From positions 1 through 47,330 of the forward strand of contig DAOQRN010000004.1 in NCBI GenBank assembly GCA_035355675.1: a stretch of 47,330 nucleotides of DNA, given 5' to 3'. The position numbers and the translations under genes were made by a program. This document shows positions 1 through 47,330 of the stretch, one piece after another. Origin of the DNA: an archaeon (GTDB lineage Archaea > Iainarchaeota > Iainarchaeia > Iainarchaeales > JAAZKV01). Every line of letters begins with the position of its first letter. Position 1 is the first letter of the stretch. The notes below the pieces were generated by a model that worked only from the letters and a program-made list of their open reading frames with translations, ran no database searches and had not been told where the DNA came from.

Positions 1-201
1 CCAATAGTTTTTGTGTCCTCTTTTTTTTAGGTCCGCTTCTAAATAATCATACATTTTTTCCATGCACTCAACAGACCAAGGTTGAAAGACTAGTGCTCCT
101 TTTACTCCGTACCTAATATCGGCTAGTTCTGCTTTTTGTATAATTTCAGTAAACCATTCGCTAGGGTTAGTGTCATAACTAGGTAATTTTTCTATTGCCA
201 T
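1..201 (-). CDS. proS: Prolyl-tRNA synthetase, N-terminal fragment (gene runs off the left edge)
   Basis: Reverse-strand ATG at 199-201. My translation is MAIEKLPSYDTNPSEWFTEIIQKAELADIRYGVKGALVFQPWSVECMEKMYDYLEADLKKRGHKNYW. This resembles the conserved N-terminus of archaeal/eukaryal-type ProRS (SEW-x-E, KAEL-D-R, VKG). It is absent from the ORF track because no stop lies in the window. Confidence 0.7.
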   Translation of the reverse strand, partial: MAIEKLPSYDTNPSEWFTEIIQKAELADIRYGVKGALVFQPWSVECMEKMYDYLEADLKKRGHKNYW

Positions 202-264
202 TTTTAATCAATCCAAAATTCTATTTTCTAATAACAAAACTAACAACCTAAGAGGTTTTAAAGC

Positions 265-1053
265 TTAATTTTTGGGAACAGATTTACAAAGAGTTCCTAT
301 TACATTATTGCTTTCTATGTTTTCTATTTCTTTACTTGAAGTGACAAAGCAATCGCACCCATTTTTTGTTGCAATTGTTATTGCAGATAATTTGGATTCT
401 ATTCCTCCTCTTCCCCCTTTAGTGTTTTTAAGAATTGCTAGTTCACTAGTGTTATGAAATTCTTTTAATATTTCTCCACTTTTTCCAACAAGTCCTCCTT
501 TTTCTGTAATTATAATTAATATGTCTGCTCTGATTTTTGTTGCAAGGAGGGACGCAAGTGAATCATTATCAGAAAATGATCCATTTTTTCGTAATTCTTC
601 TGTTGCAACAACATCGTTTTCATTTATTATTGGAATTATTCCATGTTCAAACAAAAAATCAAAAGCGTTTTTGATATTGTTCAAACACTCTTTGTTCAAG
701 AGGTCTTGTTGTGACAATAACACTTGTCCCACTTCAAGTCCAATATTTTCAAATCTTTTTTGATATTCGTGCATTAATTTTATTTGTCCAACAGCTGCGA
801 GTCCTTGTTGTTCTTTTACAATTGTAGGAGTAAAATTTGTTGCTTTTTTTCCTAAACCAATTGCTCCGCTACTAACAATACAAATCCTCTTTCCACGCTT
901 TGTAAGTTCTCCTACTTTAAGAGTAAGATTTGTTAGAAACTCTTTATCAATTTCCTCGTTTTTTATTATTGTATTTGTTCCAACTTTTATCATTACTAAA
1001 TTATAATTATTAATATCAAATTCTCTATTTTTTTCCATTAAATTATTTTTCAT
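265..1053 (-). CDS. proB: Glutamate 5-kinase (amino-acid kinase fold, no PUA domain)
   Basis: 262-aa ORF with VMIKVGTNTI, IVSSGAIGLGK, QQGLAAVGQ, PIINENDVVAT and FSDNDSLASLLA motifs typical of ProB. GGGGGT Shine-Dalgarno-like element about 8 nt upstream of the ATG at 1053. Confidence 0.85.
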   Translation of the reverse strand: MKNNLMEKNREFDINNYNLVMIKVGTNTIIKNEEIDKEFLTNLTLKVGELTKRGKRICIVSSGAIGLGKKATNFTPTIVKEQQGLAAVGQIKLMHEYQKRFENIGLEVGQVLLSQQDLLNKECLNNIKNAFDFLFEHGIIPIINENDVVATEELRKNGSFSDNDSLASLLATKIRADILIIITEKGGLVGKSGEILKEFHNTSELAILKNTKGGRGGIESKLSAITIATKNGCDCFVTSSKEIENIESNNVIGTLCKSVPKN

Positions 1054-1322
1054 TTTTTATTACCCCCTAGAAAATGATTTAGTTTTTTTTATTTTTTTGA
1101 AAAAATTGCCCTAAATTATTTTAGTATTTAATTAGGGCAATACGGGGAGAGGTGAAATTAATGAAGAGGATTTAAAAGAAACTTGAATAAGTCTAAAAAG
1201 TAATTTCAAATCCATACACTTAATGCTTTGTTCTTTATTAATAACAAATAACGAGTTTTTAGTGTAATAAATTACATACCTTATTTTGCTTATTTTATTA
1301 ATTAAAATAATAATTTTGGTAT

Positions 1323-1359
1323 TAAAAAAAGAAAGTGAAGGGATTTATTGTCCCTTCAC
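1323..1359 (-). terminator. Hairpin plus oligo-T downstream of the SIMPL-like gene
   Basis: Perfect 9-bp inverted repeat gtgaaggga (1335-1343) / tcccttcac (1351-1359). It is followed on the minus strand by a T-run (A-run 1324-1330 on plus). Confidence 0.5.
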
Positions 1360-1371
1360 AATTAATTTGTT

Positions 1372-2157
1372 TTATTCTAGTTCGTATACTACGCTTACTG
1401 TTGCGCTTACCGATACATCACTTGGTGTGATTGGTGTTGTTGCTTTTACTTCTTCTACTCCTGCACTCATAGCCATATCATAGTTCCTATAATTTGGTGT
1501 GTAGTAGTATGAGTTTTCACTTATACTATTTACTTTTCCAAGAGTTACTCCAAGTCCTGAAGCTATACTTTGTGCTTTTGTTTTAGCCATTTTTGCAGCA
1601 TCAGTTAGTGCAGTTTGTTTTGCTGTTTCTTGTGCTTCTTTTGATAGACTAAATTGTATACTTGATACTCTGTTTGCTCCAGCACTTACTGCTGCATCAA
1701 CTACACTTCCTGTTTTTGTTAAATCACTTAGAGTTACTTTTATTGAGTTTGTTGTTCTAAATCCTTTTGATACTTGTTTTGACCAACTATCTTCCCACTC
1801 AAATTCTTCATTAACTCCGTAGTGTGTTGTTTCTATTTGTGCGTCTTTCACTCCTGCATTTTTTAGTGCAGTTCTAACTTGTTCTGCGATCTTTGCGTTA
1901 TCTTCTTGACTTACACTAGCAGTACTCGCAAGAGTTTCTACTGATAAGTAAATTTCTGCTTGATCTGGAGAAACAAGTTTTTCTACTGTTCCTGTAGCTG
2001 ATAATGTTCTTTGTAACTCTTCCGGACTTCCAGTAGTTACCTTTATTTCATCAGGCAACTTTGGTACCATTAGAGTGGCTGCAAAAAAACCCACTAATAA
2101 CAAAGCAACAATACCAACTGCGAAAACAATTGTATTATTGTTATTTCCTTCCTTCAT
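1372..2157 (-). CDS. Membrane-anchored SIMPL/DUF541-like protein
   Basis: 261-aa ORF. N-terminal TM helix (IVFAVGIVALLLVGFFAATLMV) followed by a domain whose pattern (GTVEKLVSPDQAEIYLSVET, AEQVRTALKNAGV, IETTHYGV) recalls SIMPL/DUF541. GAGGTGG SD 4-5 nt upstream of the ATG. Confidence 0.55.
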   Translation of the reverse strand: MKEGNNNNTIVFAVGIVALLLVGFFAATLMVPKLPDEIKVTTGSPEELQRTLSATGTVEKLVSPDQAEIYLSVETLASTASVSQEDNAKIAEQVRTALKNAGVKDAQIETTHYGVNEEFEWEDSWSKQVSKGFRTTNSIKVTLSDLTKTGSVVDAAVSAGANRVSSIQFSLSKEAQETAKQTALTDAAKMAKTKAQSIASGLGVTLGKVNSISENSYYYTPNYRNYDMAMSAGVEEVKATTPITPSDVSVSATVSVVYELE

Positions 2158-2294
2158 AAAACCACCTCAAAATTGGTTTACTTGTTACTATTATTAAGGA
2201 ATATTGATTTATAAAAGGAAATTCATTTACTTAGGGAAAAACCGAAATAAGAAAAAATGAATAAAATTAAATTTATAATAAAATTAAATTAAGC

Positions 2295-2311
2295 ATGGGG
2301 GATGAGGGAAT
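2295..2311 (-). repeat. Exact 17-nt copy of the 3' end of tRNA-Pro
   Basis: atgggggatgagggaat occurs at 2295-2311 and again at 2375-2391. The second copy is the 3' acceptor strand plus the 3' T-stem strand of the tRNA-Pro gene. The 63 bp between the copies contain two perfect hairpins: cgccaa/ttggcg and gctatctct/agagatagc. Confidence 0.8.
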
Positions 2312-2375
2312 CCCACGCCAATTCCATTTGGCGAAAGGGGTTGCTATCTCTAAAGAGATAGCACGATTTTTTTAA

Positions 2376-2446
2376 TGGGGGATGAGGGAATTGAACCCCC
2401 GCCTGACGCTCCCAAAGCGCCGATCATACCACTAGACTAATCCCCC
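2376..2446 (-). tRNA. tRNA-Pro (anticodon UGG)
   Basis: Hand-folded cloverleaf of the reverse complement. Acceptor GGGGGAT/ATCCCCC, anticodon stem GGCGC/GCGTC, loop UUUGGGA (anticodon UGG), T-arm GGGGG-TTCAATT-CCCTC, discriminator A. No encoded CCA and no intron. Confidence 0.9.
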
Positions 2447-2545
2447 GGCTTCTCAAATCTGACATGATGGCCCATTGCTCTGCAATGGCCCTGTTTAAGT
2501 TGATTAAAATATTTTCTCTCGTGAAAGCTTTTAATATTAGCTTTT

Positions 2546-3022
2546 TCACTTTTTTTCACTCTTTTTTTCCTTTTCGTCTCTTTTATCTATTTTTAGTTCA
2601 AGTTTGTTTTTAATGTAAAATATTCCAAGAAGTATAATCATCCAAATCCAGTTTATTGAAGGGTCTAAAAATATTCCTACTCCCATTATTAAAAAGAATT
2701 GAACACAAAGTCTAATCCAGTGTCGGTGTTTCATTTCTTCTTTATCTTTTATTTTAAGTAACCAAGAAATAAATAATACTATTGTTGCTATTAGGTTTGG
2801 TAATCCAATTAATGTAATAAACATGGCTAAAACAAATCCTGGTGCTAAATCGTCAGCAATATCTTCTGATATTTTTTCAACTCTTCCTGTTTTTCCTACC
2901 CAAACAAATAGGTAAAGTAGTATACATGAGTAGAGTAATCCAAACCAATCGCTTCCCCAAGGATTGAAAAAAGCAAACCCATAAATATACTGACTAAATA
3001 TATCTAACATTAAAGTATTCAT
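2546..3022 (-). CDS. Small polytopic membrane protein, unknown function
   Basis: ORF 2546-3031 (GTG start), with the first ATG at 3022. About 4 predicted TM helices and a Lys/Glu-rich C-terminal tail. No recognisable catalytic motif; the prepilin-peptidase Asp motifs were not seen. Confidence 0.45.
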   Translation of the reverse strand: MNTLMLDIFSQYIYGFAFFNPWGSDWFGLLYSCILLYLFVWVGKTGRVEKISEDIADDLAPGFVLAMFITLIGLPNLIATIVLFISWLLKIKDKEEMKHRHWIRLCVQFFLIMGVGIFLDPSINWIWMIILLGIFYIKNKLELKIDKRDEKEKKSEKK

Positions 3023-3123
3023 TTTTTTCACTAGTTAAATGTTTTTTTACTAATAATTCTTATATAATATAAGTTTTATATACTTAAAATGCTTTAGTTT
3101 TCTAAACAAAATCGGTTTTATTT

Positions 3124-3960
3124 ATGGTTGATGAAGTTATTTTTACAAAGAGCCAATCAATGGGCCCTATACAAATAATTGATTTTGAGGATAGAAAAAA
3201 AGAAAATTTAAAAGTAGAAAAAGAAAATGATTTAGATTTAAGAGTGAGTGGAGAAAAAATTGAGGGAAGAGCAAAAACTGGAATAAAGGGTTTTGATGAA
3301 TTAATTGAAGGTGGGTTTGAAAGAGAATCAATAGTTCTTTTAGTTGGTTCTGCAGGGACTGGAAAAACTCTTTTTGGGTTACAATTTCTCTATGAAGGCG
3401 TAACAAAGTTTGACGAACCTGGAGTATTTATTTCATTTGAAGAAGACAAAGAATCATTATACAAACACTCACTAAATTTTGGTTGGGATTTTAAAAAAAT
3501 AGAAAACCAAAACAAATTCAAATTATTACAATTTAAACCACACCAAGTAACAGCAATACTAGAAGAAGGAGGGGGACAAATAAGAGACTCTCTTGCAGAA
3601 ATTCAAGCAAAAAGAGTAGTAATTGATTCAATAACAGCTTATGGATTATTATTTAATGATGAATATAAAAGAAGAGAAAAAATATTAGAATTTTTTAATT
3701 TATTAAGAAAGTGGGGAGTAACTGCTGTAGTTGTTTGTGAAGATGATCCAGGAAAAATAGAAAAACAAGAAGGAAGTATAGGATTTATTAGTGATGCAAT
3801 AGTTTCATTACATTACAAACACGATGAAGAAAAAGGGATAAGAATACACTCTTTAGAAGTACTAAAAATGAGGGGAACAAGACATACAAATAAGTTATGT
3901 GCAATAAATTTTGAAGATGATGAAGGAATAGTAGTTTACCCTGATGTAGAAGTATTCTAA
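3124..3960 (+). CDS. KaiC/RecA-superfamily ATPase, single domain (ArlH/FlaH-like)
   Basis: Walker A GSAGTGKT, FISFEE catalytic glutamates, Walker B VVIDSI, and the GFDELIEGG motif typical of KaiC-like proteins. Confidence 0.8.
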   Translation: MVDEVIFTKSQSMGPIQIIDFEDRKKENLKVEKENDLDLRVSGEKIEGRAKTGIKGFDELIEGGFERESIVLLVGSAGTGKTLFGLQFLYEGVTKFDEPGVFISFEEDKESLYKHSLNFGWDFKKIENQNKFKLLQFKPHQVTAILEEGGGQIRDSLAEIQAKRVVIDSITAYGLLFNDEYKRREKILEFFNLLRKWGVTAVVVCEDDPGKIEKQEGSIGFISDAIVSLHYKHDEEKGIRIHSLEVLKMRGTRHTNKLCAINFEDDEGIVVYPDVEVF

Positions 3961-4000
3961 AAAAAACTATTTTTAATTATTTTTTATTTAATTTTTCCAA

Positions 4001-4074
4001 TTAATTAAATATTTTACTTAATTAAATATTTTACTTAATTAAATATTTTACTTAATTAAATATTTTACTTAATT
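4001..4074. repeat. 17-bp tandem repeat, 4 full copies plus a partial
   Basis: Unit ttaattaaatattttac at 4001, 4018, 4035 and 4052, all identical, then ttaatt. Lies between convergent genes. Confidence 0.9.
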
Positions 4075-4099
4075 TGATTAGATTAGTTTTTAAATTAAT

Positions 4100-4678
4100 T
4101 TAGTGTTCTAATTCTATTGAAGAAATAAATACTTTTGAATAATCAAATGTTTTTCCACAAAATTGTTTTATTGTTTCAAGAATAGATTCGTTTATTGATT
4201 CCTTGATTGCAAATAAAATTAATGAATGATTTTGCAAACTTGTTTTATTTATAAAAATATAAAAAAATCTAGAAATATTTTTTTGAGAAGTGTGGATAGA
4301 TAAATAGTTTATGGAGTCAAAAAAAATAAGAGTTTCTTTTTGGTTTTTTTTAAGAAATGTTTCAATAGCAATTTGAATTGCAGTTAAATTTGATGGATTA
4401 TTTATATTATAGATTTGTTCTTTTTTTGTATAAATTAAATTTTTTTCATTTGAAACATTTACAATTAAAACATTTTCAGGTATTTCTTTTTGGAAAAAAT
4501 TTTGATAATTTTGAGTAGAAATAAAAATGACTGGTGTTTTTTCTGCAATAAGTGTGTTAAGAGTAAAATTTATTGAAGGTTTTAGTTGTTTTTGGTTAAG
4601 TAAAACTAAAGTACTATTTTTTTTGAAATTACTTAAAACTTCTTTTAAAAAAGGAGTGTTATTTTTTGTAATATCCAT
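4100..4678 (-). CDS. KaiC/RecA-like fold protein lacking a P-loop (paralog of 15687-16367)
   Basis: ORF 4100-4693 (TTG start), with the first ATG at 4678. It shares PVIFISTQNYQNFF, NLTAIQI and LIFFDSINYLS blocks with the 15687 ORF. No GxxxxGK[ST] is visible. Confidence 0.5.
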   Translation of the reverse strand: MDITKNNTPFLKEVLSNFKKNSTLVLLNQKQLKPSINFTLNTLIAEKTPVIFISTQNYQNFFQKEIPENVLIVNVSNEKNLIYTKKEQIYNINNPSNLTAIQIAIETFLKKNQKETLIFFDSINYLSIHTSQKNISRFFYIFINKTSLQNHSLILFAIKESINESILETIKQFCGKTFDYSKVFISSIELEH

Positions 4679-4828
4679 ATTTATCTGATCCAATAGTATT
4701 GTACTTTATTCATATTAATGGTATTTCTTTAATAAAAACCTTACATTAATTTATTCCTTTTATAAGGTTTAAATAGTTTCTATTAGTAATACTTAGTTTA
4801 ATTAACTAGTTTTTTGAATAATCTTGGT

Positions 4829-5896
4829 ATGAAATTAAAAAAAATTAAGGGTCAAACAACTATTGAGTTGTTGATTCTTTTATCCATATCCATGGTTGCG
4901 TTAACAATAATCTTTTCTATTTACATTGATCAATTAAACGCATCATATTCTAATCAAGATTTTTTTTTAGCAAAATCTAGTGTTCAAAAATTAGTTTCTT
5001 CGGCAAATGTGGTTTATTATTCTGGTGCTGGGTCTGAAATAAAAGTTGAATTTGAATTTCCAAGAGATACTGATTTTATTGAAACTGGTTTTTATGGGCC
5101 TGAAATTGTGGTTAAATTAAAAAACGGGCATAGTTATGTTGGTGGGGCAGATGTTAATGTCATTGGGAATTTTAAACCAAATAGTGGAAAAAATGTAGTT
5201 TATATGTTTTATGATGGTAATGTTGTAACAATTCATTATAATGATTTTGAAGTAAATAAACAAAATATTACTTCTTCTATAATTCAAGGTCAACAATTAA
5301 TTACTGATTTTACAATAAGAAATAATACTCAAAAAATAATTAAATTTTATTTAGAGAAAAACTTTTCTCATGAAAAAATTTTATTAAATATTAATTCAAG
5401 TGAAACATTTGAAATACTTCCGGGAGAGATTAAAAAAGTTAATTTAGAGTTTTTATCAAATACAAGTTCTCAAGGGAATTATTCTGGTTTTATTTTAGTT
5501 AAAGGGCAAATTGATGATATTAATTTTTCAAAAAAAATTAATGTTGCTGTTGAAGTTTTGACAAAAAAAAGCGAATTAGTGATTTATCCAAAAATTACTT
5601 CTTTTAATATAAATTACCCAAATCAAGTTGTAAAATCATTTTCTGTCTGTAATAATTCGGTTTTAGATATTGTTATTGATTCATGGGGTTCAAATGGGTC
5701 AGTGGATAAAAATGCTTCCAAATTTATTGAATCTTTACCTAATTTTTACATAATTCCTTCTAAGGATTGCAATTTTTTTGATTTAACTTTTCAAATTGAG
5801 GAAGATACTATCAAAGGAATATACGATGGGAATTTCTTTATAATGTATAATGACTCAAATATAGTGTTTTCTGATATTTTTATCAATGTTGAATAG
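4829..5896 (+). CDS. Pilin-like protein with class III signal peptide
   Basis: The ATG at 4829 gives MKLKKIKG/QTTIELLILLSISMVALTIIF: a basic leader, G-1, Q+1, E+5 and a hydrophobic helix. The mature part is beta-rich and has repeated xNN(S/T) modules (FTIRNNTQ, FSVCNNSV). Confidence 0.65.
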   Translation: MKLKKIKGQTTIELLILLSISMVALTIIFSIYIDQLNASYSNQDFFLAKSSVQKLVSSANVVYYSGAGSEIKVEFEFPRDTDFIETGFYGPEIVVKLKNGHSYVGGADVNVIGNFKPNSGKNVVYMFYDGNVVTIHYNDFEVNKQNITSSIIQGQQLITDFTIRNNTQKIIKFYLEKNFSHEKILLNINSSETFEILPGEIKKVNLEFLSNTSSQGNYSGFILVKGQIDDINFSKKINVAVEVLTKKSELVIYPKITSFNINYPNQVVKSFSVCNNSVLDIVIDSWGSNGSVDKNASKFIESLPNFYIIPSKDCNFFDLTFQIEEDTIKGIYDGNFFIMYNDSNIVFSDIFINVE

Positions 5897-5966
5897 AAAA
5901 ATCACTACTTTTTTCTATAATCTGTTTCTAAAAAACCTTTTTTAACTCAAAGTTTGTTATATATGC

Positions 5967-8204
5967 ATGGTTTCTAGAAAAAATAATTCTATAAAATTCA
6001 ATTTTTTTAAAAATTCTTCTGCTCAAACAACAATTGAAACTTTAATAATTTTCTCAGTTTCTTTATTAATATTAACAATTTTGTTGGGAATGATTTTTAA
6101 TCAATTAGAATTGCAAAGAAATTTTGAACAACAAAAAATGGGTGAAGCATCTCTAAAAATACTTGCTTCTGAAATTAATGATGCATATTTTTTAGGTCCT
6201 GGAACTACAAAAACAATTATAATCAATATTCCTGAATTAACAAATTTTAGAAAATCTTTTATTTATCAAAATAATTTATTGTTAAATGTTGCAGGAACTG
6301 ATTTGCTTCAAACAACAAGTCCAATAGTTAAGGGTAATTGGCCAAGAAATTCAGGAGAATATTCTTTTAAAATCACAGTATTTCCAGATTTTGTTTCATT
6401 AAATGCTGAAGTTTTGGATTTTTCTCCCGAAAAGATTCAAGAAAAAGTCCTTCAATCATCACAAAAACAAGTAAATTTAGTTATAACAAATAATTCTAAT
6501 GAAGTAAAAAACTATTCATTCAACTTGACGACTCCAAACACAACAAAAGTTAATATAACTAATGGGTATGGTTCTAATTCTTTTTCTATTCTTCCTCTCC
6601 AATCAATCATAATTCCATTAACTTTATCTTGTGCTCCTGATTCTTCAGGAACTTATGTTAGTAGTTTAAACTTTGTGTCAGATGTAAGTTTTTCATATCC
6701 AATAATTTTAACTTGTGAATCAGGCCAAGAAAAATTATCAATTTTTCCTGGCACTAAAGAAATATCAAACCCAATAAATATAGAGAATACTGAAGCATTT
6801 TTAGTTTGTAATAATTCTTCTAATGATTTTTATATAAATTTAGGACTTATTGGGGATATAAATTCAGTTGCTTTAGTTGAAGACAATATTTTTATTGAAA
6901 AAAATTCTTGCTCTCAAATTGATTTAAATTTATTTTCTAAAAATGTTGGTTTGTATACTGGTCAATTAAAAATTTCTTCTTCGGGGGTTAGTTCATTTTC
7001 TAATGTTAATATAGATTTTTTTCTACCCCCTTTAAAATATTATTTTAAAACAGTTGAAGATAACAATTTGAATAATTGGTTTTCTTTTGGAAATAATGTG
7101 ACTCAAAGAAGTAGTGATGGTGCTTGGGTGGCTACGGGAGAACTTGATTGGAACAAAGAAAAAGATTTTATTATGAATGGGGGGGATTGGGATCAAAATT
7201 TAATTGCTTATTATAAATTTAATTCAAAAAATCAAGTGAGTGAAAATTGGATGATTTTAGATTCTGTTAGGGGGAATGATGGGAATTTAATAAATGGTGC
7301 AGATCTTAACCAAAATGGGTTGTGGGATTCTAATGCTATTAAATTTGATGGAGTAAATCAATATGTTGAGGTTTTAGATAATATTGATTTGAAATTAAGT
7401 GATAAATTATCCGTATTTGTTTGGATTAATTCTAAGGATATTGATCAATTAACTCAAGGAATTATTGGAAAATATCAAGATGGTAAACGGGAATGGGATC
7501 TTAGAGTTTCTCAAGAAGGAATAAGCGAGCCTCAAGGAAAAATTTCTGTACAATTTGGAACTGAAACTGGATCATATTCAGGCAGGCAATATTCTACAGA
7601 ATCTCACATAATTGAAAATGAATGGGTTTTTGTTGGTTTTACTTTTTCTGAAGGAGTTGTAAAGATTTATTTTAATGGGATTGAAGTCGCCTCAAGTTTG
7701 TTTGGTGGGAGTGTAATACCGATAACTATAAGTAATTTTGATGCGCCTTTAACAATTGGTCAAGATCAAGGATATTATTTTAATGGTTTAATTGATGAAG
7801 TTACTATTTGGGACAAAAATTTGTCTGATGTAGAAATTCTACAATTATATAATTCACATTTATCAGCAAAATTTATAGATAAAAATATTTTAGATGCTGG
7901 TATGGTAGTTGATTGGAATTCAATAAAAATCAATTCAGGTTTTGATTATGGCTTTGGAGAACTTGAAGGTGTGTCAAGTGTTGATCTTAACATATACTCT
8001 TGTAATGATATATTTTGTAGTCAAAAGACATCAAGTCAGTTTATTAGGGATTTGAATAGTGGTTTGTTTGTTCCAGTTTCTATAAATAATTCAAGATTTA
8101 TTGGATTTGATGTCAATTTTAAATTGTTTGAAAAGTACTCTGCGTATGGTGATTATGTTTATGCAGGATCATTTTTAAAAGACATAAATATTGAATATCA
8201 ATAA
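5967..8204 (+). CDS. Large pilin-like surface protein with LamG/concanavalin-A-like lectin domain
   Basis: The N-terminus FFKNSSA/QTTIETLIIFSVSLLILTILL is class III signal-like. A LamG-like block lies at about nt 7270-7855: IKFDGVNQYVEV, LSVFVWINS, WVFVGFTFSEGVVKIYFNG, PLTIGQD, FNGLIDEVTIWDKNLSDVEILQLYN. Confidence 0.7.
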   Translation: MVSRKNNSIKFNFFKNSSAQTTIETLIIFSVSLLILTILLGMIFNQLELQRNFEQQKMGEASLKILASEINDAYFLGPGTTKTIIINIPELTNFRKSFIYQNNLLLNVAGTDLLQTTSPIVKGNWPRNSGEYSFKITVFPDFVSLNAEVLDFSPEKIQEKVLQSSQKQVNLVITNNSNEVKNYSFNLTTPNTTKVNITNGYGSNSFSILPLQSIIIPLTLSCAPDSSGTYVSSLNFVSDVSFSYPIILTCESGQEKLSIFPGTKEISNPINIENTEAFLVCNNSSNDFYINLGLIGDINSVALVEDNIFIEKNSCSQIDLNLFSKNVGLYTGQLKISSSGVSSFSNVNIDFFLPPLKYYFKTVEDNNLNNWFSFGNNVTQRSSDGAWVATGELDWNKEKDFIMNGGDWDQNLIAYYKFNSKNQVSENWMILDSVRGNDGNLINGADLNQNGLWDSNAIKFDGVNQYVEVLDNIDLKLSDKLSVFVWINSKDIDQLTQGIIGKYQDGKREWDLRVSQEGISEPQGKISVQFGTETGSYSGRQYSTESHIIENEWVFVGFTFSEGVVKIYFNGIEVASSLFGGSVIPITISNFDAPLTIGQDQGYYFNGLIDEVTIWDKNLSDVEILQLYNSHLSAKFIDKNILDAGMVVDWNSIKINSGFDYGFGELEGVSSVDLNIYSCNDIFCSQKTSSQFIRDLNSGLFVPVSINNSRFIGFDVNFKLFEKYSAYGDYVYAGSFLKDINIEYQ

Positions 8205-8257
8205 AAATAATAATTTAGGTAAAAAATAATAATTTAGGTAAAAAATAATAATTGGGT
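8203..8257. repeat. 18-19 bp tandem repeat, 3 copies
   Basis: aaaaataataatttaggt / aaaaaataataatttaggt / aaaaaataataattgggt. The array starts inside the stop codon of the LamG gene. Confidence 0.8.
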
Positions 8258-8278
8258 AAAAATAAGAATGTGATTTTT

Positions 8279-8689
8279 ATGTTTAAAAAAATTAATAAAA
8301 AAAATTCTGGCCAAGTTTCAATGGAATTTATAGTTAGTGTAATAATGATTTTGATTATTTTTTTGTTTGGATTAATTATTTTCCAAGACAGGTCTGACTA
8401 TAATTCACTAAAATTCATAAATTGGGAATCTGAATTAATTGCAAATAGGATTGCTAGAAATATTAATAATGTTTATTTGAGTGATGAAAATATTTTTATT
8501 TTGGATTATATTTATTGGGATAATAAAAATTACAAAGTTTTAGTTTTTGATTCGACAGTATCAGTTTTTCATGATTTTGGTTATGCAGATGTTCCCATTT
8601 TTGCTAATGTTGATTTGAGAGTAGAAGATTTTAATGGTCCAGTAATTTTTGAGAAAAAAGATAATTTAGTAATTGTGAGGTATCCTTAA
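8279..8689 (+). CDS. Pilin-like protein with class III signal peptide
   Basis: The ATG at 8279 (in frame with track ORF 8252) gives MFKKINKKNSG/QVSMEFIVSVIMILIIFLF. Confidence 0.6.
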   Translation: MFKKINKKNSGQVSMEFIVSVIMILIIFLFGLIIFQDRSDYNSLKFINWESELIANRIARNINNVYLSDENIFILDYIYWDNKNYKVLVFDSTVSVFHDFGYADVPIFANVDLRVEDFNGPVIFEKKDNLVIVRYP

Positions 8690-9210
8690 TGAAAAAAACA
8701 TTTAAAAAAATTAATTTGCGTGGTCAATTTTTTTCTCCAGATATGATTATTGCAATTTTTATTTTTGTTGTTGCTATTAGTTTCTTTTTTATTTCTTCTG
8801 AAAATATTAATCAACAAATATCTGTTCTTGAAGAGAGAAAAAGAATTGATGAAGTAGCACACTCAACAATGAATTTTTTATTATACTCTCCGGGGATACC
8901 AAGTAATTGGGAATCAAAAGAATTTAGTGATGTAAATTTTTTTGGACTTGTAACTGAAAGAAATAAAATTTCTCAAGAAAAAATTAATTCGTTTGTATCT
9001 TTTTTTAATAATAATTATGATGATTCTAAAAAAAAATTGGGGCTTAGGGGCTTTGATTTAAAACTAAGTGTAATAGATTCTCAAAACAATGTTATTTTTT
9101 CAGCAGGTCAAGAAAAATCGAATCCTTACAAAGTATTGTATTATGATAAAATTGCTTATTATTTAGATGAAATTGTTATTGTTAGGGGAGAGTTTTATTA
9201 TGATAATTAA
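8689..9210 (+). CDS. Pilin-like protein (class III signal-like N-terminus)
   Basis: MKKTFKKINLRG/QFFSPDMIIAIFIFVVAISFFFI. The start overlaps the upstream stop (TAATG), suggesting translational coupling. Confidence 0.55.
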   Translation: MKKTFKKINLRGQFFSPDMIIAIFIFVVAISFFFISSENINQQISVLEERKRIDEVAHSTMNFLLYSPGIPSNWESKEFSDVNFFGLVTERNKISQEKINSFVSFFNNNYDDSKKKLGLRGFDLKLSVIDSQNNVIFSAGQEKSNPYKVLYYDKIAYYLDEIVIVRGEFYYDN

Positions 9211-9631
9211 TAACAAAGGGTTGTTTATTTCTACAGATTCTTTTGTTGGTTTAACTTTAGTGTTTATTCTTATTCTAACTTCCCTTATTTTTTTATCACA
9301 AGTTTCCTTTAATTCTTGGAATTCAATTGATTTAATTAGTGCTACAAGAGATCTTTCTTCAGTTTTGGAAAAAACCACTGTTTTGGAAAATTCGATTAAG
9401 CAAAATTCTTCCGAATTAATTTCATCAACTTTAATTTCAACTCCAATTTCTTTTTGTTTTGAGGTAACTATATTTAATAGTAATGATTTGGATCTTCCAA
9501 TTATTTCAACAATAAAACCAGGGTGTGTAAAATATTCTAATGAAATTAGTTCTGTTGAAAGAACTATTGTTTTAAATCAAAATAATGATTTAGAGTTTTA
9601 TATTGCAAGAGTTAGTGGGTGGTTTGAGTGA
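9200..9631 (+). CDS. Pilin-like protein (class III signal-like N-terminus)
   Basis: The track ORF starts at 9167. The internal ATG at 9200 gives MIINNKG/LFISTDSFVGLTLVFILILTSLIF, the more typical short basic leader. Confidence 0.5.
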   Translation: MIINNKGLFISTDSFVGLTLVFILILTSLIFLSQVSFNSWNSIDLISATRDLSSVLEKTTVLENSIKQNSSELISSTLISTPISFCFEVTIFNSNDLDLPIISTIKPGCVKYSNEISSVERTIVLNQNNDLEFYIARVSGWFE

Positions 9632-10482
9632 ATTTTAATTTTTTTAGATCTAAAAAAGGTTTCTTTTTTACATTTTCTGTAATTTTATTTGTTTCAACTC
9701 TTGTTTTTTTAACACAAGGATTTTCAACAAAAAATGTTCTTGAAGAAAGATACATAATTTCTTCTTACAGACCAAGTGTTATTTCATTTATTAGTGATGA
9801 TATTGCTTTTGATTTAAAAAAAATATTAGGGTTTGAAACAAATTTACATTTTAATGATTTTGACATGAATATATATTTGTCTGATTCTATTTCAAAAGAA
9901 GTATATTTAGTTGATTTAATTAATAATTACTCTGATTTTTTATCAGAAATATATTTTAAGAGAACTCAAGGAAGTAAGATAATTAATTTTTCTTCAGCAA
10001 AAGATGGTAATTATGAAATTTTTTATGGTAGTGATTTTATTTATTATAACAATTATGACACTAATTCAATAAAATTTATTTCAAACAATAATAAACTTAA
10101 TATTGTTGATTTGAATATTTATTTTAAAAAACCATTAATTAATTACTCTTGGGTTCCAAATAAAACTGGAGTTTTATCAGAAATAAAAATTATTTACTTT
10201 GGGGATTATAATTATTTTGAAATAATTGATGAGTTTAATCCTTCAGAATCATCTTCTTTAGTTTTAGAGTTTGATGAAGGGGTTGTTGATATTAATTTTG
10301 GTTTAGTTGACTCTAAATATTCTTCTTTACTTATTGACTCTAAAATAAAGTCAAAAATAGATTTTACTTTTAATAATAATTATGATTTTGATAAAAATGA
10401 ACTTCCAATAAATTTTAATTCTGTTTTTTCAATAATTCTTCCTGATGTTGAATCAAGTTCATTAATTAATTTAAGAAAATAA
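9628..10482 (+). CDS. Pilin-like protein (class III signal-like N-terminus)
   Basis: GTG start overlapping the upstream TGA (GTGA). N-terminus MNFNFFRSKKG/FFFTFSVILFVSTLVFL. Confidence 0.5.
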   Translation: MNFNFFRSKKGFFFTFSVILFVSTLVFLTQGFSTKNVLEERYIISSYRPSVISFISDDIAFDLKKILGFETNLHFNDFDMNIYLSDSISKEVYLVDLINNYSDFLSEIYFKRTQGSKIINFSSAKDGNYEIFYGSDFIYYNNYDTNSIKFISNNNKLNIVDLNIYFKKPLINYSWVPNKTGVLSEIKIIYFGDYNYFEIIDEFNPSESSSLVLEFDEGVVDINFGLVDSKYSSLLIDSKIKSKIDFTFNNNYDFDKNELPINFNSVFSIILPDVESSSLINLRK

Positions 10483-10535
10483 AAAATAATTTAAAAATTA
10501 ATTTTTTTAGTATTATTCTTTATTTTTAAAAAAAG

Positions 10536-10575
10536 TTTTTTGTCAGCAAGTACTTATTTTTTTGCTGACAAAAAA
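10536..10575. terminator. Bidirectional hairpin between convergent pilus operons
   Basis: Perfect 13-bp inverted repeat ttttttgtcagca (10536-10548) / tgctgacaaaaaa (10563-10575). The arms themselves supply T-runs on both strands. Confidence 0.6.
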
Positions 10576-10580
10576 TAAAT

Positions 10581-11036
10581 TTAGTTACAGTTTCCTGATA
10601 AGTCCGCTGGAGCTAGTTGTCTTAATGTTAAACTATTTCTATTGTAATCAATGTATATTTCTTCTTTTAGGAAAGAATATTTTTCTCCCGCAGAGCAGTC
10701 ATTATCTAGTGTGATTATTATTGTTTGGCTTGGTCCGACATTTCTAAATGGTGTGCTATTACAATCTTCCTCAGAAGGTCCTAAACACATTTTATTGAAT
10801 TGTAGGGTGTCAGCAGTTAGATTTTTTAGAGCTATAGATAAAGTACCATTATTTGTACTTGAATTTGTTAATGACCAAGGAGAAGCCATTTTCCAAGATC
10901 CTTCAGCAGTACTATCGCCTATTCCTCCAAAGTTTTCTAGTATTTGTAATAATAATCCAACAACTACTAAAGCAATAACTACTACTATCGCAATTATTAC
11001 TAAGTATTCAATTGTTCCTTGTCCTCGTTTATTCAT
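10581..11036 (-). CDS. Candidate major type IV pilin (class III signal peptide)
   Basis: The ATG at 11036 is preceded by GGAGGT about 6 nt upstream (acctcc at 11043-11048 on plus). N-terminus MNKRGQG/TIEYLVIIAIVVVIALVVVGLLL. Small (151 aa), with 4 Cys and several N-x-S/T sequons. Confidence 0.75.
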   Translation of the reverse strand: MNKRGQGTIEYLVIIAIVVVIALVVVGLLLQILENFGGIGDSTAEGSWKMASPWSLTNSSTNNGTLSIALKNLTADTLQFNKMCLGPSEEDCNSTPFRNVGPSQTIIITLDNDCSAGEKYSFLKEEIYIDYNRNSLTLRQLAPADLSGNCN

Positions 11037-11114
11037 TTTAATACCTCCCTTTTTAGTTAAATCTTGATGAATTAACATTATTTTAGTATATAAATCTTTT
11101 TATATTGCTTAGTG

Positions 11115-12164
11115 CTATCCAAATGTCCCAATAAGTGAACCCACTGCTTGTATTAAAATATTAAATATAATTATTCCTGATATGGCTATTAGAGGGGCAT
11201 ATTTGATTCCTTCGCGTATTTTTCCTCCTCCAAGTACTCCAATGAATGTACTTGCAAGGAATGCGTTTACTATTATTATTATATGTCCCATTGTTATCAT
11301 AAAATCAGGAGTTATTGTTACTCCTGTTCCTATCATTTGCATTCCTGGGTTTATCCCACTATTGTTTGAACTAAAACCGCTGGTTTGTTCTTGAATTGAA
11401 CCAAGTATTGTTAGAAATTGAACACTAACTGCAAGTAACATTGGTGAAGCTATTACAACTACAAAGATTATGAATAAACTATACATTCTTGTCGAGGTAA
11501 TTAATTCTTTTTTTAATTGATTTGTTTGTTTTATGTCATTCGCACTTGTTTCAATTAATTGTGCAAGTTTTCCTCCTGATCTTAGGGCTTGGGAAAAAAA
11601 CTTTGTCGTATCTGCAAGTATTTTTGAATCTATTCTTAGAGCAATTTTTTTTAGTGCATCGGAAAATGATTCTATTCCTAAACTTTTTTGAGTAGCAATT
11701 TGTATTTCTTCACTTAGTGGACCAAATTCTGGTCGAACAGCTGAACGAAATGCGTAAAATGGAGTCATTCCACTTTTTAGATTGTTTCCAACAAGATACA
11801 AAAAATCTGGTAAAATATTTTCAACCATTTTTTTTCTTCCATCAATAACATAAGATAAGTGTAGGTAAAATAAAATTAGAGTCCCAAAAAAACCCACTAA
11901 TCCAAATAAAATCATTAAAGCTAAATTAATATTCGGTGGGAAATATATGTTCGCATTAAAAAAATTATTCAGTATTGGGAAAAGGCTAAAGGGAACTAAA
12001 AAACCAATCATTCCTACTAGTAGTGAAAAAAATATTCTCACTCCTATCCATCTTCTTTCATTATCTTTTGAGCCAGCATATCTTAACCATGGTTTTATTT
12101 TTTCTTCAAGAATTTTTCTTGAAACAATTATTGATGATAAAATATATACTCTTTCTAAAATCAT
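11115..12164 (-). CDS. Pilus platform protein, single T2SS-F domain (TadC/FlaJ-like)
   Basis: Polytopic membrane protein with a cytoplasmic helical T2SSF-like block (LPDFLYLVGNNLKSGMTPFYAFRSAV, GPLSEE, ALRSGGKLAQLIE). ATGA overlap with the upstream gene. Confidence 0.75.
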   Translation of the reverse strand: MILERVYILSSIIVSRKILEEKIKPWLRYAGSKDNERRWIGVRIFFSLLVGMIGFLVPFSLFPILNNFFNANIYFPPNINLALMILFGLVGFFGTLILFYLHLSYVIDGRKKMVENILPDFLYLVGNNLKSGMTPFYAFRSAVRPEFGPLSEEIQIATQKSLGIESFSDALKKIALRIDSKILADTTKFFSQALRSGGKLAQLIETSANDIKQTNQLKKELITSTRMYSLFIIFVVVIASPMLLAVSVQFLTILGSIQEQTSGFSSNNSGINPGMQMIGTGVTITPDFMITMGHIIIIVNAFLASTFIGVLGGGKIREGIKYAPLIAISGIIIFNILIQAVGSLIGTFG

Positions 12165-13084
12165 TTTATCACCTTTGGAACTTTTGCTCTTACAAATAAA
12201 ATAAGGACTCCTTGAACTAAAAATGCAATTAATACTATTAATACAACTGCATTTTGTCCTATTCCACCACCACTAATTGAAGATGCTATTACAAGGAAAG
12301 TTACTCCTAAGGAAGGTAATGCAGCTGCAACAATTAAGTAAACAAGTGTCCACAAATTTAGTTCAGCCGAATAACGTTTTATTGATTCTCTTTGTTGTTC
12401 TACAAGGGATTCTACTTGGGAGTGTAGTGCGTTTGTTAAAGATCCACCGCTTTTTAGAGTTGTTACTATTTGCCAAATTGTTTTTTTAAGAATTTCTGAT
12501 TTAGTTTTGAATGCAAGTTTTTCAAGTGCTTCAGTTTCACTCATTCCAGAATTAATATCTTTTATTACAAGTTCAAATTCTTTTGATACTTGTCCATAAT
12601 TTGACTTTGATATTGATTTTATTGTTTCAAATAAACTTGTTCCTGAACTTATTTGAATAAGCATTGTTCTTAATGCAAATAACAAATCTTGTTCTATTAG
12701 TCCTGCTAGTTGTTTTGATGCTATTTTTGGGTAAAATAAATGAAAAAATAGTGCTCCAAAAAAAGACATTATTGAAAAAATAAGCATTATTGAAATAGTT
12801 GTTGAATTAATTGCTTTTGTTATAATTACTCCAAACATTAATCCAATAAATAAAAAAACAAAGGCATAAATTATTGCAGAAAGTATTGATGCTAAGCAAT
12901 AAGCTTCTGCAGAATAGTGAATATTTGATTTTTGTAAATCATATTTTATTTCGAAAAAAACTTTTGAAATGAATCTTCCTATTGATTTTAATGAGTCAGG
13001 AGCAGATTCAGCTTTTTCAACCGGGAAAAGCATCATTAATGGATTTTTGTTCATCAAATTACCTTTTTTATAAATGTTTTTCAT
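12161..13084 (-). CDS. Pilus platform protein, single T2SS-F domain (TadB/FlaJ-like)
   Basis: T2SSF-like block (LLFALRTMLIQISSGTSLFETIKSI, YGQVSKEF, TLKSGGSLTNAL) plus TM helices. ATG at 13084; an alternative ATG at 13054 would remove the overlap with the ATPase gene. Confidence 0.75.
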   Translation of the reverse strand: MKNIYKKGNLMNKNPLMMLFPVEKAESAPDSLKSIGRFISKVFFEIKYDLQKSNIHYSAEAYCLASILSAIIYAFVFLFIGLMFGVIITKAINSTTISIMLIFSIMSFFGALFFHLFYPKIASKQLAGLIEQDLLFALRTMLIQISSGTSLFETIKSISKSNYGQVSKEFELVIKDINSGMSETEALEKLAFKTKSEILKKTIWQIVTTLKSGGSLTNALHSQVESLVEQQRESIKRYSAELNLWTLVYLIVAAALPSLGVTFLVIASSISGGGIGQNAVVLIVLIAFLVQGVLILFVRAKVPKVIK

Positions 13085-15554
13085 CAATTATTTTTCTCAC
13101 TTCTTCAAGAGAAGTATTATTTTTTGCAAGTTTTTTTATTGTTGAAGGGTAGGAGTAAAACATTTTTACTATGTATCCTATGTCATTTAGTTCTGTTAAA
13201 TTAATATTTTTTAACCATTCCAAAATATTTTTTCTTTCAAGAATTTCTTTATTTATTTCTTCTTCAGTCATTCCTGTGTGAGTATTTAGTACTGTAATTA
13301 GTTTTGTTGGTTTATTTAAATTTTCCCAACTATCAGTTCTTGGTGACCATTTGTAAATAGTGTTTACTTGTAACCCTTGTCCCGTACTTGTTTTTTCAAT
13401 TTCTGCAATTTCATAAGTTCTTCTTTTATTTGTTTTTCTATCACGATATTGAACAACAATTAAATCAATTAATTCAATTTGCATTAATGGAATACTAATT
13501 GGGGGTTCTGCCAGTCTTCTTAACACTTGGTAACTTGAGTTTGCGTGAATTGTAGAATAAATACTGTGTCCTGTTTCAATTGCTTCCATTAGTACTTCTG
13601 CTTCTTTTTTTCTTCTAATTTCTCCAACAATTATTCTGTCCGGTCTCATTCTTAGTGAGGTTATCATTAAGTCAAGCATTGTTACTTCTCCTAATCCTTC
13701 GGGGTTAGGAGATCTTGTAACTAGTGGGATCCAGTTCCATTCTAAGTACTTTGGTAATACTATTTCTCTTACATCTTCAATTGAAATTATTCTGTGGTAA
13801 GTTGGTACAAGTGCAAGCATTGAGTTTAATGCACTTGTTTTTCCACTTGCTGTTCCCCCTGCAATTAGTATGTTCATTTCATATTGCATTGCAAGCCATA
13901 GTGTTGCCGCCATTTCTGAGTTCATGGTGTGTGCACGACCAATAAAATCAATTATAGTCCAAGGTTTTCTTGCAAATCTTCTAATAGTGATAGTGTTTCC
14001 TTCAGAAGAAATTGGTGAAAGAGTAGCATTTACACGATCACCTGATAATAAGTGTGCATCAAGAATGGGGGTAAGGTTAGTGATTTCTCTTCCTATTTTC
14101 CTCCCAATTTGGGATGCATAATTTAAAATTTCTTCTTCATCTCCTGGAAGCATGTTTGTTTTTAACCAACCGTGAATTCTATGGTAAACAGAGATTGGAG
14201 TTTTTGCTGAGTTAATTGCAATTTCTTCAAGCATTTCATCTCCAATAAGTATTTCTATTTCTCCAAGTCCATACATTTCGTGCAGTATTACTCCGCTGAG
14301 TATGTTTAATAGTTCTTCTTTAGTGTTAGGAAAGTATTGTCCTATTTTTTTTCTTGATTCTTCAAAAAATCTTTCTTTTAATTTTTGGGCTTTTTTAGGA
14401 TCAATAATTTCATCTAGTTCAATTGGCATTGATTCAGCAATATCTGTTTTTATATATTCTAAGTATCTTTTTGTATAATTTCCAATAGAAAAAATTTCTA
14501 TATTGTAAACTTTTCGATTTTCTTCTTTTGATAGTATTATTGATATTTTTGCAGGAACATTATCTACAAGTAAATTGTACTCTTCAATCACTTTTCCTTC
14601 AGGTTTTTTTGTTAATCGTGCTGGTACTGCTTTTTTTAGAATAATAGTTGGTTTTTTGTTTAAACTAGTAGGGTAATCTAATTCAATTATTCCTTCTTCT
14701 TCAAATGCTTTAGCAATTTTTTCAATTAGTTGATAATCTAGTTTTGTATATTTTGATAATTCATCTAAATCAACTTTTTTATATGATTCAATTAATTCAA
14801 AAATTTCATCAATTGGGGTTTTAAAATTTTCATTAGTTAAAATAATTTTTTCATTTAAATTTTCCATTTTAACTTCGTCTAAATCTCTTTCCTCTTTGAA
14901 AACACTTTCACTTTCTTCTTTATTTATTTCTCCTTTTTCTTCAGGTTCTTTTTTAATTTTGTTAGTTCTTGGCCATTTTAATAAATCATTTTCTTTATTT
15001 TCAAAATCGCCTTGGTTTGGTTCTTCAATTATTTCTCTTTTTAACCATTCAAGATCTTTTTGATCATTTTTTCTTGGTTCAAAAAAAGGATTTGTTTTTG
15101 TTTCTATTTTACTTTCTTTTTCATTAGATTTTATCATTGTTTCTTGATTTGAGTTGATTTCTATTTTTTCTTCAGATATTTTTTCATTTACTGTTTCTTC
15201 TTTTTCTTCAGTATTTATTTTTTTATCATTTTGTTCAGTCTTTTTTTGATTAATTTCAGTCATTTCTTTTAATTTATCTAATGAACTTTTTTTATTATTT
15301 TTTTTAACTAAATCATTGTTTCTTTTTTCTTGGTCAAAAGGCAATTCTTCTGTTTTTTCTAATTTTTTTAATATTTCTTCTTTTTGTTTAAATAATTCAC
15401 TTTCTTTGTTTTTTATTTCTTCATTTTTTTGATTTTGGTTTGAAATGTTTTCTTTAGGGGGGTTTTTCTCAGTAGTGTTAGTTTTTTCTGTCATTTTTTC
15501 TTTTAATTGTTTAAAGTAAGTGTTTGTATTTGAAATTTGATCATTTTCTGTCAT
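13068..15554 (-). CDS. Type IV pilus/archaellum-family secretion ATPase (PilB/FlaI/TadA/VirB11 superfamily) with long N-terminal K/E-rich extension
   Basis: Walker A ILIAGGTASGKTS, RIISIEDVREI, Walker B/His box RPDRIIVGEIR and GHSIYSTIHANS in the C-terminal 500 aa. The first ~290 aa are low-complexity K/E/N-rich. Confidence 0.9.
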   Translation of the reverse strand: MTENDQISNTNTYFKQLKEKMTEKTNTTEKNPPKENISNQNQKNEEIKNKESELFKQKEEILKKLEKTEELPFDQEKRNNDLVKKNNKKSSLDKLKEMTEINQKKTEQNDKKINTEEKEETVNEKISEEKIEINSNQETMIKSNEKESKIETKTNPFFEPRKNDQKDLEWLKREIIEEPNQGDFENKENDLLKWPRTNKIKKEPEEKGEINKEESESVFKEERDLDEVKMENLNEKIILTNENFKTPIDEIFELIESYKKVDLDELSKYTKLDYQLIEKIAKAFEEEGIIELDYPTSLNKKPTIILKKAVPARLTKKPEGKVIEEYNLLVDNVPAKISIILSKEENRKVYNIEIFSIGNYTKRYLEYIKTDIAESMPIELDEIIDPKKAQKLKERFFEESRKKIGQYFPNTKEELLNILSGVILHEMYGLGEIEILIGDEMLEEIAINSAKTPISVYHRIHGWLKTNMLPGDEEEILNYASQIGRKIGREITNLTPILDAHLLSGDRVNATLSPISSEGNTITIRRFARKPWTIIDFIGRAHTMNSEMAATLWLAMQYEMNILIAGGTASGKTSALNSMLALVPTYHRIISIEDVREIVLPKYLEWNWIPLVTRSPNPEGLGEVTMLDLMITSLRMRPDRIIVGEIRRKKEAEVLMEAIETGHSIYSTIHANSSYQVLRRLAEPPISIPLMQIELIDLIVVQYRDRKTNKRRTYEIAEIEKTSTGQGLQVNTIYKWSPRTDSWENLNKPTKLITVLNTHTGMTEEEINKEILERKNILEWLKNINLTELNDIGYIVKMFYSYPSTIKKLAKNNTSLEEVRKIIDEKHL

Positions 15555-15686
15555 AAAAAAACCTTTTTTGTCTTTTAATTAGTAGTTCTTTCTTATTTAA
15601 TAACTTGTCTTATAATATTTACTAATATTTTTTGTTTATTTTTTAAGAGTAATTCTTTAATATATCTTAATTACAATATTGAACAG

Positions 15687-16367
15687 ATGTATGATTCTAG
15701 TCTTGATAAGTTAAAAAAAATACTTGAACAAAAGACTGCAACTAGTGAAGGATTTGATTTAAAAAGTCAAGAAAAGCGATTTGATGAATTAAATTTTTTA
15801 TTATCTAAAGAAAAAAAGGTTGTTGACGAGTTAAAAAAGCAAATAAATTTTTCTAATGTGTCACAAGTTCTTCTTGGTTGCGATGCTTTGAATAATAAAG
15901 ACGTTTATTTAAGTTTAATTAAATTTGCTATTGAATCAAAAAAAATTCCAATTTTTGTTTTAACTACAACAAATTATAATCAATTTTTTTCATATTTAAG
16001 TGAAAATCAAATTGATTCTAATAAAATTCTTGTAATTGATACGGTTTCAAAAAACATATCTAAAATTAATGAGACTGATTATTTATTTTTTGTTGATTCT
16101 TTAAGAAATTTAACACAATTACAAATTAAGATAATAAAGATATTTGAAATATCAAAACTTAATGTTAGTGATTTTGTATTGATTTTTGATTCTGTTGATG
16201 TTTTATCCTTATATCATGATGAACAAATAATACTAAAATTTGTTTATTCCTTAACAAAAATATTACATAAGAATTCTGTTTTTGGGGTTTTTTTGTCTAG
16301 TAATAGGTTATTTTCACCAAGGTTGGCTCAATTTTTTGATGATTTTGTTGAAATAAAAAAAATTTAA
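15687..16367 (+). CDS. KaiC/RecA-like fold protein lacking a P-loop (paralog of 4100-4678)
   Basis: Coiled-coil N-terminus. VLLGCDALNNKD occupies the position where KaiC-like proteins carry the P-loop. IPIFVLTTTNYNQFF, NLTQLQI and a Walker-B-like LIFDSVDVLS are also present. Confidence 0.5.
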   Translation: MYDSSLDKLKKILEQKTATSEGFDLKSQEKRFDELNFLLSKEKKVVDELKKQINFSNVSQVLLGCDALNNKDVYLSLIKFAIESKKIPIFVLTTTNYNQFFSYLSENQIDSNKILVIDTVSKNISKINETDYLFFVDSLRNLTQLQIKIIKIFEISKLNVSDFVLIFDSVDVLSLYHDEQIILKFVYSLTKILHKNSVFGVFLSSNRLFSPRLAQFFDDFVEIKKI

Positions 16368-16436
16368 AGAATTTGATAAATTTAATTAAATTTAGGGTTA
16401 GAAACCTATTAATACCTCTTTATTAATTATTTTAGC

Positions 16437-17150
16437 ATGGCTTCCCCAACAAATTTTATTTCAAGAAGAAAAGTAATTTATCCTTTTTTTGTTGTTGTTT
16501 TTTGTATAGTTATTTTAGTACTATTTTATTTGTATTTTTTTTCAGAACCTTTGAGGGTTTTTGAATCTTCAATTTCTGTTGCGGGAGAAGATTTGGTTTT
16601 AAATATTGGGGTTGAAAATATCTCAAATCATATTGTTAAAGATATTCAAGTAGTTATTGGTAGTGGGGTTGATAAAAAAATTGCTTTACTAAAACCAAAA
16701 GATAATTTTCTTTCCCCTGGAGAAAAGTACACTACAATAATCAAATTTCCATTAATTGATTCAAATTTTTATGAAGTTAATATTCAATCTCCATTTATTA
16801 GGGATTTAAAGTTACTTTTTGAAATTGAGGAATCTACTTTAAGACCTGTTAAGGCGGAAGTTTTTATTCCTTCAAAAATGGTTGTTGGTAAAAAATATGA
16901 TATTGTTTATAAACTTTGTAATATTTCAAACAATCACTTATTTGAAGTTTCTTGGCTTGAAACTGTTGACAATAAGTATTTTTCAGGAGATTATTTTCTA
17001 AAAACAATTTCTTTAAATGTGGATGAATGCATAAACTTATATTCCACATTGACTCCAATTAGTTCCGGTGACACAAGGATTTCTTTTTTATTAAAAGTTG
17101 GTTCCCTTGAACAAAAACTTTCCAAGGAAATAGAAATTTTGAATGAATAG
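16437..17150 (+). CDS. Membrane-anchored protein with two beta-sandwich-like repeats
   Basis: N-terminal TM helix (IYPFFVVVFCIVILVLFYLYFF), then two ~90-aa beta-rich halves. No catalytic motif. Confidence 0.4.
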   Translation: MASPTNFISRRKVIYPFFVVVFCIVILVLFYLYFFSEPLRVFESSISVAGEDLVLNIGVENISNHIVKDIQVVIGSGVDKKIALLKPKDNFLSPGEKYTTIIKFPLIDSNFYEVNIQSPFIRDLKLLFEIEESTLRPVKAEVFIPSKMVVGKKYDIVYKLCNISNNHLFEVSWLETVDNKYFSGDYFLKTISLNVDECINLYSTLTPISSGDTRISFLLKVGSLEQKLSKEIEILNE

Positions 17151-17161
17151 GGTTGTTTTTT

Positions 17162-17806
17162 ATGAATAATGAATCAATAATTCAAGTTATTCAAAAAATG
17201 GTTCAAGAGGGGCAATCAAGGGAGAAAATTATTTCTTCACTTAGGGATCTTGGTGTTAATGATGAACAGGCAAAAAAGTTATTGTTAATTGCTGAAGCAG
17301 ATACTTTTACTTTATTAAAAAAAGAAATTGGAGTAATGGTTAGAGAAGAGTTTATGAAAAATAAATCAGATTTTGATGATTTGATTCATGAAGAGTTAAA
17401 AAAAATTGAGCGTGATGAAGAGGATAGGGTTCAAAAAGTTGCAAGAACACAACTTAGTAAAGTTGAAGAAGATGTTTTAGGTAAAACAAGGTCTTTTGAA
17501 GAAAGAGTTAATCAAACAATTAATTCTTCTCAAAAAAGTGTGGGGATGGTTAAAATTTCACTTGATTCTATTAATGAAAAATTATCTCAAGTTGAACTTG
17601 ATGTTGAACAATTAAAAGTTCATAAATTTAGAAAAAAATCTATGCTTTTTTCTTATATTTTGCTTGGTCTTGGAGCAATATTATTAATTTTTTCAATATT
17701 TTTATTTATGTTTAGGTTGAATCAATTAGATATCCAACAAATGCTTTTAATCGGAATAATGATTATTGCAAGTATTACTCTTATGTTTGCTTCAATAGTT
17801 GGATAG
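17162..17806 (+). CDS. Coiled-coil protein with C-terminal double TM anchor
   Basis: First ATG at 17162 (track ORF starts at TTG 17153). Long charged helical region, then two hydrophobic helices at the C-terminus. Confidence 0.4.
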   Translation: MNNESIIQVIQKMVQEGQSREKIISSLRDLGVNDEQAKKLLLIAEADTFTLLKKEIGVMVREEFMKNKSDFDDLIHEELKKIERDEEDRVQKVARTQLSKVEEDVLGKTRSFEERVNQTINSSQKSVGMVKISLDSINEKLSQVELDVEQLKVHKFRKKSMLFSYILLGLGAILLIFSIFLFMFRLNQLDIQQMLLIGIMIIASITLMFASIVG

Positions 17807-17992
17807 GTTATTATTAATTTTTTATGAGGGGTATCATTTTTTTGATTATTTATTATTTTTATTAAAATTTTAATGCTTTTTTTATTATTTTATACTATTT
17901 TTTTGTGATTTTTTGCAATAACCAATGCCTTTATATTTTATCCGTTTTAGGTATTATTTACTAATTTAATAGGGTGTTTTGGGGTTATTTGT

Positions 17993-18748
17993 ATGATTGA
18001 AGAAGAAGTAAGAACTGCAGAAGTAAGTGAAATGGATGCAGATGGGGTGGAAGTTTCTGATGGGGTTGAAGAAACAACCTCTATTGATAATGACAGTAAA
18101 TTGCCTTTTCCAAGGGCTACAATCACTAATCTTATTAGAAAAAATGTTTCAAAAGGGAAACAAATTAAGGGAACTGTTAAGGATGAAATGAATCTTTGGG
18201 TCGCTTCTTTAATTGAGAAAATAACTAAAAAAATGGATTCTCAACCCTATACTTACGTTAATTATGAGATGTTAAAAGAAGCTGTGGGTCCTTATGAAGG
18301 AATGAAGAACTTGAATGAACAAAGAACTGAACTTTTAACTAAAATAAATTTAATCAAAACTCAATGTGATGAAGTTATTGCAAAAATAGATACTGATGCA
18401 AAATCAAAAACTGCTTCGTTAAATATTAATACTGATGATTTGCCTTTTCCAAAAGCTACAATTACTAATAAAATTAGAAAAAATCTTTCAGAAGGAAAAA
18501 CAATTAAAGGTCCAGTAAAAAAAGGATTAAATGTTTGGCTTGGAGGAATAGTTGAAAGAGTATCTAAAAAAATGGATTCATACAATTATCCTTATATTGA
18601 TAGAAGTATGTTTAAAGAAGCAATAGAACCCTATGATGCTATTACTGAAATCGAACTTGAAAAAGAAAGAATAATTCAACAAATGCAATCAATGAAAACA
18701 GCATGTGATATTCTATCTTCAGAAATAGAAAGAAAATTTAAATTGTAA
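17993..18748 (+). CDS. Internally duplicated histone-fold-like protein with acidic N-tail (tentative)
   Basis: Two ~110-aa repeats, each with the pattern LPFP[RK]ATITNxIRKNxSxGKxIKGxVK...NxW...KKMDSxxYxY...KEAxxPY followed by a coiled-coil helix. The helix-loop-long helix-loop-helix spacing resembles archaeal histones (LPxAxxxRIxK). Confidence 0.4.
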   Translation: MIEEEVRTAEVSEMDADGVEVSDGVEETTSIDNDSKLPFPRATITNLIRKNVSKGKQIKGTVKDEMNLWVASLIEKITKKMDSQPYTYVNYEMLKEAVGPYEGMKNLNEQRTELLTKINLIKTQCDEVIAKIDTDAKSKTASLNINTDDLPFPKATITNKIRKNLSEGKTIKGPVKKGLNVWLGGIVERVSKKMDSYNYPYIDRSMFKEAIEPYDAITEIELEKERIIQQMQSMKTACDILSSEIERKFKL

Positions 18749-18804
18749 AAAAATTGATATAAAAATAATAATTTTTTTATTAATTTATTTTTTATATTTT
18801 GTTT

Positions 18805-19377
18805 TTATAATTTAATTTCTAATTTTTCTCTAATTTTTTTAGCAACTACTCCATGTGGGTTAAAGAAAAGAAAGCTTTCGATTTGCCCAATGTTTTTTGT
18901 TTTATTATTTTCTTTTAGAGTGGCTTTTTCAAAATCAATTATTACTGGAAAAAATTTTCTTTCACCATTTAATATTTTTTCTTGTATTAAAATATTTTTG
19001 CCAACTTGGAGTTGATTGTGACTTAAATTTATTTTATCAAGTGCTAATAATTGTTTATATAATTCTTTTATTAATTCATAAAGTTCTTTTTTAGTAATGG
19101 TGTCAAATTTTTTATCTAAAACAAAATCAAAAAGTTTTTCTCCATTAATGTGTTCCATTATTACATAGTTTTTTTCAAAATTAATTTCTGATAATTTTGG
19201 TCCAACATTAATACTATTTGCAAGTTGTAGCATTTTTCCTTCACGTTCTGCAAGATCTTTTCTTGGGGATTTTTCTCTAACTTCCTTAAGAACTAACTTG
19301 TCCTCTTCTTCATTTTCAATTAACCAGATGTAAGAACTCCACCCTTTAGAAAGTTGGACTATTTTTTTAAATTTCAT
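18805..19377 (-). CDS. Small protein-kinase-like fold protein (Bud32/RIO-like, possibly inactive)
   Basis: Beta-hairpin KGWSSYIWL, LVLKEV Lys, hinge VIMEHINGEKL, catalytic-loop-like LSHNQLQVGKNILI and IIDFEKA. The usual HxD Asp appears to be Gln. Confidence 0.4.
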   Translation of the reverse strand: MKFKKIVQLSKGWSSYIWLIENEEEDKLVLKEVREKSPRKDLAEREGKMLQLANSINVGPKLSEINFEKNYVIMEHINGEKLFDFVLDKKFDTITKKELYELIKELYKQLLALDKINLSHNQLQVGKNILIQEKILNGERKFFPVIIDFEKATLKENNKTKNIGQIESFLFFNPHGVVAKKIREKLEIKL

Positions 19378-19416
19378 AAAAATTTCCTTTTTTGATTTAA
19401 TTGTTAGTGATGTGTT

Positions 19417-20211
19417 TTAATTAAATGGGTGTTCGTTTTCTATTTTTTTTATTTTAAGTTTTGTTTGTGTTTCTTCACTAGCATGTTTATTTTTTAGAGT
19501 GGTTTTAAGAAAACTTCCTGTTGGTGTAAGAGAAATGAGGAGTTCTTTTTGTTTTACTTCCATTTCAATTAAGTTCTTTTCTTTAAGTTTTTTTAAATTA
19601 TAAAACAATCCTGATTTTAGTTGTTTCATTTTATCAGAGTTTAGTTTAATGTTTCTATTTTTTGCAAATTCTTTTGTTAATTGGGTAAAAGATTTTTGAT
19701 TTTTATCTAAAATCATAATTAATTCTTTTTGTTTTTTTGCAGGGAGAGCAATTTTGCTTAGATTTATTGAAGGTAAGTCAACAAGTGCACGAGCTCCTGT
19801 TGTAATTATTTCTCCAGGGTGAGTGTATTGGGTTGGTATTACATAAAATAATTTTATTGGGTAGTATTGTGCTGCAAGCATCATTGACATTTTTAGAATG
19901 GTTGTTCCTGAAGAAATATTAACAGTGATGTCATCATATTCTTTAGTTAATTTTTCAAGGAGCGTGGTTGTTTTTTCAATACATTCTTCAAGGTTATGAA
20001 AATCAAATAAAATTATTTCATAATCAATTATTTGTTTTAGTGATTCTCCAATTTTTTCAGCAATGCTTGTAGTTGCTTCTCCCCATTTTTTATCATGAGA
20101 TTTTTGTGAGTCGGAAGAAATGAAAATTACTTTGTTTGCTGGTTTTTGTTTAATACCATAAATGAATCTGTCATACTCCCAACCCATTAAAATAACTTGG
20201 ACTGTTTTCAT
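19417..20211 (-). CDS. Csa3/CARF-like Rossmann domain plus C-terminal winged-helix regulator (tentative)
   Basis: N-terminus VQVILMGWEYDRFIYGI and VNISSGTTILKMSMMLAA resemble the Csa3-type (T/V)xGFDxxxxI and xSGG/T motifs. The C-terminus KSFTQLTKEF...GLFYNLKKLKEKNLIE looks wHTH. Confidence 0.4.
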   Translation of the reverse strand: MKTVQVILMGWEYDRFIYGIKQKPANKVIFISSDSQKSHDKKWGEATTSIAEKIGESLKQIIDYEIILFDFHNLEECIEKTTTLLEKLTKEYDDITVNISSGTTILKMSMMLAAQYYPIKLFYVIPTQYTHPGEIITTGARALVDLPSINLSKIALPAKKQKELIMILDKNQKSFTQLTKEFAKNRNIKLNSDKMKQLKSGLFYNLKKLKEKNLIEMEVKQKELLISLTPTGSFLKTTLKNKHASEETQTKLKIKKIENEHPFN

Positions 20212-20353
20212 ACAAAATCACCAAAACTTATACTAATTAAATAAAGTTTTTAAAAAACCTTTATTAAAATATTTTTAAATCATGTTAATTAATTTTTAAT
20301 ATATAAAATATTTTTTCAATAATCCTTTTATATATATCTAAACATATTATTGA

Positions 20354-20710
20354 ATGGAAAAATTTTTGGATTTTAACTTTAGAAACATTAGTGTTCTTGA
20401 TCTAAAAAACCCTGCTTTTTGTGAGTTATCTTCCGCTTCAGTTAGGGAGCAAGTTATTTCTTTAATCGGGTTTCAACCAGGATTGTCTTGTATTCAATTA
20501 ACAAAAATAATTAACTCTTTGAGAGAAAAAAAAGTAACTAATCAAGCAGTTTTTCATTTATTAAATGAACTTGCAATTGATGGGGTTTTACTTAAGAAGG
20601 ACAAGAAGTATTTTGTTAATCTTGAGTGGATCTCTAAATTAAAAAATGCTATTAGTGAAATTGAAGAAAAATCAATTCTTTCTCATGAACAAACAATTAT
20701 TCTTTGTTAA
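20354..20710 (+). CDS. Small winged-helix DNA-binding protein
   Basis: 118 aa. LSCIQLTKIINSLREKKVTNQAVFHLLNELAIDGVLLKK is wHTH-like. TATA-like ttttatatata at 20327-20337, about 17 nt upstream of the ATG (leaderless geometry). Confidence 0.5.
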   Translation: MEKFLDFNFRNISVLDLKNPAFCELSSASVREQVISLIGFQPGLSCIQLTKIINSLREKKVTNQAVFHLLNELAIDGVLLKKDKKYFVNLEWISKLKNAISEIEEKSILSHEQTIILC

Positions 20711-20882
20711 TTTTTTTAGTAGTTGTTGTTTTGTTTTAGTTTGTTAGTTTTTTCATTATATTTTTTTGTGCTTATTTTTAATGCTTTTTTTCTCGTTCCA
20801 TAAGCTTTATATTCCTTTTTTTGAAGTATTACTTTAGTGTTGACTAATTGTTTTGAATTATTTTTACTAAGGGGGATATAGT

Positions 20883-22514
20883 ATGGCTGAAAATGGACAA
20901 GATAATGCTTTCATGGGTGAAGGCACTAAAAGAACAAGGGGAAAGGATGCTCAAAGAATGAATATTTTAATTGCAAGAGCTGTGGCTCAAGCAGTGAAAA
21001 CAACTCTTGGTCCTAAAGGAATGGACAAAATGATTGTGGATGATTTAGGGGATGTTACTATCTCAAATGATGGTGCGACTATTTTATCAGAAATGGCAAT
21101 AGAGCACCCTGTTGGAAAAATGATGGTTGATGTTGCAAAAACGCAAGATAAAGAAGTTGGAGACGGAACAACTTCAGCAGTAGTACTAGCAGGAACTTTT
21201 TTAGAAAAAGCAGAAAAATTACTTGATGATTCAATTCACCCAAGTGTAATAATTAATGGGTATAGAATTGCTGCGCAGAAATCAAAAGAATTTTATTCAG
21301 AAATAGCTGATCCAATTGATTTTGTTGATAAAAAATTAATTAGAACAGTAGCACTAACTTCAATGACGGGAAAAGCTGCAGAATCAGCAGAAGTTTTAGC
21401 TGATATAGTAGTTGACGCTGTTACTTCAGTAGTTGATGCTGATGGAAAAAAAATGGTTATTAACGAAGATAATATAAAACTTGAAAAAAAAACCGGAGGA
21501 TCACTTAAAGACACTCAACTTGTTAGTGGAATTGTAATTGATAAAGAAATTGTTCACACTGGGATGCCAAGAAGTGTAAGTGAAGCAAAAATTGCATTAC
21601 TTGATTTAGCTCTTGAAGTAAGAGAACCCGAAAATGATGCAAAAATAGAAATCAACACTCCTGAACAACTTCAAGCATTTATTGATGAAGAAGAAAAACA
21701 ACTAAAACAAATGGTTGTACAAATAAAAAACTCTGGAGCAAATGTGGTATTTACTCAAAAAGGAATTGATGACCTTGCACAACACTATTTAGCTAAAGAA
21801 AAAATAATTGCTGTAAGAAGAGTAAAAAAATCTGATATGGATGCACTTGCTCGAGCGACAGGAGCAACTACAGTTACAAGCATTAAAGAATTAAATTCAA
21901 AAGATTTGGGATATGCTGGAAAAGTATTGGAAAAAAAAGTTTCTGGAGACAACATGGTGTTTGTTGAAGGATGCAAAAACCCAAAAAGTGTTTCAATATT
22001 AATTAGAGGGGGAACAGAACACGTAGTTGACGAAGCTGAACGCGCTTTAGTTGATTCAATTGGAGCTGTTTCTTCAGCTATTGAAGTAGGAAAAATACTT
22101 GTTGGTGCGGGTTCTTGCGAAATAGAAGTTGCGATGAGACTAAGAGATTATGCAAAAACTGTTGGAGGAAGAGAACAACTTGCAATAGAAGCTTTTGCTG
22201 AAGCACTAGAAATAATTCCTAGAACTTTAGCAGAAACAGCTGGAATGGACCCAATAGATACTCTTGTTACACTAAGAAGTATGCACACAAAAAAAGACGG
22301 AAAATATGTTGGAGTAAATGTTTTCAAATCAAAAGTAGAGGATATGAAAAATGCTAAAGTTCTTGAACCACTTAAAGTAAAAACACAAGCAATAGATTCA
22401 GCAAGTGAAGTATCAGAAATGATACTAAGAATTGATGATATTATTTTAGGATCATCAAAAGGAAAAATGCAACCAGGAATGGGTGGAATGGGGCCAAATG
22501 GAATGGAAATGTAA
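20883..22514 (+). CDS. ths: Thermosome subunit (group II chaperonin)
   Basis: [18 protein letters not shown]-like [18 protein letters not shown], GGGxxE-like VGAGSCEIE, and a C-terminal GMGGMG tail. GGGGGAT SD upstream. Confidence 0.95.
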
Positions 22515-22539
22515 TTTAGGGCCTAAAAAACAATTAACA

Positions 22540-22581
22540 AATAGTTGGACTATTAAATTGTCCAACTATTCTAATTTTTTT
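22540..22581 (+). terminator. Hairpin plus T-run after the thermosome gene
   Basis: 11-bp perfect inverted repeat aatagttggac (22540-22550) / gtccaactatt (22560-22570), followed by ttttttt. Confidence 0.6.
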
Positions 22582-22788
22582 AATAAAAATAAATAAAAAA
22601 TGTAACACAATTTATTGGACAATTTTAAAATGCTTTTTATTTTTTGATTTTTAATTTTTAGTCTTTTATTTTTAGTTCATAATTTTTAAATTGAAGTTTT
22701 AAATTTAATTATTTTTTAAGTCTTGATTAATTTTTTGTTTTTTTCTTTTGACAATATTGTTTTTATTCTCTTCTTTTCTATTTAATTC

Positions 22789-23448
22789 ATGGTTTTGAAA
22801 AAAAAGTCTTCTAAAAAAGTAGTTCAAAAAAAGAAAAAAGTTCTTTCAAAGAAAACTCTAAAAAAGAAAGGACTTGTTTTTGTAATAACTGGCCCTTCAG
22901 GGGTGGGAAAAACTACTATTGCTGAAAATGTAATGAAGGATCTAAAAAATAAATTCAAAAGAGTAATAACTTGTACAACAAGAGCTCCACGTGTCGGAGA
23001 AAAAAACAATGTTGATTATCATTTTTTATCAAAAAATGAGTTTGAAAAATTATTGAAAAAAAATGCTTTTTTTGAGTGGGCAAAAGTGTATGACAATTAT
23101 TATGGATCACTAAAAAAAGAAATTAATGCTGTCACAAATTCAGGAAAAAATGTTTTACTTGTAACTGATAATCAAGGAGCAATTTCAATTCAAGAAAAAA
23201 ACAAAGGAGTAATAACAATTTTTATTAAACCTCCAACAATTGATGACTTGCGGGCTCGACTTGAAAAAAGAGGAAAAGATAGTAAAGAAGTAATTGATAA
23301 AAGAATTTCAGTCGCAGAGGCAGAAATAATTCAAATGGGTTTATTCAATTTTGTAGTAGTAAATGATGTGTTAAGCGACGCGATAGCAGAAACAAAAGAT
23401 ATTATTTTAGTTAGATCAAAAAAAGTTTTAGAAAAAATAAAAAAATGA
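22789..23448 (+). CDS. gmk: Guanylate kinase with Lys-rich N-terminal extension
   Basis: P-loop VITGPSGVGKTT, TTRAPRVGEKNNVDYHF, YYG. 28 aa of K-rich sequence precede the core, with no alternative ATG. Confidence 0.85.
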   Translation: MVLKKKSSKKVVQKKKKVLSKKTLKKKGLVFVITGPSGVGKTTIAENVMKDLKNKFKRVITCTTRAPRVGEKNNVDYHFLSKNEFEKLLKKNAFFEWAKVYDNYYGSLKKEINAVTNSGKNVLLVTDNQGAISIQEKNKGVITIFIKPPTIDDLRARLEKRGKDSKEVIDKRISVAEAEIIQMGLFNFVVVNDVLSDAIAETKDIILVRSKKVLEKIKK

Positions 23449-23591
23449 TTTTTAAAAAACGATTTAATTAATTTTTTTATGATGTTTTTTATATAAATTA
23501 AAAAAAATAGTTTTTTTTAAAAATTAAAAACAATTAAATACAATAAAATTCAATATATTGTAATAAAAGTGTTTATTGAAGTGTGATTTTT

Positions 23592-24239
23592 ATGATGGAA
23601 ATTGTTTCAGAAGTTTTTACAAATACTTATACTGCTTTTGTTAATTCAATCCCTATGCTTACTTTTGTTTTTGTTTTAATTATTGTTGGTTACTTGTTTG
23701 GACTTCTTGTAAAATTTTTAGCAATTAGTTTACTAAAATATGTCGGGCTTGATGATTGGTTTGAGAATCAAAACCTTCTAGCAGCACTTGGTAATAAGGA
23801 TTTATCAGAAATAATTGGGTCAATTCTAAAATGGTACGTGTTTTTTATTTTCCTAAAACAAGCAGTTGAATTAATTAATTTGTTTACAATAAAAGAAATG
23901 CTTGGTTTTTGGATAAGTTTTATTTTAACATTAATTGCAGCATTTGTTGTTCTTGTTCTTGGAATGATTGTTGGTAGGTATGTTAGGAATGCAGTGGAGG
24001 CAACAAAAGTTGCTATGAAAAAAATGTTGGGATTAGTTTTAGAATTAATGATAGTGTATGTAGCATTTGTAATGGGAATTAAAATGATTGGGCTTCCAAC
24101 TCAATTACTTGAATACACTTTCTTAATTGCTGTTTTTGGAGCAGTATTTGCAGTAAGTTTAATGCTTGGAATTGGATTTGGTTTAGCACTAAAAGATGAA
24201 GCAAAAACAATAGTAAAAGAAGTAAAAAAGAAAAAATAA
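23592..24239 (+). CDS. Polytopic membrane protein, unknown function
   Basis: About 5 TM helices and a KEVKKKK tail. ATG at 23592 (track ORF starts at GTG 23583). Confidence 0.45.
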   Translation: MMEIVSEVFTNTYTAFVNSIPMLTFVFVLIIVGYLFGLLVKFLAISLLKYVGLDDWFENQNLLAALGNKDLSEIIGSILKWYVFFIFLKQAVELINLFTIKEMLGFWISFILTLIAAFVVLVLGMIVGRYVRNAVEATKVAMKKMLGLVLELMIVYVAFVMGIKMIGLPTQLLEYTFLIAVFGAVFAVSLMLGIGFGLALKDEAKTIVKEVKKKK

Positions 24240-24474
24240 TACTTTTCTCATAAACCTGCATTAACCCCCTATTTTTTAAATCCTATTATTTACTCATTAA
24301 TTATGAATTCTAGAAGGGATTTAGCCATACTCAAATAAGTTCTACTATTTATCACATTTAACTAAATTCACAATTTTTTTAACAATTTCTTTAATTAAGT
24401 TCTTTTTTAAATCTTCATTTTCTAGAATTATTAGGAGTGAGTTAAAAAATTAGTTAAAAACTAATTGAATTTTT

Positions 24475-24549
24475 GGACGATTAGCTCAGCCTGGTTAGAG
24501 CATTAGTCTTATACACTAGGGGTCAGCGGTTCAAATCCGCTATCGTCCA
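24475..24549 (+). tRNA. tRNA-Ile (anticodon UAU)
   Basis: Clean hand-folded cloverleaf. Acceptor GGACGAT/ATCGTCC, D-arm GCTC-AGCCTGGTTA-GAGC, anticodon stem TTAGT/ACTAG, loop CUUAUAC (anticodon UAU), T-arm AGCGG-TTCAAAT-CCGCT, discriminator A. Confidence 0.85.
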
Positions 24550-24595
24550 CTTAATTTTAAAAAATTAAAAATTAAATTTGGGTTTTGTGAGAAAT

Positions 24596-27460
24596 ATGTC
24601 AAGGTTTGAAGTAGAAAAAAAGATTTCCGATTTCTGGGAAGAAAACAAATTCTTTGAAAAATCTGTTTCAATGAGACCAATTGATAAGCAATATGTTTTC
24701 TATGATGGTCCACCTTTTGCAACAGGTCTTCCTCATTATGGACACATTTTAGGTTTAACAAGTAAAGATGTTTTTCCAAGATACTGGACAATGAAGGGTT
24801 ATAGAGTTGAAAGAAGATGGGGTTGGGATTGTCACGGACTTCCAATTGAAAGTATTGCTGAAAAAGAACTTGGAATAAAAAACAAAAAAGAAATCGAAGC
24901 AATGGGTGTTGATAAATTTAACGAATTTTGTAGATCAAAAGTTTTCTTTTTTGAAAAAGAATGGAAAAAAACTGTTAGAACAATGGGAAAATGGATCGAG
25001 TTTGATAATTCTTACAAAACAATGGATAACACATACATGGAATCAGTTTGGAACATTTTCAAAACACTTTATGATAAAAAATATATTTATGAAGGAAAAA
25101 AAATCTTGATGTATTGTCCTCATTGTCAAACTCCTCTTGCAAATTCAGAAATTGCGATGGATAATAGTTATAGAGATGTTACAGAAAAAACAGCAACAGT
25201 TGCTTTTAAAGTAAAAGGAAAAGAAGATGAATTTATTTTAGCATGGACTACTACTCCTTGGACACTAATTGGAAATGTAGCGCTAGCAGTAAATCCTGAA
25301 CTTGATTATGTAAAGATTGATGTGTTTGGAAAAAAATTTATTTTAGCAAAAGAATTAATTACTAATTTTTTCCTGCATTATGAATTAATTGAAGAATTCA
25401 AAGGTAGTAAAATTTTAGGTCTTGAATATGATCCACTTTATGAAATGAATTTGAATGGAAAAAAAGGACACTATATAATTGATGGTGGAAAAGATGTAAC
25501 TGCAGTAGACGGAACAGGAATAGTTCACATGGCAATTTATGGTGAATTTGATTATCAAATGATTAGAAAATATGATTTACCAATAATACAACACATAGGA
25601 AATGATGGGACATTAATTGAAGGGCCAAAAAATTGGTTAGGTAAATGGTTCAAAAAAGTTGATGCTGATGTTTTAGGTGATTTACAAGATAGGGGAATTT
25701 TAATTGAGGAAAAAAGTTACAATCACTCATACCCTTTTTGTTATAGGTGTGAAACTCCATTAATTTACAATGCGGTTGATTCTTGGTTTGTGGATATAAC
25801 AAAAGTAAAACCTCAATTAATGAAATCGGCTGAGAGCATTAATTGGTATCCTGAAAATATTAAAGAAGGAAGATTCAAGTATATTTTAGAAACAGCTCCT
25901 GATTGGAGTATTTCAAGAAATAGATTTTGGGCAACAGCAATTCCAGTATGGAAATGTGAAAAATGTAATAATGTAAAAGTAATTGGGAGTGTTGATGAAT
26001 TAAAACAAAATGCTGTAGAAAAGTTAGAAGGTGAAGTAGATTTACACAAACACATAGTTGACAAAATTCAGTTAAAATGTTCTTGTGGGGCAACAATGAA
26101 TAGAATCCCTGAAGTTCTTGATTGTTGGTTTGAATCAGGAAGTATGCCTTATGCAGCAAAACATTATCCTTTTGAAAACCAAGAATGGTTTGAAACAAAT
26201 TTTCCTTGTGATTTTATTTCAGAATACATTGCACAAGTTAGAGCATGGTTTTACTATATGCATGTGCTTTCAACTCTTTTGTTTGATAAAGCTCCTTTCA
26301 AAAGCGTTGTAGTATCAGGGACTGTTCTTGCAAGTGACGGAACAAAAATGTCAAAATCCAAAGGAAACTTTCCAGATCCAAACAAAATATTTGAAACTTA
26401 CGGGGCAGATTCTTTACGACTTTATTTAATGTCTTCAGCATTAATGAGAGCAGAAGATTTGAATTTCATTGAAGATAATGTAAAAGAAATGCATAGAAAA
26501 GTAGTAATGATTCTTGCAAATGTAAAAAATTTTTATGAATTATTTTCAGCAACAGGGATAGATCCTGCTAACGATTCTTCAACAAATATTTTAGACAAAT
26601 GGATGATTAGTAAAACAAATAATTTAGTAAAAAATGCTACAAAATACTATGATGATTATAATACAATAAATTTGTGTGCAGAAATTGTAGGTTTTATTGA
26701 TGATTTATCAACATGGTTTGTTAGAAGAAGTAGGGATAGGTTCAAAAGTGATGATGAAAATGAAAAAAATACTGCAATAACTACGCTTGCATATACTTTA
26801 ACTAATTTATCAAAAGTAATGGCACCAATTGCACCATTCATTTCAGAAGAAGTGTATCAATCACTAAAAAAATCTTGTGTGGATTTAAAAGATTCAGTAC
26901 ACTTAGATGATTGGCCAAAATATAATGGAAAATTAATTGATGCTGATTTAGAAAAAACTATGGTTGTTGTTAGAGAAATTTGCAGTAAAGCACTTGATGA
27001 GAGAAAAAAATCAAATATTCCAATAAGACAAGCATTAGGCGAATTATCTTTTAGTGGAGCAAAAATAAAATTATCAGAAGAATTACTTGAAATAATAAAA
27101 GATGAATTGAATGTAAAAAAAATAATTCAAGGGAGCTTAAGTGAAAAAGAAAACTCTGAAGTTATTGTAACTCTTGATACAAAAATAACTCCTGAATTAT
27201 TAAGAGAAGGAATTTCAAGAGAATTAATCAGAAAAATAAATGATTATAGAAAAGAATTAAATTTAACAATAAAAAATAAAATAAGTTTAACAATAGAAAC
27301 AAGTGATGATACAATAAAACAAAGTGTTAGTGAATTTTCTAGTGAAATAAAAAAGTCAGTTCAAGCAATAGAAATTGTTCAAAATGCTTGTAGTAGTGAT
27401 AGAGTAAAAGAAGTTGAATTAAATAAAGCAAAAATAAAATTACAAATTGATTTAGTTTAA
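24596..27460 (+). CDS. ileS: Isoleucyl-tRNA synthetase
   Basis: HIGH motif PHYGHILG, KMSKS motif KMSKSKGN, CP1 editing-domain blocks (TTTPWTL), and Cys clusters. First ATG at 24596 (track ORF starts at TTG 24578). Confidence 0.95.
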   Translation: MSRFEVEKKISDFWEENKFFEKSVSMRPIDKQYVFYDGPPFATGLPHYGHILGLTSKDVFPRYWTMKGYRVERRWGWDCHGLPIESIAEKELGIKNKKEIEAMGVDKFNEFCRSKVFFFEKEWKKTVRTMGKWIEFDNSYKTMDNTYMESVWNIFKTLYDKKYIYEGKKILMYCPHCQTPLANSEIAMDNSYRDVTEKTATVAFKVKGKEDEFILAWTTTPWTLIGNVALAVNPELDYVKIDVFGKKFILAKELITNFFLHYELIEEFKGSKILGLEYDPLYEMNLNGKKGHYIIDGGKDVTAVDGTGIVHMAIYGEFDYQMIRKYDLPIIQHIGNDGTLIEGPKNWLGKWFKKVDADVLGDLQDRGILIEEKSYNHSYPFCYRCETPLIYNAVDSWFVDITKVKPQLMKSAESINWYPENIKEGRFKYILETAPDWSISRNRFWATAIPVWKCEKCNNVKVIGSVDELKQNAVEKLEGEVDLHKHIVDKIQLKCSCGATMNRIPEVLDCWFESGSMPYAAKHYPFENQEWFETNFPCDFISEYIAQVRAWFYYMHVLSTLLFDKAPFKSVVVSGTVLASDGTKMSKSKGNFPDPNKIFETYGADSLRLYLMSSALMRAEDLNFIEDNVKEMHRKVVMILANVKNFYELFSATGIDPANDSSTNILDKWMISKTNNLVKNATKYYDDYNTINLCAEIVGFIDDLSTWFVRRSRDRFKSDDENEKNTAITTLAYTLTNLSKVMAPIAPFISEEVYQSLKKSCVDLKDSVHLDDWPKYNGKLIDADLEKTMVVVREICSKALDERKKSNIPIRQALGELSFSGAKIKLSEELLEIIKDELNVKKIIQGSLSEKENSEVIVTLDTKITPELLREGISRELIRKINDYRKELNLTIKNKISLTIETSDDTIKQSVSEFSSEIKKSVQAIEIVQNACSSDRVKEVELNKAKIKLQIDLV

Positions 27461-27557
27461 AGGAAAAATAAAATTACAAATTGATTTAATTAATTAATTT
27501 TGTTATTTATCTTTTTAGAATTTGTTTTTGATTTAATGATTGTTGAGGATTTTTATT

Positions 27558-27728
27558 TTACATCATCATTTGTAAAACAATCATTCCTACAACAATAACT
27601 ATTACTGCAGCCATTACAAAGTATGGGTTTAGTTGTGGACTTTTTGTATTCGCATCAAAAAATCGCATTATTCCGATTGCAGAACTTGGTCCACTTTCAG
27701 TTGACTTATTTTTAACAAATTTAACCAT
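27558..27728 (-). CDS. Preprotein translocase subunit Sec61-beta (archaeal SecG)
   Basis: GPSSAIGIMRFFD followed by a single C-terminal TM helix is the Sec61-beta signature. AGGTGA SD about 8 nt upstream of the ATG at 27728. Confidence 0.7.
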   Translation of the reverse strand: MVKFVKNKSTESGPSSAIGIMRFFDANTKSPQLNPYFVMAAVIVIVVGMIVLQMMM

Positions 27729-27828
27729 TTTTTCTTCACCTATCAACTTTTATATATCTTAATAATTAACATTATATAATAGTTGATTTAAGGATGATTT
27801 AAAAAAGTAGTGTTTTTGGTTGATTTTT

Positions 27829-28758
27829 ATGGATACTCAGCAAATGGACATTATTTTCAAGTTTCTTGGAGTAGTGGTTCTAATTTTAGTTATTCTTTTT
27901 GTAGCAACTTGGGGGGGACTTGTTAAGTGTGGAAGTATTCCTTATTTTTGTGATATTTATGATTATGTTCTTGGTTCACCAAGAGTAGCAATTGTTTTTG
28001 GGGATAGTGGGCTTGGAGATCCAGAAAAACTAAGAGAGGTTCTTTTAAGTCCTGATAATGTTAACGCAAAAGCCGTTGATTTAATTCACATTGATAGGGT
28101 TTCTTTAGGGAATTTAAAAACTTATGAACTTGTTATTGTTGAAAAAGCAAGATTGTTATCTTATGATCAACTTGAAATGTTCAAAATGTATGTAGAATCG
28201 GGGGGTAGATTAATTTGGGTAGGGGACTCTGGAGTGGAAACAATAGAGGAAGAGAAAAAAAATTATTCTGATGTAAATGAATTAAAAACAATGATGACTA
28301 ATCCTTGGGTTAGAGTTAAAGAAACAGATATTGATTTTAAGATTCTTTCTTTTGATGAATTTTTAGGTTTAAAATATTTTAATAATTATTGTGATGAAGT
28401 AACTTGCAAATCTAATTTATTTACTGTGGGTACTATAAAAACTGAGCCTACTGGAAATCATACTTTGATTTATGGTTTGAGTCCAGCTCTTCCTTTAAAA
28501 ATTTCTGATGAAAAAGACTTTTCAATAGTTAAACAATTTCCAAATTCATCTAATAGTAATATAGTATTGACTTTAGATTTTTTAGGAAATATTTCTGGCG
28601 AATCTGGAAATATTGGGAAAACTGTTCCTCTAATTGTAACTTCTGGAGTTGGAGAAAAAGTAGCGTATTATGCTTATCCACTAGAATATTTTATTGAAGA
28701 TAATAATTACCACAATTTAGCAAAAAGAATGTATTATGGTATGCTTGGCAGAGATTAA
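27829..28758 (+). CDS. Membrane-anchored extracytoplasmic protein (paralog of 29016-29864)
   Basis: N-terminal TM helix. The flavodoxin/GATase1-like strand pattern (VAIVFGD, YELVIVE, GGRLIWVGDSG) is shared with the next gene. Confidence 0.4.
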   Translation: MDTQQMDIIFKFLGVVVLILVILFVATWGGLVKCGSIPYFCDIYDYVLGSPRVAIVFGDSGLGDPEKLREVLLSPDNVNAKAVDLIHIDRVSLGNLKTYELVIVEKARLLSYDQLEMFKMYVESGGRLIWVGDSGVETIEEEKKNYSDVNELKTMMTNPWVRVKETDIDFKILSFDEFLGLKYFNNYCDEVTCKSNLFTVGTIKTEPTGNHTLIYGLSPALPLKISDEKDFSIVKQFPNSSNSNIVLTLDFLGNISGESGNIGKTVPLIVTSGVGEKVAYYAYPLEYFIEDNNYHNLAKRMYYGMLGRD

Positions 28759-29015
28759 AAAATAATGAATTTTTTTATTTTAAGTTTTTTTTCTATTTTT
28801 TTGTATTAAATTGTTTTAATTTAGTTAAATTATTTTTTAAAAATATTTTTTTAATAAAAAAGCATTTTTTGTATTAAAAAGGTTTATTAACTACAAAAGT
28901 ATATTTGTTTGAGTTATTTTGTTTTTTGGACTTAAACGAAATGATTAAAAACTCCGGAAAACAAGATTTTATTAACGGATTAATCCGGTAAAGTTAAAAA
29001 AGAGGGTGAAATTTG

Positions 29016-29864
29016 ATGTATCCAGATGATGGTGGAGCTGAATCTGCAGCACCTTTGGGTGGAGCAGTTAGGCGATTTAATTTAGAAGGACTAATACCAT
29101 TGGTATTATTAGTAATCATAGGTATTGCTTCTTTGAATTATTTTGGAGTAATAGATGTTCCTTTTTTACCAAAAGGAAGTTCTCATATGCAAGTGCTTGT
29201 AATTGGAGCACCAAGTGCAGGAGAAAAAGTAGTTTTAGATAATTTAGCGTATATGTTAAATTATAGAGTAAGAGAAGCATCAACTTTTGGTAATGCTGCT
29301 TCTGAAGAACTTCATCAATATGATATAGTTATTTTAGATCAAAGTGAGATGGATAAAAGTGTCTCAGTTGCTTTAGGTGAAGCAATTCAAAATTATGTAA
29401 ATAAAGGCGGAAAACTAATTGTTGTATTAAATTCAGGAATCTATCAAAATGTTGGATTAATGGGTCTTGTTTCAACTGATGTTATTGGTTGGAAAGCAAC
29501 ATTTGGTAATATAATGCCTCAAGATTGTGTTCTTGGTTCTGACATGGTGCCAACTTGTCATGAAAGTAGAGCATTAACAGCGGTTGGAAGAATTTATAGA
29601 CAAGATTACGACCACCCAATAATGGCAGGAATTGAATTAACTCCTCCAGCTGGAGAAAGACCATATTCAATGAAAACTTTCGCAATCCAAGCTGATGAAG
29701 GAGCAAAAACAATTGCTTATATAAAAGCAGAAAACACTCCAAAAACATACCCTGCAATTTTAGAAAAGAAAAGATTCCCACTAGGAGGGACCGTAATTTA
29801 TTTTAATTACGATGCAGGAAAAACACCAGGTGTTTTAACAAATACAATCAAATACTTGAAGTAA
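29016..29864 (+). CDS. Membrane-anchored extracytoplasmic protein (paralog of 27829-28758)
   Basis: GAGGGTGA SD upstream of the ATG at 29016. TM helix, then VLVIGAP, YDIVILDQ and GGKLIVVLNSG. Confidence 0.4.
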   Translation: MYPDDGGAESAAPLGGAVRRFNLEGLIPLVLLVIIGIASLNYFGVIDVPFLPKGSSHMQVLVIGAPSAGEKVVLDNLAYMLNYRVREASTFGNAASEELHQYDIVILDQSEMDKSVSVALGEAIQNYVNKGGKLIVVLNSGIYQNVGLMGLVSTDVIGWKATFGNIMPQDCVLGSDMVPTCHESRALTAVGRIYRQDYDHPIMAGIELTPPAGERPYSMKTFAIQADEGAKTIAYIKAENTPKTYPAILEKKRFPLGGTVIYFNYDAGKTPGVLTNTIKYLK

Positions 29865-29876
29865 AATTTAAGTAAA

Positions 29877-29912
29877 AGCAAAGGATAATCTCCTTTGCTT
29901 CCCTCTTTTTTT
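29877..29912 (+). terminator. Hairpin plus T-run
   Basis: 9-bp inverted repeat agcaaagga (29877-29885) / tcctttgct (29891-29899), followed by ttttttt. Confidence 0.5.
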
Positions 29913-30040
29913 AATTTTTTTATTTTATATTTTTTTAGTTATTCACTAAAGTGATATATTATTTTTCATTTTTTTTCAAAAAATTGGGTTTTTAAAGTTT
30001 TTTAGGTTTGATTTAGTAAATAATTTCGGAGGAATTCAAT

Positions 30041-30388
30041 ATGGCAGAAAAGAAAGAAACAAAAGAAATCAAAGAATCAAAAGCAGCAAAAAGTGAGGCA
30101 CCAAAAGCAGCACCAGAAGCACTACAAGGAAACTATGTTTTCATTGGAAAAAAAGGAGCAATGGCTTATGTTTTAGCAGTTGTTACTCAATTTGGTACTG
30201 GAGCAAAAGAAGTAATTGTTAAAGCTAGAGGAAAATCTATTTCTCACGCCGTTGACGTTGCTGAAATCGTTAAAAACAAGTCTCCTGAAGTTTCAATAAA
30301 ATCAATAACTACTTCAACAGAAGAAGTTGTAACAATGGATGGAAGACCATTAAAAGTATCAGCAATAGAAATCGTTCTAAAAAAATAA
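30041..30388 (+). CDS. albA: Alba (Sac10b-family DNA/RNA-binding protein) with K/E/A-rich N-terminal extension
   Basis: [54 protein letters not shown] upstream. Confidence 0.9.
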
Positions 30389-30413
30389 ATCAAAGAACAA
30401 GTGAATTTTAAAG

Positions 30414-30449
30414 CAAGAGAGAAAATATTCTCTCTTGACTAATTTTTTT
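30414..30449 (+). terminator. Hairpin plus T-run between convergent Alba and RuBisCO genes
   Basis: 10-bp perfect stem caagagagaa / ttctctcttg with a 4-nt loop (30414-30437), then ttttttt. Confidence 0.6.
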
Positions 30450-30512
30450 ATAATATTATTTTTTTGTGTTTAATTTTACTTAATGTTTTTTTATGATCGT
30501 ATCTAATTTTTT

Positions 30513-32066
30513 TTAACTTTTTTCAGTACTTTGAGCTTCTTTTATTTCGTTTTTCTTTTTTGAAAAGAACTCTATTGCTTCTTTTAGTTCTTTGTGTGTT
30601 TTTGCATACACTTCAATTGGTATTTTTTTCTGATATGCTTCACATGATTGTACAAGTGCACGTGCTCCGCTTTGTGTTCCTTTTGGGTGAGCGTGACACC
30701 CTGCTCCCATTGTTGTAATAAAATCAATGCTTCCCATTACATCAATGAATGGTTTTAGTAGTGTTGGGTTTAGTCCTCCTGAAATTATTGGGCAACATTT
30801 TTTCATTCCTCTCCAATCATCATCTTCAAGGACTAAATGTTGTGCAAGGTCTGTGTGCACCATTTTGATTGCGTCTTTGTCGTGTTCTGGTATTTTTGAC
30901 CAACTTTGTTCAAAGAAGTGTCCTTTTCCTTTTACTCTTAAAATATTTAGTGCTGCAGTTACATCATCTTCTGGTGAACCACTCATTTTTCCTACTCCTG
31001 CAGTTCCTGTGTGTACTCCGCTTGCTCCTGCAAGTCTAGCAAATTTTGATAACACAAGGACTGAGTATCCTATTGGGTTTTCTTTTCTTGTGAATGCTCC
31101 GTGTCCTGCTCTATGGAAGTGGATAAATACATCAGGGTATTTTCTTCTTAGTGTTTGTACAGCCATCCATCCTGCAGTCATTCCATCAATTAAGAATGCA
31201 TAACTTCCTTTTTCAAATCCTGCTGCTCTTATCATTTCGCATCTTGCAATCATTGTGTCATAATCTGCTGCAGAAACATTGAATGAGTGCACCTTTTTTT
31301 TGCCAGTTTCTTTTACTGCTTTATCCATTGCTTTTTTTACATGGTCCACCATTTTATCATATGGGCAAAAATCTTGGTTTGCTTGTGGTTCATCGTTTTT
31401 AACAAAATCTCCTCCGCCTACCCAAAAATCATAACAAACTTCTGCATACTCTGCACTTGTGAGTCCCATTTTTGGTTTTATTATTGTTCCAAGGATGGGT
31501 CGGCCGTATACTCCCAAATATTTTCTCATATCATCGAGTGTGTAACTTGGTCCGTCGTATTGTTCTAGCATTGCTGGTGGGAACCAAACATCAAGTAATT
31601 TTAGTGCACTTACTTCTTTCATTCCTAAAACATTTCCAACAACGTAAGTTAAAATGTTTTGAACATTTCCTACTCTATCAAATAATCTTGTAGGGTAAGC
31701 AATCCACACAAGGTTTTTTTCTGTATCAACTTTGTAAACAAGTGAATTCATTTCTCTTGAGAAAGGTGTTTCTGTTAGTACAGAAAAATTTGTCCCGGTT
31801 GAAGATTCAGCACTCACTTCAGCACTCGCTTGTAGAATGTTTAAATTTTTTCCAGGAATTAAATGAAATACACAAAGCATGTATTCTCCATTTCTTGGAT
31901 CTTTTAAATCTAAATTAACATAAGCTGCTTGGTGAGAATTAAGAGTGGGCAAAAATTTTCTTACTTTATCATTACTTAATTTATTTATTTTAGTTTCTTT
32001 AGTATTGGAATTTTTTTTACTAACATTTTTTGATTTAATTTTCACACTTTTCTTTCCTTTAACCAT
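30513..32066 (-). CDS. rbcL: RuBisCO large subunit, form II/III-like
   Basis: Near-colinear with form II motifs: YVNLDL, ESSTGTN, GTIIKPKMGL, GGGDFVKNDEPQ (KxDE metal/carbamate site), HFHRAGHGA, PIISGG, MGAGCHAHP. The ATG at 32066 is preceded by GGTGGTGG; the track ORF starts at TTG 32081. Confidence 0.95.
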   Translation of the reverse strand: MVKGKKSVKIKSKNVSKKNSNTKETKINKLSNDKVRKFLPTLNSHQAAYVNLDLKDPRNGEYMLCVFHLIPGKNLNILQASAEVSAESSTGTNFSVLTETPFSREMNSLVYKVDTEKNLVWIAYPTRLFDRVGNVQNILTYVVGNVLGMKEVSALKLLDVWFPPAMLEQYDGPSYTLDDMRKYLGVYGRPILGTIIKPKMGLTSAEYAEVCYDFWVGGGDFVKNDEPQANQDFCPYDKMVDHVKKAMDKAVKETGKKKVHSFNVSAADYDTMIARCEMIRAAGFEKGSYAFLIDGMTAGWMAVQTLRRKYPDVFIHFHRAGHGAFTRKENPIGYSVLVLSKFARLAGASGVHTGTAGVGKMSGSPEDDVTAALNILRVKGKGHFFEQSWSKIPEHDKDAIKMVHTDLAQHLVLEDDDWRGMKKCCPIISGGLNPTLLKPFIDVMGSIDFITTMGAGCHAHPKGTQSGARALVQSCEAYQKKIPIEVYAKTHKELKEAIEFFSKKKNEIKEAQSTEKS

Positions 32067-32216
32067 TTTTTCCACCACCAAACAAAAACACTTAACTTCT
32101 AAACTTAGTACTCTTTTTTTCTATATAAACCTATCTTGGGGATCGTATTTTTTTTAATTTTTTTCTTTAATAACATTTATTAATTTCGTAATTCAAGAAT
32201 TAGTTATTGATTAAAT

Positions 32217-32504
32217 ATGGTTTTACAAAAAGGTCATTCTGCAGGATTTAGGTTACAAGCTCGTCAATCTCTTGGAATAGGTGGTAAAGAAAAATTATCA
32301 AAAGGTGAAAGTATTGCTATAAGAAAAAAAATGCTCGAACTTGCAAGAGCAGCAGAGATTAGAGAAATTGAAAAATTAAAAAAAAATAATTTTTTAGTAA
32401 ATAGGGTTAGTGAAAAAGGAGCAATGCAAAAAAAGCAACTTTGGGAAAAAGAAGTAAATCCTCAAAAAGAAAAAAATCAAAAAAAATTGCAAGAGCAAAA
32501 ATAA
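32217..32504 (+). CDS. Hypothetical protein, possibly the 5' part of a frameshifted gene
   Basis: 95-aa ORF with an ATG start. It ends within A-rich homopolymer runs and overlaps the next ORF, which has no ATG. Confidence 0.4.
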   Translation: MVLQKGHSAGFRLQARQSLGIGGKEKLSKGESIAIRKKMLELARAAEIREIEKLKKNNFLVNRVSEKGAMQKKQLWEKEVNPQKEKNQKKLQEQK

Positions 32505-32689
32505 GAGGGGGTTTTGATTTAAGAGTAAGAGAAGTTTATTCTTGGCCTAATGAAAAGTTAAGAGAAGAACTTGGAAGAATTCACAATGAAATTATTCGTG
32601 ATGGAAGTATTTTGACTCCACAAGATAGAGAAATTGTTCATGTTTTGGCTTTCTTTTTTGAACCAAGTGTTCACCAAAAGCAAAATTAA
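32441..32689 (+). CDS. Hypothetical ORF in the -1 frame, possibly the 3' part of the same gene
   Basis: 82-aa ORF that can only start at TTG and has no internal Met. It overlaps the previous ORF by 64 nt across the A7/A8 runs. Confidence 0.3.
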   Translation: MGKRSKSSKRKKSKKIARAKIRGGFDLRVREVYSWPNEKLREELGRIHNEIIRDGSILTPQDREIVHVLAFFFEPSVHQKQN

Positions 32690-32871
32690 AAGCAGCAAAA
32701 ATAATAGTAAAACACATGTTAAAATAAGTTAAATGTTGATTTGGATAAGTAGTTTGATAAGTAAGTTAATTGGGTATAATTAAGTGTTTTTTATGATATT
32801 TTAGTAATTTATTTGGGTTTGGATTTTTAATTTTTTGAAGAAAAGTGGTTTTCTTTTATTAAGTAGTAACC

Positions 32872-32898
32872 TTTATATATGTCATGATACTATCATGA
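32872..32898 (+). promoter_or_regulatory. TATA box plus perfect palindrome (candidate operator) upstream of the wHTH gene
   Basis: TTTATATA at 32872-32879. TCATGATA-c-TATCATGA at 32882-32898 sits between the TATA box and the ATG at 32905 (leaderless spacing). A third TCATGA lies at 32913-32918. Confidence 0.5.
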
Positions 32899-32904
32899 TA
32901 ATAC

Positions 32905-33396
32905 ATGACTGATCATGATTTATCAAGCTATGATTCACAGAAGTTGTTAAATGACCTTAACGCGGTAAAGCGTATTTCTCCGGAATTTAACACTCTCTCA
33001 GAAGATATGCAAGATATCATGAAAGAGTCAAGTAATCCAGCATTTTTAGCAGCTTTACTTTATAAATTAACAAAAGAACGAGAAGAAACAAACCTTATCC
33101 TAAAACGACTTGAAGAAAAATTTGCTAAAATTCAAGAATTATTAAAAAATCAATCTAATACATCCTCTAACCCCAACACAGAGGATAACATTTTGTCAGA
33201 ACCAGACCAACACATAATGCAATTAATAACAACAGTTGGAATGGTTTCTGCACAAGATGTTCAATCACGGTTATCCTATAAGAACTCAAACGCTGCTTCG
33301 CAACGTTTGAATAATTTAGTGAGAAGAGGTCACTTGAAGAGAATACGTTCAGGAAAAAAAGTAATGTTCATGCCCCAACACCCAAACAAAGCATGA
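32905..33396 (+). CDS. Winged-helix DNA-binding protein
   Basis: The C-terminal 60 aa (HIMQLITTVGMVSAQDVQSRLSYKNSNAASQRLNNLVRRGHLKRI) look MarR/TrmB-like wHTH. The N-terminal half is helical. Confidence 0.55.
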   Translation: MTDHDLSSYDSQKLLNDLNAVKRISPEFNTLSEDMQDIMKESSNPAFLAALLYKLTKEREETNLILKRLEEKFAKIQELLKNQSNTSSNPNTEDNILSEPDQHIMQLITTVGMVSAQDVQSRLSYKNSNAASQRLNNLVRRGHLKRIRSGKKVMFMPQHPNKA

Positions 33397-33457
33397 GTAG
33401 TATGATTTGCCTGCGATCTAATTTTTCTAAAAAGTGACCTCTCCTCCTTTGCCAGAA

Positions 33458-33553
33458 CCCTTTTTGTTGCTACAAAAAGCGTTCACGGAAAAATGCCTTC
33501 AGCATGAGCCCTTTTTGTTGTTACAAAAAGCGTTCACGGAAAAATGCCTTCGG
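33458..33553 (+). repeat. 51-bp-period tandem duplication (2 copies) of a hairpin-containing module
   Basis: ccctttttgttgYtacaaaaagcgttcacggaaaaatgccttcRg at 33458 and 33509, with 2 mismatches over 45 nt. Each copy contains the hairpin ctttttgt/acaaaaag. Confidence 0.85.
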
Positions 33554-33650
33554 TAGGATGGTGCGACCAAGTACCCTTGGGGTACGGGTCCAGCAAAGTT
33601 TTACTTTGCTTGGAAGCAGTATCTTCGTTCTTCGAACTCGATACAGCGAA
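33509..33650 (+). ncRNA. Candidate structured RNA, copy 1 (unclassified; paralog of 39301-39500)
   Basis: A GC-rich island in an AT-rich intergenic region. Ordered hairpins: 33511-33530, gtaccc/gggtac 33571-33585, gcaaagt/actttgc 33593-33609, gtatc/gatac 33619-33644. Shared linkers with copy 2: gccttcgg, gggtcc, ttgga, agcagt, acagcgaa. Strand inferred only. Confidence 0.45.
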
Positions 33651-33801
33651 TAAATTTACACAAAAAAGAAAGGATTATTTTGTAAATAGTGATATAGTGC
33701 ATACCTTTGCTTACACAAAAGTGTTGGTTATTTTTTAATGATTTTTTCTTGAAAATATTTTCTAAACAAACTTTTTTATATTCGGTTTGAGTAAATCCAT
33801 T

Positions 33802-34371
33802 ATGCAATATAATTTTATTACAAAAGTTTTTTTTCTTTTAATAATTTTTTTATTTTTATTAAATTTTTCTTTTGCTGATGAGTCTTGTGTTACTTGTTCT
33901 TCTTTATCTTCAATAATTAAGGTTTCTGATTTTACTTCAAGTGTTGTTGATGGAAAAATTGTTTTAGATTTTAATGTTCTTTGTGATAAGAATTCTTTAT
34001 GGGTTGATAAAAATATTAGTATTTATTCGGTTGTAGTGAAAAAAAATGATTCCTTAATCAGTTCAACTTTTTCTCCAATTTTAAATTGTGGTAAAATTAA
34101 TTATGAAAGAAAAATAACAATTAATGAGTGCGAAAAAGCAAATTATTCTGTTTCATTTGTTTATGGGATTAATGAACCAAATTGTAGTATTGCAAATAAT
34201 TGTCAAGGGTTAGTTAAGTTTTACTCCTCACAAAGTTGTGATCCAAATTATGTAAATAATCCTAATGCTGATCAAATAAATATTCCTGATAATAATTTTG
34301 TTTCATTAATTTTTGTATTTATTTTAGTTTTGTTTATTGTATTAAAAAATAAAAATTTTAATAAAAACTAA
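33802..34371 (+). CDS. Secreted Cys-rich protein with C-terminal TM anchor
   Basis: The ATG at 33802 (TATA-like tttttatatt about 20 nt upstream) gives the signal peptide MQYNFITKVFFLLIIFLFLLNFSFA. There are 11 Cys in the mature part and a C-terminal hydrophobic helix plus a basic tail. Confidence 0.5.
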   Translation: MQYNFITKVFFLLIIFLFLLNFSFADESCVTCSSLSSIIKVSDFTSSVVDGKIVLDFNVLCDKNSLWVDKNISIYSVVVKKNDSLISSTFSPILNCGKINYERKITINECEKANYSVSFVYGINEPNCSIANNCQGLVKFYSSQSCDPNYVNNPNADQINIPDNNFVSLIFVFILVLFIVLKNKNFNKN

Positions 34372-34515
34372 AATAAAAAACAATTGGTTGAATTAATTTA
34401 GAAAATTCAAAATAGAAATAAATTTGAATAAAAAGTGAGCAAAAAACCAAAATAGCAAATAATATATAGTTGGTTTTTCTAATACATTTAATGTTATTTT
34501 AAATAAAGTGTTTTT

Positions 34516-35814
34516 ATGCAACAAGATTTTTCACAAGAACCAGCAGTTCTGGGTAGAGATTTAAAGGATCTTGAAAAGTATGGTTCTCAAGGAACTGCGT
34601 ATTTAGGTAAAGTTGTAATGTCAAGCGGGGAAAGACCAGTATTGGGTAGAAAAGTAATGGTTGATGTTTCTCGTCCTCACTTAATGCTGATTTGTGGAAA
34701 AAGAGGGGGAGGAAAATCCTATACTCTTGCTGTATTAATGGAAGAAATGGCAAGGCTAGATTCTTCAATTAAATCAAGAATTTCTACAATCACAATTGAT
34801 ACTGTTGGGATTTTTTGGGGACTAAAATTGCCTGCAGCAAATGCTGATAATGTTGAACTAAGTGCTTGGGACTTAAAAGCTGAAAAAACAAATGTACAAG
34901 TTCTTGTTCCAAGAGGACAACTTGCGTTTTATCAAGAAAAAGGGTTACCAATTGATGGAGCTTTTACTTTAAAGTGTTCAGAACTTGAAGAAACAGAATG
35001 GATGGCTCTTTTTCACTTAAAGTGGTCAGATCCTGAAGGAATACTTATTTCAAGGATCGTTGCAAAAGTTCGTGAAAAAGTTGGAACATATTATGGGATT
35101 GATGACCTTATTTCTGCAACAAAAGTTGATGAAGAATCAAAACTAGAAGTTCGTCAAGCGGTAATATCACGTTTACAAATGGCTAAGAGTTGGGGGTTAA
35201 TTGAAAAAGAAGGAACAAAAATAGAGCAATTAGCACTTCCAGGAGTAATTACAGTAATTGATGTTTCTTCATATCGTCAAACCGTTGGAGCTGAAGGAAT
35301 AAAAGATATTGTTGTTGCGTTAATTGGTAAAAAAATATTTGAACAGAGAATGCTTTATAGAAAAGAAGAAGAAATGAAATTAATTAATGAAAATAAAAGA
35401 TCAAGTAAAATGCCTCTTGTGTGGTTAATGATTGATGAAGCACACATGTTTATGCCAAAAGATGAAGAAAATATTGCTTTGCCAGTTTTACTTGAATGGG
35501 TGAGAGTAGGTCGTCAACCTGGATTAGGATTAATTCTTGCAACTCAAAGACCTGAAAAAATTCACCCTGATGCAGTATCTCAATGTGATATTTTTATTTC
35601 ACACAGAATGACTTCACAACCAGATATAGCAGCAGTTGGAGCACTAAGACCAACTTACATGAACACTGATCTTGATAAATTATATTCAGAAATGCCAAGA
35701 CAAAAAGGATTCGCTCTTGTAATTGATGATAATACTGAAAAAATTTGGATGATAAAAACTAGACCTCGTTTCTCTTGGGACTCAAGTGTAACAGCAAGCG
35801 CTTTCTTAATTTAA
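34516..35814 (+). CDS. HerA/FtsK-superfamily P-loop ATPase (DUF87-like)
   Basis: Walker A CGKRGGGKSYT (nt 34696-34719), Walker B WLMIDEAHMF, and LILATQRPEKIHPDAVSQCDIFISHRMTS, typical of the HerA/VirB4/FtsK clade. Confidence 0.7.
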   Translation: MQQDFSQEPAVLGRDLKDLEKYGSQGTAYLGKVVMSSGERPVLGRKVMVDVSRPHLMLICGKRGGGKSYTLAVLMEEMARLDSSIKSRISTITIDTVGIFWGLKLPAANADNVELSAWDLKAEKTNVQVLVPRGQLAFYQEKGLPIDGAFTLKCSELEETEWMALFHLKWSDPEGILISRIVAKVREKVGTYYGIDDLISATKVDEESKLEVRQAVISRLQMAKSWGLIEKEGTKIEQLALPGVITVIDVSSYRQTVGAEGIKDIVVALIGKKIFEQRMLYRKEEEMKLINENKRSSKMPLVWLMIDEAHMFMPKDEENIALPVLLEWVRVGRQPGLGLILATQRPEKIHPDAVSQCDIFISHRMTSQPDIAAVGALRPTYMNTDLDKLYSEMPRQKGFALVIDDNTEKIWMIKTRPRFSWDSSVTASAFLI

Positions 35815-35913
35815 AAAAACTAGTTAAAAAAATAATTAAGAAAAAGTAGTAAAAAATATCTTCGAAAAATAAAAAATATTTTTTTTGAGTATTTTAAAAA
35901 ATAAAAAAATAAT

Positions 35914-35950
35914 GTGCACTAAGAAAGGGTGCTAGTAGTGCACTTTTTTT
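35914..35950. terminator. Hairpin flanked by A-run and T-run between convergent genes
   Basis: 8-bp inverted repeat gtgcacta (35914-35921) / tagtgcac (35936-35943). aaaaaaa lies upstream and ttttttt downstream. Confidence 0.5.
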
Positions 35951-35954
35951 AGAA

Positions 35955-36587
35955 TTATTTTTTTAGTTTTACAAGTTCTTTGATGTTTGCATTTTCTGCT
36001 TCAACAACAATGTCTTGACTTGATTTGAAATTAATTTTAGCACTTCCAGCATCAAGAACTAAATTTCGTAGTTGTCTTTTTGCAAGTAAGTAAGTTAGTA
36101 CTTCTTCTATTCTTTCGTGTTCAACAATTACTCCATTAGATTCTTTTGTTAATTTTAGTTTTAGTGAAAGTTCTGTTAAATCAAGTGTTCCAATAAATTC
36201 TGGTCTTAATGAAACGTGAGTACACTCCATTTCTTCAAGTGCCCTGTCTACAAAAGAAATTGCTTTTACTGAATCATTAAAAGAAAAATTCTTTTTAAGT
36301 CTAATTGATTCAACAAAATCCATTAATTCTTCTTTTTCTATTGTTTGTTTAGCAAGTTTTGATCTTAGTGATTCAAAATCACTCTCAATACTTGAAAATA
36401 ATTCAAGTATTTCTTTATTTTTCATTTCATTAGAAATCATTTTTTTTGTTTCAGGGTTAGCAATAGCTCTTTCCCTTAAAACCTTCATTTCTGATAAAAC
36501 CTTGTCAAAATCAGTATTAACATTTTTGACTTTGTCAAGATCACTCTTAACTCTAATAAGTTCAGCTTCTAATCTAGCTAAAGACAT
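35955..36587 (-). CDS. Coiled-coil protein with C-terminal mixed alpha/beta domain, unknown function
   Basis: 210-aa ORF with an ATG start. The N-terminal 110 aa have heptad-like charged helices. No motif recognised. Confidence 0.4.
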   Translation of the reverse strand: MSLARLEAELIRVKSDLDKVKNVNTDFDKVLSEMKVLRERAIANPETKKMISNEMKNKEILELFSSIESDFESLRSKLAKQTIEKEELMDFVESIRLKKNFSFNDSVKAISFVDRALEEMECTHVSLRPEFIGTLDLTELSLKLKLTKESNGVIVEHERIEEVLTYLLAKRQLRNLVLDAGSAKINFKSSQDIVVEAENANIKELVKLKK

Positions 36588-36726
36588 GAACCAACACCCC
36601 GAATAACTATGGTTTTTCTAATATTTAATGCTATCCCGAATAGGATTTTGTAATTATAATTAGTTAATTTAACTGTTATTTTCTTTGCCCAATATCTTTT
36701 TAAAACAACTTTTGGAAAATTATGTT

Positions 36727-39114
36727 ATGGTTTCTAAAAGTAAAGCAACAAAAATTCAGTCATTTTTTAGAACAAGAGAATTTCTTGCTTTATTTGTTTT
36801 ATTTATTCTTTTTTGTATAGCATTACTTGTTGTTCCTTTTTGGGGGACAGCAAAAATAAATGAATTTTCTTCAGCAAATTTTTATTTTAATGAATATGAC
36901 AAATTAATTGATGAAAACAATCAATTTTGTTTTTCTTTTTCAATTGATACACAAAGTACAAAAGTTCATGAGGATAGAATAAGTGTTTTTGTTAATCAAA
37001 ATGTAATATTTTCAGAACCAATTGTAATTGTTGCAGAAAACTCTGATCAAGAATTATTTAATTATTATGGCGGAATAAAAAAGAATTATTGTTTTGATTC
37101 ATTTTACCTAAATGATGGAAACAATGTTGTTTCTGTTTCTCTTGGTTCTCAAAAATTATTTTACCACATACAAAAAGTTGATTTATTAGTTGAACCAATT
37201 ACAAAATTAGAAATAATTGATATTAATTCAGAAGGGGTATTGTTTAATTTAGATTTGAAAAACTATGATTCATTTAAACCGTTAATGATTTCAATTAATG
37301 ATAAAGAAATTCAAAAGATATATCCTGGCCAAGGGAATAAAGATTATTTTGAAAAAATTGATTTTGTTGAAGGACAAAATAAAATTAATTTATCTTTTAA
37401 TGGAGTGAGTATTTCTAAAGAATACTTTTACACTCCACAAATAAAAATGAATCCAATTATTGGTTTTCTATTTTTTATTTTAATAATGGGGATTTTTTCT
37501 TTATTTGTTTTTTCTAAAAAAAGTTTTATTGAAAAATCCGCTCTTTCATTGATGAGCGCTTTTGCATTAATAGTATCAACAGGATTTATTTTGAACTTTT
37601 TCAAAATGCTGAATTTGTTTTCATTTTTGTTTTTAAATTTATTAATACTTTTATTATTATTTTTTGTTTTTAAAAATAATTATTCTTCAAAAACTTTTTC
37701 TTTAGAAGATAAACAAAAAATTATTAGCCCGATTTTTGTAGTGATTATTTTGGGCGCGATTTTACTTCCTCTTTTTATTAATTTTTTTACTGTTAGTAAT
37801 TTTTCTTATTGGAATACTTACTATGAAAGGCATGCTGAATCTTTGGCAGAAAATTTTGAACTACCAATAATTGATGAATTAAGTTATTTTGGTAGGCCTT
37901 TAGGATTTATTCCAGGGTATTTTTATTTACAATCAGGATTTTCTTGGATTTTTGGAGTTAGTGGTCAAGAATTATTTTCTCTTGGTTTAATAATTGCTAA
38001 CATATTTTTCATTTTCGCTGTTTTAATGCTTGGAGAGAGTCTTGGGTTTTCAAGAAATAAATCCGCAATACTTTATGTTTTACTTTGGATGGAAAATTTT
38101 ATTAGAACTGGGTTAATAATTAGTCCAAGACACGCGTTTTCTTTTGGATTATTTATTGTAGCACTTTCTTTAGTTTTGAGTAATCGTTCAAAATTAAAAG
38201 AAAAAATACTTTCATCAATTTCTCTAGCAATTTGCGGGTTTATTCAATTCCCACTCTTTGTTGCTTTTATTCCACTGTACTTAATTGTTGCAAAAAAAAT
38301 TGAATTAAAAAAAGTAATAATTATTTGGTTAGTTGCTGGAGCAATATTTTTGTTATTTTTTGTCCCAAACTTTTTGAATTTTGGTTTCCCTACGCAAGCA
38401 GAATCCTCAAATTGGGGTTACTTAATTAATTATGATGCAGTAAATATTTTACTTGACTTTGGGCCAATGTTTGTTTTCTTTTTCTTATTCACAATATTTG
38501 ATTTAAAAGAAAGAAAATTTTCTCTTTTGGGATATGAAAAGAAATTATTTATTGGAGTAATTTTGGGTTTGTTGTTTCAAATATTTATTAGTTATAGGTG
38601 GAATATTTTTAATGCAATAAATTTTGCAGTATTTTTAGTTATTTTAATTCCTGAAAAAGCTTTTGAAAGTAAATATTTTATTAGAGTGATTGCAATAATA
38701 ATGCTCTTTGTTGGATTAATTAGTGGATCAACAATTGGGTATTTATCAATAACAAACTATTTAACCGAACCTTATGATTTTTTATCTAACAATTCTTCTT
38801 CCACTGAAAGAATTTTATCAGATCCATTATTTAGTCATGATATAACTTATTTCACGAACAGATCAGTTATGGCAGATTTAGCTGTTGAATACGCTCCTGA
38901 AGAAATGCTTCAAGAAAATTTTAAATTTTTAGAGGAAAAAGATTACTCAATAATTGATAAGTATAATATAAATTGGGTTTTTTCTCAAAAAAACTTTATT
39001 AACCGAAAAGCATTTGGGAACAAACCCCTTGATTATGAACTTGAATTTGAAAAACTTGATAAAGTATTTTCAAATGCTTTAATCAATATTCATTGGAACT
39101 CAAAAAATCAGTGA
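36727..39114 (+). CDS. Large polytopic membrane protein with N-terminal extracytoplasmic beta-rich domain (GT-C-like topology is only a guess)
   Basis: ATG at 36727 (track ORF starts at TTG 36685). One TM helix, a ~200-aa beta-rich domain, at least 12 TM helices, and a ~130-aa C-terminal soluble domain. No WWDYG or DxD motif identified. Confidence 0.45.
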   Translation: MVSKSKATKIQSFFRTREFLALFVLFILFCIALLVVPFWGTAKINEFSSANFYFNEYDKLIDENNQFCFSFSIDTQSTKVHEDRISVFVNQNVIFSEPIVIVAENSDQELFNYYGGIKKNYCFDSFYLNDGNNVVSVSLGSQKLFYHIQKVDLLVEPITKLEIIDINSEGVLFNLDLKNYDSFKPLMISINDKEIQKIYPGQGNKDYFEKIDFVEGQNKINLSFNGVSISKEYFYTPQIKMNPIIGFLFFILIMGIFSLFVFSKKSFIEKSALSLMSAFALIVSTGFILNFFKMLNLFSFLFLNLLILLLLFFVFKNNYSSKTFSLEDKQKIISPIFVVIILGAILLPLFINFFTVSNFSYWNTYYERHAESLAENFELPIIDELSYFGRPLGFIPGYFYLQSGFSWIFGVSGQELFSLGLIIANIFFIFAVLMLGESLGFSRNKSAILYVLLWMENFIRTGLIISPRHAFSFGLFIVALSLVLSNRSKLKEKILSSISLAICGFIQFPLFVAFIPLYLIVAKKIELKKVIIIWLVAGAIFLLFFVPNFLNFGFPTQAESSNWGYLINYDAVNILLDFGPMFVFFFLFTIFDLKERKFSLLGYEKKLFIGVILGLLFQIFISYRWNIFNAINFAVFLVILIPEKAFESKYFIRVIAIIMLFVGLISGSTIGYLSITNYLTEPYDFLSNNSSSTERILSDPLFSHDITYFTNRSVMADLAVEYAPEEMLQENFKFLEEKDYSIIDKYNINWVFSQKNFINRKAFGNKPLDYELEFEKLDKVFSNALINIHWNSKNQ

Positions 39115-39213
39115 TTAATTCAAAAAATAAAGCCAAAGCAATGTTATTTAAAGATTCACAAAGAAATTTAATTTAATGAAAACCACTCTAAAAGGGTTAG
39201 GGTTTTTATTTTT

Positions 39214-39297
39214 GCACGGGTTGGGGAGCGGTCAAACCCGCAGGGTTTAGGACCCTGTCGCTTAGTGCGTTCAACGGTTCAAATCCGTTCCCGTGCA
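39214..39297 (+). tRNA. tRNA-Leu (anticodon UAG), class II with long variable arm
   Basis: Acceptor GCACGGG/CCCGTGC, anticodon stem CAGGG/CCCTG, loop UUUAGGA (anticodon UAG), variable arm CGC-TTAGT-GCG, T-arm AACGG-TTCAAAT-CCGTT, discriminator A. Confidence 0.9.
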
Positions 39298-39300
39298 CTT

Positions 39301-39500
39301 CTTTTGTCTTACGCCAAAAGACCTGCACTAGAAAGAGGCCTTCGGCGTGCATGTCGAGTTTCGGCTCGACCGAGTAAAAGCAATTAGCTTTTACGGGTCC
39401 CACAAAGTTTCACTTTGTTTGGACGGTGCGAAGCAGTGTCTTCACTGCGTTCGACACAGCGAAAAGGTGCGCGAAAAGAAGCGAGTCATCTAAAGATGAC
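39301..39500 (+). ncRNA. Candidate structured RNA, copy 2 (unclassified; paralog of 33509-33650)
   Basis: Starts 4 nt after tRNA-Leu and is about 50% GC. Consecutive perfect hairpins: cttttg/caaaag 39301-39320, gtcgag/ctcgac, gtaaaagc/gcttttac 39374-39394, acaaagt/actttgt 39402-39418, gtgtc/gacac 39436-39457, gtcatc/gatgac 39485-39500. A T7 run follows at 39513-39519. The track ORFs here (39206-39403 minus, and the 5' end of 39415) are judged non-coding. Confidence 0.45.
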
Positions 39501-39532
39501 ACTTAATTATTCTTTTTTTCAAAAACGAATTG

Positions 39533-39540
39533 TTTATATA
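39533..39540 (+). promoter_or_regulatory. TATA box for the channel gene
   Basis: TTTATATA lies 22 nt upstream of the ATG at 39562 (leaderless geometry). This supports the shorter start. Confidence 0.45.
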
Positions 39541-39561
39541 TTCCATTTTCCTTACTTTGAA

Positions 39562-40371
39562 ATGGATTTTAGTTTCAAAAGTATTCAAATTTTTTGTGCT
39601 AGATTTGCTAACGCTAGTTGGTTCAATAATTTAATTATTGGATTAATAATAATTAATGCAATTGTGTTAGGGCTTGATACATATCCTCAACTTTCTATTT
39701 ATTCACCAATTTTTAATTTAGTAAATAATATTGTTTTGTTTGCTTTTGTGGTTGAAGCAATTGCAAAAATTATTTCAGTTGCCCCATTGTTTTCAAAGTA
39801 TTTTTTGAATCCTTGGGATTTGTTTGATTTTATAGTAACAGTAGTTTCTTTTATCCCTGCAATTGGTCCAATGATTACAATAGTTCGACTTGTAAGGTTA
39901 CTTAGAATTGTTAGAATTGTTAGAAAATTTGATAATTTAAGAGTAATAATTGAAGCTCTAATAAAATCTCTTTCTTCAATGGCAATAGTTTTTATGTTAC
40001 TTTTGTTATTACTTTATGTTTATGGGATAATGGGAGTTCACTTATTTAGAGGAGTGGATCCACAATTTTGGGGAACTCTTGGTTCTTCAATAATTACTCT
40101 ATTCACTATTGCTACTTTAACTAATTGGGATGTTAGATTAGTAAATACTCTTAGTGCTCATCCTTTTGCATGGGTTTACTTTTTTAGTTTTGTAATAATT
40201 GCAGCAATGATTTTAATTAACTTGTTTGTAGGAATAATGTTGCATAATGTAACAGAAGCAAACAAAAAGAATCTTGCAAAACAAGGAATAGTTGATAGGG
40301 ATGATGAAATACTTGAAGAAATAAAACAAATAAAACAATCAATAAAAAAACTTGAACAAAAAAGAAAATAA
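39562..40371 (+). CDS. Single-domain voltage-gated cation channel (BacNav/NaChBac-like, Ion_trans fold)
   Basis: Six TM helices. S4 is RLVRLLRIVRIVRK, with Arg at every third position. Pore loop TLFTIATLTNWDV. C-terminal coiled coil DEILEEIKQIKQSIKKLEQK. Start moved from 39415 to the in-frame ATG at 39562. Confidence 0.8.
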   Translation: MDFSFKSIQIFCARFANASWFNNLIIGLIIINAIVLGLDTYPQLSIYSPIFNLVNNIVLFAFVVEAIAKIISVAPLFSKYFLNPWDLFDFIVTVVSFIPAIGPMITIVRLVRLLRIVRIVRKFDNLRVIIEALIKSLSSMAIVFMLLLLLLYVYGIMGVHLFRGVDPQFWGTLGSSIITLFTIATLTNWDVRLVNTLSAHPFAWVYFFSFVIIAAMILINLFVGIMLHNVTEANKKNLAKQGIVDRDDEILEEIKQIKQSIKKLEQKRK

Positions 40372-40438
40372 AAAACAACTCTTTTTAATTGTATTTTTTT
40401 TAAAAATTTTTTAAAAAACAATTCACTCTTTACTTAGA

Positions 40439-40571
40439 TTTATTAACCTTTTTTTCTTTCGGCCGCTCACCCAGCCGGCGTGTGGGCATCATCTTCGCCT
40501 AAAGGCTCGATGAAGCTGTTTTTTAAGATTTTCTTTTTCTTTGTAATTACCTTTATTAACCTTTTTTTCTT
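40439..40571 (+). repeat. Perfect 20-bp direct repeat flanking a 93-bp segment that holds a GC-rich ~60-nt core
   Basis: tttattaacctttttttctt at 40439-40458 and 40552-40571. Between the copies lies cggccgctcacccagccggcgtgtgggcatcatcttcgcctaaaggctcgatgaagctg, followed by tttttt. Confidence 0.8.
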
Positions 40572-40606
40572 CCATTTTGCTAGTACTTTTTATGGAGTTG
40601 ATTTGA

Positions 40607-43270
40607 TTGGTGAGCAAGAAAGAAAAACTAGTTTATATGTTTGAAGAGGGAGATAAGTCAATGAAGATGCTTCTTGGAGGAAAAGGAGCTAATTTAGCGG
40701 ATATGACAAGAATTGGGTTACCGGTTCCTTACGGATTCACTATTACTACTGATGTATGTAAAGCATACTATGCGAACGGAAAAAAACACTCAAAATTACT
40801 TGATGAACAAATGATGATTGCTGTAAAAAAACTAGAAAAGAAAACAGGAAAAAAATTTGGGGACAAAAAAGATCCTTTACTAGTATCTGTTAGAAGTGGA
40901 GCTCCAGCATCAATGCCAGGAATGATGGACACAATTTTGAATTTAGGAATGAATGATGTGGTAGTTGCAACAATTGCGACTGCTACAAAGAATGAAAGAT
41001 TCGCTTATGATTCTTATAGAAGATTTATTACAATGTTCGCTGATGTGGTGATGGAAGTAGACAGAATGAAGTTTGAACACATCATGGATGAAATCAAGCA
41101 CGCTAACAAAATAAAACAAGACACAGAAATGACTACAGAAATGTTAAAAGAATTAGTTGAAAAATTTAAAGTTCTTTATAAAAAAGAAACTAAAGAAGAT
41201 TTCCCACAAGACCCAATTGAACAATTAAAGAGATCAAGAGATGCAGTGTTTAGAAGTTGGATGAATGATCGTGCAATAGTTTATAGAAGATTAAACAATG
41301 TACCAGGAGATTGGGGAACAGCGGTTAATGTTCAAGAAATGGTTTTTGGAAACATGGGAGAAACTAGTGGAACAGGAGTTGCTTTCACAAGAAACCCTTC
41401 AACCGGAGAAAACAAATTCTACGGAGAGTTCTTAATGAATGCACAAGGAGAAGATGTTGTTGCAGGAATAAGAACTCCAAAAAAAGTAGAAGAACTTGGT
41501 CGTGTTTTACCAAAAGTATACAAAGAACTAGTAGCAATAAGATCAAAGTTAGAAAAATCTTATAGAGATATGCAAGATTTTGAGTTCACAATAGAACACG
41601 AAAAATTGTATATGCTTCAAACAAGAAACGGTAAAAGAACAGCACACGCTGCAGTAAAAATTGCAGTTGATATGGTGCAAGAAAAATTAATTACAAAAGA
41701 AGAAGCAGTTCTTAGAGTTGACCCTGCTTCACTTGATCAATTGTTACACAAACAATTTGATCCAAAATACAAATACACTGCAATCACAGAAGGATTACCA
41801 GCTTCTCCAGGAGCAGCAGTAGGAAAAGTAGTATTCAATGCACTTGATGCAAAGATGTGGGCAGAGAAAGGAGAAAAAGTTATTCTAGCAAGACTAGAAA
41901 CTTCTCCAGAAGATATAGAAGGAATGCATTCTTCAGTTGGGATTTTAACTGCTCGGGGTGGAATGACTTCTCACGCAGCTGTTGTTGCTCGAGGAATGGG
42001 TAAGTGCTGTGTTGCTGGATGTGATGAGATCACAATGGATGAGAAAGGAAAAAAATTCACAGTAAAAGGAACAGTAGTAAAAGAAGGGGATGTAATTTCT
42101 CTAAATGGTTCTACTGGACACGTAATAATTGGAGCAGTTCCTGTTGTTGAACCAACACTATCAGGAGACTTTGCAACACTCATGAGTTGGGCTGATGGAT
42201 TTAGAAAACTAAAAATCAGAACAAACGCAGACACTCCACACGACGCAAAAGTTGCTAGAAAGTTTGGTGCTGAAGGAATTGGGTTAATTAGAACCGAACA
42301 CATGTTCTTTGAAGCAACAAGAATCAAAGCTGTTAGAGAAATGATTTTAGCAAAAGACGTTGAAGGTAGAAAAAAAGCTTTAGCAAAAATCGAACCTTAT
42401 CAAAGAGAAGACTTTGAAGGAATATTCACAGCAATGAATGGACTCCCAGTAATTATTAGAATGCTTGATCCACCACTACACGAATTTTTGCCAAGACACG
42501 AACAAACAAAAGAAATAGAAGAACTATCTAAGGAACTTGGAGTTAGTGCTGAAGAAATTAAAAACACAATAACTTCTCTTCACGAATTTAATCCAATGCT
42601 AGGATTTAGAGGATGCAGACTTGCTATAGTTTATCCTGAAATAATGGAAATGCAAGTAAGAGCAATCTTTTCAGCCGCACTAAATGTTTCAAAAAAAGGA
42701 GTGAAAGCAATTCCTGAAATAGAAATACCTTTAGTTGGAAATGTAAAAGAGTATAATCCATTAGCAGAACTAACTCACAGAATAGCTAAAGAAATGAATG
42801 TAAAAGGAAAAGTTCACTATACTGTTGGAACAATGATTGAAGTTCCAAGAGCTGCACTAACCGCAGATGTTTTAGCAAAAGAAGCAGAGTTCATGTCATT
42901 TGGTACAAACGATTTAACTCAAATGACTTGCGGATTCTCAAGAGACGACGCAGCAAAATTCTTAGTACCATATGTTGAGAAAGGAATTTATGCAAGAGAC
43001 CCATTCACTACAATTGACCAAGAAGGAGTTGGGTTACTAATGAAACAAGCAGTAATGCTTGCAAGACTTGTAAGACCAAACATAGATATTGGAATATGCG
43101 GAGAACACGGAGGAGACCCGGCAACAGTAGAGTTCTGCCACAGAATAGGAATGAGTAATGTTAGTTGCTCTCCTTACAGAGTACCAATTGCAAGATTAGC
43201 TGCTGCACACGCTGCAATAAAAGAAAAACAAGCAGCGAAAACAAGTGTAACAAAAAAGAAAAGAAAATAA
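40607..43270 (+). CDS. ppdK: Pyruvate, phosphate dikinase
   Basis: LLGGKGANLADM, phospho-His loop GILTARGGMTSHAAVVARGMGK, and the C-terminal PEP-utilising TIM barrel (GLIRTEHMF, FMSFGTNDLTQ, GICGEHGGDP). Non-ATG start (TTG 40607 or GTG 40610) with GGAG upstream. Confidence 0.95.
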   Translation: MVSKKEKLVYMFEEGDKSMKMLLGGKGANLADMTRIGLPVPYGFTITTDVCKAYYANGKKHSKLLDEQMMIAVKKLEKKTGKKFGDKKDPLLVSVRSGAPASMPGMMDTILNLGMNDVVVATIATATKNERFAYDSYRRFITMFADVVMEVDRMKFEHIMDEIKHANKIKQDTEMTTEMLKELVEKFKVLYKKETKEDFPQDPIEQLKRSRDAVFRSWMNDRAIVYRRLNNVPGDWGTAVNVQEMVFGNMGETSGTGVAFTRNPSTGENKFYGEFLMNAQGEDVVAGIRTPKKVEELGRVLPKVYKELVAIRSKLEKSYRDMQDFEFTIEHEKLYMLQTRNGKRTAHAAVKIAVDMVQEKLITKEEAVLRVDPASLDQLLHKQFDPKYKYTAITEGLPASPGAAVGKVVFNALDAKMWAEKGEKVILARLETSPEDIEGMHSSVGILTARGGMTSHAAVVARGMGKCCVAGCDEITMDEKGKKFTVKGTVVKEGDVISLNGSTGHVIIGAVPVVEPTLSGDFATLMSWADGFRKLKIRTNADTPHDAKVARKFGAEGIGLIRTEHMFFEATRIKAVREMILAKDVEGRKKALAKIEPYQREDFEGIFTAMNGLPVIIRMLDPPLHEFLPRHEQTKEIEELSKELGVSAEEIKNTITSLHEFNPMLGFRGCRLAIVYPEIMEMQVRAIFSAALNVSKKGVKAIPEIEIPLVGNVKEYNPLAELTHRIAKEMNVKGKVHYTVGTMIEVPRAALTADVLAKEAEFMSFGTNDLTQMTCGFSRDDAAKFLVPYVEKGIYARDPFTTIDQEGVGLLMKQAVMLARLVRPNIDIGICGEHGGDPATVEFCHRIGMSNVSCSPYRVPIARLAAAHAAIKEKQAAKTSVTKKKRK

Positions 43271-43283
43271 ATTTAAAAAAAAG

Positions 43284-43320
43284 TGAAAGAGGATAAAACC
43301 TCTTTCATTTTACTATTTTT
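43284..43320 (+). terminator. Hairpin plus T-rich tail after ppdK
   Basis: 9-bp stem tgaaagagg / cctctttca (43284-43307), followed by ttttactattttt. Confidence 0.55.
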
Positions 43321-43374
43321 ATATATTTTTTATAGGTAAATATTATTATAAATTGATAAATAAATTATTACTTT

Positions 43375-45987
43375 ATGAATTTAGATGATAAATTATCTGA
43401 GTTTTTACAAACACAGGATTTTGATAAAAAAATTGAACTAGCATTGGAACTTGCTTTGGATTATTCTAATATTGGTGATTTAAATAAATCTAAAGAATTT
43501 TATGGGAAACATTACTTTTATTTAGCAGAACAACAATCTTATGTTGGTGAACTTGATTTAAGTTTTATAAATTATGAAAAATCATTTGAGTATTATAAGG
43601 AGATAGGTGATTTTGTTGGATTATGCGGCCTCATGAAAAAAGTTAGTTCTAAATTAAGAAAAAGTTTAAAATATCAAAATTATGTAGTTGCTAAAAAGTT
43701 TGCTGAATTAAATAAAAAAATAATTGACAATGCATCAAAAATAAATCCATCTTTTTCAAAATCTGATGATTTAAATTTATACAATCATTTGGCTAAAGTA
43801 AATATTTGGGAAATTGAACTTGCTGAAATTAATAAAAAAGATTATGCATTAAGAATTGATTATTATAAAAAACTTATGGATGAATATTATCAAATAAAAG
43901 AAATTAATATCGATTATTTGAAAGGGTATTATTATCATTCAGCTAATTATAATTCATTGATGGGTGGTAAAAACTTTTCTGAAGAAAACTATTCTTTGGC
44001 AAGAAAAAATTATTTTTTAGCAATCGAATTTTTTGAAAAATTAGAATCTTATAATCCTGCATTTCATTGTTGGTCAAGTGTTTTGAATACTTTTCCAAAA
44101 GAAATTGATAAAGGTGTTGATAATTTAATAGATTTTGAAAAAAACTTTAATAAATTTATTTATGATTATGAAAAAAAGAAAGGAATTAAAGAAGAAGAAT
44201 TTGTGGATTTGGTAGGATTTGTTTATAAAAAGTTGTCTATGTATTTTAGAAAAAGAAAGAATTTTGAAAAATCTGATCTTTATTCAAAAAAGGCAATTGA
44301 TTTGTATTCTAAGTTATCTGGAGTTAATTTAAATTCTTCAATGAAATATGGGTTGTTATGGTCGAGATATTTTCAATTACAAAGTTCAATAAAAAAATTG
44401 AAAAGTAGTGGCGTTTCAATAGATGAGAAATTAGTAGTTTACGAGAAATTAAAAAAAGAAGGCGAGTCTGCCGTATTGGAAATTAAAGACCCTGTAGAAA
44501 AAGAAAAATTCAATAAAGTTTATTTAAATGATTTAGCACAATATCATAAATTTTTAGCATTAAAAAATAAATATGATAAAGAAAATTTTATTTTAAATAT
44601 TGACAAAGCAATTGAATACTCAAAAGAAACAGATGATAGCAATTCTGTTGAGTATCTTTCAGCAATTAAACTTGAACATTTAGCTATTTTTGAAAAGGAT
44701 TTTAAAATTAAAATTGATCTGTTTTCAAAAGCAAAGGATAGTTATTATAAACTTGGTTTTAAAGAGGTGGCTAAACAGATTGACCTTTTAATAAAATACA
44801 CCTATTTAGTGGATAAGGTAAAGATAGGTGATTATGATTCAGCAATAAATCTTATTGATCAAATTTCAAAAGAAATTAAAAATTTAAAAAGTTATAATCC
44901 AATTTTATCTGATCTTTATAAAGAACGATATTTATTATTGGCGAGAAAGGCAATCTTCTCTGAGGATTGGGATGTTGCACAGAAAAATATTCAAATTTGG
45001 TTGGATGAAAGTATTGATTCTGATGGAACAAAAAAGTATTTGTTTAATAGTGCATTTTTTGAAATTGTTAAGGCTATGTCATTGAAAGGAGTTTCAATAG
45101 AATCACTTTCAAAGATTGAAAATGATTTGTTAAAAATAAAATTAAATAATTTGGGGATGGAGGTGTATAATTTAGTTTCATTAGTTTATTCTTTTTTAGT
45201 TTTAAAAAAACTTGGTGTAGTTAGTGAATCTGTACTTAATGAGATTAGATTAAGCATCATAAAAATAGCTACTGACGAGCATTTTTCGTCAGAATTAAAA
45301 AATGATTCTCGAATAAAAGTTGCTTTGGAGGAAAAAGAATGGTTAAGTAGGATTTCAATGAACTTAATTGAAGTTTATGATAAAAATGATTATTTTTTAA
45401 GTGATGTTCAAGAAGAATTCAAAGACAGTGCTATTCAAAGATTTTACAAATTTATTGAAAATTTATTTGTAAACTTTTTATCATACACTATGCAAAAAAA
45501 TTGGGGTGAAAATTGGGAGTCTAAATGTGTGTCTATTATTGACAAAGAAATTTATAAGTGGACTTTTGGAGAACAAGTTATTTTTTTGAAAGCTCTTGTT
45601 AGTGAAGGAGTTAAGTTTGAATTGATTGATGATAACTTTTTGAAATTATTAGATTCGCATGTAACTGTTAGAAATAAATTAACTCATAATTATTCAGAAA
45701 CCAGTTTTGCTGAAAAAATTGATGAAATTAAAAAAATTATTTTTGTTATTGTTCAAAATTCCCCAATTTTAATAAAAGTAATTTCTGATAAAAAAGCTCC
45801 TTGGTACTGCGTTGAAGCTGATTGGGGGAAAGTTCAGAAAAGATTTGATATCAATTCGAAAAAGCTACTTTCACTAAATAAACTTTATTTGATGGATTTA
45901 AGAGTTGAACCAACTCTTGAAGGCAAAAAACCAATTTTCCTGGAGTCTAATGAAATATTTGAAATTGATATTCCCTCTAAAAATTAA
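43375..45987 (+). CDS. Large helical-repeat (TPR-like) protein with C-terminal HEPN-like (Rx4H) domain
   Basis: 870 aa. About 680 aa of Y/K/E/L-rich helical repeats come first. Next is FYKFIENLFVNFL, NWGENW, WTFGEQVIFLKAL, HVTVRNKLTHNY with R766-x4-H771 (nt 45670-45687). A ~80-aa beta-rich tail follows. Confidence 0.55.
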   Translation: MNLDDKLSEFLQTQDFDKKIELALELALDYSNIGDLNKSKEFYGKHYFYLAEQQSYVGELDLSFINYEKSFEYYKEIGDFVGLCGLMKKVSSKLRKSLKYQNYVVAKKFAELNKKIIDNASKINPSFSKSDDLNLYNHLAKVNIWEIELAEINKKDYALRIDYYKKLMDEYYQIKEINIDYLKGYYYHSANYNSLMGGKNFSEENYSLARKNYFLAIEFFEKLESYNPAFHCWSSVLNTFPKEIDKGVDNLIDFEKNFNKFIYDYEKKKGIKEEEFVDLVGFVYKKLSMYFRKRKNFEKSDLYSKKAIDLYSKLSGVNLNSSMKYGLLWSRYFQLQSSIKKLKSSGVSIDEKLVVYEKLKKEGESAVLEIKDPVEKEKFNKVYLNDLAQYHKFLALKNKYDKENFILNIDKAIEYSKETDDSNSVEYLSAIKLEHLAIFEKDFKIKIDLFSKAKDSYYKLGFKEVAKQIDLLIKYTYLVDKVKIGDYDSAINLIDQISKEIKNLKSYNPILSDLYKERYLLLARKAIFSEDWDVAQKNIQIWLDESIDSDGTKKYLFNSAFFEIVKAMSLKGVSIESLSKIENDLLKIKLNNLGMEVYNLVSLVYSFLVLKKLGVVSESVLNEIRLSIIKIATDEHFSSELKNDSRIKVALEEKEWLSRISMNLIEVYDKNDYFLSDVQEEFKDSAIQRFYKFIENLFVNFLSYTMQKNWGENWESKCVSIIDKEIYKWTFGEQVIFLKALVSEGVKFELIDDNFLKLLDSHVTVRNKLTHNYSETSFAEKIDEIKKIIFVIVQNSPILIKVISDKKAPWYCVEADWGKVQKRFDINSKKLLSLNKLYLMDLRVEPTLEGKKPIFLESNEIFEIDIPSKN

Positions 45988-46044
45988 CTCTTTTTTATTG
46001 ATTTAGAAACTAATTAAAACCATTCTTAACCTAATTTTGTTATT

Positions 46045-47330
46045 ATGTTTGAACAAGTTTTTAAGAAAATTGATGATATTCTTTGGAAAGACGCTGGATG
46101 TGGTAGTGAGTTAGATTATGTTGAGCAAACTTCTTGGATTCTTTTTTTGAAATACCTTGATGATCTTGAAAAAGAAAAAAAGATTTCAGCTAAATTAGCA
46201 GGAAAAACTTATACTAGCATAATTAGTTCAGAATTTCAGTGGAGTGTTTGGGCTGTTCCTAAAGGAAGAGATGGTAAGTTGGATGATCATAAAGCTCTTA
46301 CTGGTGATGATTTAATCGATTTTGTTAATCAAAAATTATTTCCTTATTTAAAAAAGTTTAAAGTAAATGCTGAAAGTCCAGACACTATTCAATATAAGAT
46401 TGGGGAAATTTTTAGTGAATTAAAGAACCGAGTTCAAAGTGGATATAATTTGCGAGAAGTAATTAATCTAATTGATCAACTGCGTTTTGGTTCAAACGCT
46501 GAAAAACATGAAATGTCACACTTATATGAATCAAAAATTCAAAATATGGGTAACGCTGGAAGAAATGGTGGAGAATATTACACTCCGCGTCCATTGATTA
46601 AAACAATTGTTAAAGTTGTAGAACCAAAAATTGGAGATAAAATTTATGATGGTGCTGTTGGTTCAGCAGGGTTCTTATGTGAAGCATTTGAGTATTTAAA
46701 GAACAGTAAAAATCTTGCGACTAAAGATTTAGAAACACTTCAAAAGAATACTTTTTATGGAAAAGAGAAAAAATCACTTGCATATATTATTGGGATTATG
46801 AATTTGATTTTTCATGGAGTTAGTTCTCCAAACATAATTCACACAAATACTCTTTCCACAAATATAACTGATATTCAAGAAAAAGATAAATATGATGTTG
46901 TTTTAGCAAATCCTCCGTTTGGTGGAAAAGAACGAATAGAAGTTCAACAGAATTTTCCAATTAAAACTGGGGAAACTGCTTTTCTATTTTTACAACATTT
47001 TATTAAAATATTGAAAGCTGAAGGTAAAGCTGGAATTGTTATAAAAAACACATTTTTATCAAATACTGATAATGCATCAATTTCGCTTAGAAAACATTTA
47101 TTGGAAAGTTGTAATCTACACACTGTTTTAGATTTGCCCAGTGGGACATTTTTGGGGGCTGGAGTAAAAACAGTTGTGTTATTTTTTGAGAAAGGTGCCC
47201 CAACAAGAAAAATATATTATTACCAACTTAATTTAGATAGAAATTTAGGTAAGACTAATCCTTTGAATGAAAATGATTTAGCTGAATTTGTTAAATTACA
47301 AAAAACAAAAGCTAATTCGGATAATTCATG
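46045..47330 (+). CDS. hsdM: Type I restriction-modification system methyltransferase subunit (partial, runs off the right edge)
   Basis: My translation from the ATG at 46045 has no stop to the end of the window. It has the HsdM N-domain pattern (ILWKDAGCGSELDYVEQTSWILFLKYLDD), YYTPRPL, AdoMet motif I DGAVGSAGF, and motif IV NPPFGG at 46909 onward. Not in the ORF track because it has no stop. Confidence 0.9.
   Translation, partial: MFEQVFKKIDDILWKDAGCGSELDYVEQTSWILFLKYLDDLEKEKKISAKLAGKTYTSIISSEFQWSVWAVPKGRDGKLDDHKALTGDDLIDFVNQKLFPYLKKFKVNAESPDTIQYKIGEIFSELKNRVQSGYNLREVINLIDQLRFGSNAEKHEMSHLYESKIQNMGNAGRNGGEYYTPRPLIKTIVKVVEPKIGDKIYDGAVGSAGFLCEAFEYLKNSKNLATKDLETLQKNTFYGKEKKSLAYIIGIMNLIFHGVSSPNIIHTNTLSTNITDIQEKDKYDVVLANPPFGGKERIEVQQNFPIKTGETAFLFLQHFIKILKAEGKAGIVIKNTFLSNTDNASISLRKHLLESCNLHTVLDLPSGTFLGAGVKTVVLFFEKGAPTRKIYYYQLNLDRNLGKTNPLNENDLAEFVKLQKTKANSDNS

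Follow-up and report, generated by a model that had tools for sequence, protein, structure and literature searches.

A modular chain of GC-rich hairpins behind tRNA-Leu(TAG) is a candidate structured RNA of an Iainarchaeum-like archaeon

What is the GC-rich segment that directly follows the tRNA-Leu(TAG) gene in an AT-rich archaeal genome? The stretch of DNA analyzed here, referred to as the window, is 47,330 nt long and has an overall GC content of 0.283. It encodes a thermosome, Alba, archaeal type IV pilus proteins, form III RuBisCO, and PPDK. The gene content and the identity of the nearest public relative, a 'Candidatus Iainarchaeum' MAG (L001), indicate that the host is a DPANN archaeon. 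DPANN archaea have tiny genomes, and their non-coding RNAs are almost uncharacterized. The same strain is represented in three further assemblies (L010–L012), in which the three loci described below (copies A, B, and C) are 100% identical to those in the window. The only non-coding GC-rich islands across the 47 kb are tRNAs, the trailer of tRNA-Pro, and copies A, B, and C.

The tRNA-Leu(TAG) gene is located on the forward strand at positions 39214–39298 (ARAGORN; Rfam tRNA score of 52.6 bits). Copy B of the element starts directly at the 3' end of the tRNA and spans positions 39298–39519. The original prediction described a chain of hairpins of about 200 nt, with about 50% GC, ending in a run of seven T, and the analysis confirms this description. 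The GC content of copy B is about 46–52% (0.48–0.52 in 150-nt windows over positions 39175–39474), compared with 0.283 for the whole window, and the T7 run is at positions 39513–39519. The RNA fold of the segment 39299–39520 has an energy of −75.1 kcal/mol and a z-score of −4.3, and none of 200 shuffled sequences folds as well.

In the 5' to 3' direction, copy B is composed of hairpin Hm, a purine-rich linker, a UUC mini-hairpin, hairpin H1, the H2+H3 module, hairpin H4, a terminal hairpin, and T7, all on the forward strand. Hm (39293–39328) has the lower stem GUGCA/UGCAC, an internal loop, and the upper stem UCUUUUG/CAAAAGA. The 5' strand of the lower stem (39293–39297) is formed by the last five bases of tRNA-Leu. 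The purine-rich linker UAGAAAGAGG and the mini-hairpin GCC-UUC-GGC (39338–39346) occupy positions 39329–39353, and the CGUGCA after the mini-hairpin repeats the 3' end of tRNA-Leu. Together, these elements form module M0 (39298–39351), which is bounded by CGTGCA repeats at positions 39292–39297 and 39346–39351. Hairpin H1 (39354–39369) has the sequence UCGAG-UUUCGG-CUCGA. The H2+H3 module (39370–39422) is closed by CCGA/UUGG and contains H2 (GUAAAAGC/GCUUUUAC), the strand GGGUCCC, and H3 (ACAAAGU/ACUUUGU); the GGGUCC between H2 and H3 is invariant. Hairpin H4 (39433–39460) has the structure GC-A-GUGUC/UUC/AC-UGC-GU/UC/GACAC-A-GC and scores 50.8 bits with the covariance model R1. The terminal hairpin GUCAUC/GAUGAC and T7 together span positions 39485–39519, and the T7 run is likely an archaeal oligo-T terminator. 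Terminal hairpins followed by T-rich runs are also present in the related sequences L003 and L021.

Some pairings within the chain can be drawn in more than one way. Near GGGUCC, the pairings GACC/GGUC, UCC/GGA, and CCRA/UUGG are alternatives that three sequences do not separate. The choice fell on CCRA/UUGG, as L021 retains CC..UUGG. A long-range pairing of UUUCG from the H1 loop with CGAAA on the 3' side of H4 is possible in copy B, L001, and L003, but not in copies A and C or L021, and it was not adopted.

No run of five or more T occurs from tRNA-Leu to position 39513, and no AT-rich TATA-like box was spotted by eye within the GC-rich stretch of copy B. In L001, L003, and L021 the element likewise follows the tRNA directly, with no intervening promoter or terminator. 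This arrangement fits co-transcription with the tRNA, one of the two options, independent or co-transcribed, left by the original prediction. A TATA-like box, tttatata, is positioned after copy B at 39533, about 29 nt before the ATG of an ion-channel gene. In the window as in L001 and L003, the element precedes the channel gene, and the TATA box in between is conserved. Another TATA-like sequence, ttttttatatt, is located near position 33772, after copy A. The promoters of the downstream genes thus follow each of these two copies, as had been claimed.

H4 is the only hairpin present in every copy. Its consensus is GC-A-NNNNC / UUC / 2–6 bp stem-loop / YUC / GNNNN-A-GC, which corresponds to an eight-position stem with a conserved A·A mismatch, a UUC/YUC internal loop, and a short variable stem-loop. 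In an alignment of five sequences (A5), H4 is 100% paired, and changes on both sides are found in five of nine pairs. The model R1 has exactly three matches in the window, with scores of 46–52 bits, and the next best score is 12 bits. It has one match each in L001, L002, and L003, and one in L021 (36 bits, E = 6e-8), whereas 33 kb of further related sequence, including 20 kb from the L001 genome, contains none. The three copies in the 47 kb of the window lie within 7 kb of each other, and about 38 kb of the L001 genome contains one. A scan of IMG/VR with the H4 pattern gave three chance matches inside coding-like DNA, and a scan with the 3' end of tRNA-Leu gave zero matches. Judged from sequence, H4 is most likely the functional core of the element and would probably be recognized by a protein.

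GTDB species genomes and JGI metagenomes were scanned with a strict H2H3-H4 pattern, which identified a single other organism, represented by L001 among the genomes and by L002 among the metagenomes. Synteny searches via the flanking channel protein and via the upstream 809-aa protein identified L003 (channel protein 78% identical) and L021 (upstream protein 44% identical), respectively. In the channel-protein search only L003 was informative, and L004–L008 were not syntenic. In the search with the 809-aa protein, the element is present in L021 and absent from L017/L018 and L019/L020; L022/L024 were not syntenic. Only four independent genomes contain the element, and in all three relatives (L001/L002, L003, and the distant L021) it is positioned directly after tRNA-Leu(TAG).

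The composition of the chain differs among the relatives. L001 has H1, H2+H3, and H4 and lacks the 54-nt M0 with Hm, the linker, and the mini-hairpin. L003 has H1 and H4 and lacks both M0 and the 54-nt H2+H3 unit. L021 has M0, an H1-like hairpin, CC-H2-UUGG, H4, and the terminal hairpin, and lacks GGGUCC and H3; the order Hm, UUC hairpin, H1-like hairpin, H2, H4, terminal hairpin is kept after its tRNA-Leu. The stem of H1 is UCCAG/CUGGA in L003 and UCCUG/CAUGA in L001, and the mini-hairpin is AUGC-UUC-GCAU in L021 and GCC-UUC-GGU in copy A. The 54-nt modules are present in some and absent from others among relatives whose channel proteins are 74–81% identical. Because whole modules are missing in relatives, the element is not one fixed RNA of about 200 nt, as was originally supposed. 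M0 is common to the window and the distant L021, and L001 and L003 have therefore most likely lost it; the deletion would most likely have joined the two CGTGCA repeats. The whole element is absent from L017/L018 (upstream protein 71% identical), where a foreign-looking island directly follows the tRNA, and from L019/L020 (upstream protein 49% identical), where a convergent gene does. The presence of the same tRNA-Leu and upstream gene without the element indicates that it is dispensable. In the sequences compared, the hairpins other than H4 are dispensable modules that appear to have been gained, lost, and tandemly duplicated.

The island in L017 (8124–15049) and L018 (6865–11487) contains genes for SLFN/AlbA_2-HATPase-TrmB, WYL, Bro-N, and acetyltransferase proteins downstream of tRNA-Leu(TAG). 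It is probably an integrated element or a defense island. If it is integrated, the 3' end of tRNA-Leu would be an integration site in this clade.

The paralog reported near 33.5 kb, copy A, is real, but its extent had been given as 33509–33650 and is 33455–33653. The composite pattern ACGGGTCC..TTGGA..AGCAGT matches the window only at positions 33584 and 39393, with 0 matches expected. Copy A opens with two tandem M0 units of 51 nt each (90% identity), which have the Hm lower stem GAAC/GUUC or GAGC/GUUC and occupy positions 33455–33556 of the forward strand. The core of copy A (33567–33653, forward strand) contains CCAA, H2 (GUACCC/GGGUAC), GGGUCCA, H3 (GCAAAGU/ACUUUGC), UUGG, and H4 (33616–33647), which scores 51.6 bits with R1; H1 is degenerate. 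All of the linkers said to be shared with copy B (gccttcgg, gggtcc, ttgga, agcagt, and acagcgaa) are present in both copies. The stem exchanges listed between B and A are also correct: gtaaaagc/gcttttac versus gtaccc/gggtac, acaaagt/actttgt versus gcaaagt/actttgc, and gtgtc/gacac versus gtatc/gatac.

Copy A is located after the gene of a winged helix-turn-helix (wHTH) regulator and before a secreted-protein gene. At the same site in L002 the flanks are syntenic and 82–87% identical, but the GC-rich core is absent. The L002 site holds an Hm-like hairpin followed by 4.4 tandem AT-rich units of 51 nt (..CUUGCACUAAAAAAGAAAGGCUGG..U7GUG..; 7966–8185, minus strand). The copy 5.8 kb upstream of copy B is thus not a conserved feature, since only AT-rich 51-nt tandem repeats take its place in L002. 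Material has thus passed between the A and B loci, which expand and contract. A YGCAC-A-rich-GG motif, similar to that of the 51-nt unit of L002, recurs in M0, on the 3' side of the L001 element, and on the 3' side of copy A. The distant L022 has four direct repeats of a similar motif (CCGTGCAATAAGAAAA-like) in the trailer of its tRNA-Leu (8626–8720). Interpretations of the motif as an origin-recognition box, and of complementarity to a tRNA anticodon or variable arm, were unsupported and were dropped.

A reduced third copy, copy C, was found at positions 40460–40524 of the forward strand by a scan for GC-rich islands and a descriptor search. It is formed by the GC-rich lead CCGGCGUG..GGCAU, which resembles the 3' end of M0, by H4 (40486–40516, GCAUCAUC/GAUGAAGC; 45.8 bits with R1), and by T6 (40519–40524). 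Copy C is positioned between the stop codon of the channel gene, 90 nt away, and the PPDK gene. The promoter region of PPDK is duplicated around it, with the direct repeat tttattaacctttttttctt at 40438–40459 on the forward strand and a second copy at 40550–40573. This duplication, with a repeat of about 20 nt, puts a TATA-like box about 25–30 nt upstream of copy C. The PPDK promoter region is single-copy in L001. Several T7–T8 runs are located between the channel stop codon and copy C. Together with the TATA-like box, these runs suggest that copy C, if expressed, would be a separate unit of about 55 nt; its place behind a duplicated promoter and before T6 likewise makes a small independent transcript conceivable. 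Copy C is absent from the same site in L001 and L009, where a 794-aa gene and no GC-rich element is found. This secreted-protein gene (about 794 aa) lies between the channel and PPDK genes in L001 (2150–4815) and L009 (627–992). It is missing from the window, where the junction 40372–40606 is occupied by copy C and the duplicated PPDK promoter segment.

The trailer of tRNA-Pro(TGG) is also structured and GC-rich, in the window (2296–2446, minus strand), L025 (9712–9870), and L027 (4387–4670). It forms the hairpins GCUAUCUC/GAGAUAGC and CGCCAA/UUGGCG (fold z = −4.2). Neither hairpin is related in sequence to H4, and downstream of them a 16-nt stretch from the tRNA 3' end is repeated exactly. 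Both hairpins are retained in the ortholog of the L001 genome, where one compensatory change has occurred and the copy of the tRNA end and its flank is decayed. In L027, a low-coverage contig, the trailer unit of about 80 nt is repeated three times in tandem.

The conservation of pairing was evaluated over all helices of the element. MAFFT misaligned copy A and L003, and because it failed on the module indels, a manual N-padded alignment (A6) was prepared and checked against the real sequences. A6 contains eight copies and 45 pairs in eight helices. Standard pairs occupy 97.4% of its 194 cells, 21 of the 45 pairs have changes on both sides, and 0 of 500 shuffles reach the observed values; fitting A6 to the structure by hand inflates these statistics, and its sequences come from a small, related set. 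With the partners shifted by one to three columns, only 35–43% of the cells are paired. In Hm, both sides changed in all five lower-stem pairs and in three of seven upper-stem pairs (copies B, L021, A, A1, and the L002 A-locus), and the same is true of four pairs in H2 and two in H3. The claim that pairing rather than sequence is conserved is thus borne out, within a hand-made alignment.

Substitutions and T runs carry information on the strand. There are four G·U pairs versus one A·C pair, and the T runs are on the forward strand, which favors an RNA transcribed from the same strand as the tRNA. The reverse complement, however, has a fold that is equally good or better (z = −5.7). In most copies, every one of the six reading frames is broken, and L001, L003, and L021 have stop codons in nearly every frame. 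Motifs shared by A and B fall in different frames in hand translations of the spurious ORFs. A small protein-coding ORF is essentially excluded, because no open frame is conserved among the homologs. The GC-rich stems in a genome with 28% GC, the compensatory changes, and the order kept in a distant relative indicate selection on structure. As far as the sequences of a handful of genomes can tell, the element is a real, structure-conserved RNA candidate that is modular and variable between close relatives.

The element does not match known RNA families. Rfam 15 was searched with the whole window at gathering thresholds and with copies B, A, and C and the L021 ortholog at E ≤ 10. Among families that include SRP, RNase P, 5S, riboswitches, ribozymes, C/D, H/ACA, and group II domains, only tRNA passes, and the best non-tRNA scores are 9–21 bits compared with thresholds of 36–120. 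Because the tRNA is the sole match at both settings, the earlier assignment as unclassified stands. Inspection by eye gave no fit to K-turns, bulge-helix-bulge motifs, group II domain V, the hammerhead core, or RNase P CR-I/CR-V. An archaeal C/D box sRNA was rejected because no UGAUGA or CUGA is present in 39298–39519 and the Rfam C/D models score at noise level. An archaeal H/ACA sRNA was rejected because the internal loop of H4 is only 3 × 2 nt, the GA/GA K-turn signature is missing, and ACA is changed to AUA-UGG in L001. GGGUCC..UUGGAAGCAG of copy A recalls GGUCC-GGAA-GGAAGCAG, the apex of helix 8 of 4.5S/SRP RNA. However, a hairpin replaces the tetraloop, eight extra bases separate GGA from AGCAG in B and L001, L021 and L003 lack GGGUCC, and no SRP model from Rfam scores on the element even at E ≤ 10. 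The resemblance was treated as chance.

DNA elements of known types were compared as well. An integron attC site does not fit, since the base of H4 (GCAG/CAGC) has no GTTRRRY core, no integrase was found among the scanned window ORFs, and copy C is 90 nt past a stop codon. An attL/attR scar at tRNA-Leu was rejected because only the 6-nt CGTGCA is repeated and M0 is present in the distant L021. A direct repeat of the tRNA 3' end of the kind expected from an integration scar was found at the tRNA-Pro trailer (16 nt) and not at tRNA-Leu. Among features of REP and MITE elements, copy C and M0 have direct repeats at their borders (about 20 nt and 6 nt, respectively), and terminal inverted repeats are absent. 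A Pfam scan covered the window ORFs of at least 100 aa, excluding three located opposite larger ORFs, and detected no transposase, integrase, or RAYT.

The element may be a tRNA-linked, lineage-restricted structured small RNA, produced as the 3' trailer of tRNA-Leu(UAG) and released by an RNase Z cut; H4 would be its functional core, and two paralogs lie nearby. We give this interpretation an even balance of confidence and doubt. Transcription would start at the tRNA-Leu promoter, continue through the trailer, where no T5+ run precedes position 39513, and stop at T7. Cleavage by RNase Z after the tRNA discriminator would release a free trailer RNA of about 130–220 nt, a chain of independently folding GC-rich hairpins. 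Co-transcription and release are suggested by the position of the element directly after the discriminator, the lack of a TATA-like box, and the lack of a T5+ run before T7; any cellular role of the RNA would likewise be a prediction.

A precedent for this route exists in Nanoarchaeum equitans, in which RNase Z creates the 5' end of sRNAs from dicistronic tRNA-sRNA precursors (PMC3491384). The pair of tRNA-Val and the C/D box sRNA8 is the documented case, and plant tRNA-snoRNA genes are cited in the same study (PMC3491384). Copy B resembles this pair in that it directly follows a tRNA on the same strand in a DPANN host, seems to have no promoter of its own, and would obtain its 5' end from an RNase Z cut. 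Unlike sRNA8, which is about 55 nt long and of the C/D type, copy B is a series of chained hairpins of 130–220 nt with no C/D or C'/D' boxes and no recognizable guide function, and its processing is predicted. In the general character of the island, the element also resembles the Hgc RNAs, which Klein, Misulovin, and Eddy reportedly described in 2002 as GC-rich islands of non-coding RNA in AT-rich archaeal genomes. Both are structured and fall outside the classical RNA families. However, the element does not match the HgcC–G models, and its host is uncultured and known from metagenome assemblies alone.

A housekeeping RNA would be hard to reconcile with the dispensability of all modules except H4, the absence of the element from L017 and L019, the absence of the copy A core and copy C from relatives, and the placement of the paralogs within 7 kb. 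Such a small, local, and fast-evolving family leaves room for another origin, in which the hairpins would be rapidly evolving palindromic repeat modules, or scars of recombination, at a hot spot associated with a tRNA. They would be similar to REP/MITE or CIME elements and would be kept as DNA or single-stranded DNA hairpins or simply tolerated. Whole modules present or absent between close relatives would be explained in this way, as would the tandem modules (2 × 51 nt in copy A and 4.4 × 51 nt at the L002 A site) and the direct repeats that flank copy C (about 20 nt) and bound M0 (CGTGCA). WYL, Bro-N, and SLFN/AlbA_2 genes lie in an island that directly follows the 3' end of tRNA-Leu in L017, and the tRNA-Pro trailer carries its exact 16-nt copy of the tRNA end. 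Bacterial REP/BIME are also imperfect GC-rich palindromes of intergenic 3' regions that are clustered, vary in copy number, and have covarying stems. The element differs from them in its very low copy number, diverged copies, G·U pairs, archaeal host, and the lack of a visible RAYT/TnpA. The three H4 copies in 47 kb, confined to 7 kb, and the one in about 38 kb of L001 would be few for a repeat family, the Pfam-scanned ORFs supply no transposase, integrase, or RAYT, and the scans of IMG/VR gave chance matches alone. The copies are not near-identical and carry compensatory changes and G·U pairs, the order of their modules is kept in the distant L021, and the Hm flanks in copy A are complementary (GAAC/GUUC) rather than direct repeats. 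An origin as repeats or scars is rather unlikely in our estimate.

Two explanations dispense with a free RNA of this kind. The hairpins could act in cis as 3'-end structures that protect against exonucleases, or provide insulation or termination between co-oriented genes. Copies A, B, and C and the tRNA-Pro trailer are all positioned in sense orientation at the 3' ends of transcription units; behind each come T runs and, after these, the promoter of the next gene. However, the T7–T8 runs before copy C should already have ended the channel mRNA, the T7 of copy B is 215 nt past the tRNA, from which the trailer is removed anyway, and the scan for GC-rich islands found no such element between most other co-oriented gene pairs of the window. 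It is also established that archaeal intrinsic termination relies on oligo-T and does not require hairpins. We regard a purely cis-acting role as improbable. Far more improbable still is a 5' leader or riboswitch of the downstream gene, which the place of the element ahead of the channel gene in the window and in L001 and L003 might suggest. The conserved TATA box about 29 nt before the ATG is between the element and the gene and implies a leaderless channel mRNA, the genes that follow A, B, and C are unrelated (secreted protein, ion channel, and PPDK), and no riboswitch family from Rfam matches. The original argument against a riboswitch in the 5'-UTR, based on the position upstream of the TATA box, agrees with this assessment.

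If the tRNA-linked small RNA is real, a strategy documented so far for the C/D box RNAs of Nanoarchaeum would extend to a new type of RNA. The novelty would be in the RNA, which matches no described family, whereas its probable production by riding a tRNA transcript has a known parallel. A broader and unlikely, more speculative version is that Iainarchaeum-like archaea make an undescribed modular class of RNA by tRNA processing. Its members would be chains of GC-rich hairpins around the protein-binding hairpin H4, and their modules would duplicate and shuffle between tRNA trailers and promoter-carrying loci such as copy C. The tRNA-Pro trailer, with its two conserved hairpins, would then be a second example. 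A real tRNA-linked RNA would also offer, with copy B and H4, a concrete, testable candidate for a non-coding RNA in DPANN archaea. If the element were merely a rapidly changing hairpin repeat at a recombination hot spot near a tRNA, it would be ordinary, yet it would call for caution in screens that use GC-rich islands to find non-coding RNAs in AT-rich genomes.

Three further features of the window were observed. A DUF87/HerA-like ATPase (432 aa) is encoded beside an uncharacterized protein of about 800 aa at positions 34516–39114. The two genes are also adjacent in the distant L019, L022, and L024, convergently in L022 and L024, and a 210-aa protein joins the pair in closer relatives, so that they form a conserved gene neighborhood. 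A tRNA-Ile with the anticodon TAT (UAU) at positions 24475–24550 is located directly 5' of a class I aminoacyl-tRNA synthetase gene (24578–27460). tRNA-Ile(UAU) is uncommon in archaea, in which AUA is usually read by a modified CAU tRNA. The intergenic region 4001–4074 contains a perfect tandem repeat with a 17-nt unit, TTAATTAAATATTTTAC, present in 4.4 copies.

What the first reader, a model, noticed from the sequence alone, without database searches (positions are those of the whole stretch)
43375..47330. Helical-repeat protein with HEPN-like Rx4H domain directly upstream of a type I R-M methyltransferase
Seen in the sequence:
- An 870-aa ORF has ~680 N-terminal residues of helical repeats with no enzymatic motif.
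- Its C-terminal region reads FYKFIENLFVNFLSYTMQKNWGENW...WTFGEQVIFLKALVSE...HVTVRNKLTHNY, with an Rx4H dyad at nt 45670-45687.
- hsdM (NPPFGG, AdoMet motif I) starts 57 nt downstream on the same strand, and the window ends inside it.

Established knowledge: Rx4-6H is the catalytic signature of HEPN RNases. HEPN proteins recur in abortive-infection and R-M-linked defence loci.

Inference: this may be a sensor (repeat array) plus RNase effector coupled to a type I R-M system. I do not recognise that domain architecture as a described system.

Caveat: a T6 run right after the stop codon could separate the two transcripts.
Basis: partly seen in the sequence, partly recalled or inferred. Interest (0 to 1): 0.7.

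Follow-up and report, generated by a model that had tools for sequence, protein, structure and literature searches.

The report
Archaeal TPR-HEPN RNase beside hsdM
This archaeal gene encodes a long helical-repeat protein ending in a probable RNA-cutting (HEPN) domain, from a small unannotated family usually found among antiviral defence genes; its position next to a type I restriction-modification gene is local to this genome, not a conserved partnership.

Summary
An 870-aa ORF (43375-45987, +) carries RNKLTH at nt 45670-45687, and a type I hsdM starts 57 nt downstream and runs off the window.

An exhaustive search found about 28 homologous clusters. R766, N767 and H771 are invariant in all 28. 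A confident AlphaFold model gives three parts:
- a TPR-type solenoid (residues 1-633; 54 significant fold hits, all TPR scaffolds);
- a four-helix HEPN-like bundle with the motif at the end of helix 3;

The link to known HEPN families is consistent but sub-threshold (family consensus against HEPN_Swt1 E=8e-5, 23.3 bits against a 27.5-bit cut-off; Foldseek HEPN hits E=0.17-0.5).

The host is an archaeon, probably DPANN. Of eight informative neighbourhoods, five are defence islands (Gabija, Lamassu, GmrSD, AbiV, AbiEii, Mrr). hsdM is directly adjacent only in the window, and Mrr is directly adjacent in three.

Most likely this is a stand-alone sensor-plus-RNase defence protein sitting in a variable defence locus, not a subunit of the R-M system. 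TPR-HEPN fusions and HEPN-R-M linkage were described in 2013. I rate it a new variant of a known kind, of moderate interest.

The parts
43375..45987 (+). 870-aa ORF encoding the TPR-HEPN-OB-like protein (P0001)
   Evidence: ORF list. No hit at threshold in Pfam, PADLOC, NCBIfam or PHROGs. About 28 homologous clusters by exhaustive phmmer.
43375..45273 (+). TPR-type alpha-solenoid, residues 1-633, about 30 antiparallel helices; the presumed sensor or scaffold
   Evidence: AF2 full-length model, pLDDT 85. Foldseek PDB gave 54 hits at E<=1e-3, all TPR/solenoid scaffolds such as Ski3, Ctr9, IFT-A, SPINDLY/OGT, LGN and Rap. TPR Pfam hits in 11/28 homologs. No Walker A, and conserved positions are mainly apolar or aromatic.
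45325..45762 (+). HEPN-like helical bundle, residues ~651-796: helix-1 662-677, helix-2 680-721 with E695, insert helix 731-743 with G732, helix-3 753-769, helix-4 778-795
   Evidence: AF2 C-terminal model, pLDDT 88.8, pTM 0.86, and the full-length model. Topology matches the description in PMC3710099. Pfam HEPN_Swt1 hits in 11/28 members, and the family consensus scores E=8.1e-5. Weak Foldseek hits to HEPN structures 2hsb, 5yep, 6m6w and 7bxo.
45670..45687 (+). RNKLTH, the Rx4H catalytic dyad (R766, N767, H771) at the end of helix-3
   Evidence: Invariant in 28/28 family members, with one such motif per protein at the homologous position.
45763..45972 (+). Conserved C-terminal beta domain, residues ~797-866, OB-fold-like; possibly RNA-binding
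   Evidence: Beta strands in both AF2 models. P797 invariant; Y811, W817 and Y838 near-invariant. Only weak fold hits, all to OB-folds: NfeD-C 2exd prob 0.94, TDRD3 OB, Teb1, CST, IF-1A. No Pfam hit for the tail consensus.
45991..45996 (+). T6 run 3 nt after the stop codon; a possible archaeal termination signal between the two genes
   Evidence: Sequence. T6+ runs occur within 30 nt after 12/35 stops, against 11% of background windows. No hairpin terminator here.
46045..47330 (+). hsdM (type I R-M methyltransferase), first 428 codons; cut off by the window end
   Evidence: Pfam N6_Mtase 6e-56, HsdM_N 9e-10. PADLOC MTase_I 4.4e-147, profile positions 2-418 of 491. NPPFGG in the sequence.
43280..43311 (.). 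Inverted repeat with T-tails on both strands after the pyruvate phosphate dikinase gene; marks the upstream boundary of the TPR-HEPN transcription unit
   Evidence: Terminator-like scan found 3 sites against 0.5 expected. PPDK identity: TIGR01828, 1378 bits.

Best explanation
The ORF encodes a single-polypeptide sensor-effector with three parts: a ~630-residue TPR superhelix, one HEPN ribonuclease domain with an intact R-N-x3-H dyad, and a small OB-like beta domain.

It belongs to a small, unannotated, apparently mostly archaeal family. Members sit alone, with no fixed partner gene, in variable defence islands.

Proposed mechanism (inferred):
1. The protein is latent.
2. The TPR array binds a viral or stress-related protein ligand, or mediates oligomerisation.
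3. This brings two HEPN domains together into the composite metal-independent RNase site typical of HEPN enzymes.
4. The OB-like tail helps to hold the RNA.
5. RNA cleavage stops translation, giving an abortive-infection or dormancy outcome.

The adjacent type I hsdM is a co-resident of the same defence locus, not an obligatory partner.

Shown here: the domain layout, the conservation of the dyad and the defence-island contexts. Inferred: RNase activity, dimerisation, the trigger, and the defence phenotype.
For: - R766, N767 and H771 are invariant in 28/28 members and E695 is present in 27/28.
- In the AF2 models the dyad lies at the end of helix-3, before the loop to helix-4. There is an acidic residue in helix-2 and an insert helix between helices 2 and 3. 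This is the layout described for HEPN in PMC3710099.
- Weak Pfam hits are concentrated in the HEPN clan: Swt1 in 11/28 members; Apea, MAE_28990, Abi_2, DUF4145, RiboL-PSP, Csm6, HepT and KEN in fewer. The family consensus against HEPN_Swt1 scores E=8.1e-5 over profile positions 4-105 of 115.
- HEPN structures take 6 of the top 20 Foldseek PDB hits of the C-terminal model.
- The N-terminus is a TPR solenoid with no NTPase motif.
- Defence-island contexts are confirmed by PADLOC. P0007 lies between Gabija (GajB 7e-74) and Lamassu (LmuA/B/C) genes and an integrase/primase element. P0017 lies between GmrSD and Mrr, AbiV and TIR genes, with hsdRSM nearby. P0004 lies between Fic and Mrr genes and AbiEii. 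P0002 lies next to Mrr and an SNF2/NOV_C/MTase cluster.
- No partner gene is conserved across the eight contexts.
- The family is sporadic: 31 clusters among 1.84 billion representatives.
- Validated single-protein sensor-HEPN defence systems exist, for example DS-11, a CBS-HEPN protein (PMC13092281).
- DPANN archaea are reported to be enriched in compact single-gene systems (PMC12988326).
Against: - No match to a known HEPN family or structure reaches a curated or significant threshold. The window protein scores 12.8-14.7 bits against HEPN_Swt1 (cut-off 27.5), and Foldseek HEPN hits have E=0.17-0.5 with TM 0.40-0.47.
- Two of the eight contexts show no defence genes. P0005 lies among archaeal housekeeping genes with only a transposase fragment beside it, and the P0033 context is ambiguous.
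- The neighbourhood sample is small, and most homolog contigs are too short to be informative.
- RNase activity, dimerisation and the ligand of the TPR array are all untested.
- The window itself shows only one defence-type neighbour (hsdM), and the rest of the locus is missing.
Confidence: 0.55

Rival explanations
1. Restriction guard, following the PrrC logic. The TPR-HEPN protein physically monitors a neighbouring restriction system, type I HsdM/S/R here and Mrr elsewhere. It is held inactive by that system and released as an RNase when a virus inhibits restriction.
For: hsdM starts 57 nt downstream on the same strand. A full-length Mrr lies directly adjacent on the same strand in 3 of 8 contexts, with gaps of 68-325 nt. 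P0017 also has a complete hsdRSM 3.5 kb away. The relatedness of the Mrr proteins follows that of the TPR-HEPN proteins. The PrrC-EcoprrI precedent, and the proposal that R-M-linked HEPN proteins act as a second line of defence, are in PMC3710099.
Against: No single restriction partner is conserved, and several members have none. Mrr is upstream in two loci and downstream in one. The window has no Mrr. A T6 run follows the stop codon in an archaeon where such runs are enriched after stops. There is no ABC-ATPase module as in PrrC. The matching Mrr and TPR-HEPN relatedness could simply reflect host phylogeny.
Confidence: 0.17
2. A housekeeping or stress-response RNA-processing enzyme of archaea. 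It would be a TPR-scaffolded HEPN nuclease analogous to eukaryotic Swt1 or Las1, or to Ski3-type RNA-decay scaffolds, and its position beside hsdM would be a coincidence.
For: P0005 lies among archaeal housekeeping genes (ribosomal proteins, enolase, RNA polymerase subunits). In the window the upstream neighbour is pyruvate phosphate dikinase. The best fold matches of the solenoid include Ski3, an RNA-decay scaffold.
Against: The distribution is very sporadic for a housekeeping gene: 31 clusters at 50% identity in 1.84 billion representatives, and none among 185,579 species-representative genomes with the patterns used. Most informative contexts are defence islands or mobile elements. P0005 is flanked by a transposase fragment. 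Ski3-type matches reflect generic TPR geometry (TM 0.14-0.26).
Confidence: 0.1
3. A toxin of an addiction or selfish module carried by mobile elements. It would stabilise the island or element rather than defend against viruses, with an unrecognised small antitoxin nearby.
For: HEPN domains are common toxins of TA systems such as HepT-MNT (PMC3710099). P0007 is next to an integrase/primase element, and P0039 is near ParE and ParA genes. In three other metagenomes the 4-kb segment carrying the gene is bounded by assembly breaks.
Against: No conserved small neighbouring ORF is seen across the loci. A 630-residue TPR array is atypical for TA toxins and typical of sensor-effector proteins.
Confidence: 0.08
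4. A non-catalytic RNA- or protein-binding scaffold in which the HEPN-like bundle only binds ligand, as proposed for MtlR and eukaryotic Swt1.
For: Some HEPN domains are non-catalytic (PMC3710099). The match to HEPN families is sub-threshold.
Against: Non-catalytic HEPN domains have lost the dyad. Here R, N and H are invariant in 28/28 sequences that share only 20-39% overall identity.
Confidence: 0.05

Closest known systems
Swt1-like HEPN domains (Pfam PF18731; the Abi2/Swt1 group of Anantharaman et al. 2013), including bacterial versions fused to STAND-ATPase, TPR and S1 domains
   Same: This is the best-scoring described family for the C-terminal bundle. It matches 11/28 members, and the family consensus scores E=8e-5 with near full-length profile coverage. 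It has the same RNxxxH-type dyad and the same helix-1/2 acidic residue. Fusions of this family to TPR and to an OB-fold (S1) domain, and links to R-M operons, are already recorded.
   Different: All scores are below the Pfam gathering cut-off. There is no STAND or AAA+ NTPase. The order is TPR, then HEPN, then an OB-like tail. The tail matches no Pfam family. The family appears mostly archaeal.
PrrC / RloC anticodon nucleases (HEPN RNases; PrrC is embedded in the type Ic EcoprrI hsdMSR locus)
   Same: A HEPN RNase encoded beside type I R-M genes. The idea is a latent RNase acting as a second line of defence.
   Different: PrrC and RloC have an N-terminal ABC-ATPase regulator. This protein has a TPR solenoid and no Walker A motif. 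PrrC lies inside the hsd operon, and that linkage defines the system. Here the linkage to hsdM is not conserved among homologs.
Single-protein HEPN defence and abortive-infection proteins (ApeA; AbiD/F/J/U2/V; DS-11 CBS-HEPN)
   Same: One polypeptide combines a non-catalytic N-terminal module with a C-terminal HEPN domain, and resides in defence islands. For DS-11, catalytic HEPN residues were shown to be required for defence. HEPN_Apea is the second-best Pfam match of the family consensus.
   Different: There is no PADLOC, Pfam or NCBIfam match to any of them. The N-terminal module is a very long TPR array. There is an extra OB-like tail. No experimental data exist.
TPR-fused HEPN families LA2681 and C6orf70 (DUF4209) of Anantharaman et al. 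2013
   Same: The architecture of TPR repeats plus a HEPN domain. C6orf70 versions occur in R-M-related operons. LA2681 is 'in operon with TPR', and P0039 here likewise has two small TPR genes directly upstream.
   Different: Neither family appears among the Pfam families listed for the members' C-terminal domains (the top 25 of 34 families were shown, and all hits were shown for the window protein and the family consensus). The nearest family is Swt1, so this is an independent or strongly diverged TPR-HEPN fusion.
Avs / bacterial NLR-like STAND defence proteins
   Same: A long TPR-type sensor array joined to a nuclease effector in one protein. The proposed logic is ligand binding, then oligomerisation, then effector activation.
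   Different: There is no STAND NTPase module, which defines that group (and no such Pfam hit). The effector is C-terminal to the repeats.

Membership tests
HEPN superfamily | Conserved Rx4-6H motif with a polar residue after R | tested here: met
   RNxxxH is present in 28/28 aligned members at the homologous column. R766, N767 and H771 are invariant.
HEPN superfamily | [quoted passage not shown] | tested here: met
   In the AF2 models (pLDDT 88.8 and 85), helix 753-769 ends in R766/N767, H771 begins the loop, and helix 778-795 follows. There is an insert helix at 731-743. Compared with the description in PMC3710099. This rests on a predicted structure, not an experimental one.
HEPN superfamily | Conserved acidic residue in the N-terminal half (helix-2) near the active site | tested here: met
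   E695 is present in 27/28 members and lies in helix 680-721.
HEPN superfamily | Statistically significant sequence or structure similarity to an established HEPN family | tested here: inconclusive
   Family consensus against HEPN_Swt1: E=8.1e-5, 23.3 bits. Against HEPN_Apea: 2.3e-3. 11/28 members hit HEPN_Swt1, best E=1.4e-4. Foldseek HEPN hits 2hsb, 5yep, 6m6w and 7bxo have E=0.17-0.55 and TM 0.40-0.47. PDB sequence profile search found no HEPN chain.
HEPN superfamily | Metal-independent endoribonuclease activity, usually in a dimer | not testable with these tools
   Needs biochemistry. No multimer prediction tool was available.
Pfam HEPN_Swt1 (PF18731) | Score at or above the gathering cut-off of 27.5 bits | tested here: not met
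   The window protein's C-terminus scores 12.8-14.7 bits and the family consensus 23.3 bits.
TPR / alpha-solenoid repeat proteins | Tandem helix-turn-helix repeats forming a superhelix | tested here: met
   About 30 antiparallel helices across residues 2-633. 54 Foldseek hits at E<=1e-3, all TPR scaffolds. TPR Pfam families hit 11/28 homologs. The window protein itself has no significant TPR sequence hit (TPR_2 E=1.4).
PrrC/RloC-type R-M-coupled anticodon nuclease | N-terminal ABC-ATPase regulatory module | tested here: not met
   No Walker A motif in any of the 28 members, and no ATPase family hit.
PrrC/RloC-type R-M-coupled anticodon nuclease | Conserved embedding in a type I hsd operon | tested here: not met
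   hsdM is directly adjacent only in the window. One other locus has hsdRSM 3.5 kb away on the opposite strand. Six other contexts lack it.
STAND/Avs NLR-like defence proteins | Central STAND NTPase domain | tested here: not met
   No P-loop motif and no NTPase family hit. The model is all helical repeats up to the HEPN domain.
Known defence systems in PADLOC-DB v2 (including ApeA and the Abi HEPN proteins) | Match to a system protein model | tested here: not met
   0 families for the 870-aa protein at E<=1.
Type I R-M system (downstream gene) | HsdM: HsdM_N plus N6_Mtase domains with the NPPF motif | tested here: met
   Pfam 6e-56 and 9e-10; PADLOC MTase_I 4.4e-147; NPPFGG in the sequence.
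Type I R-M system (downstream gene) | Presence of hsdS and hsdR partners | not testable with these tools
   The window and three further identical contigs all end inside hsdM at 47312 or 47330. A scan for continuing contigs found nothing.

The most novel reading that the evidence does not exclude
TPR-HEPN-OB proteins could be an archaeal 'restriction guard'. The TPR solenoid would dock onto neighbouring restriction enzymes (Mrr-type type IV enzymes in several lineages, a type I enzyme in this DPANN-like archaeon). It would release a HEPN RNase when a virus disables restriction. This is the PrrC logic reinvented with a wholly different, ATPase-free sensor, in a domain of life where abortive infection has hardly been studied.
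Probability: 0.12. Interest if true: 0.65.

Novelty: new variant of a known kind. Interest (0 to 1): 0.4.

Why it matters
If the prediction holds, this is an unannotated, mostly archaeal family of single-gene sensor-RNase defence proteins that Pfam, NCBIfam and PADLOC all miss. Reported surveys find that archaea, and DPANN lineages in particular, have few recognised defence systems beyond R-M and CRISPR (PMC12988326), so each candidate single-gene system helps fill that gap. The family also offers a compact test case for how a TPR array without an NTPase could gate a HEPN nuclease. The repeated Mrr adjacency gives a concrete hypothesis of restriction-RNase cooperation that can be tested. The concept itself is well established: HEPN RNases fused to repeat sensors, sitting next to R-M genes. 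The finding therefore extends a known theme and does not open a new one.

Tried and rejected
Searches that led nowhere:
- Word-indexed homology searches with the full protein, the C-terminus and the family alignment found only the protein itself or nothing. Lys/Asn-rich and TPR words appear to have filled the candidate list. The exhaustive phmmer search was what revealed the family.
- Two scans of species-representative genomes found no relative. Two alignments were too divergent for the scan tool.
- A viral contig scan found none.
- tblastn of the C-terminus against plasmids found no match.
- Extending the contig failed. An exact-match scan of metagenome contigs for window 47285-47312 found nothing, not even the known JGI contigs. 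Whether hsdS and hsdR follow remains unknown.
- PDB sequence searches with the single protein and with two profiles gave only TPR designs or chance hits such as CYP17A1.
- Foldseek of the C-terminal model against PDB and BFVD gave no significant hit.
- The sigma-70 promoter scan was at background level and is irrelevant for an archaeon.

Ideas considered and rejected:
- STAND/Avs-like protein: no NTPase.
- PrrC family member: no ABC-ATPase.
- Member of LA2681, C6orf70 or ApeA: no matches to LA2681 or C6orf70, and only a weak secondary match to Apea.
- Two-gene Mrr module as the general rule: Mrr is absent from the window and from several loci.

Full report
**1. The observation**

- The window holds an 870-codon ORF at 43375-45987 on the + strand.
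- Its C-terminal part reads ...HVTVRNKLTHNY..., with R766 to H771 at nt 45670-45687.
- The next gene starts at 46045, 57 nt after the stop codon, on the same strand, and runs off the end of the window.
- That gene is a type I DNA methyltransferase: Pfam N6_Mtase 6e-56 and HsdM_N 9e-10; PADLOC MTase_I 4.4e-147 over profile positions 2-418 of 491. NPPFGG is visible in the DNA.
- A T6 run lies at 45991-45996.

**2. The host**

The window comes from an archaeon.
- It encodes a thermosome subunit (NF041083, 769 bits, above the cut-off), a FlaI-type ATPase and a form II/III-type RuBisCO.
- It is about 28% G+C.
- Three contigs from other metagenome assemblies (one ENA, two JGI samples) carry the same gene with 100% nucleotide identity.

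A small-genome DPANN-like archaeon is my inference from these features. It was not tested.

**3. Is the protein an orphan?**

- It matches nothing at threshold in Pfam, PADLOC, NCBIfam, PHROGs or PDB sequences.
- The word-indexed homology search found only the protein itself.
- The exhaustive phmmer search of 1.84 billion cluster representatives found 31 proteins at E<=1e-3 and 27 at E<=1e-10.
- The closest, P0002, is 39% identical over the full length. The others are 22-32% identical over roughly residues 150-840.

So there is a real but small and sporadic family.

**4. The C-terminal domain**

In the alignment of 28 members, the only invariant residues are G732, R766, N767, H771 and P797. 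W656, F690, E695, H762, Y811, W817 and Y838 are nearly invariant. Each protein has exactly one RNxxxH motif at the homologous position.

Sequence evidence for HEPN:
- Isolated C-terminal segments give weak Pfam hits that fall almost only in the HEPN clan. HEPN_Swt1 hits 11 of 28 members (best E=1.4e-4). Apea, MAE_28990, Abi_2, DUF4145, RiboL-PSP, Csm6, HepT, NTase_sub_bind and KEN each hit a few.
- The family consensus hits HEPN_Swt1 at E=8.1e-5 (23.3 bits, profile positions 4-105 of 115) and HEPN_Apea at 2.3e-3.
- All scores are below the Pfam gathering cut-off of 27.5 bits.

Structure evidence for HEPN:
- AlphaFold2 with the family alignment gives a confident model of residues 650-870 (mean pLDDT 88.8, pTM 0.86).
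- Its layout matches the published HEPN description. [quoted passage not shown]
- In the model, helix 753-769 ends in R766/N767 and H771 begins the loop to helix 778-795. E695 lies in helix 680-721. An extra helix (731-743) sits between helices 2 and 3.
- Foldseek against the PDB gives no significant hit. HEPN structures (AF_0298 2hsb; HepT toxins 5yep, 6m6w, 7bxo) take six of the top twenty places, at E=0.17-0.55 and TM 0.40-0.47.

My reading is that this is a divergent HEPN domain, nearest to the Swt1/Abi2 branch, with an intact catalytic dyad. It is not a member of the curated Pfam family.

**5.

- After the HEPN bundle comes a conserved beta domain of about 70 residues (about 797-866). Its conserved pattern is FPxCI...PWYDxEILW...PKRIxLYS...YYxEP.
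- It has no Pfam match.
- Its only fold matches are weak, and all are to OB-folds: NfeD C-terminal domain 2exd (prob 0.94), TDRD3 OB, Teb1, CST and viral IF-1A models.

An OB-like RNA-binding role is plausible but not established.

**6. The N-terminal region**

- The full-length model (mean pLDDT 85) shows about 30 antiparallel helices from residue 2 to 633, followed by a low-confidence linker at 636-650.
- Foldseek finds 54 PDB chains at E<=1e-3, and all are TPR or alpha-solenoid scaffolds: Ski3, Ctr9, IFT-A subunits, SPINDLY/OGT, LGN/Pins, Rap and APC/C.
- TPR Pfam families hit 11 of 28 homologs.
- No member has a Walker A motif, and the conserved N-terminal positions are almost all Ala, Tyr, Phe, Leu, Ile or Trp.

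**7. Gene neighbourhoods**

| Member / locus | Neighbours |
|---|---|
| Window | PPDK with a hairpin terminator upstream; hsdM downstream |
| P0002 / L004 | Mrr 89 nt upstream on the same strand; beyond it an SNF2-helicase, NOV_C and MTase cluster |
| P0004 / L013 | Fic and Mrr upstream; AbiEii downstream |
| P0007 / L012 | Gabija (GajB 7e-74) and Lamassu (LmuA 3e-60, LmuC, LmuB 6e-129) upstream; primase and integrase downstream |
| P0017 / L015 | Complete hsdR-S-M 3.5 kb upstream on the other strand; GmrSD; then the gene; Mrr 68 nt downstream (mREase_IV 4e-89); AbiV; a TIR protein; a HepT/MNT pair |
| P0039 / L017 | ParE, two small TPR genes, ParA, and a helicase plus an MZB-domain protein |
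| P0005 / L006 | Archaeal housekeeping genes with only a transposase fragment beside it |
| P0033 / L014 | Ambiguous |

- Five of the eight contexts are clear defence islands, and one more is a mobile-element region.
- No partner gene is shared by all.
- hsdM is directly adjacent only in the window.
- The other contigs examined were too short to be informative.

**8. Relation to the hsdM gene in the window**

- T6+ runs occur within 30 nt after 12 of 35 stop codons in this window, against 11% of background windows. This fits the established use of oligo-T tracts as archaeal terminators. The T6 run 3 nt after the stop may therefore end the transcript, but read-through cannot be excluded from sequence alone.
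- A TTTATATA box lies at 43318-43325, 50 nt upstream of the ATG. It could be an archaeal TATA element, but it is unremarkable in DNA this AT-rich (inference).
- In three other assemblies, the 4-kb piece carrying this gene is bounded by contig ends. The upstream ends fall at 43130-43249, inside the 3' end of the PPDK gene, and the downstream ends at 47312 or 47330, inside hsdM. This suggests branch points of a strain-variable region.
- Whether hsdS and hsdR follow could not be determined.

**9. Most likely function**

The best-supported reading is a stand-alone sensor-effector.
1. The TPR solenoid binds a protein ligand or drives oligomerisation.
2. Two HEPN domains then pair to form the composite, metal-independent RNase site known for the superfamily.
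3. The OB-like tail may hold the RNA.
4. Cleavage of cellular or viral RNA arrests the infected cell.

Shown: the domain layout, the invariant dyad and the defence-island residence. Inferred: RNase activity, dimerisation, the trigger and the phenotype.

Validated parallels exist, for example the single-protein CBS-HEPN system DS-11, in which HEPN catalytic residues are needed for defence (PMC13092281). DPANN archaea are reported to be enriched in compact single-gene systems (PMC12988326).

The main rival is a PrrC-like guard of neighbouring restriction enzymes. Its support comes from hsdM adjacency here and Mrr adjacency in three loci. It is weakened by the absence of any conserved partner, the variable gene order, and the lack of an ATPase regulator.

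**10. Comparison with what is known**

Anantharaman et al. 2013 already list:
- HEPN domains fused to TPR: families C6orf70 and LA2681, and Swt1-like proteins with STAND-ATPase, TPR and S1 domains;
- HEPN proteins with OB-fold RNA-binding domains;
- at least 16 HEPN clades linked to R-M systems, interpreted by analogy with PrrC.

So the concept is not new. What is new is this particular family. No curated model recognises it, it lacks an NTPase, its order is TPR then HEPN then an OB-like tail, and it appears mostly on archaeal-looking contigs. I rate it a new variant of a known kind, with moderate interest.

Noticed in passing
L004 4976-5824; L013 2664-3572; L015 12238-13140: A full-length Mrr (Mrr_N plus Mrr_cat, 282-302 aa) lies directly next to the TPR-HEPN gene on the same strand in 3 of 8 informative loci. 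It is upstream in two and downstream in one, with gaps of 68-325 nt. The Mrr proteins' relatedness (59% against 34-36% identity) follows that of their TPR-HEPN neighbours (36% against 27%). The window has no Mrr.
   Followed up: partly
window 43130-47330 (contigs L001-L003): Three contigs from other metagenome assemblies are 100% identical to the window. All begin at 43130-43249, in the 3' end of the PPDK gene, and end at 47312 or 47330, inside hsdM, as the window does. The 4-kb piece therefore seems bounded by assembly-graph branch points, as expected for a strain-variable island or a repeated hsdM 3' part.
   Followed up: partly
window 34516-35814 and 36685-39114: A HerA-like ATPase ORF (DUF87; weak match to the anti-phage-associated HerA model, far below the cut-off) is followed by an 809-aa ORF with no family match. 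This could be another defence or repair pair a few kb upstream of the finding.
   Followed up: no
window 24475-24550 and 24578-27460: A tRNA-Ile with anticodon UAU lies immediately upstream of the isoleucyl-tRNA synthetase gene. From memory, tRNA-Ile(UAU) is unusual in archaea and is reported for a few small-genome lineages, which would fit a DPANN-like host.
   Followed up: no
window 30513-32081 (-): A RuBisCO large subunit of the form II/III type (NF010002, 638 bits) occurs in an archaeon that also has a thermosome and a FlaI-type ATPase. This fits the nucleotide-salvage RuBisCO described in DPANN and related archaea.
   Followed up: no
L017 8829-9371 and 9508-9777: Two small TPR-only genes lie directly upstream of the family member P0039 on the same strand. 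This recalls the 'in operon with TPR' note for the LA2681 HEPN family in the 2013 survey.
   Followed up: no
L004 156-4896: Next to P0002 and its Mrr lies a cluster of an N6_N4 methyltransferase, a NOV_C (DUF3883) protein, an SNF2/ResIII helicase and a 384-aa protein with no PADLOC match. It resembles the SNF2-DUF3883 R-M type that the 2013 survey links to Swt1/Abi2-type HEPN proteins.
   Followed up: no
P0005, P0025, P0026, P0028 (C-terminal extensions): Some family members continue for 100-500 residues beyond the OB-like tail. P0018 and P0028 also have long N-terminal extensions carrying strong canonical TPR hits. These extra regions were not analysed.
   Followed up: no
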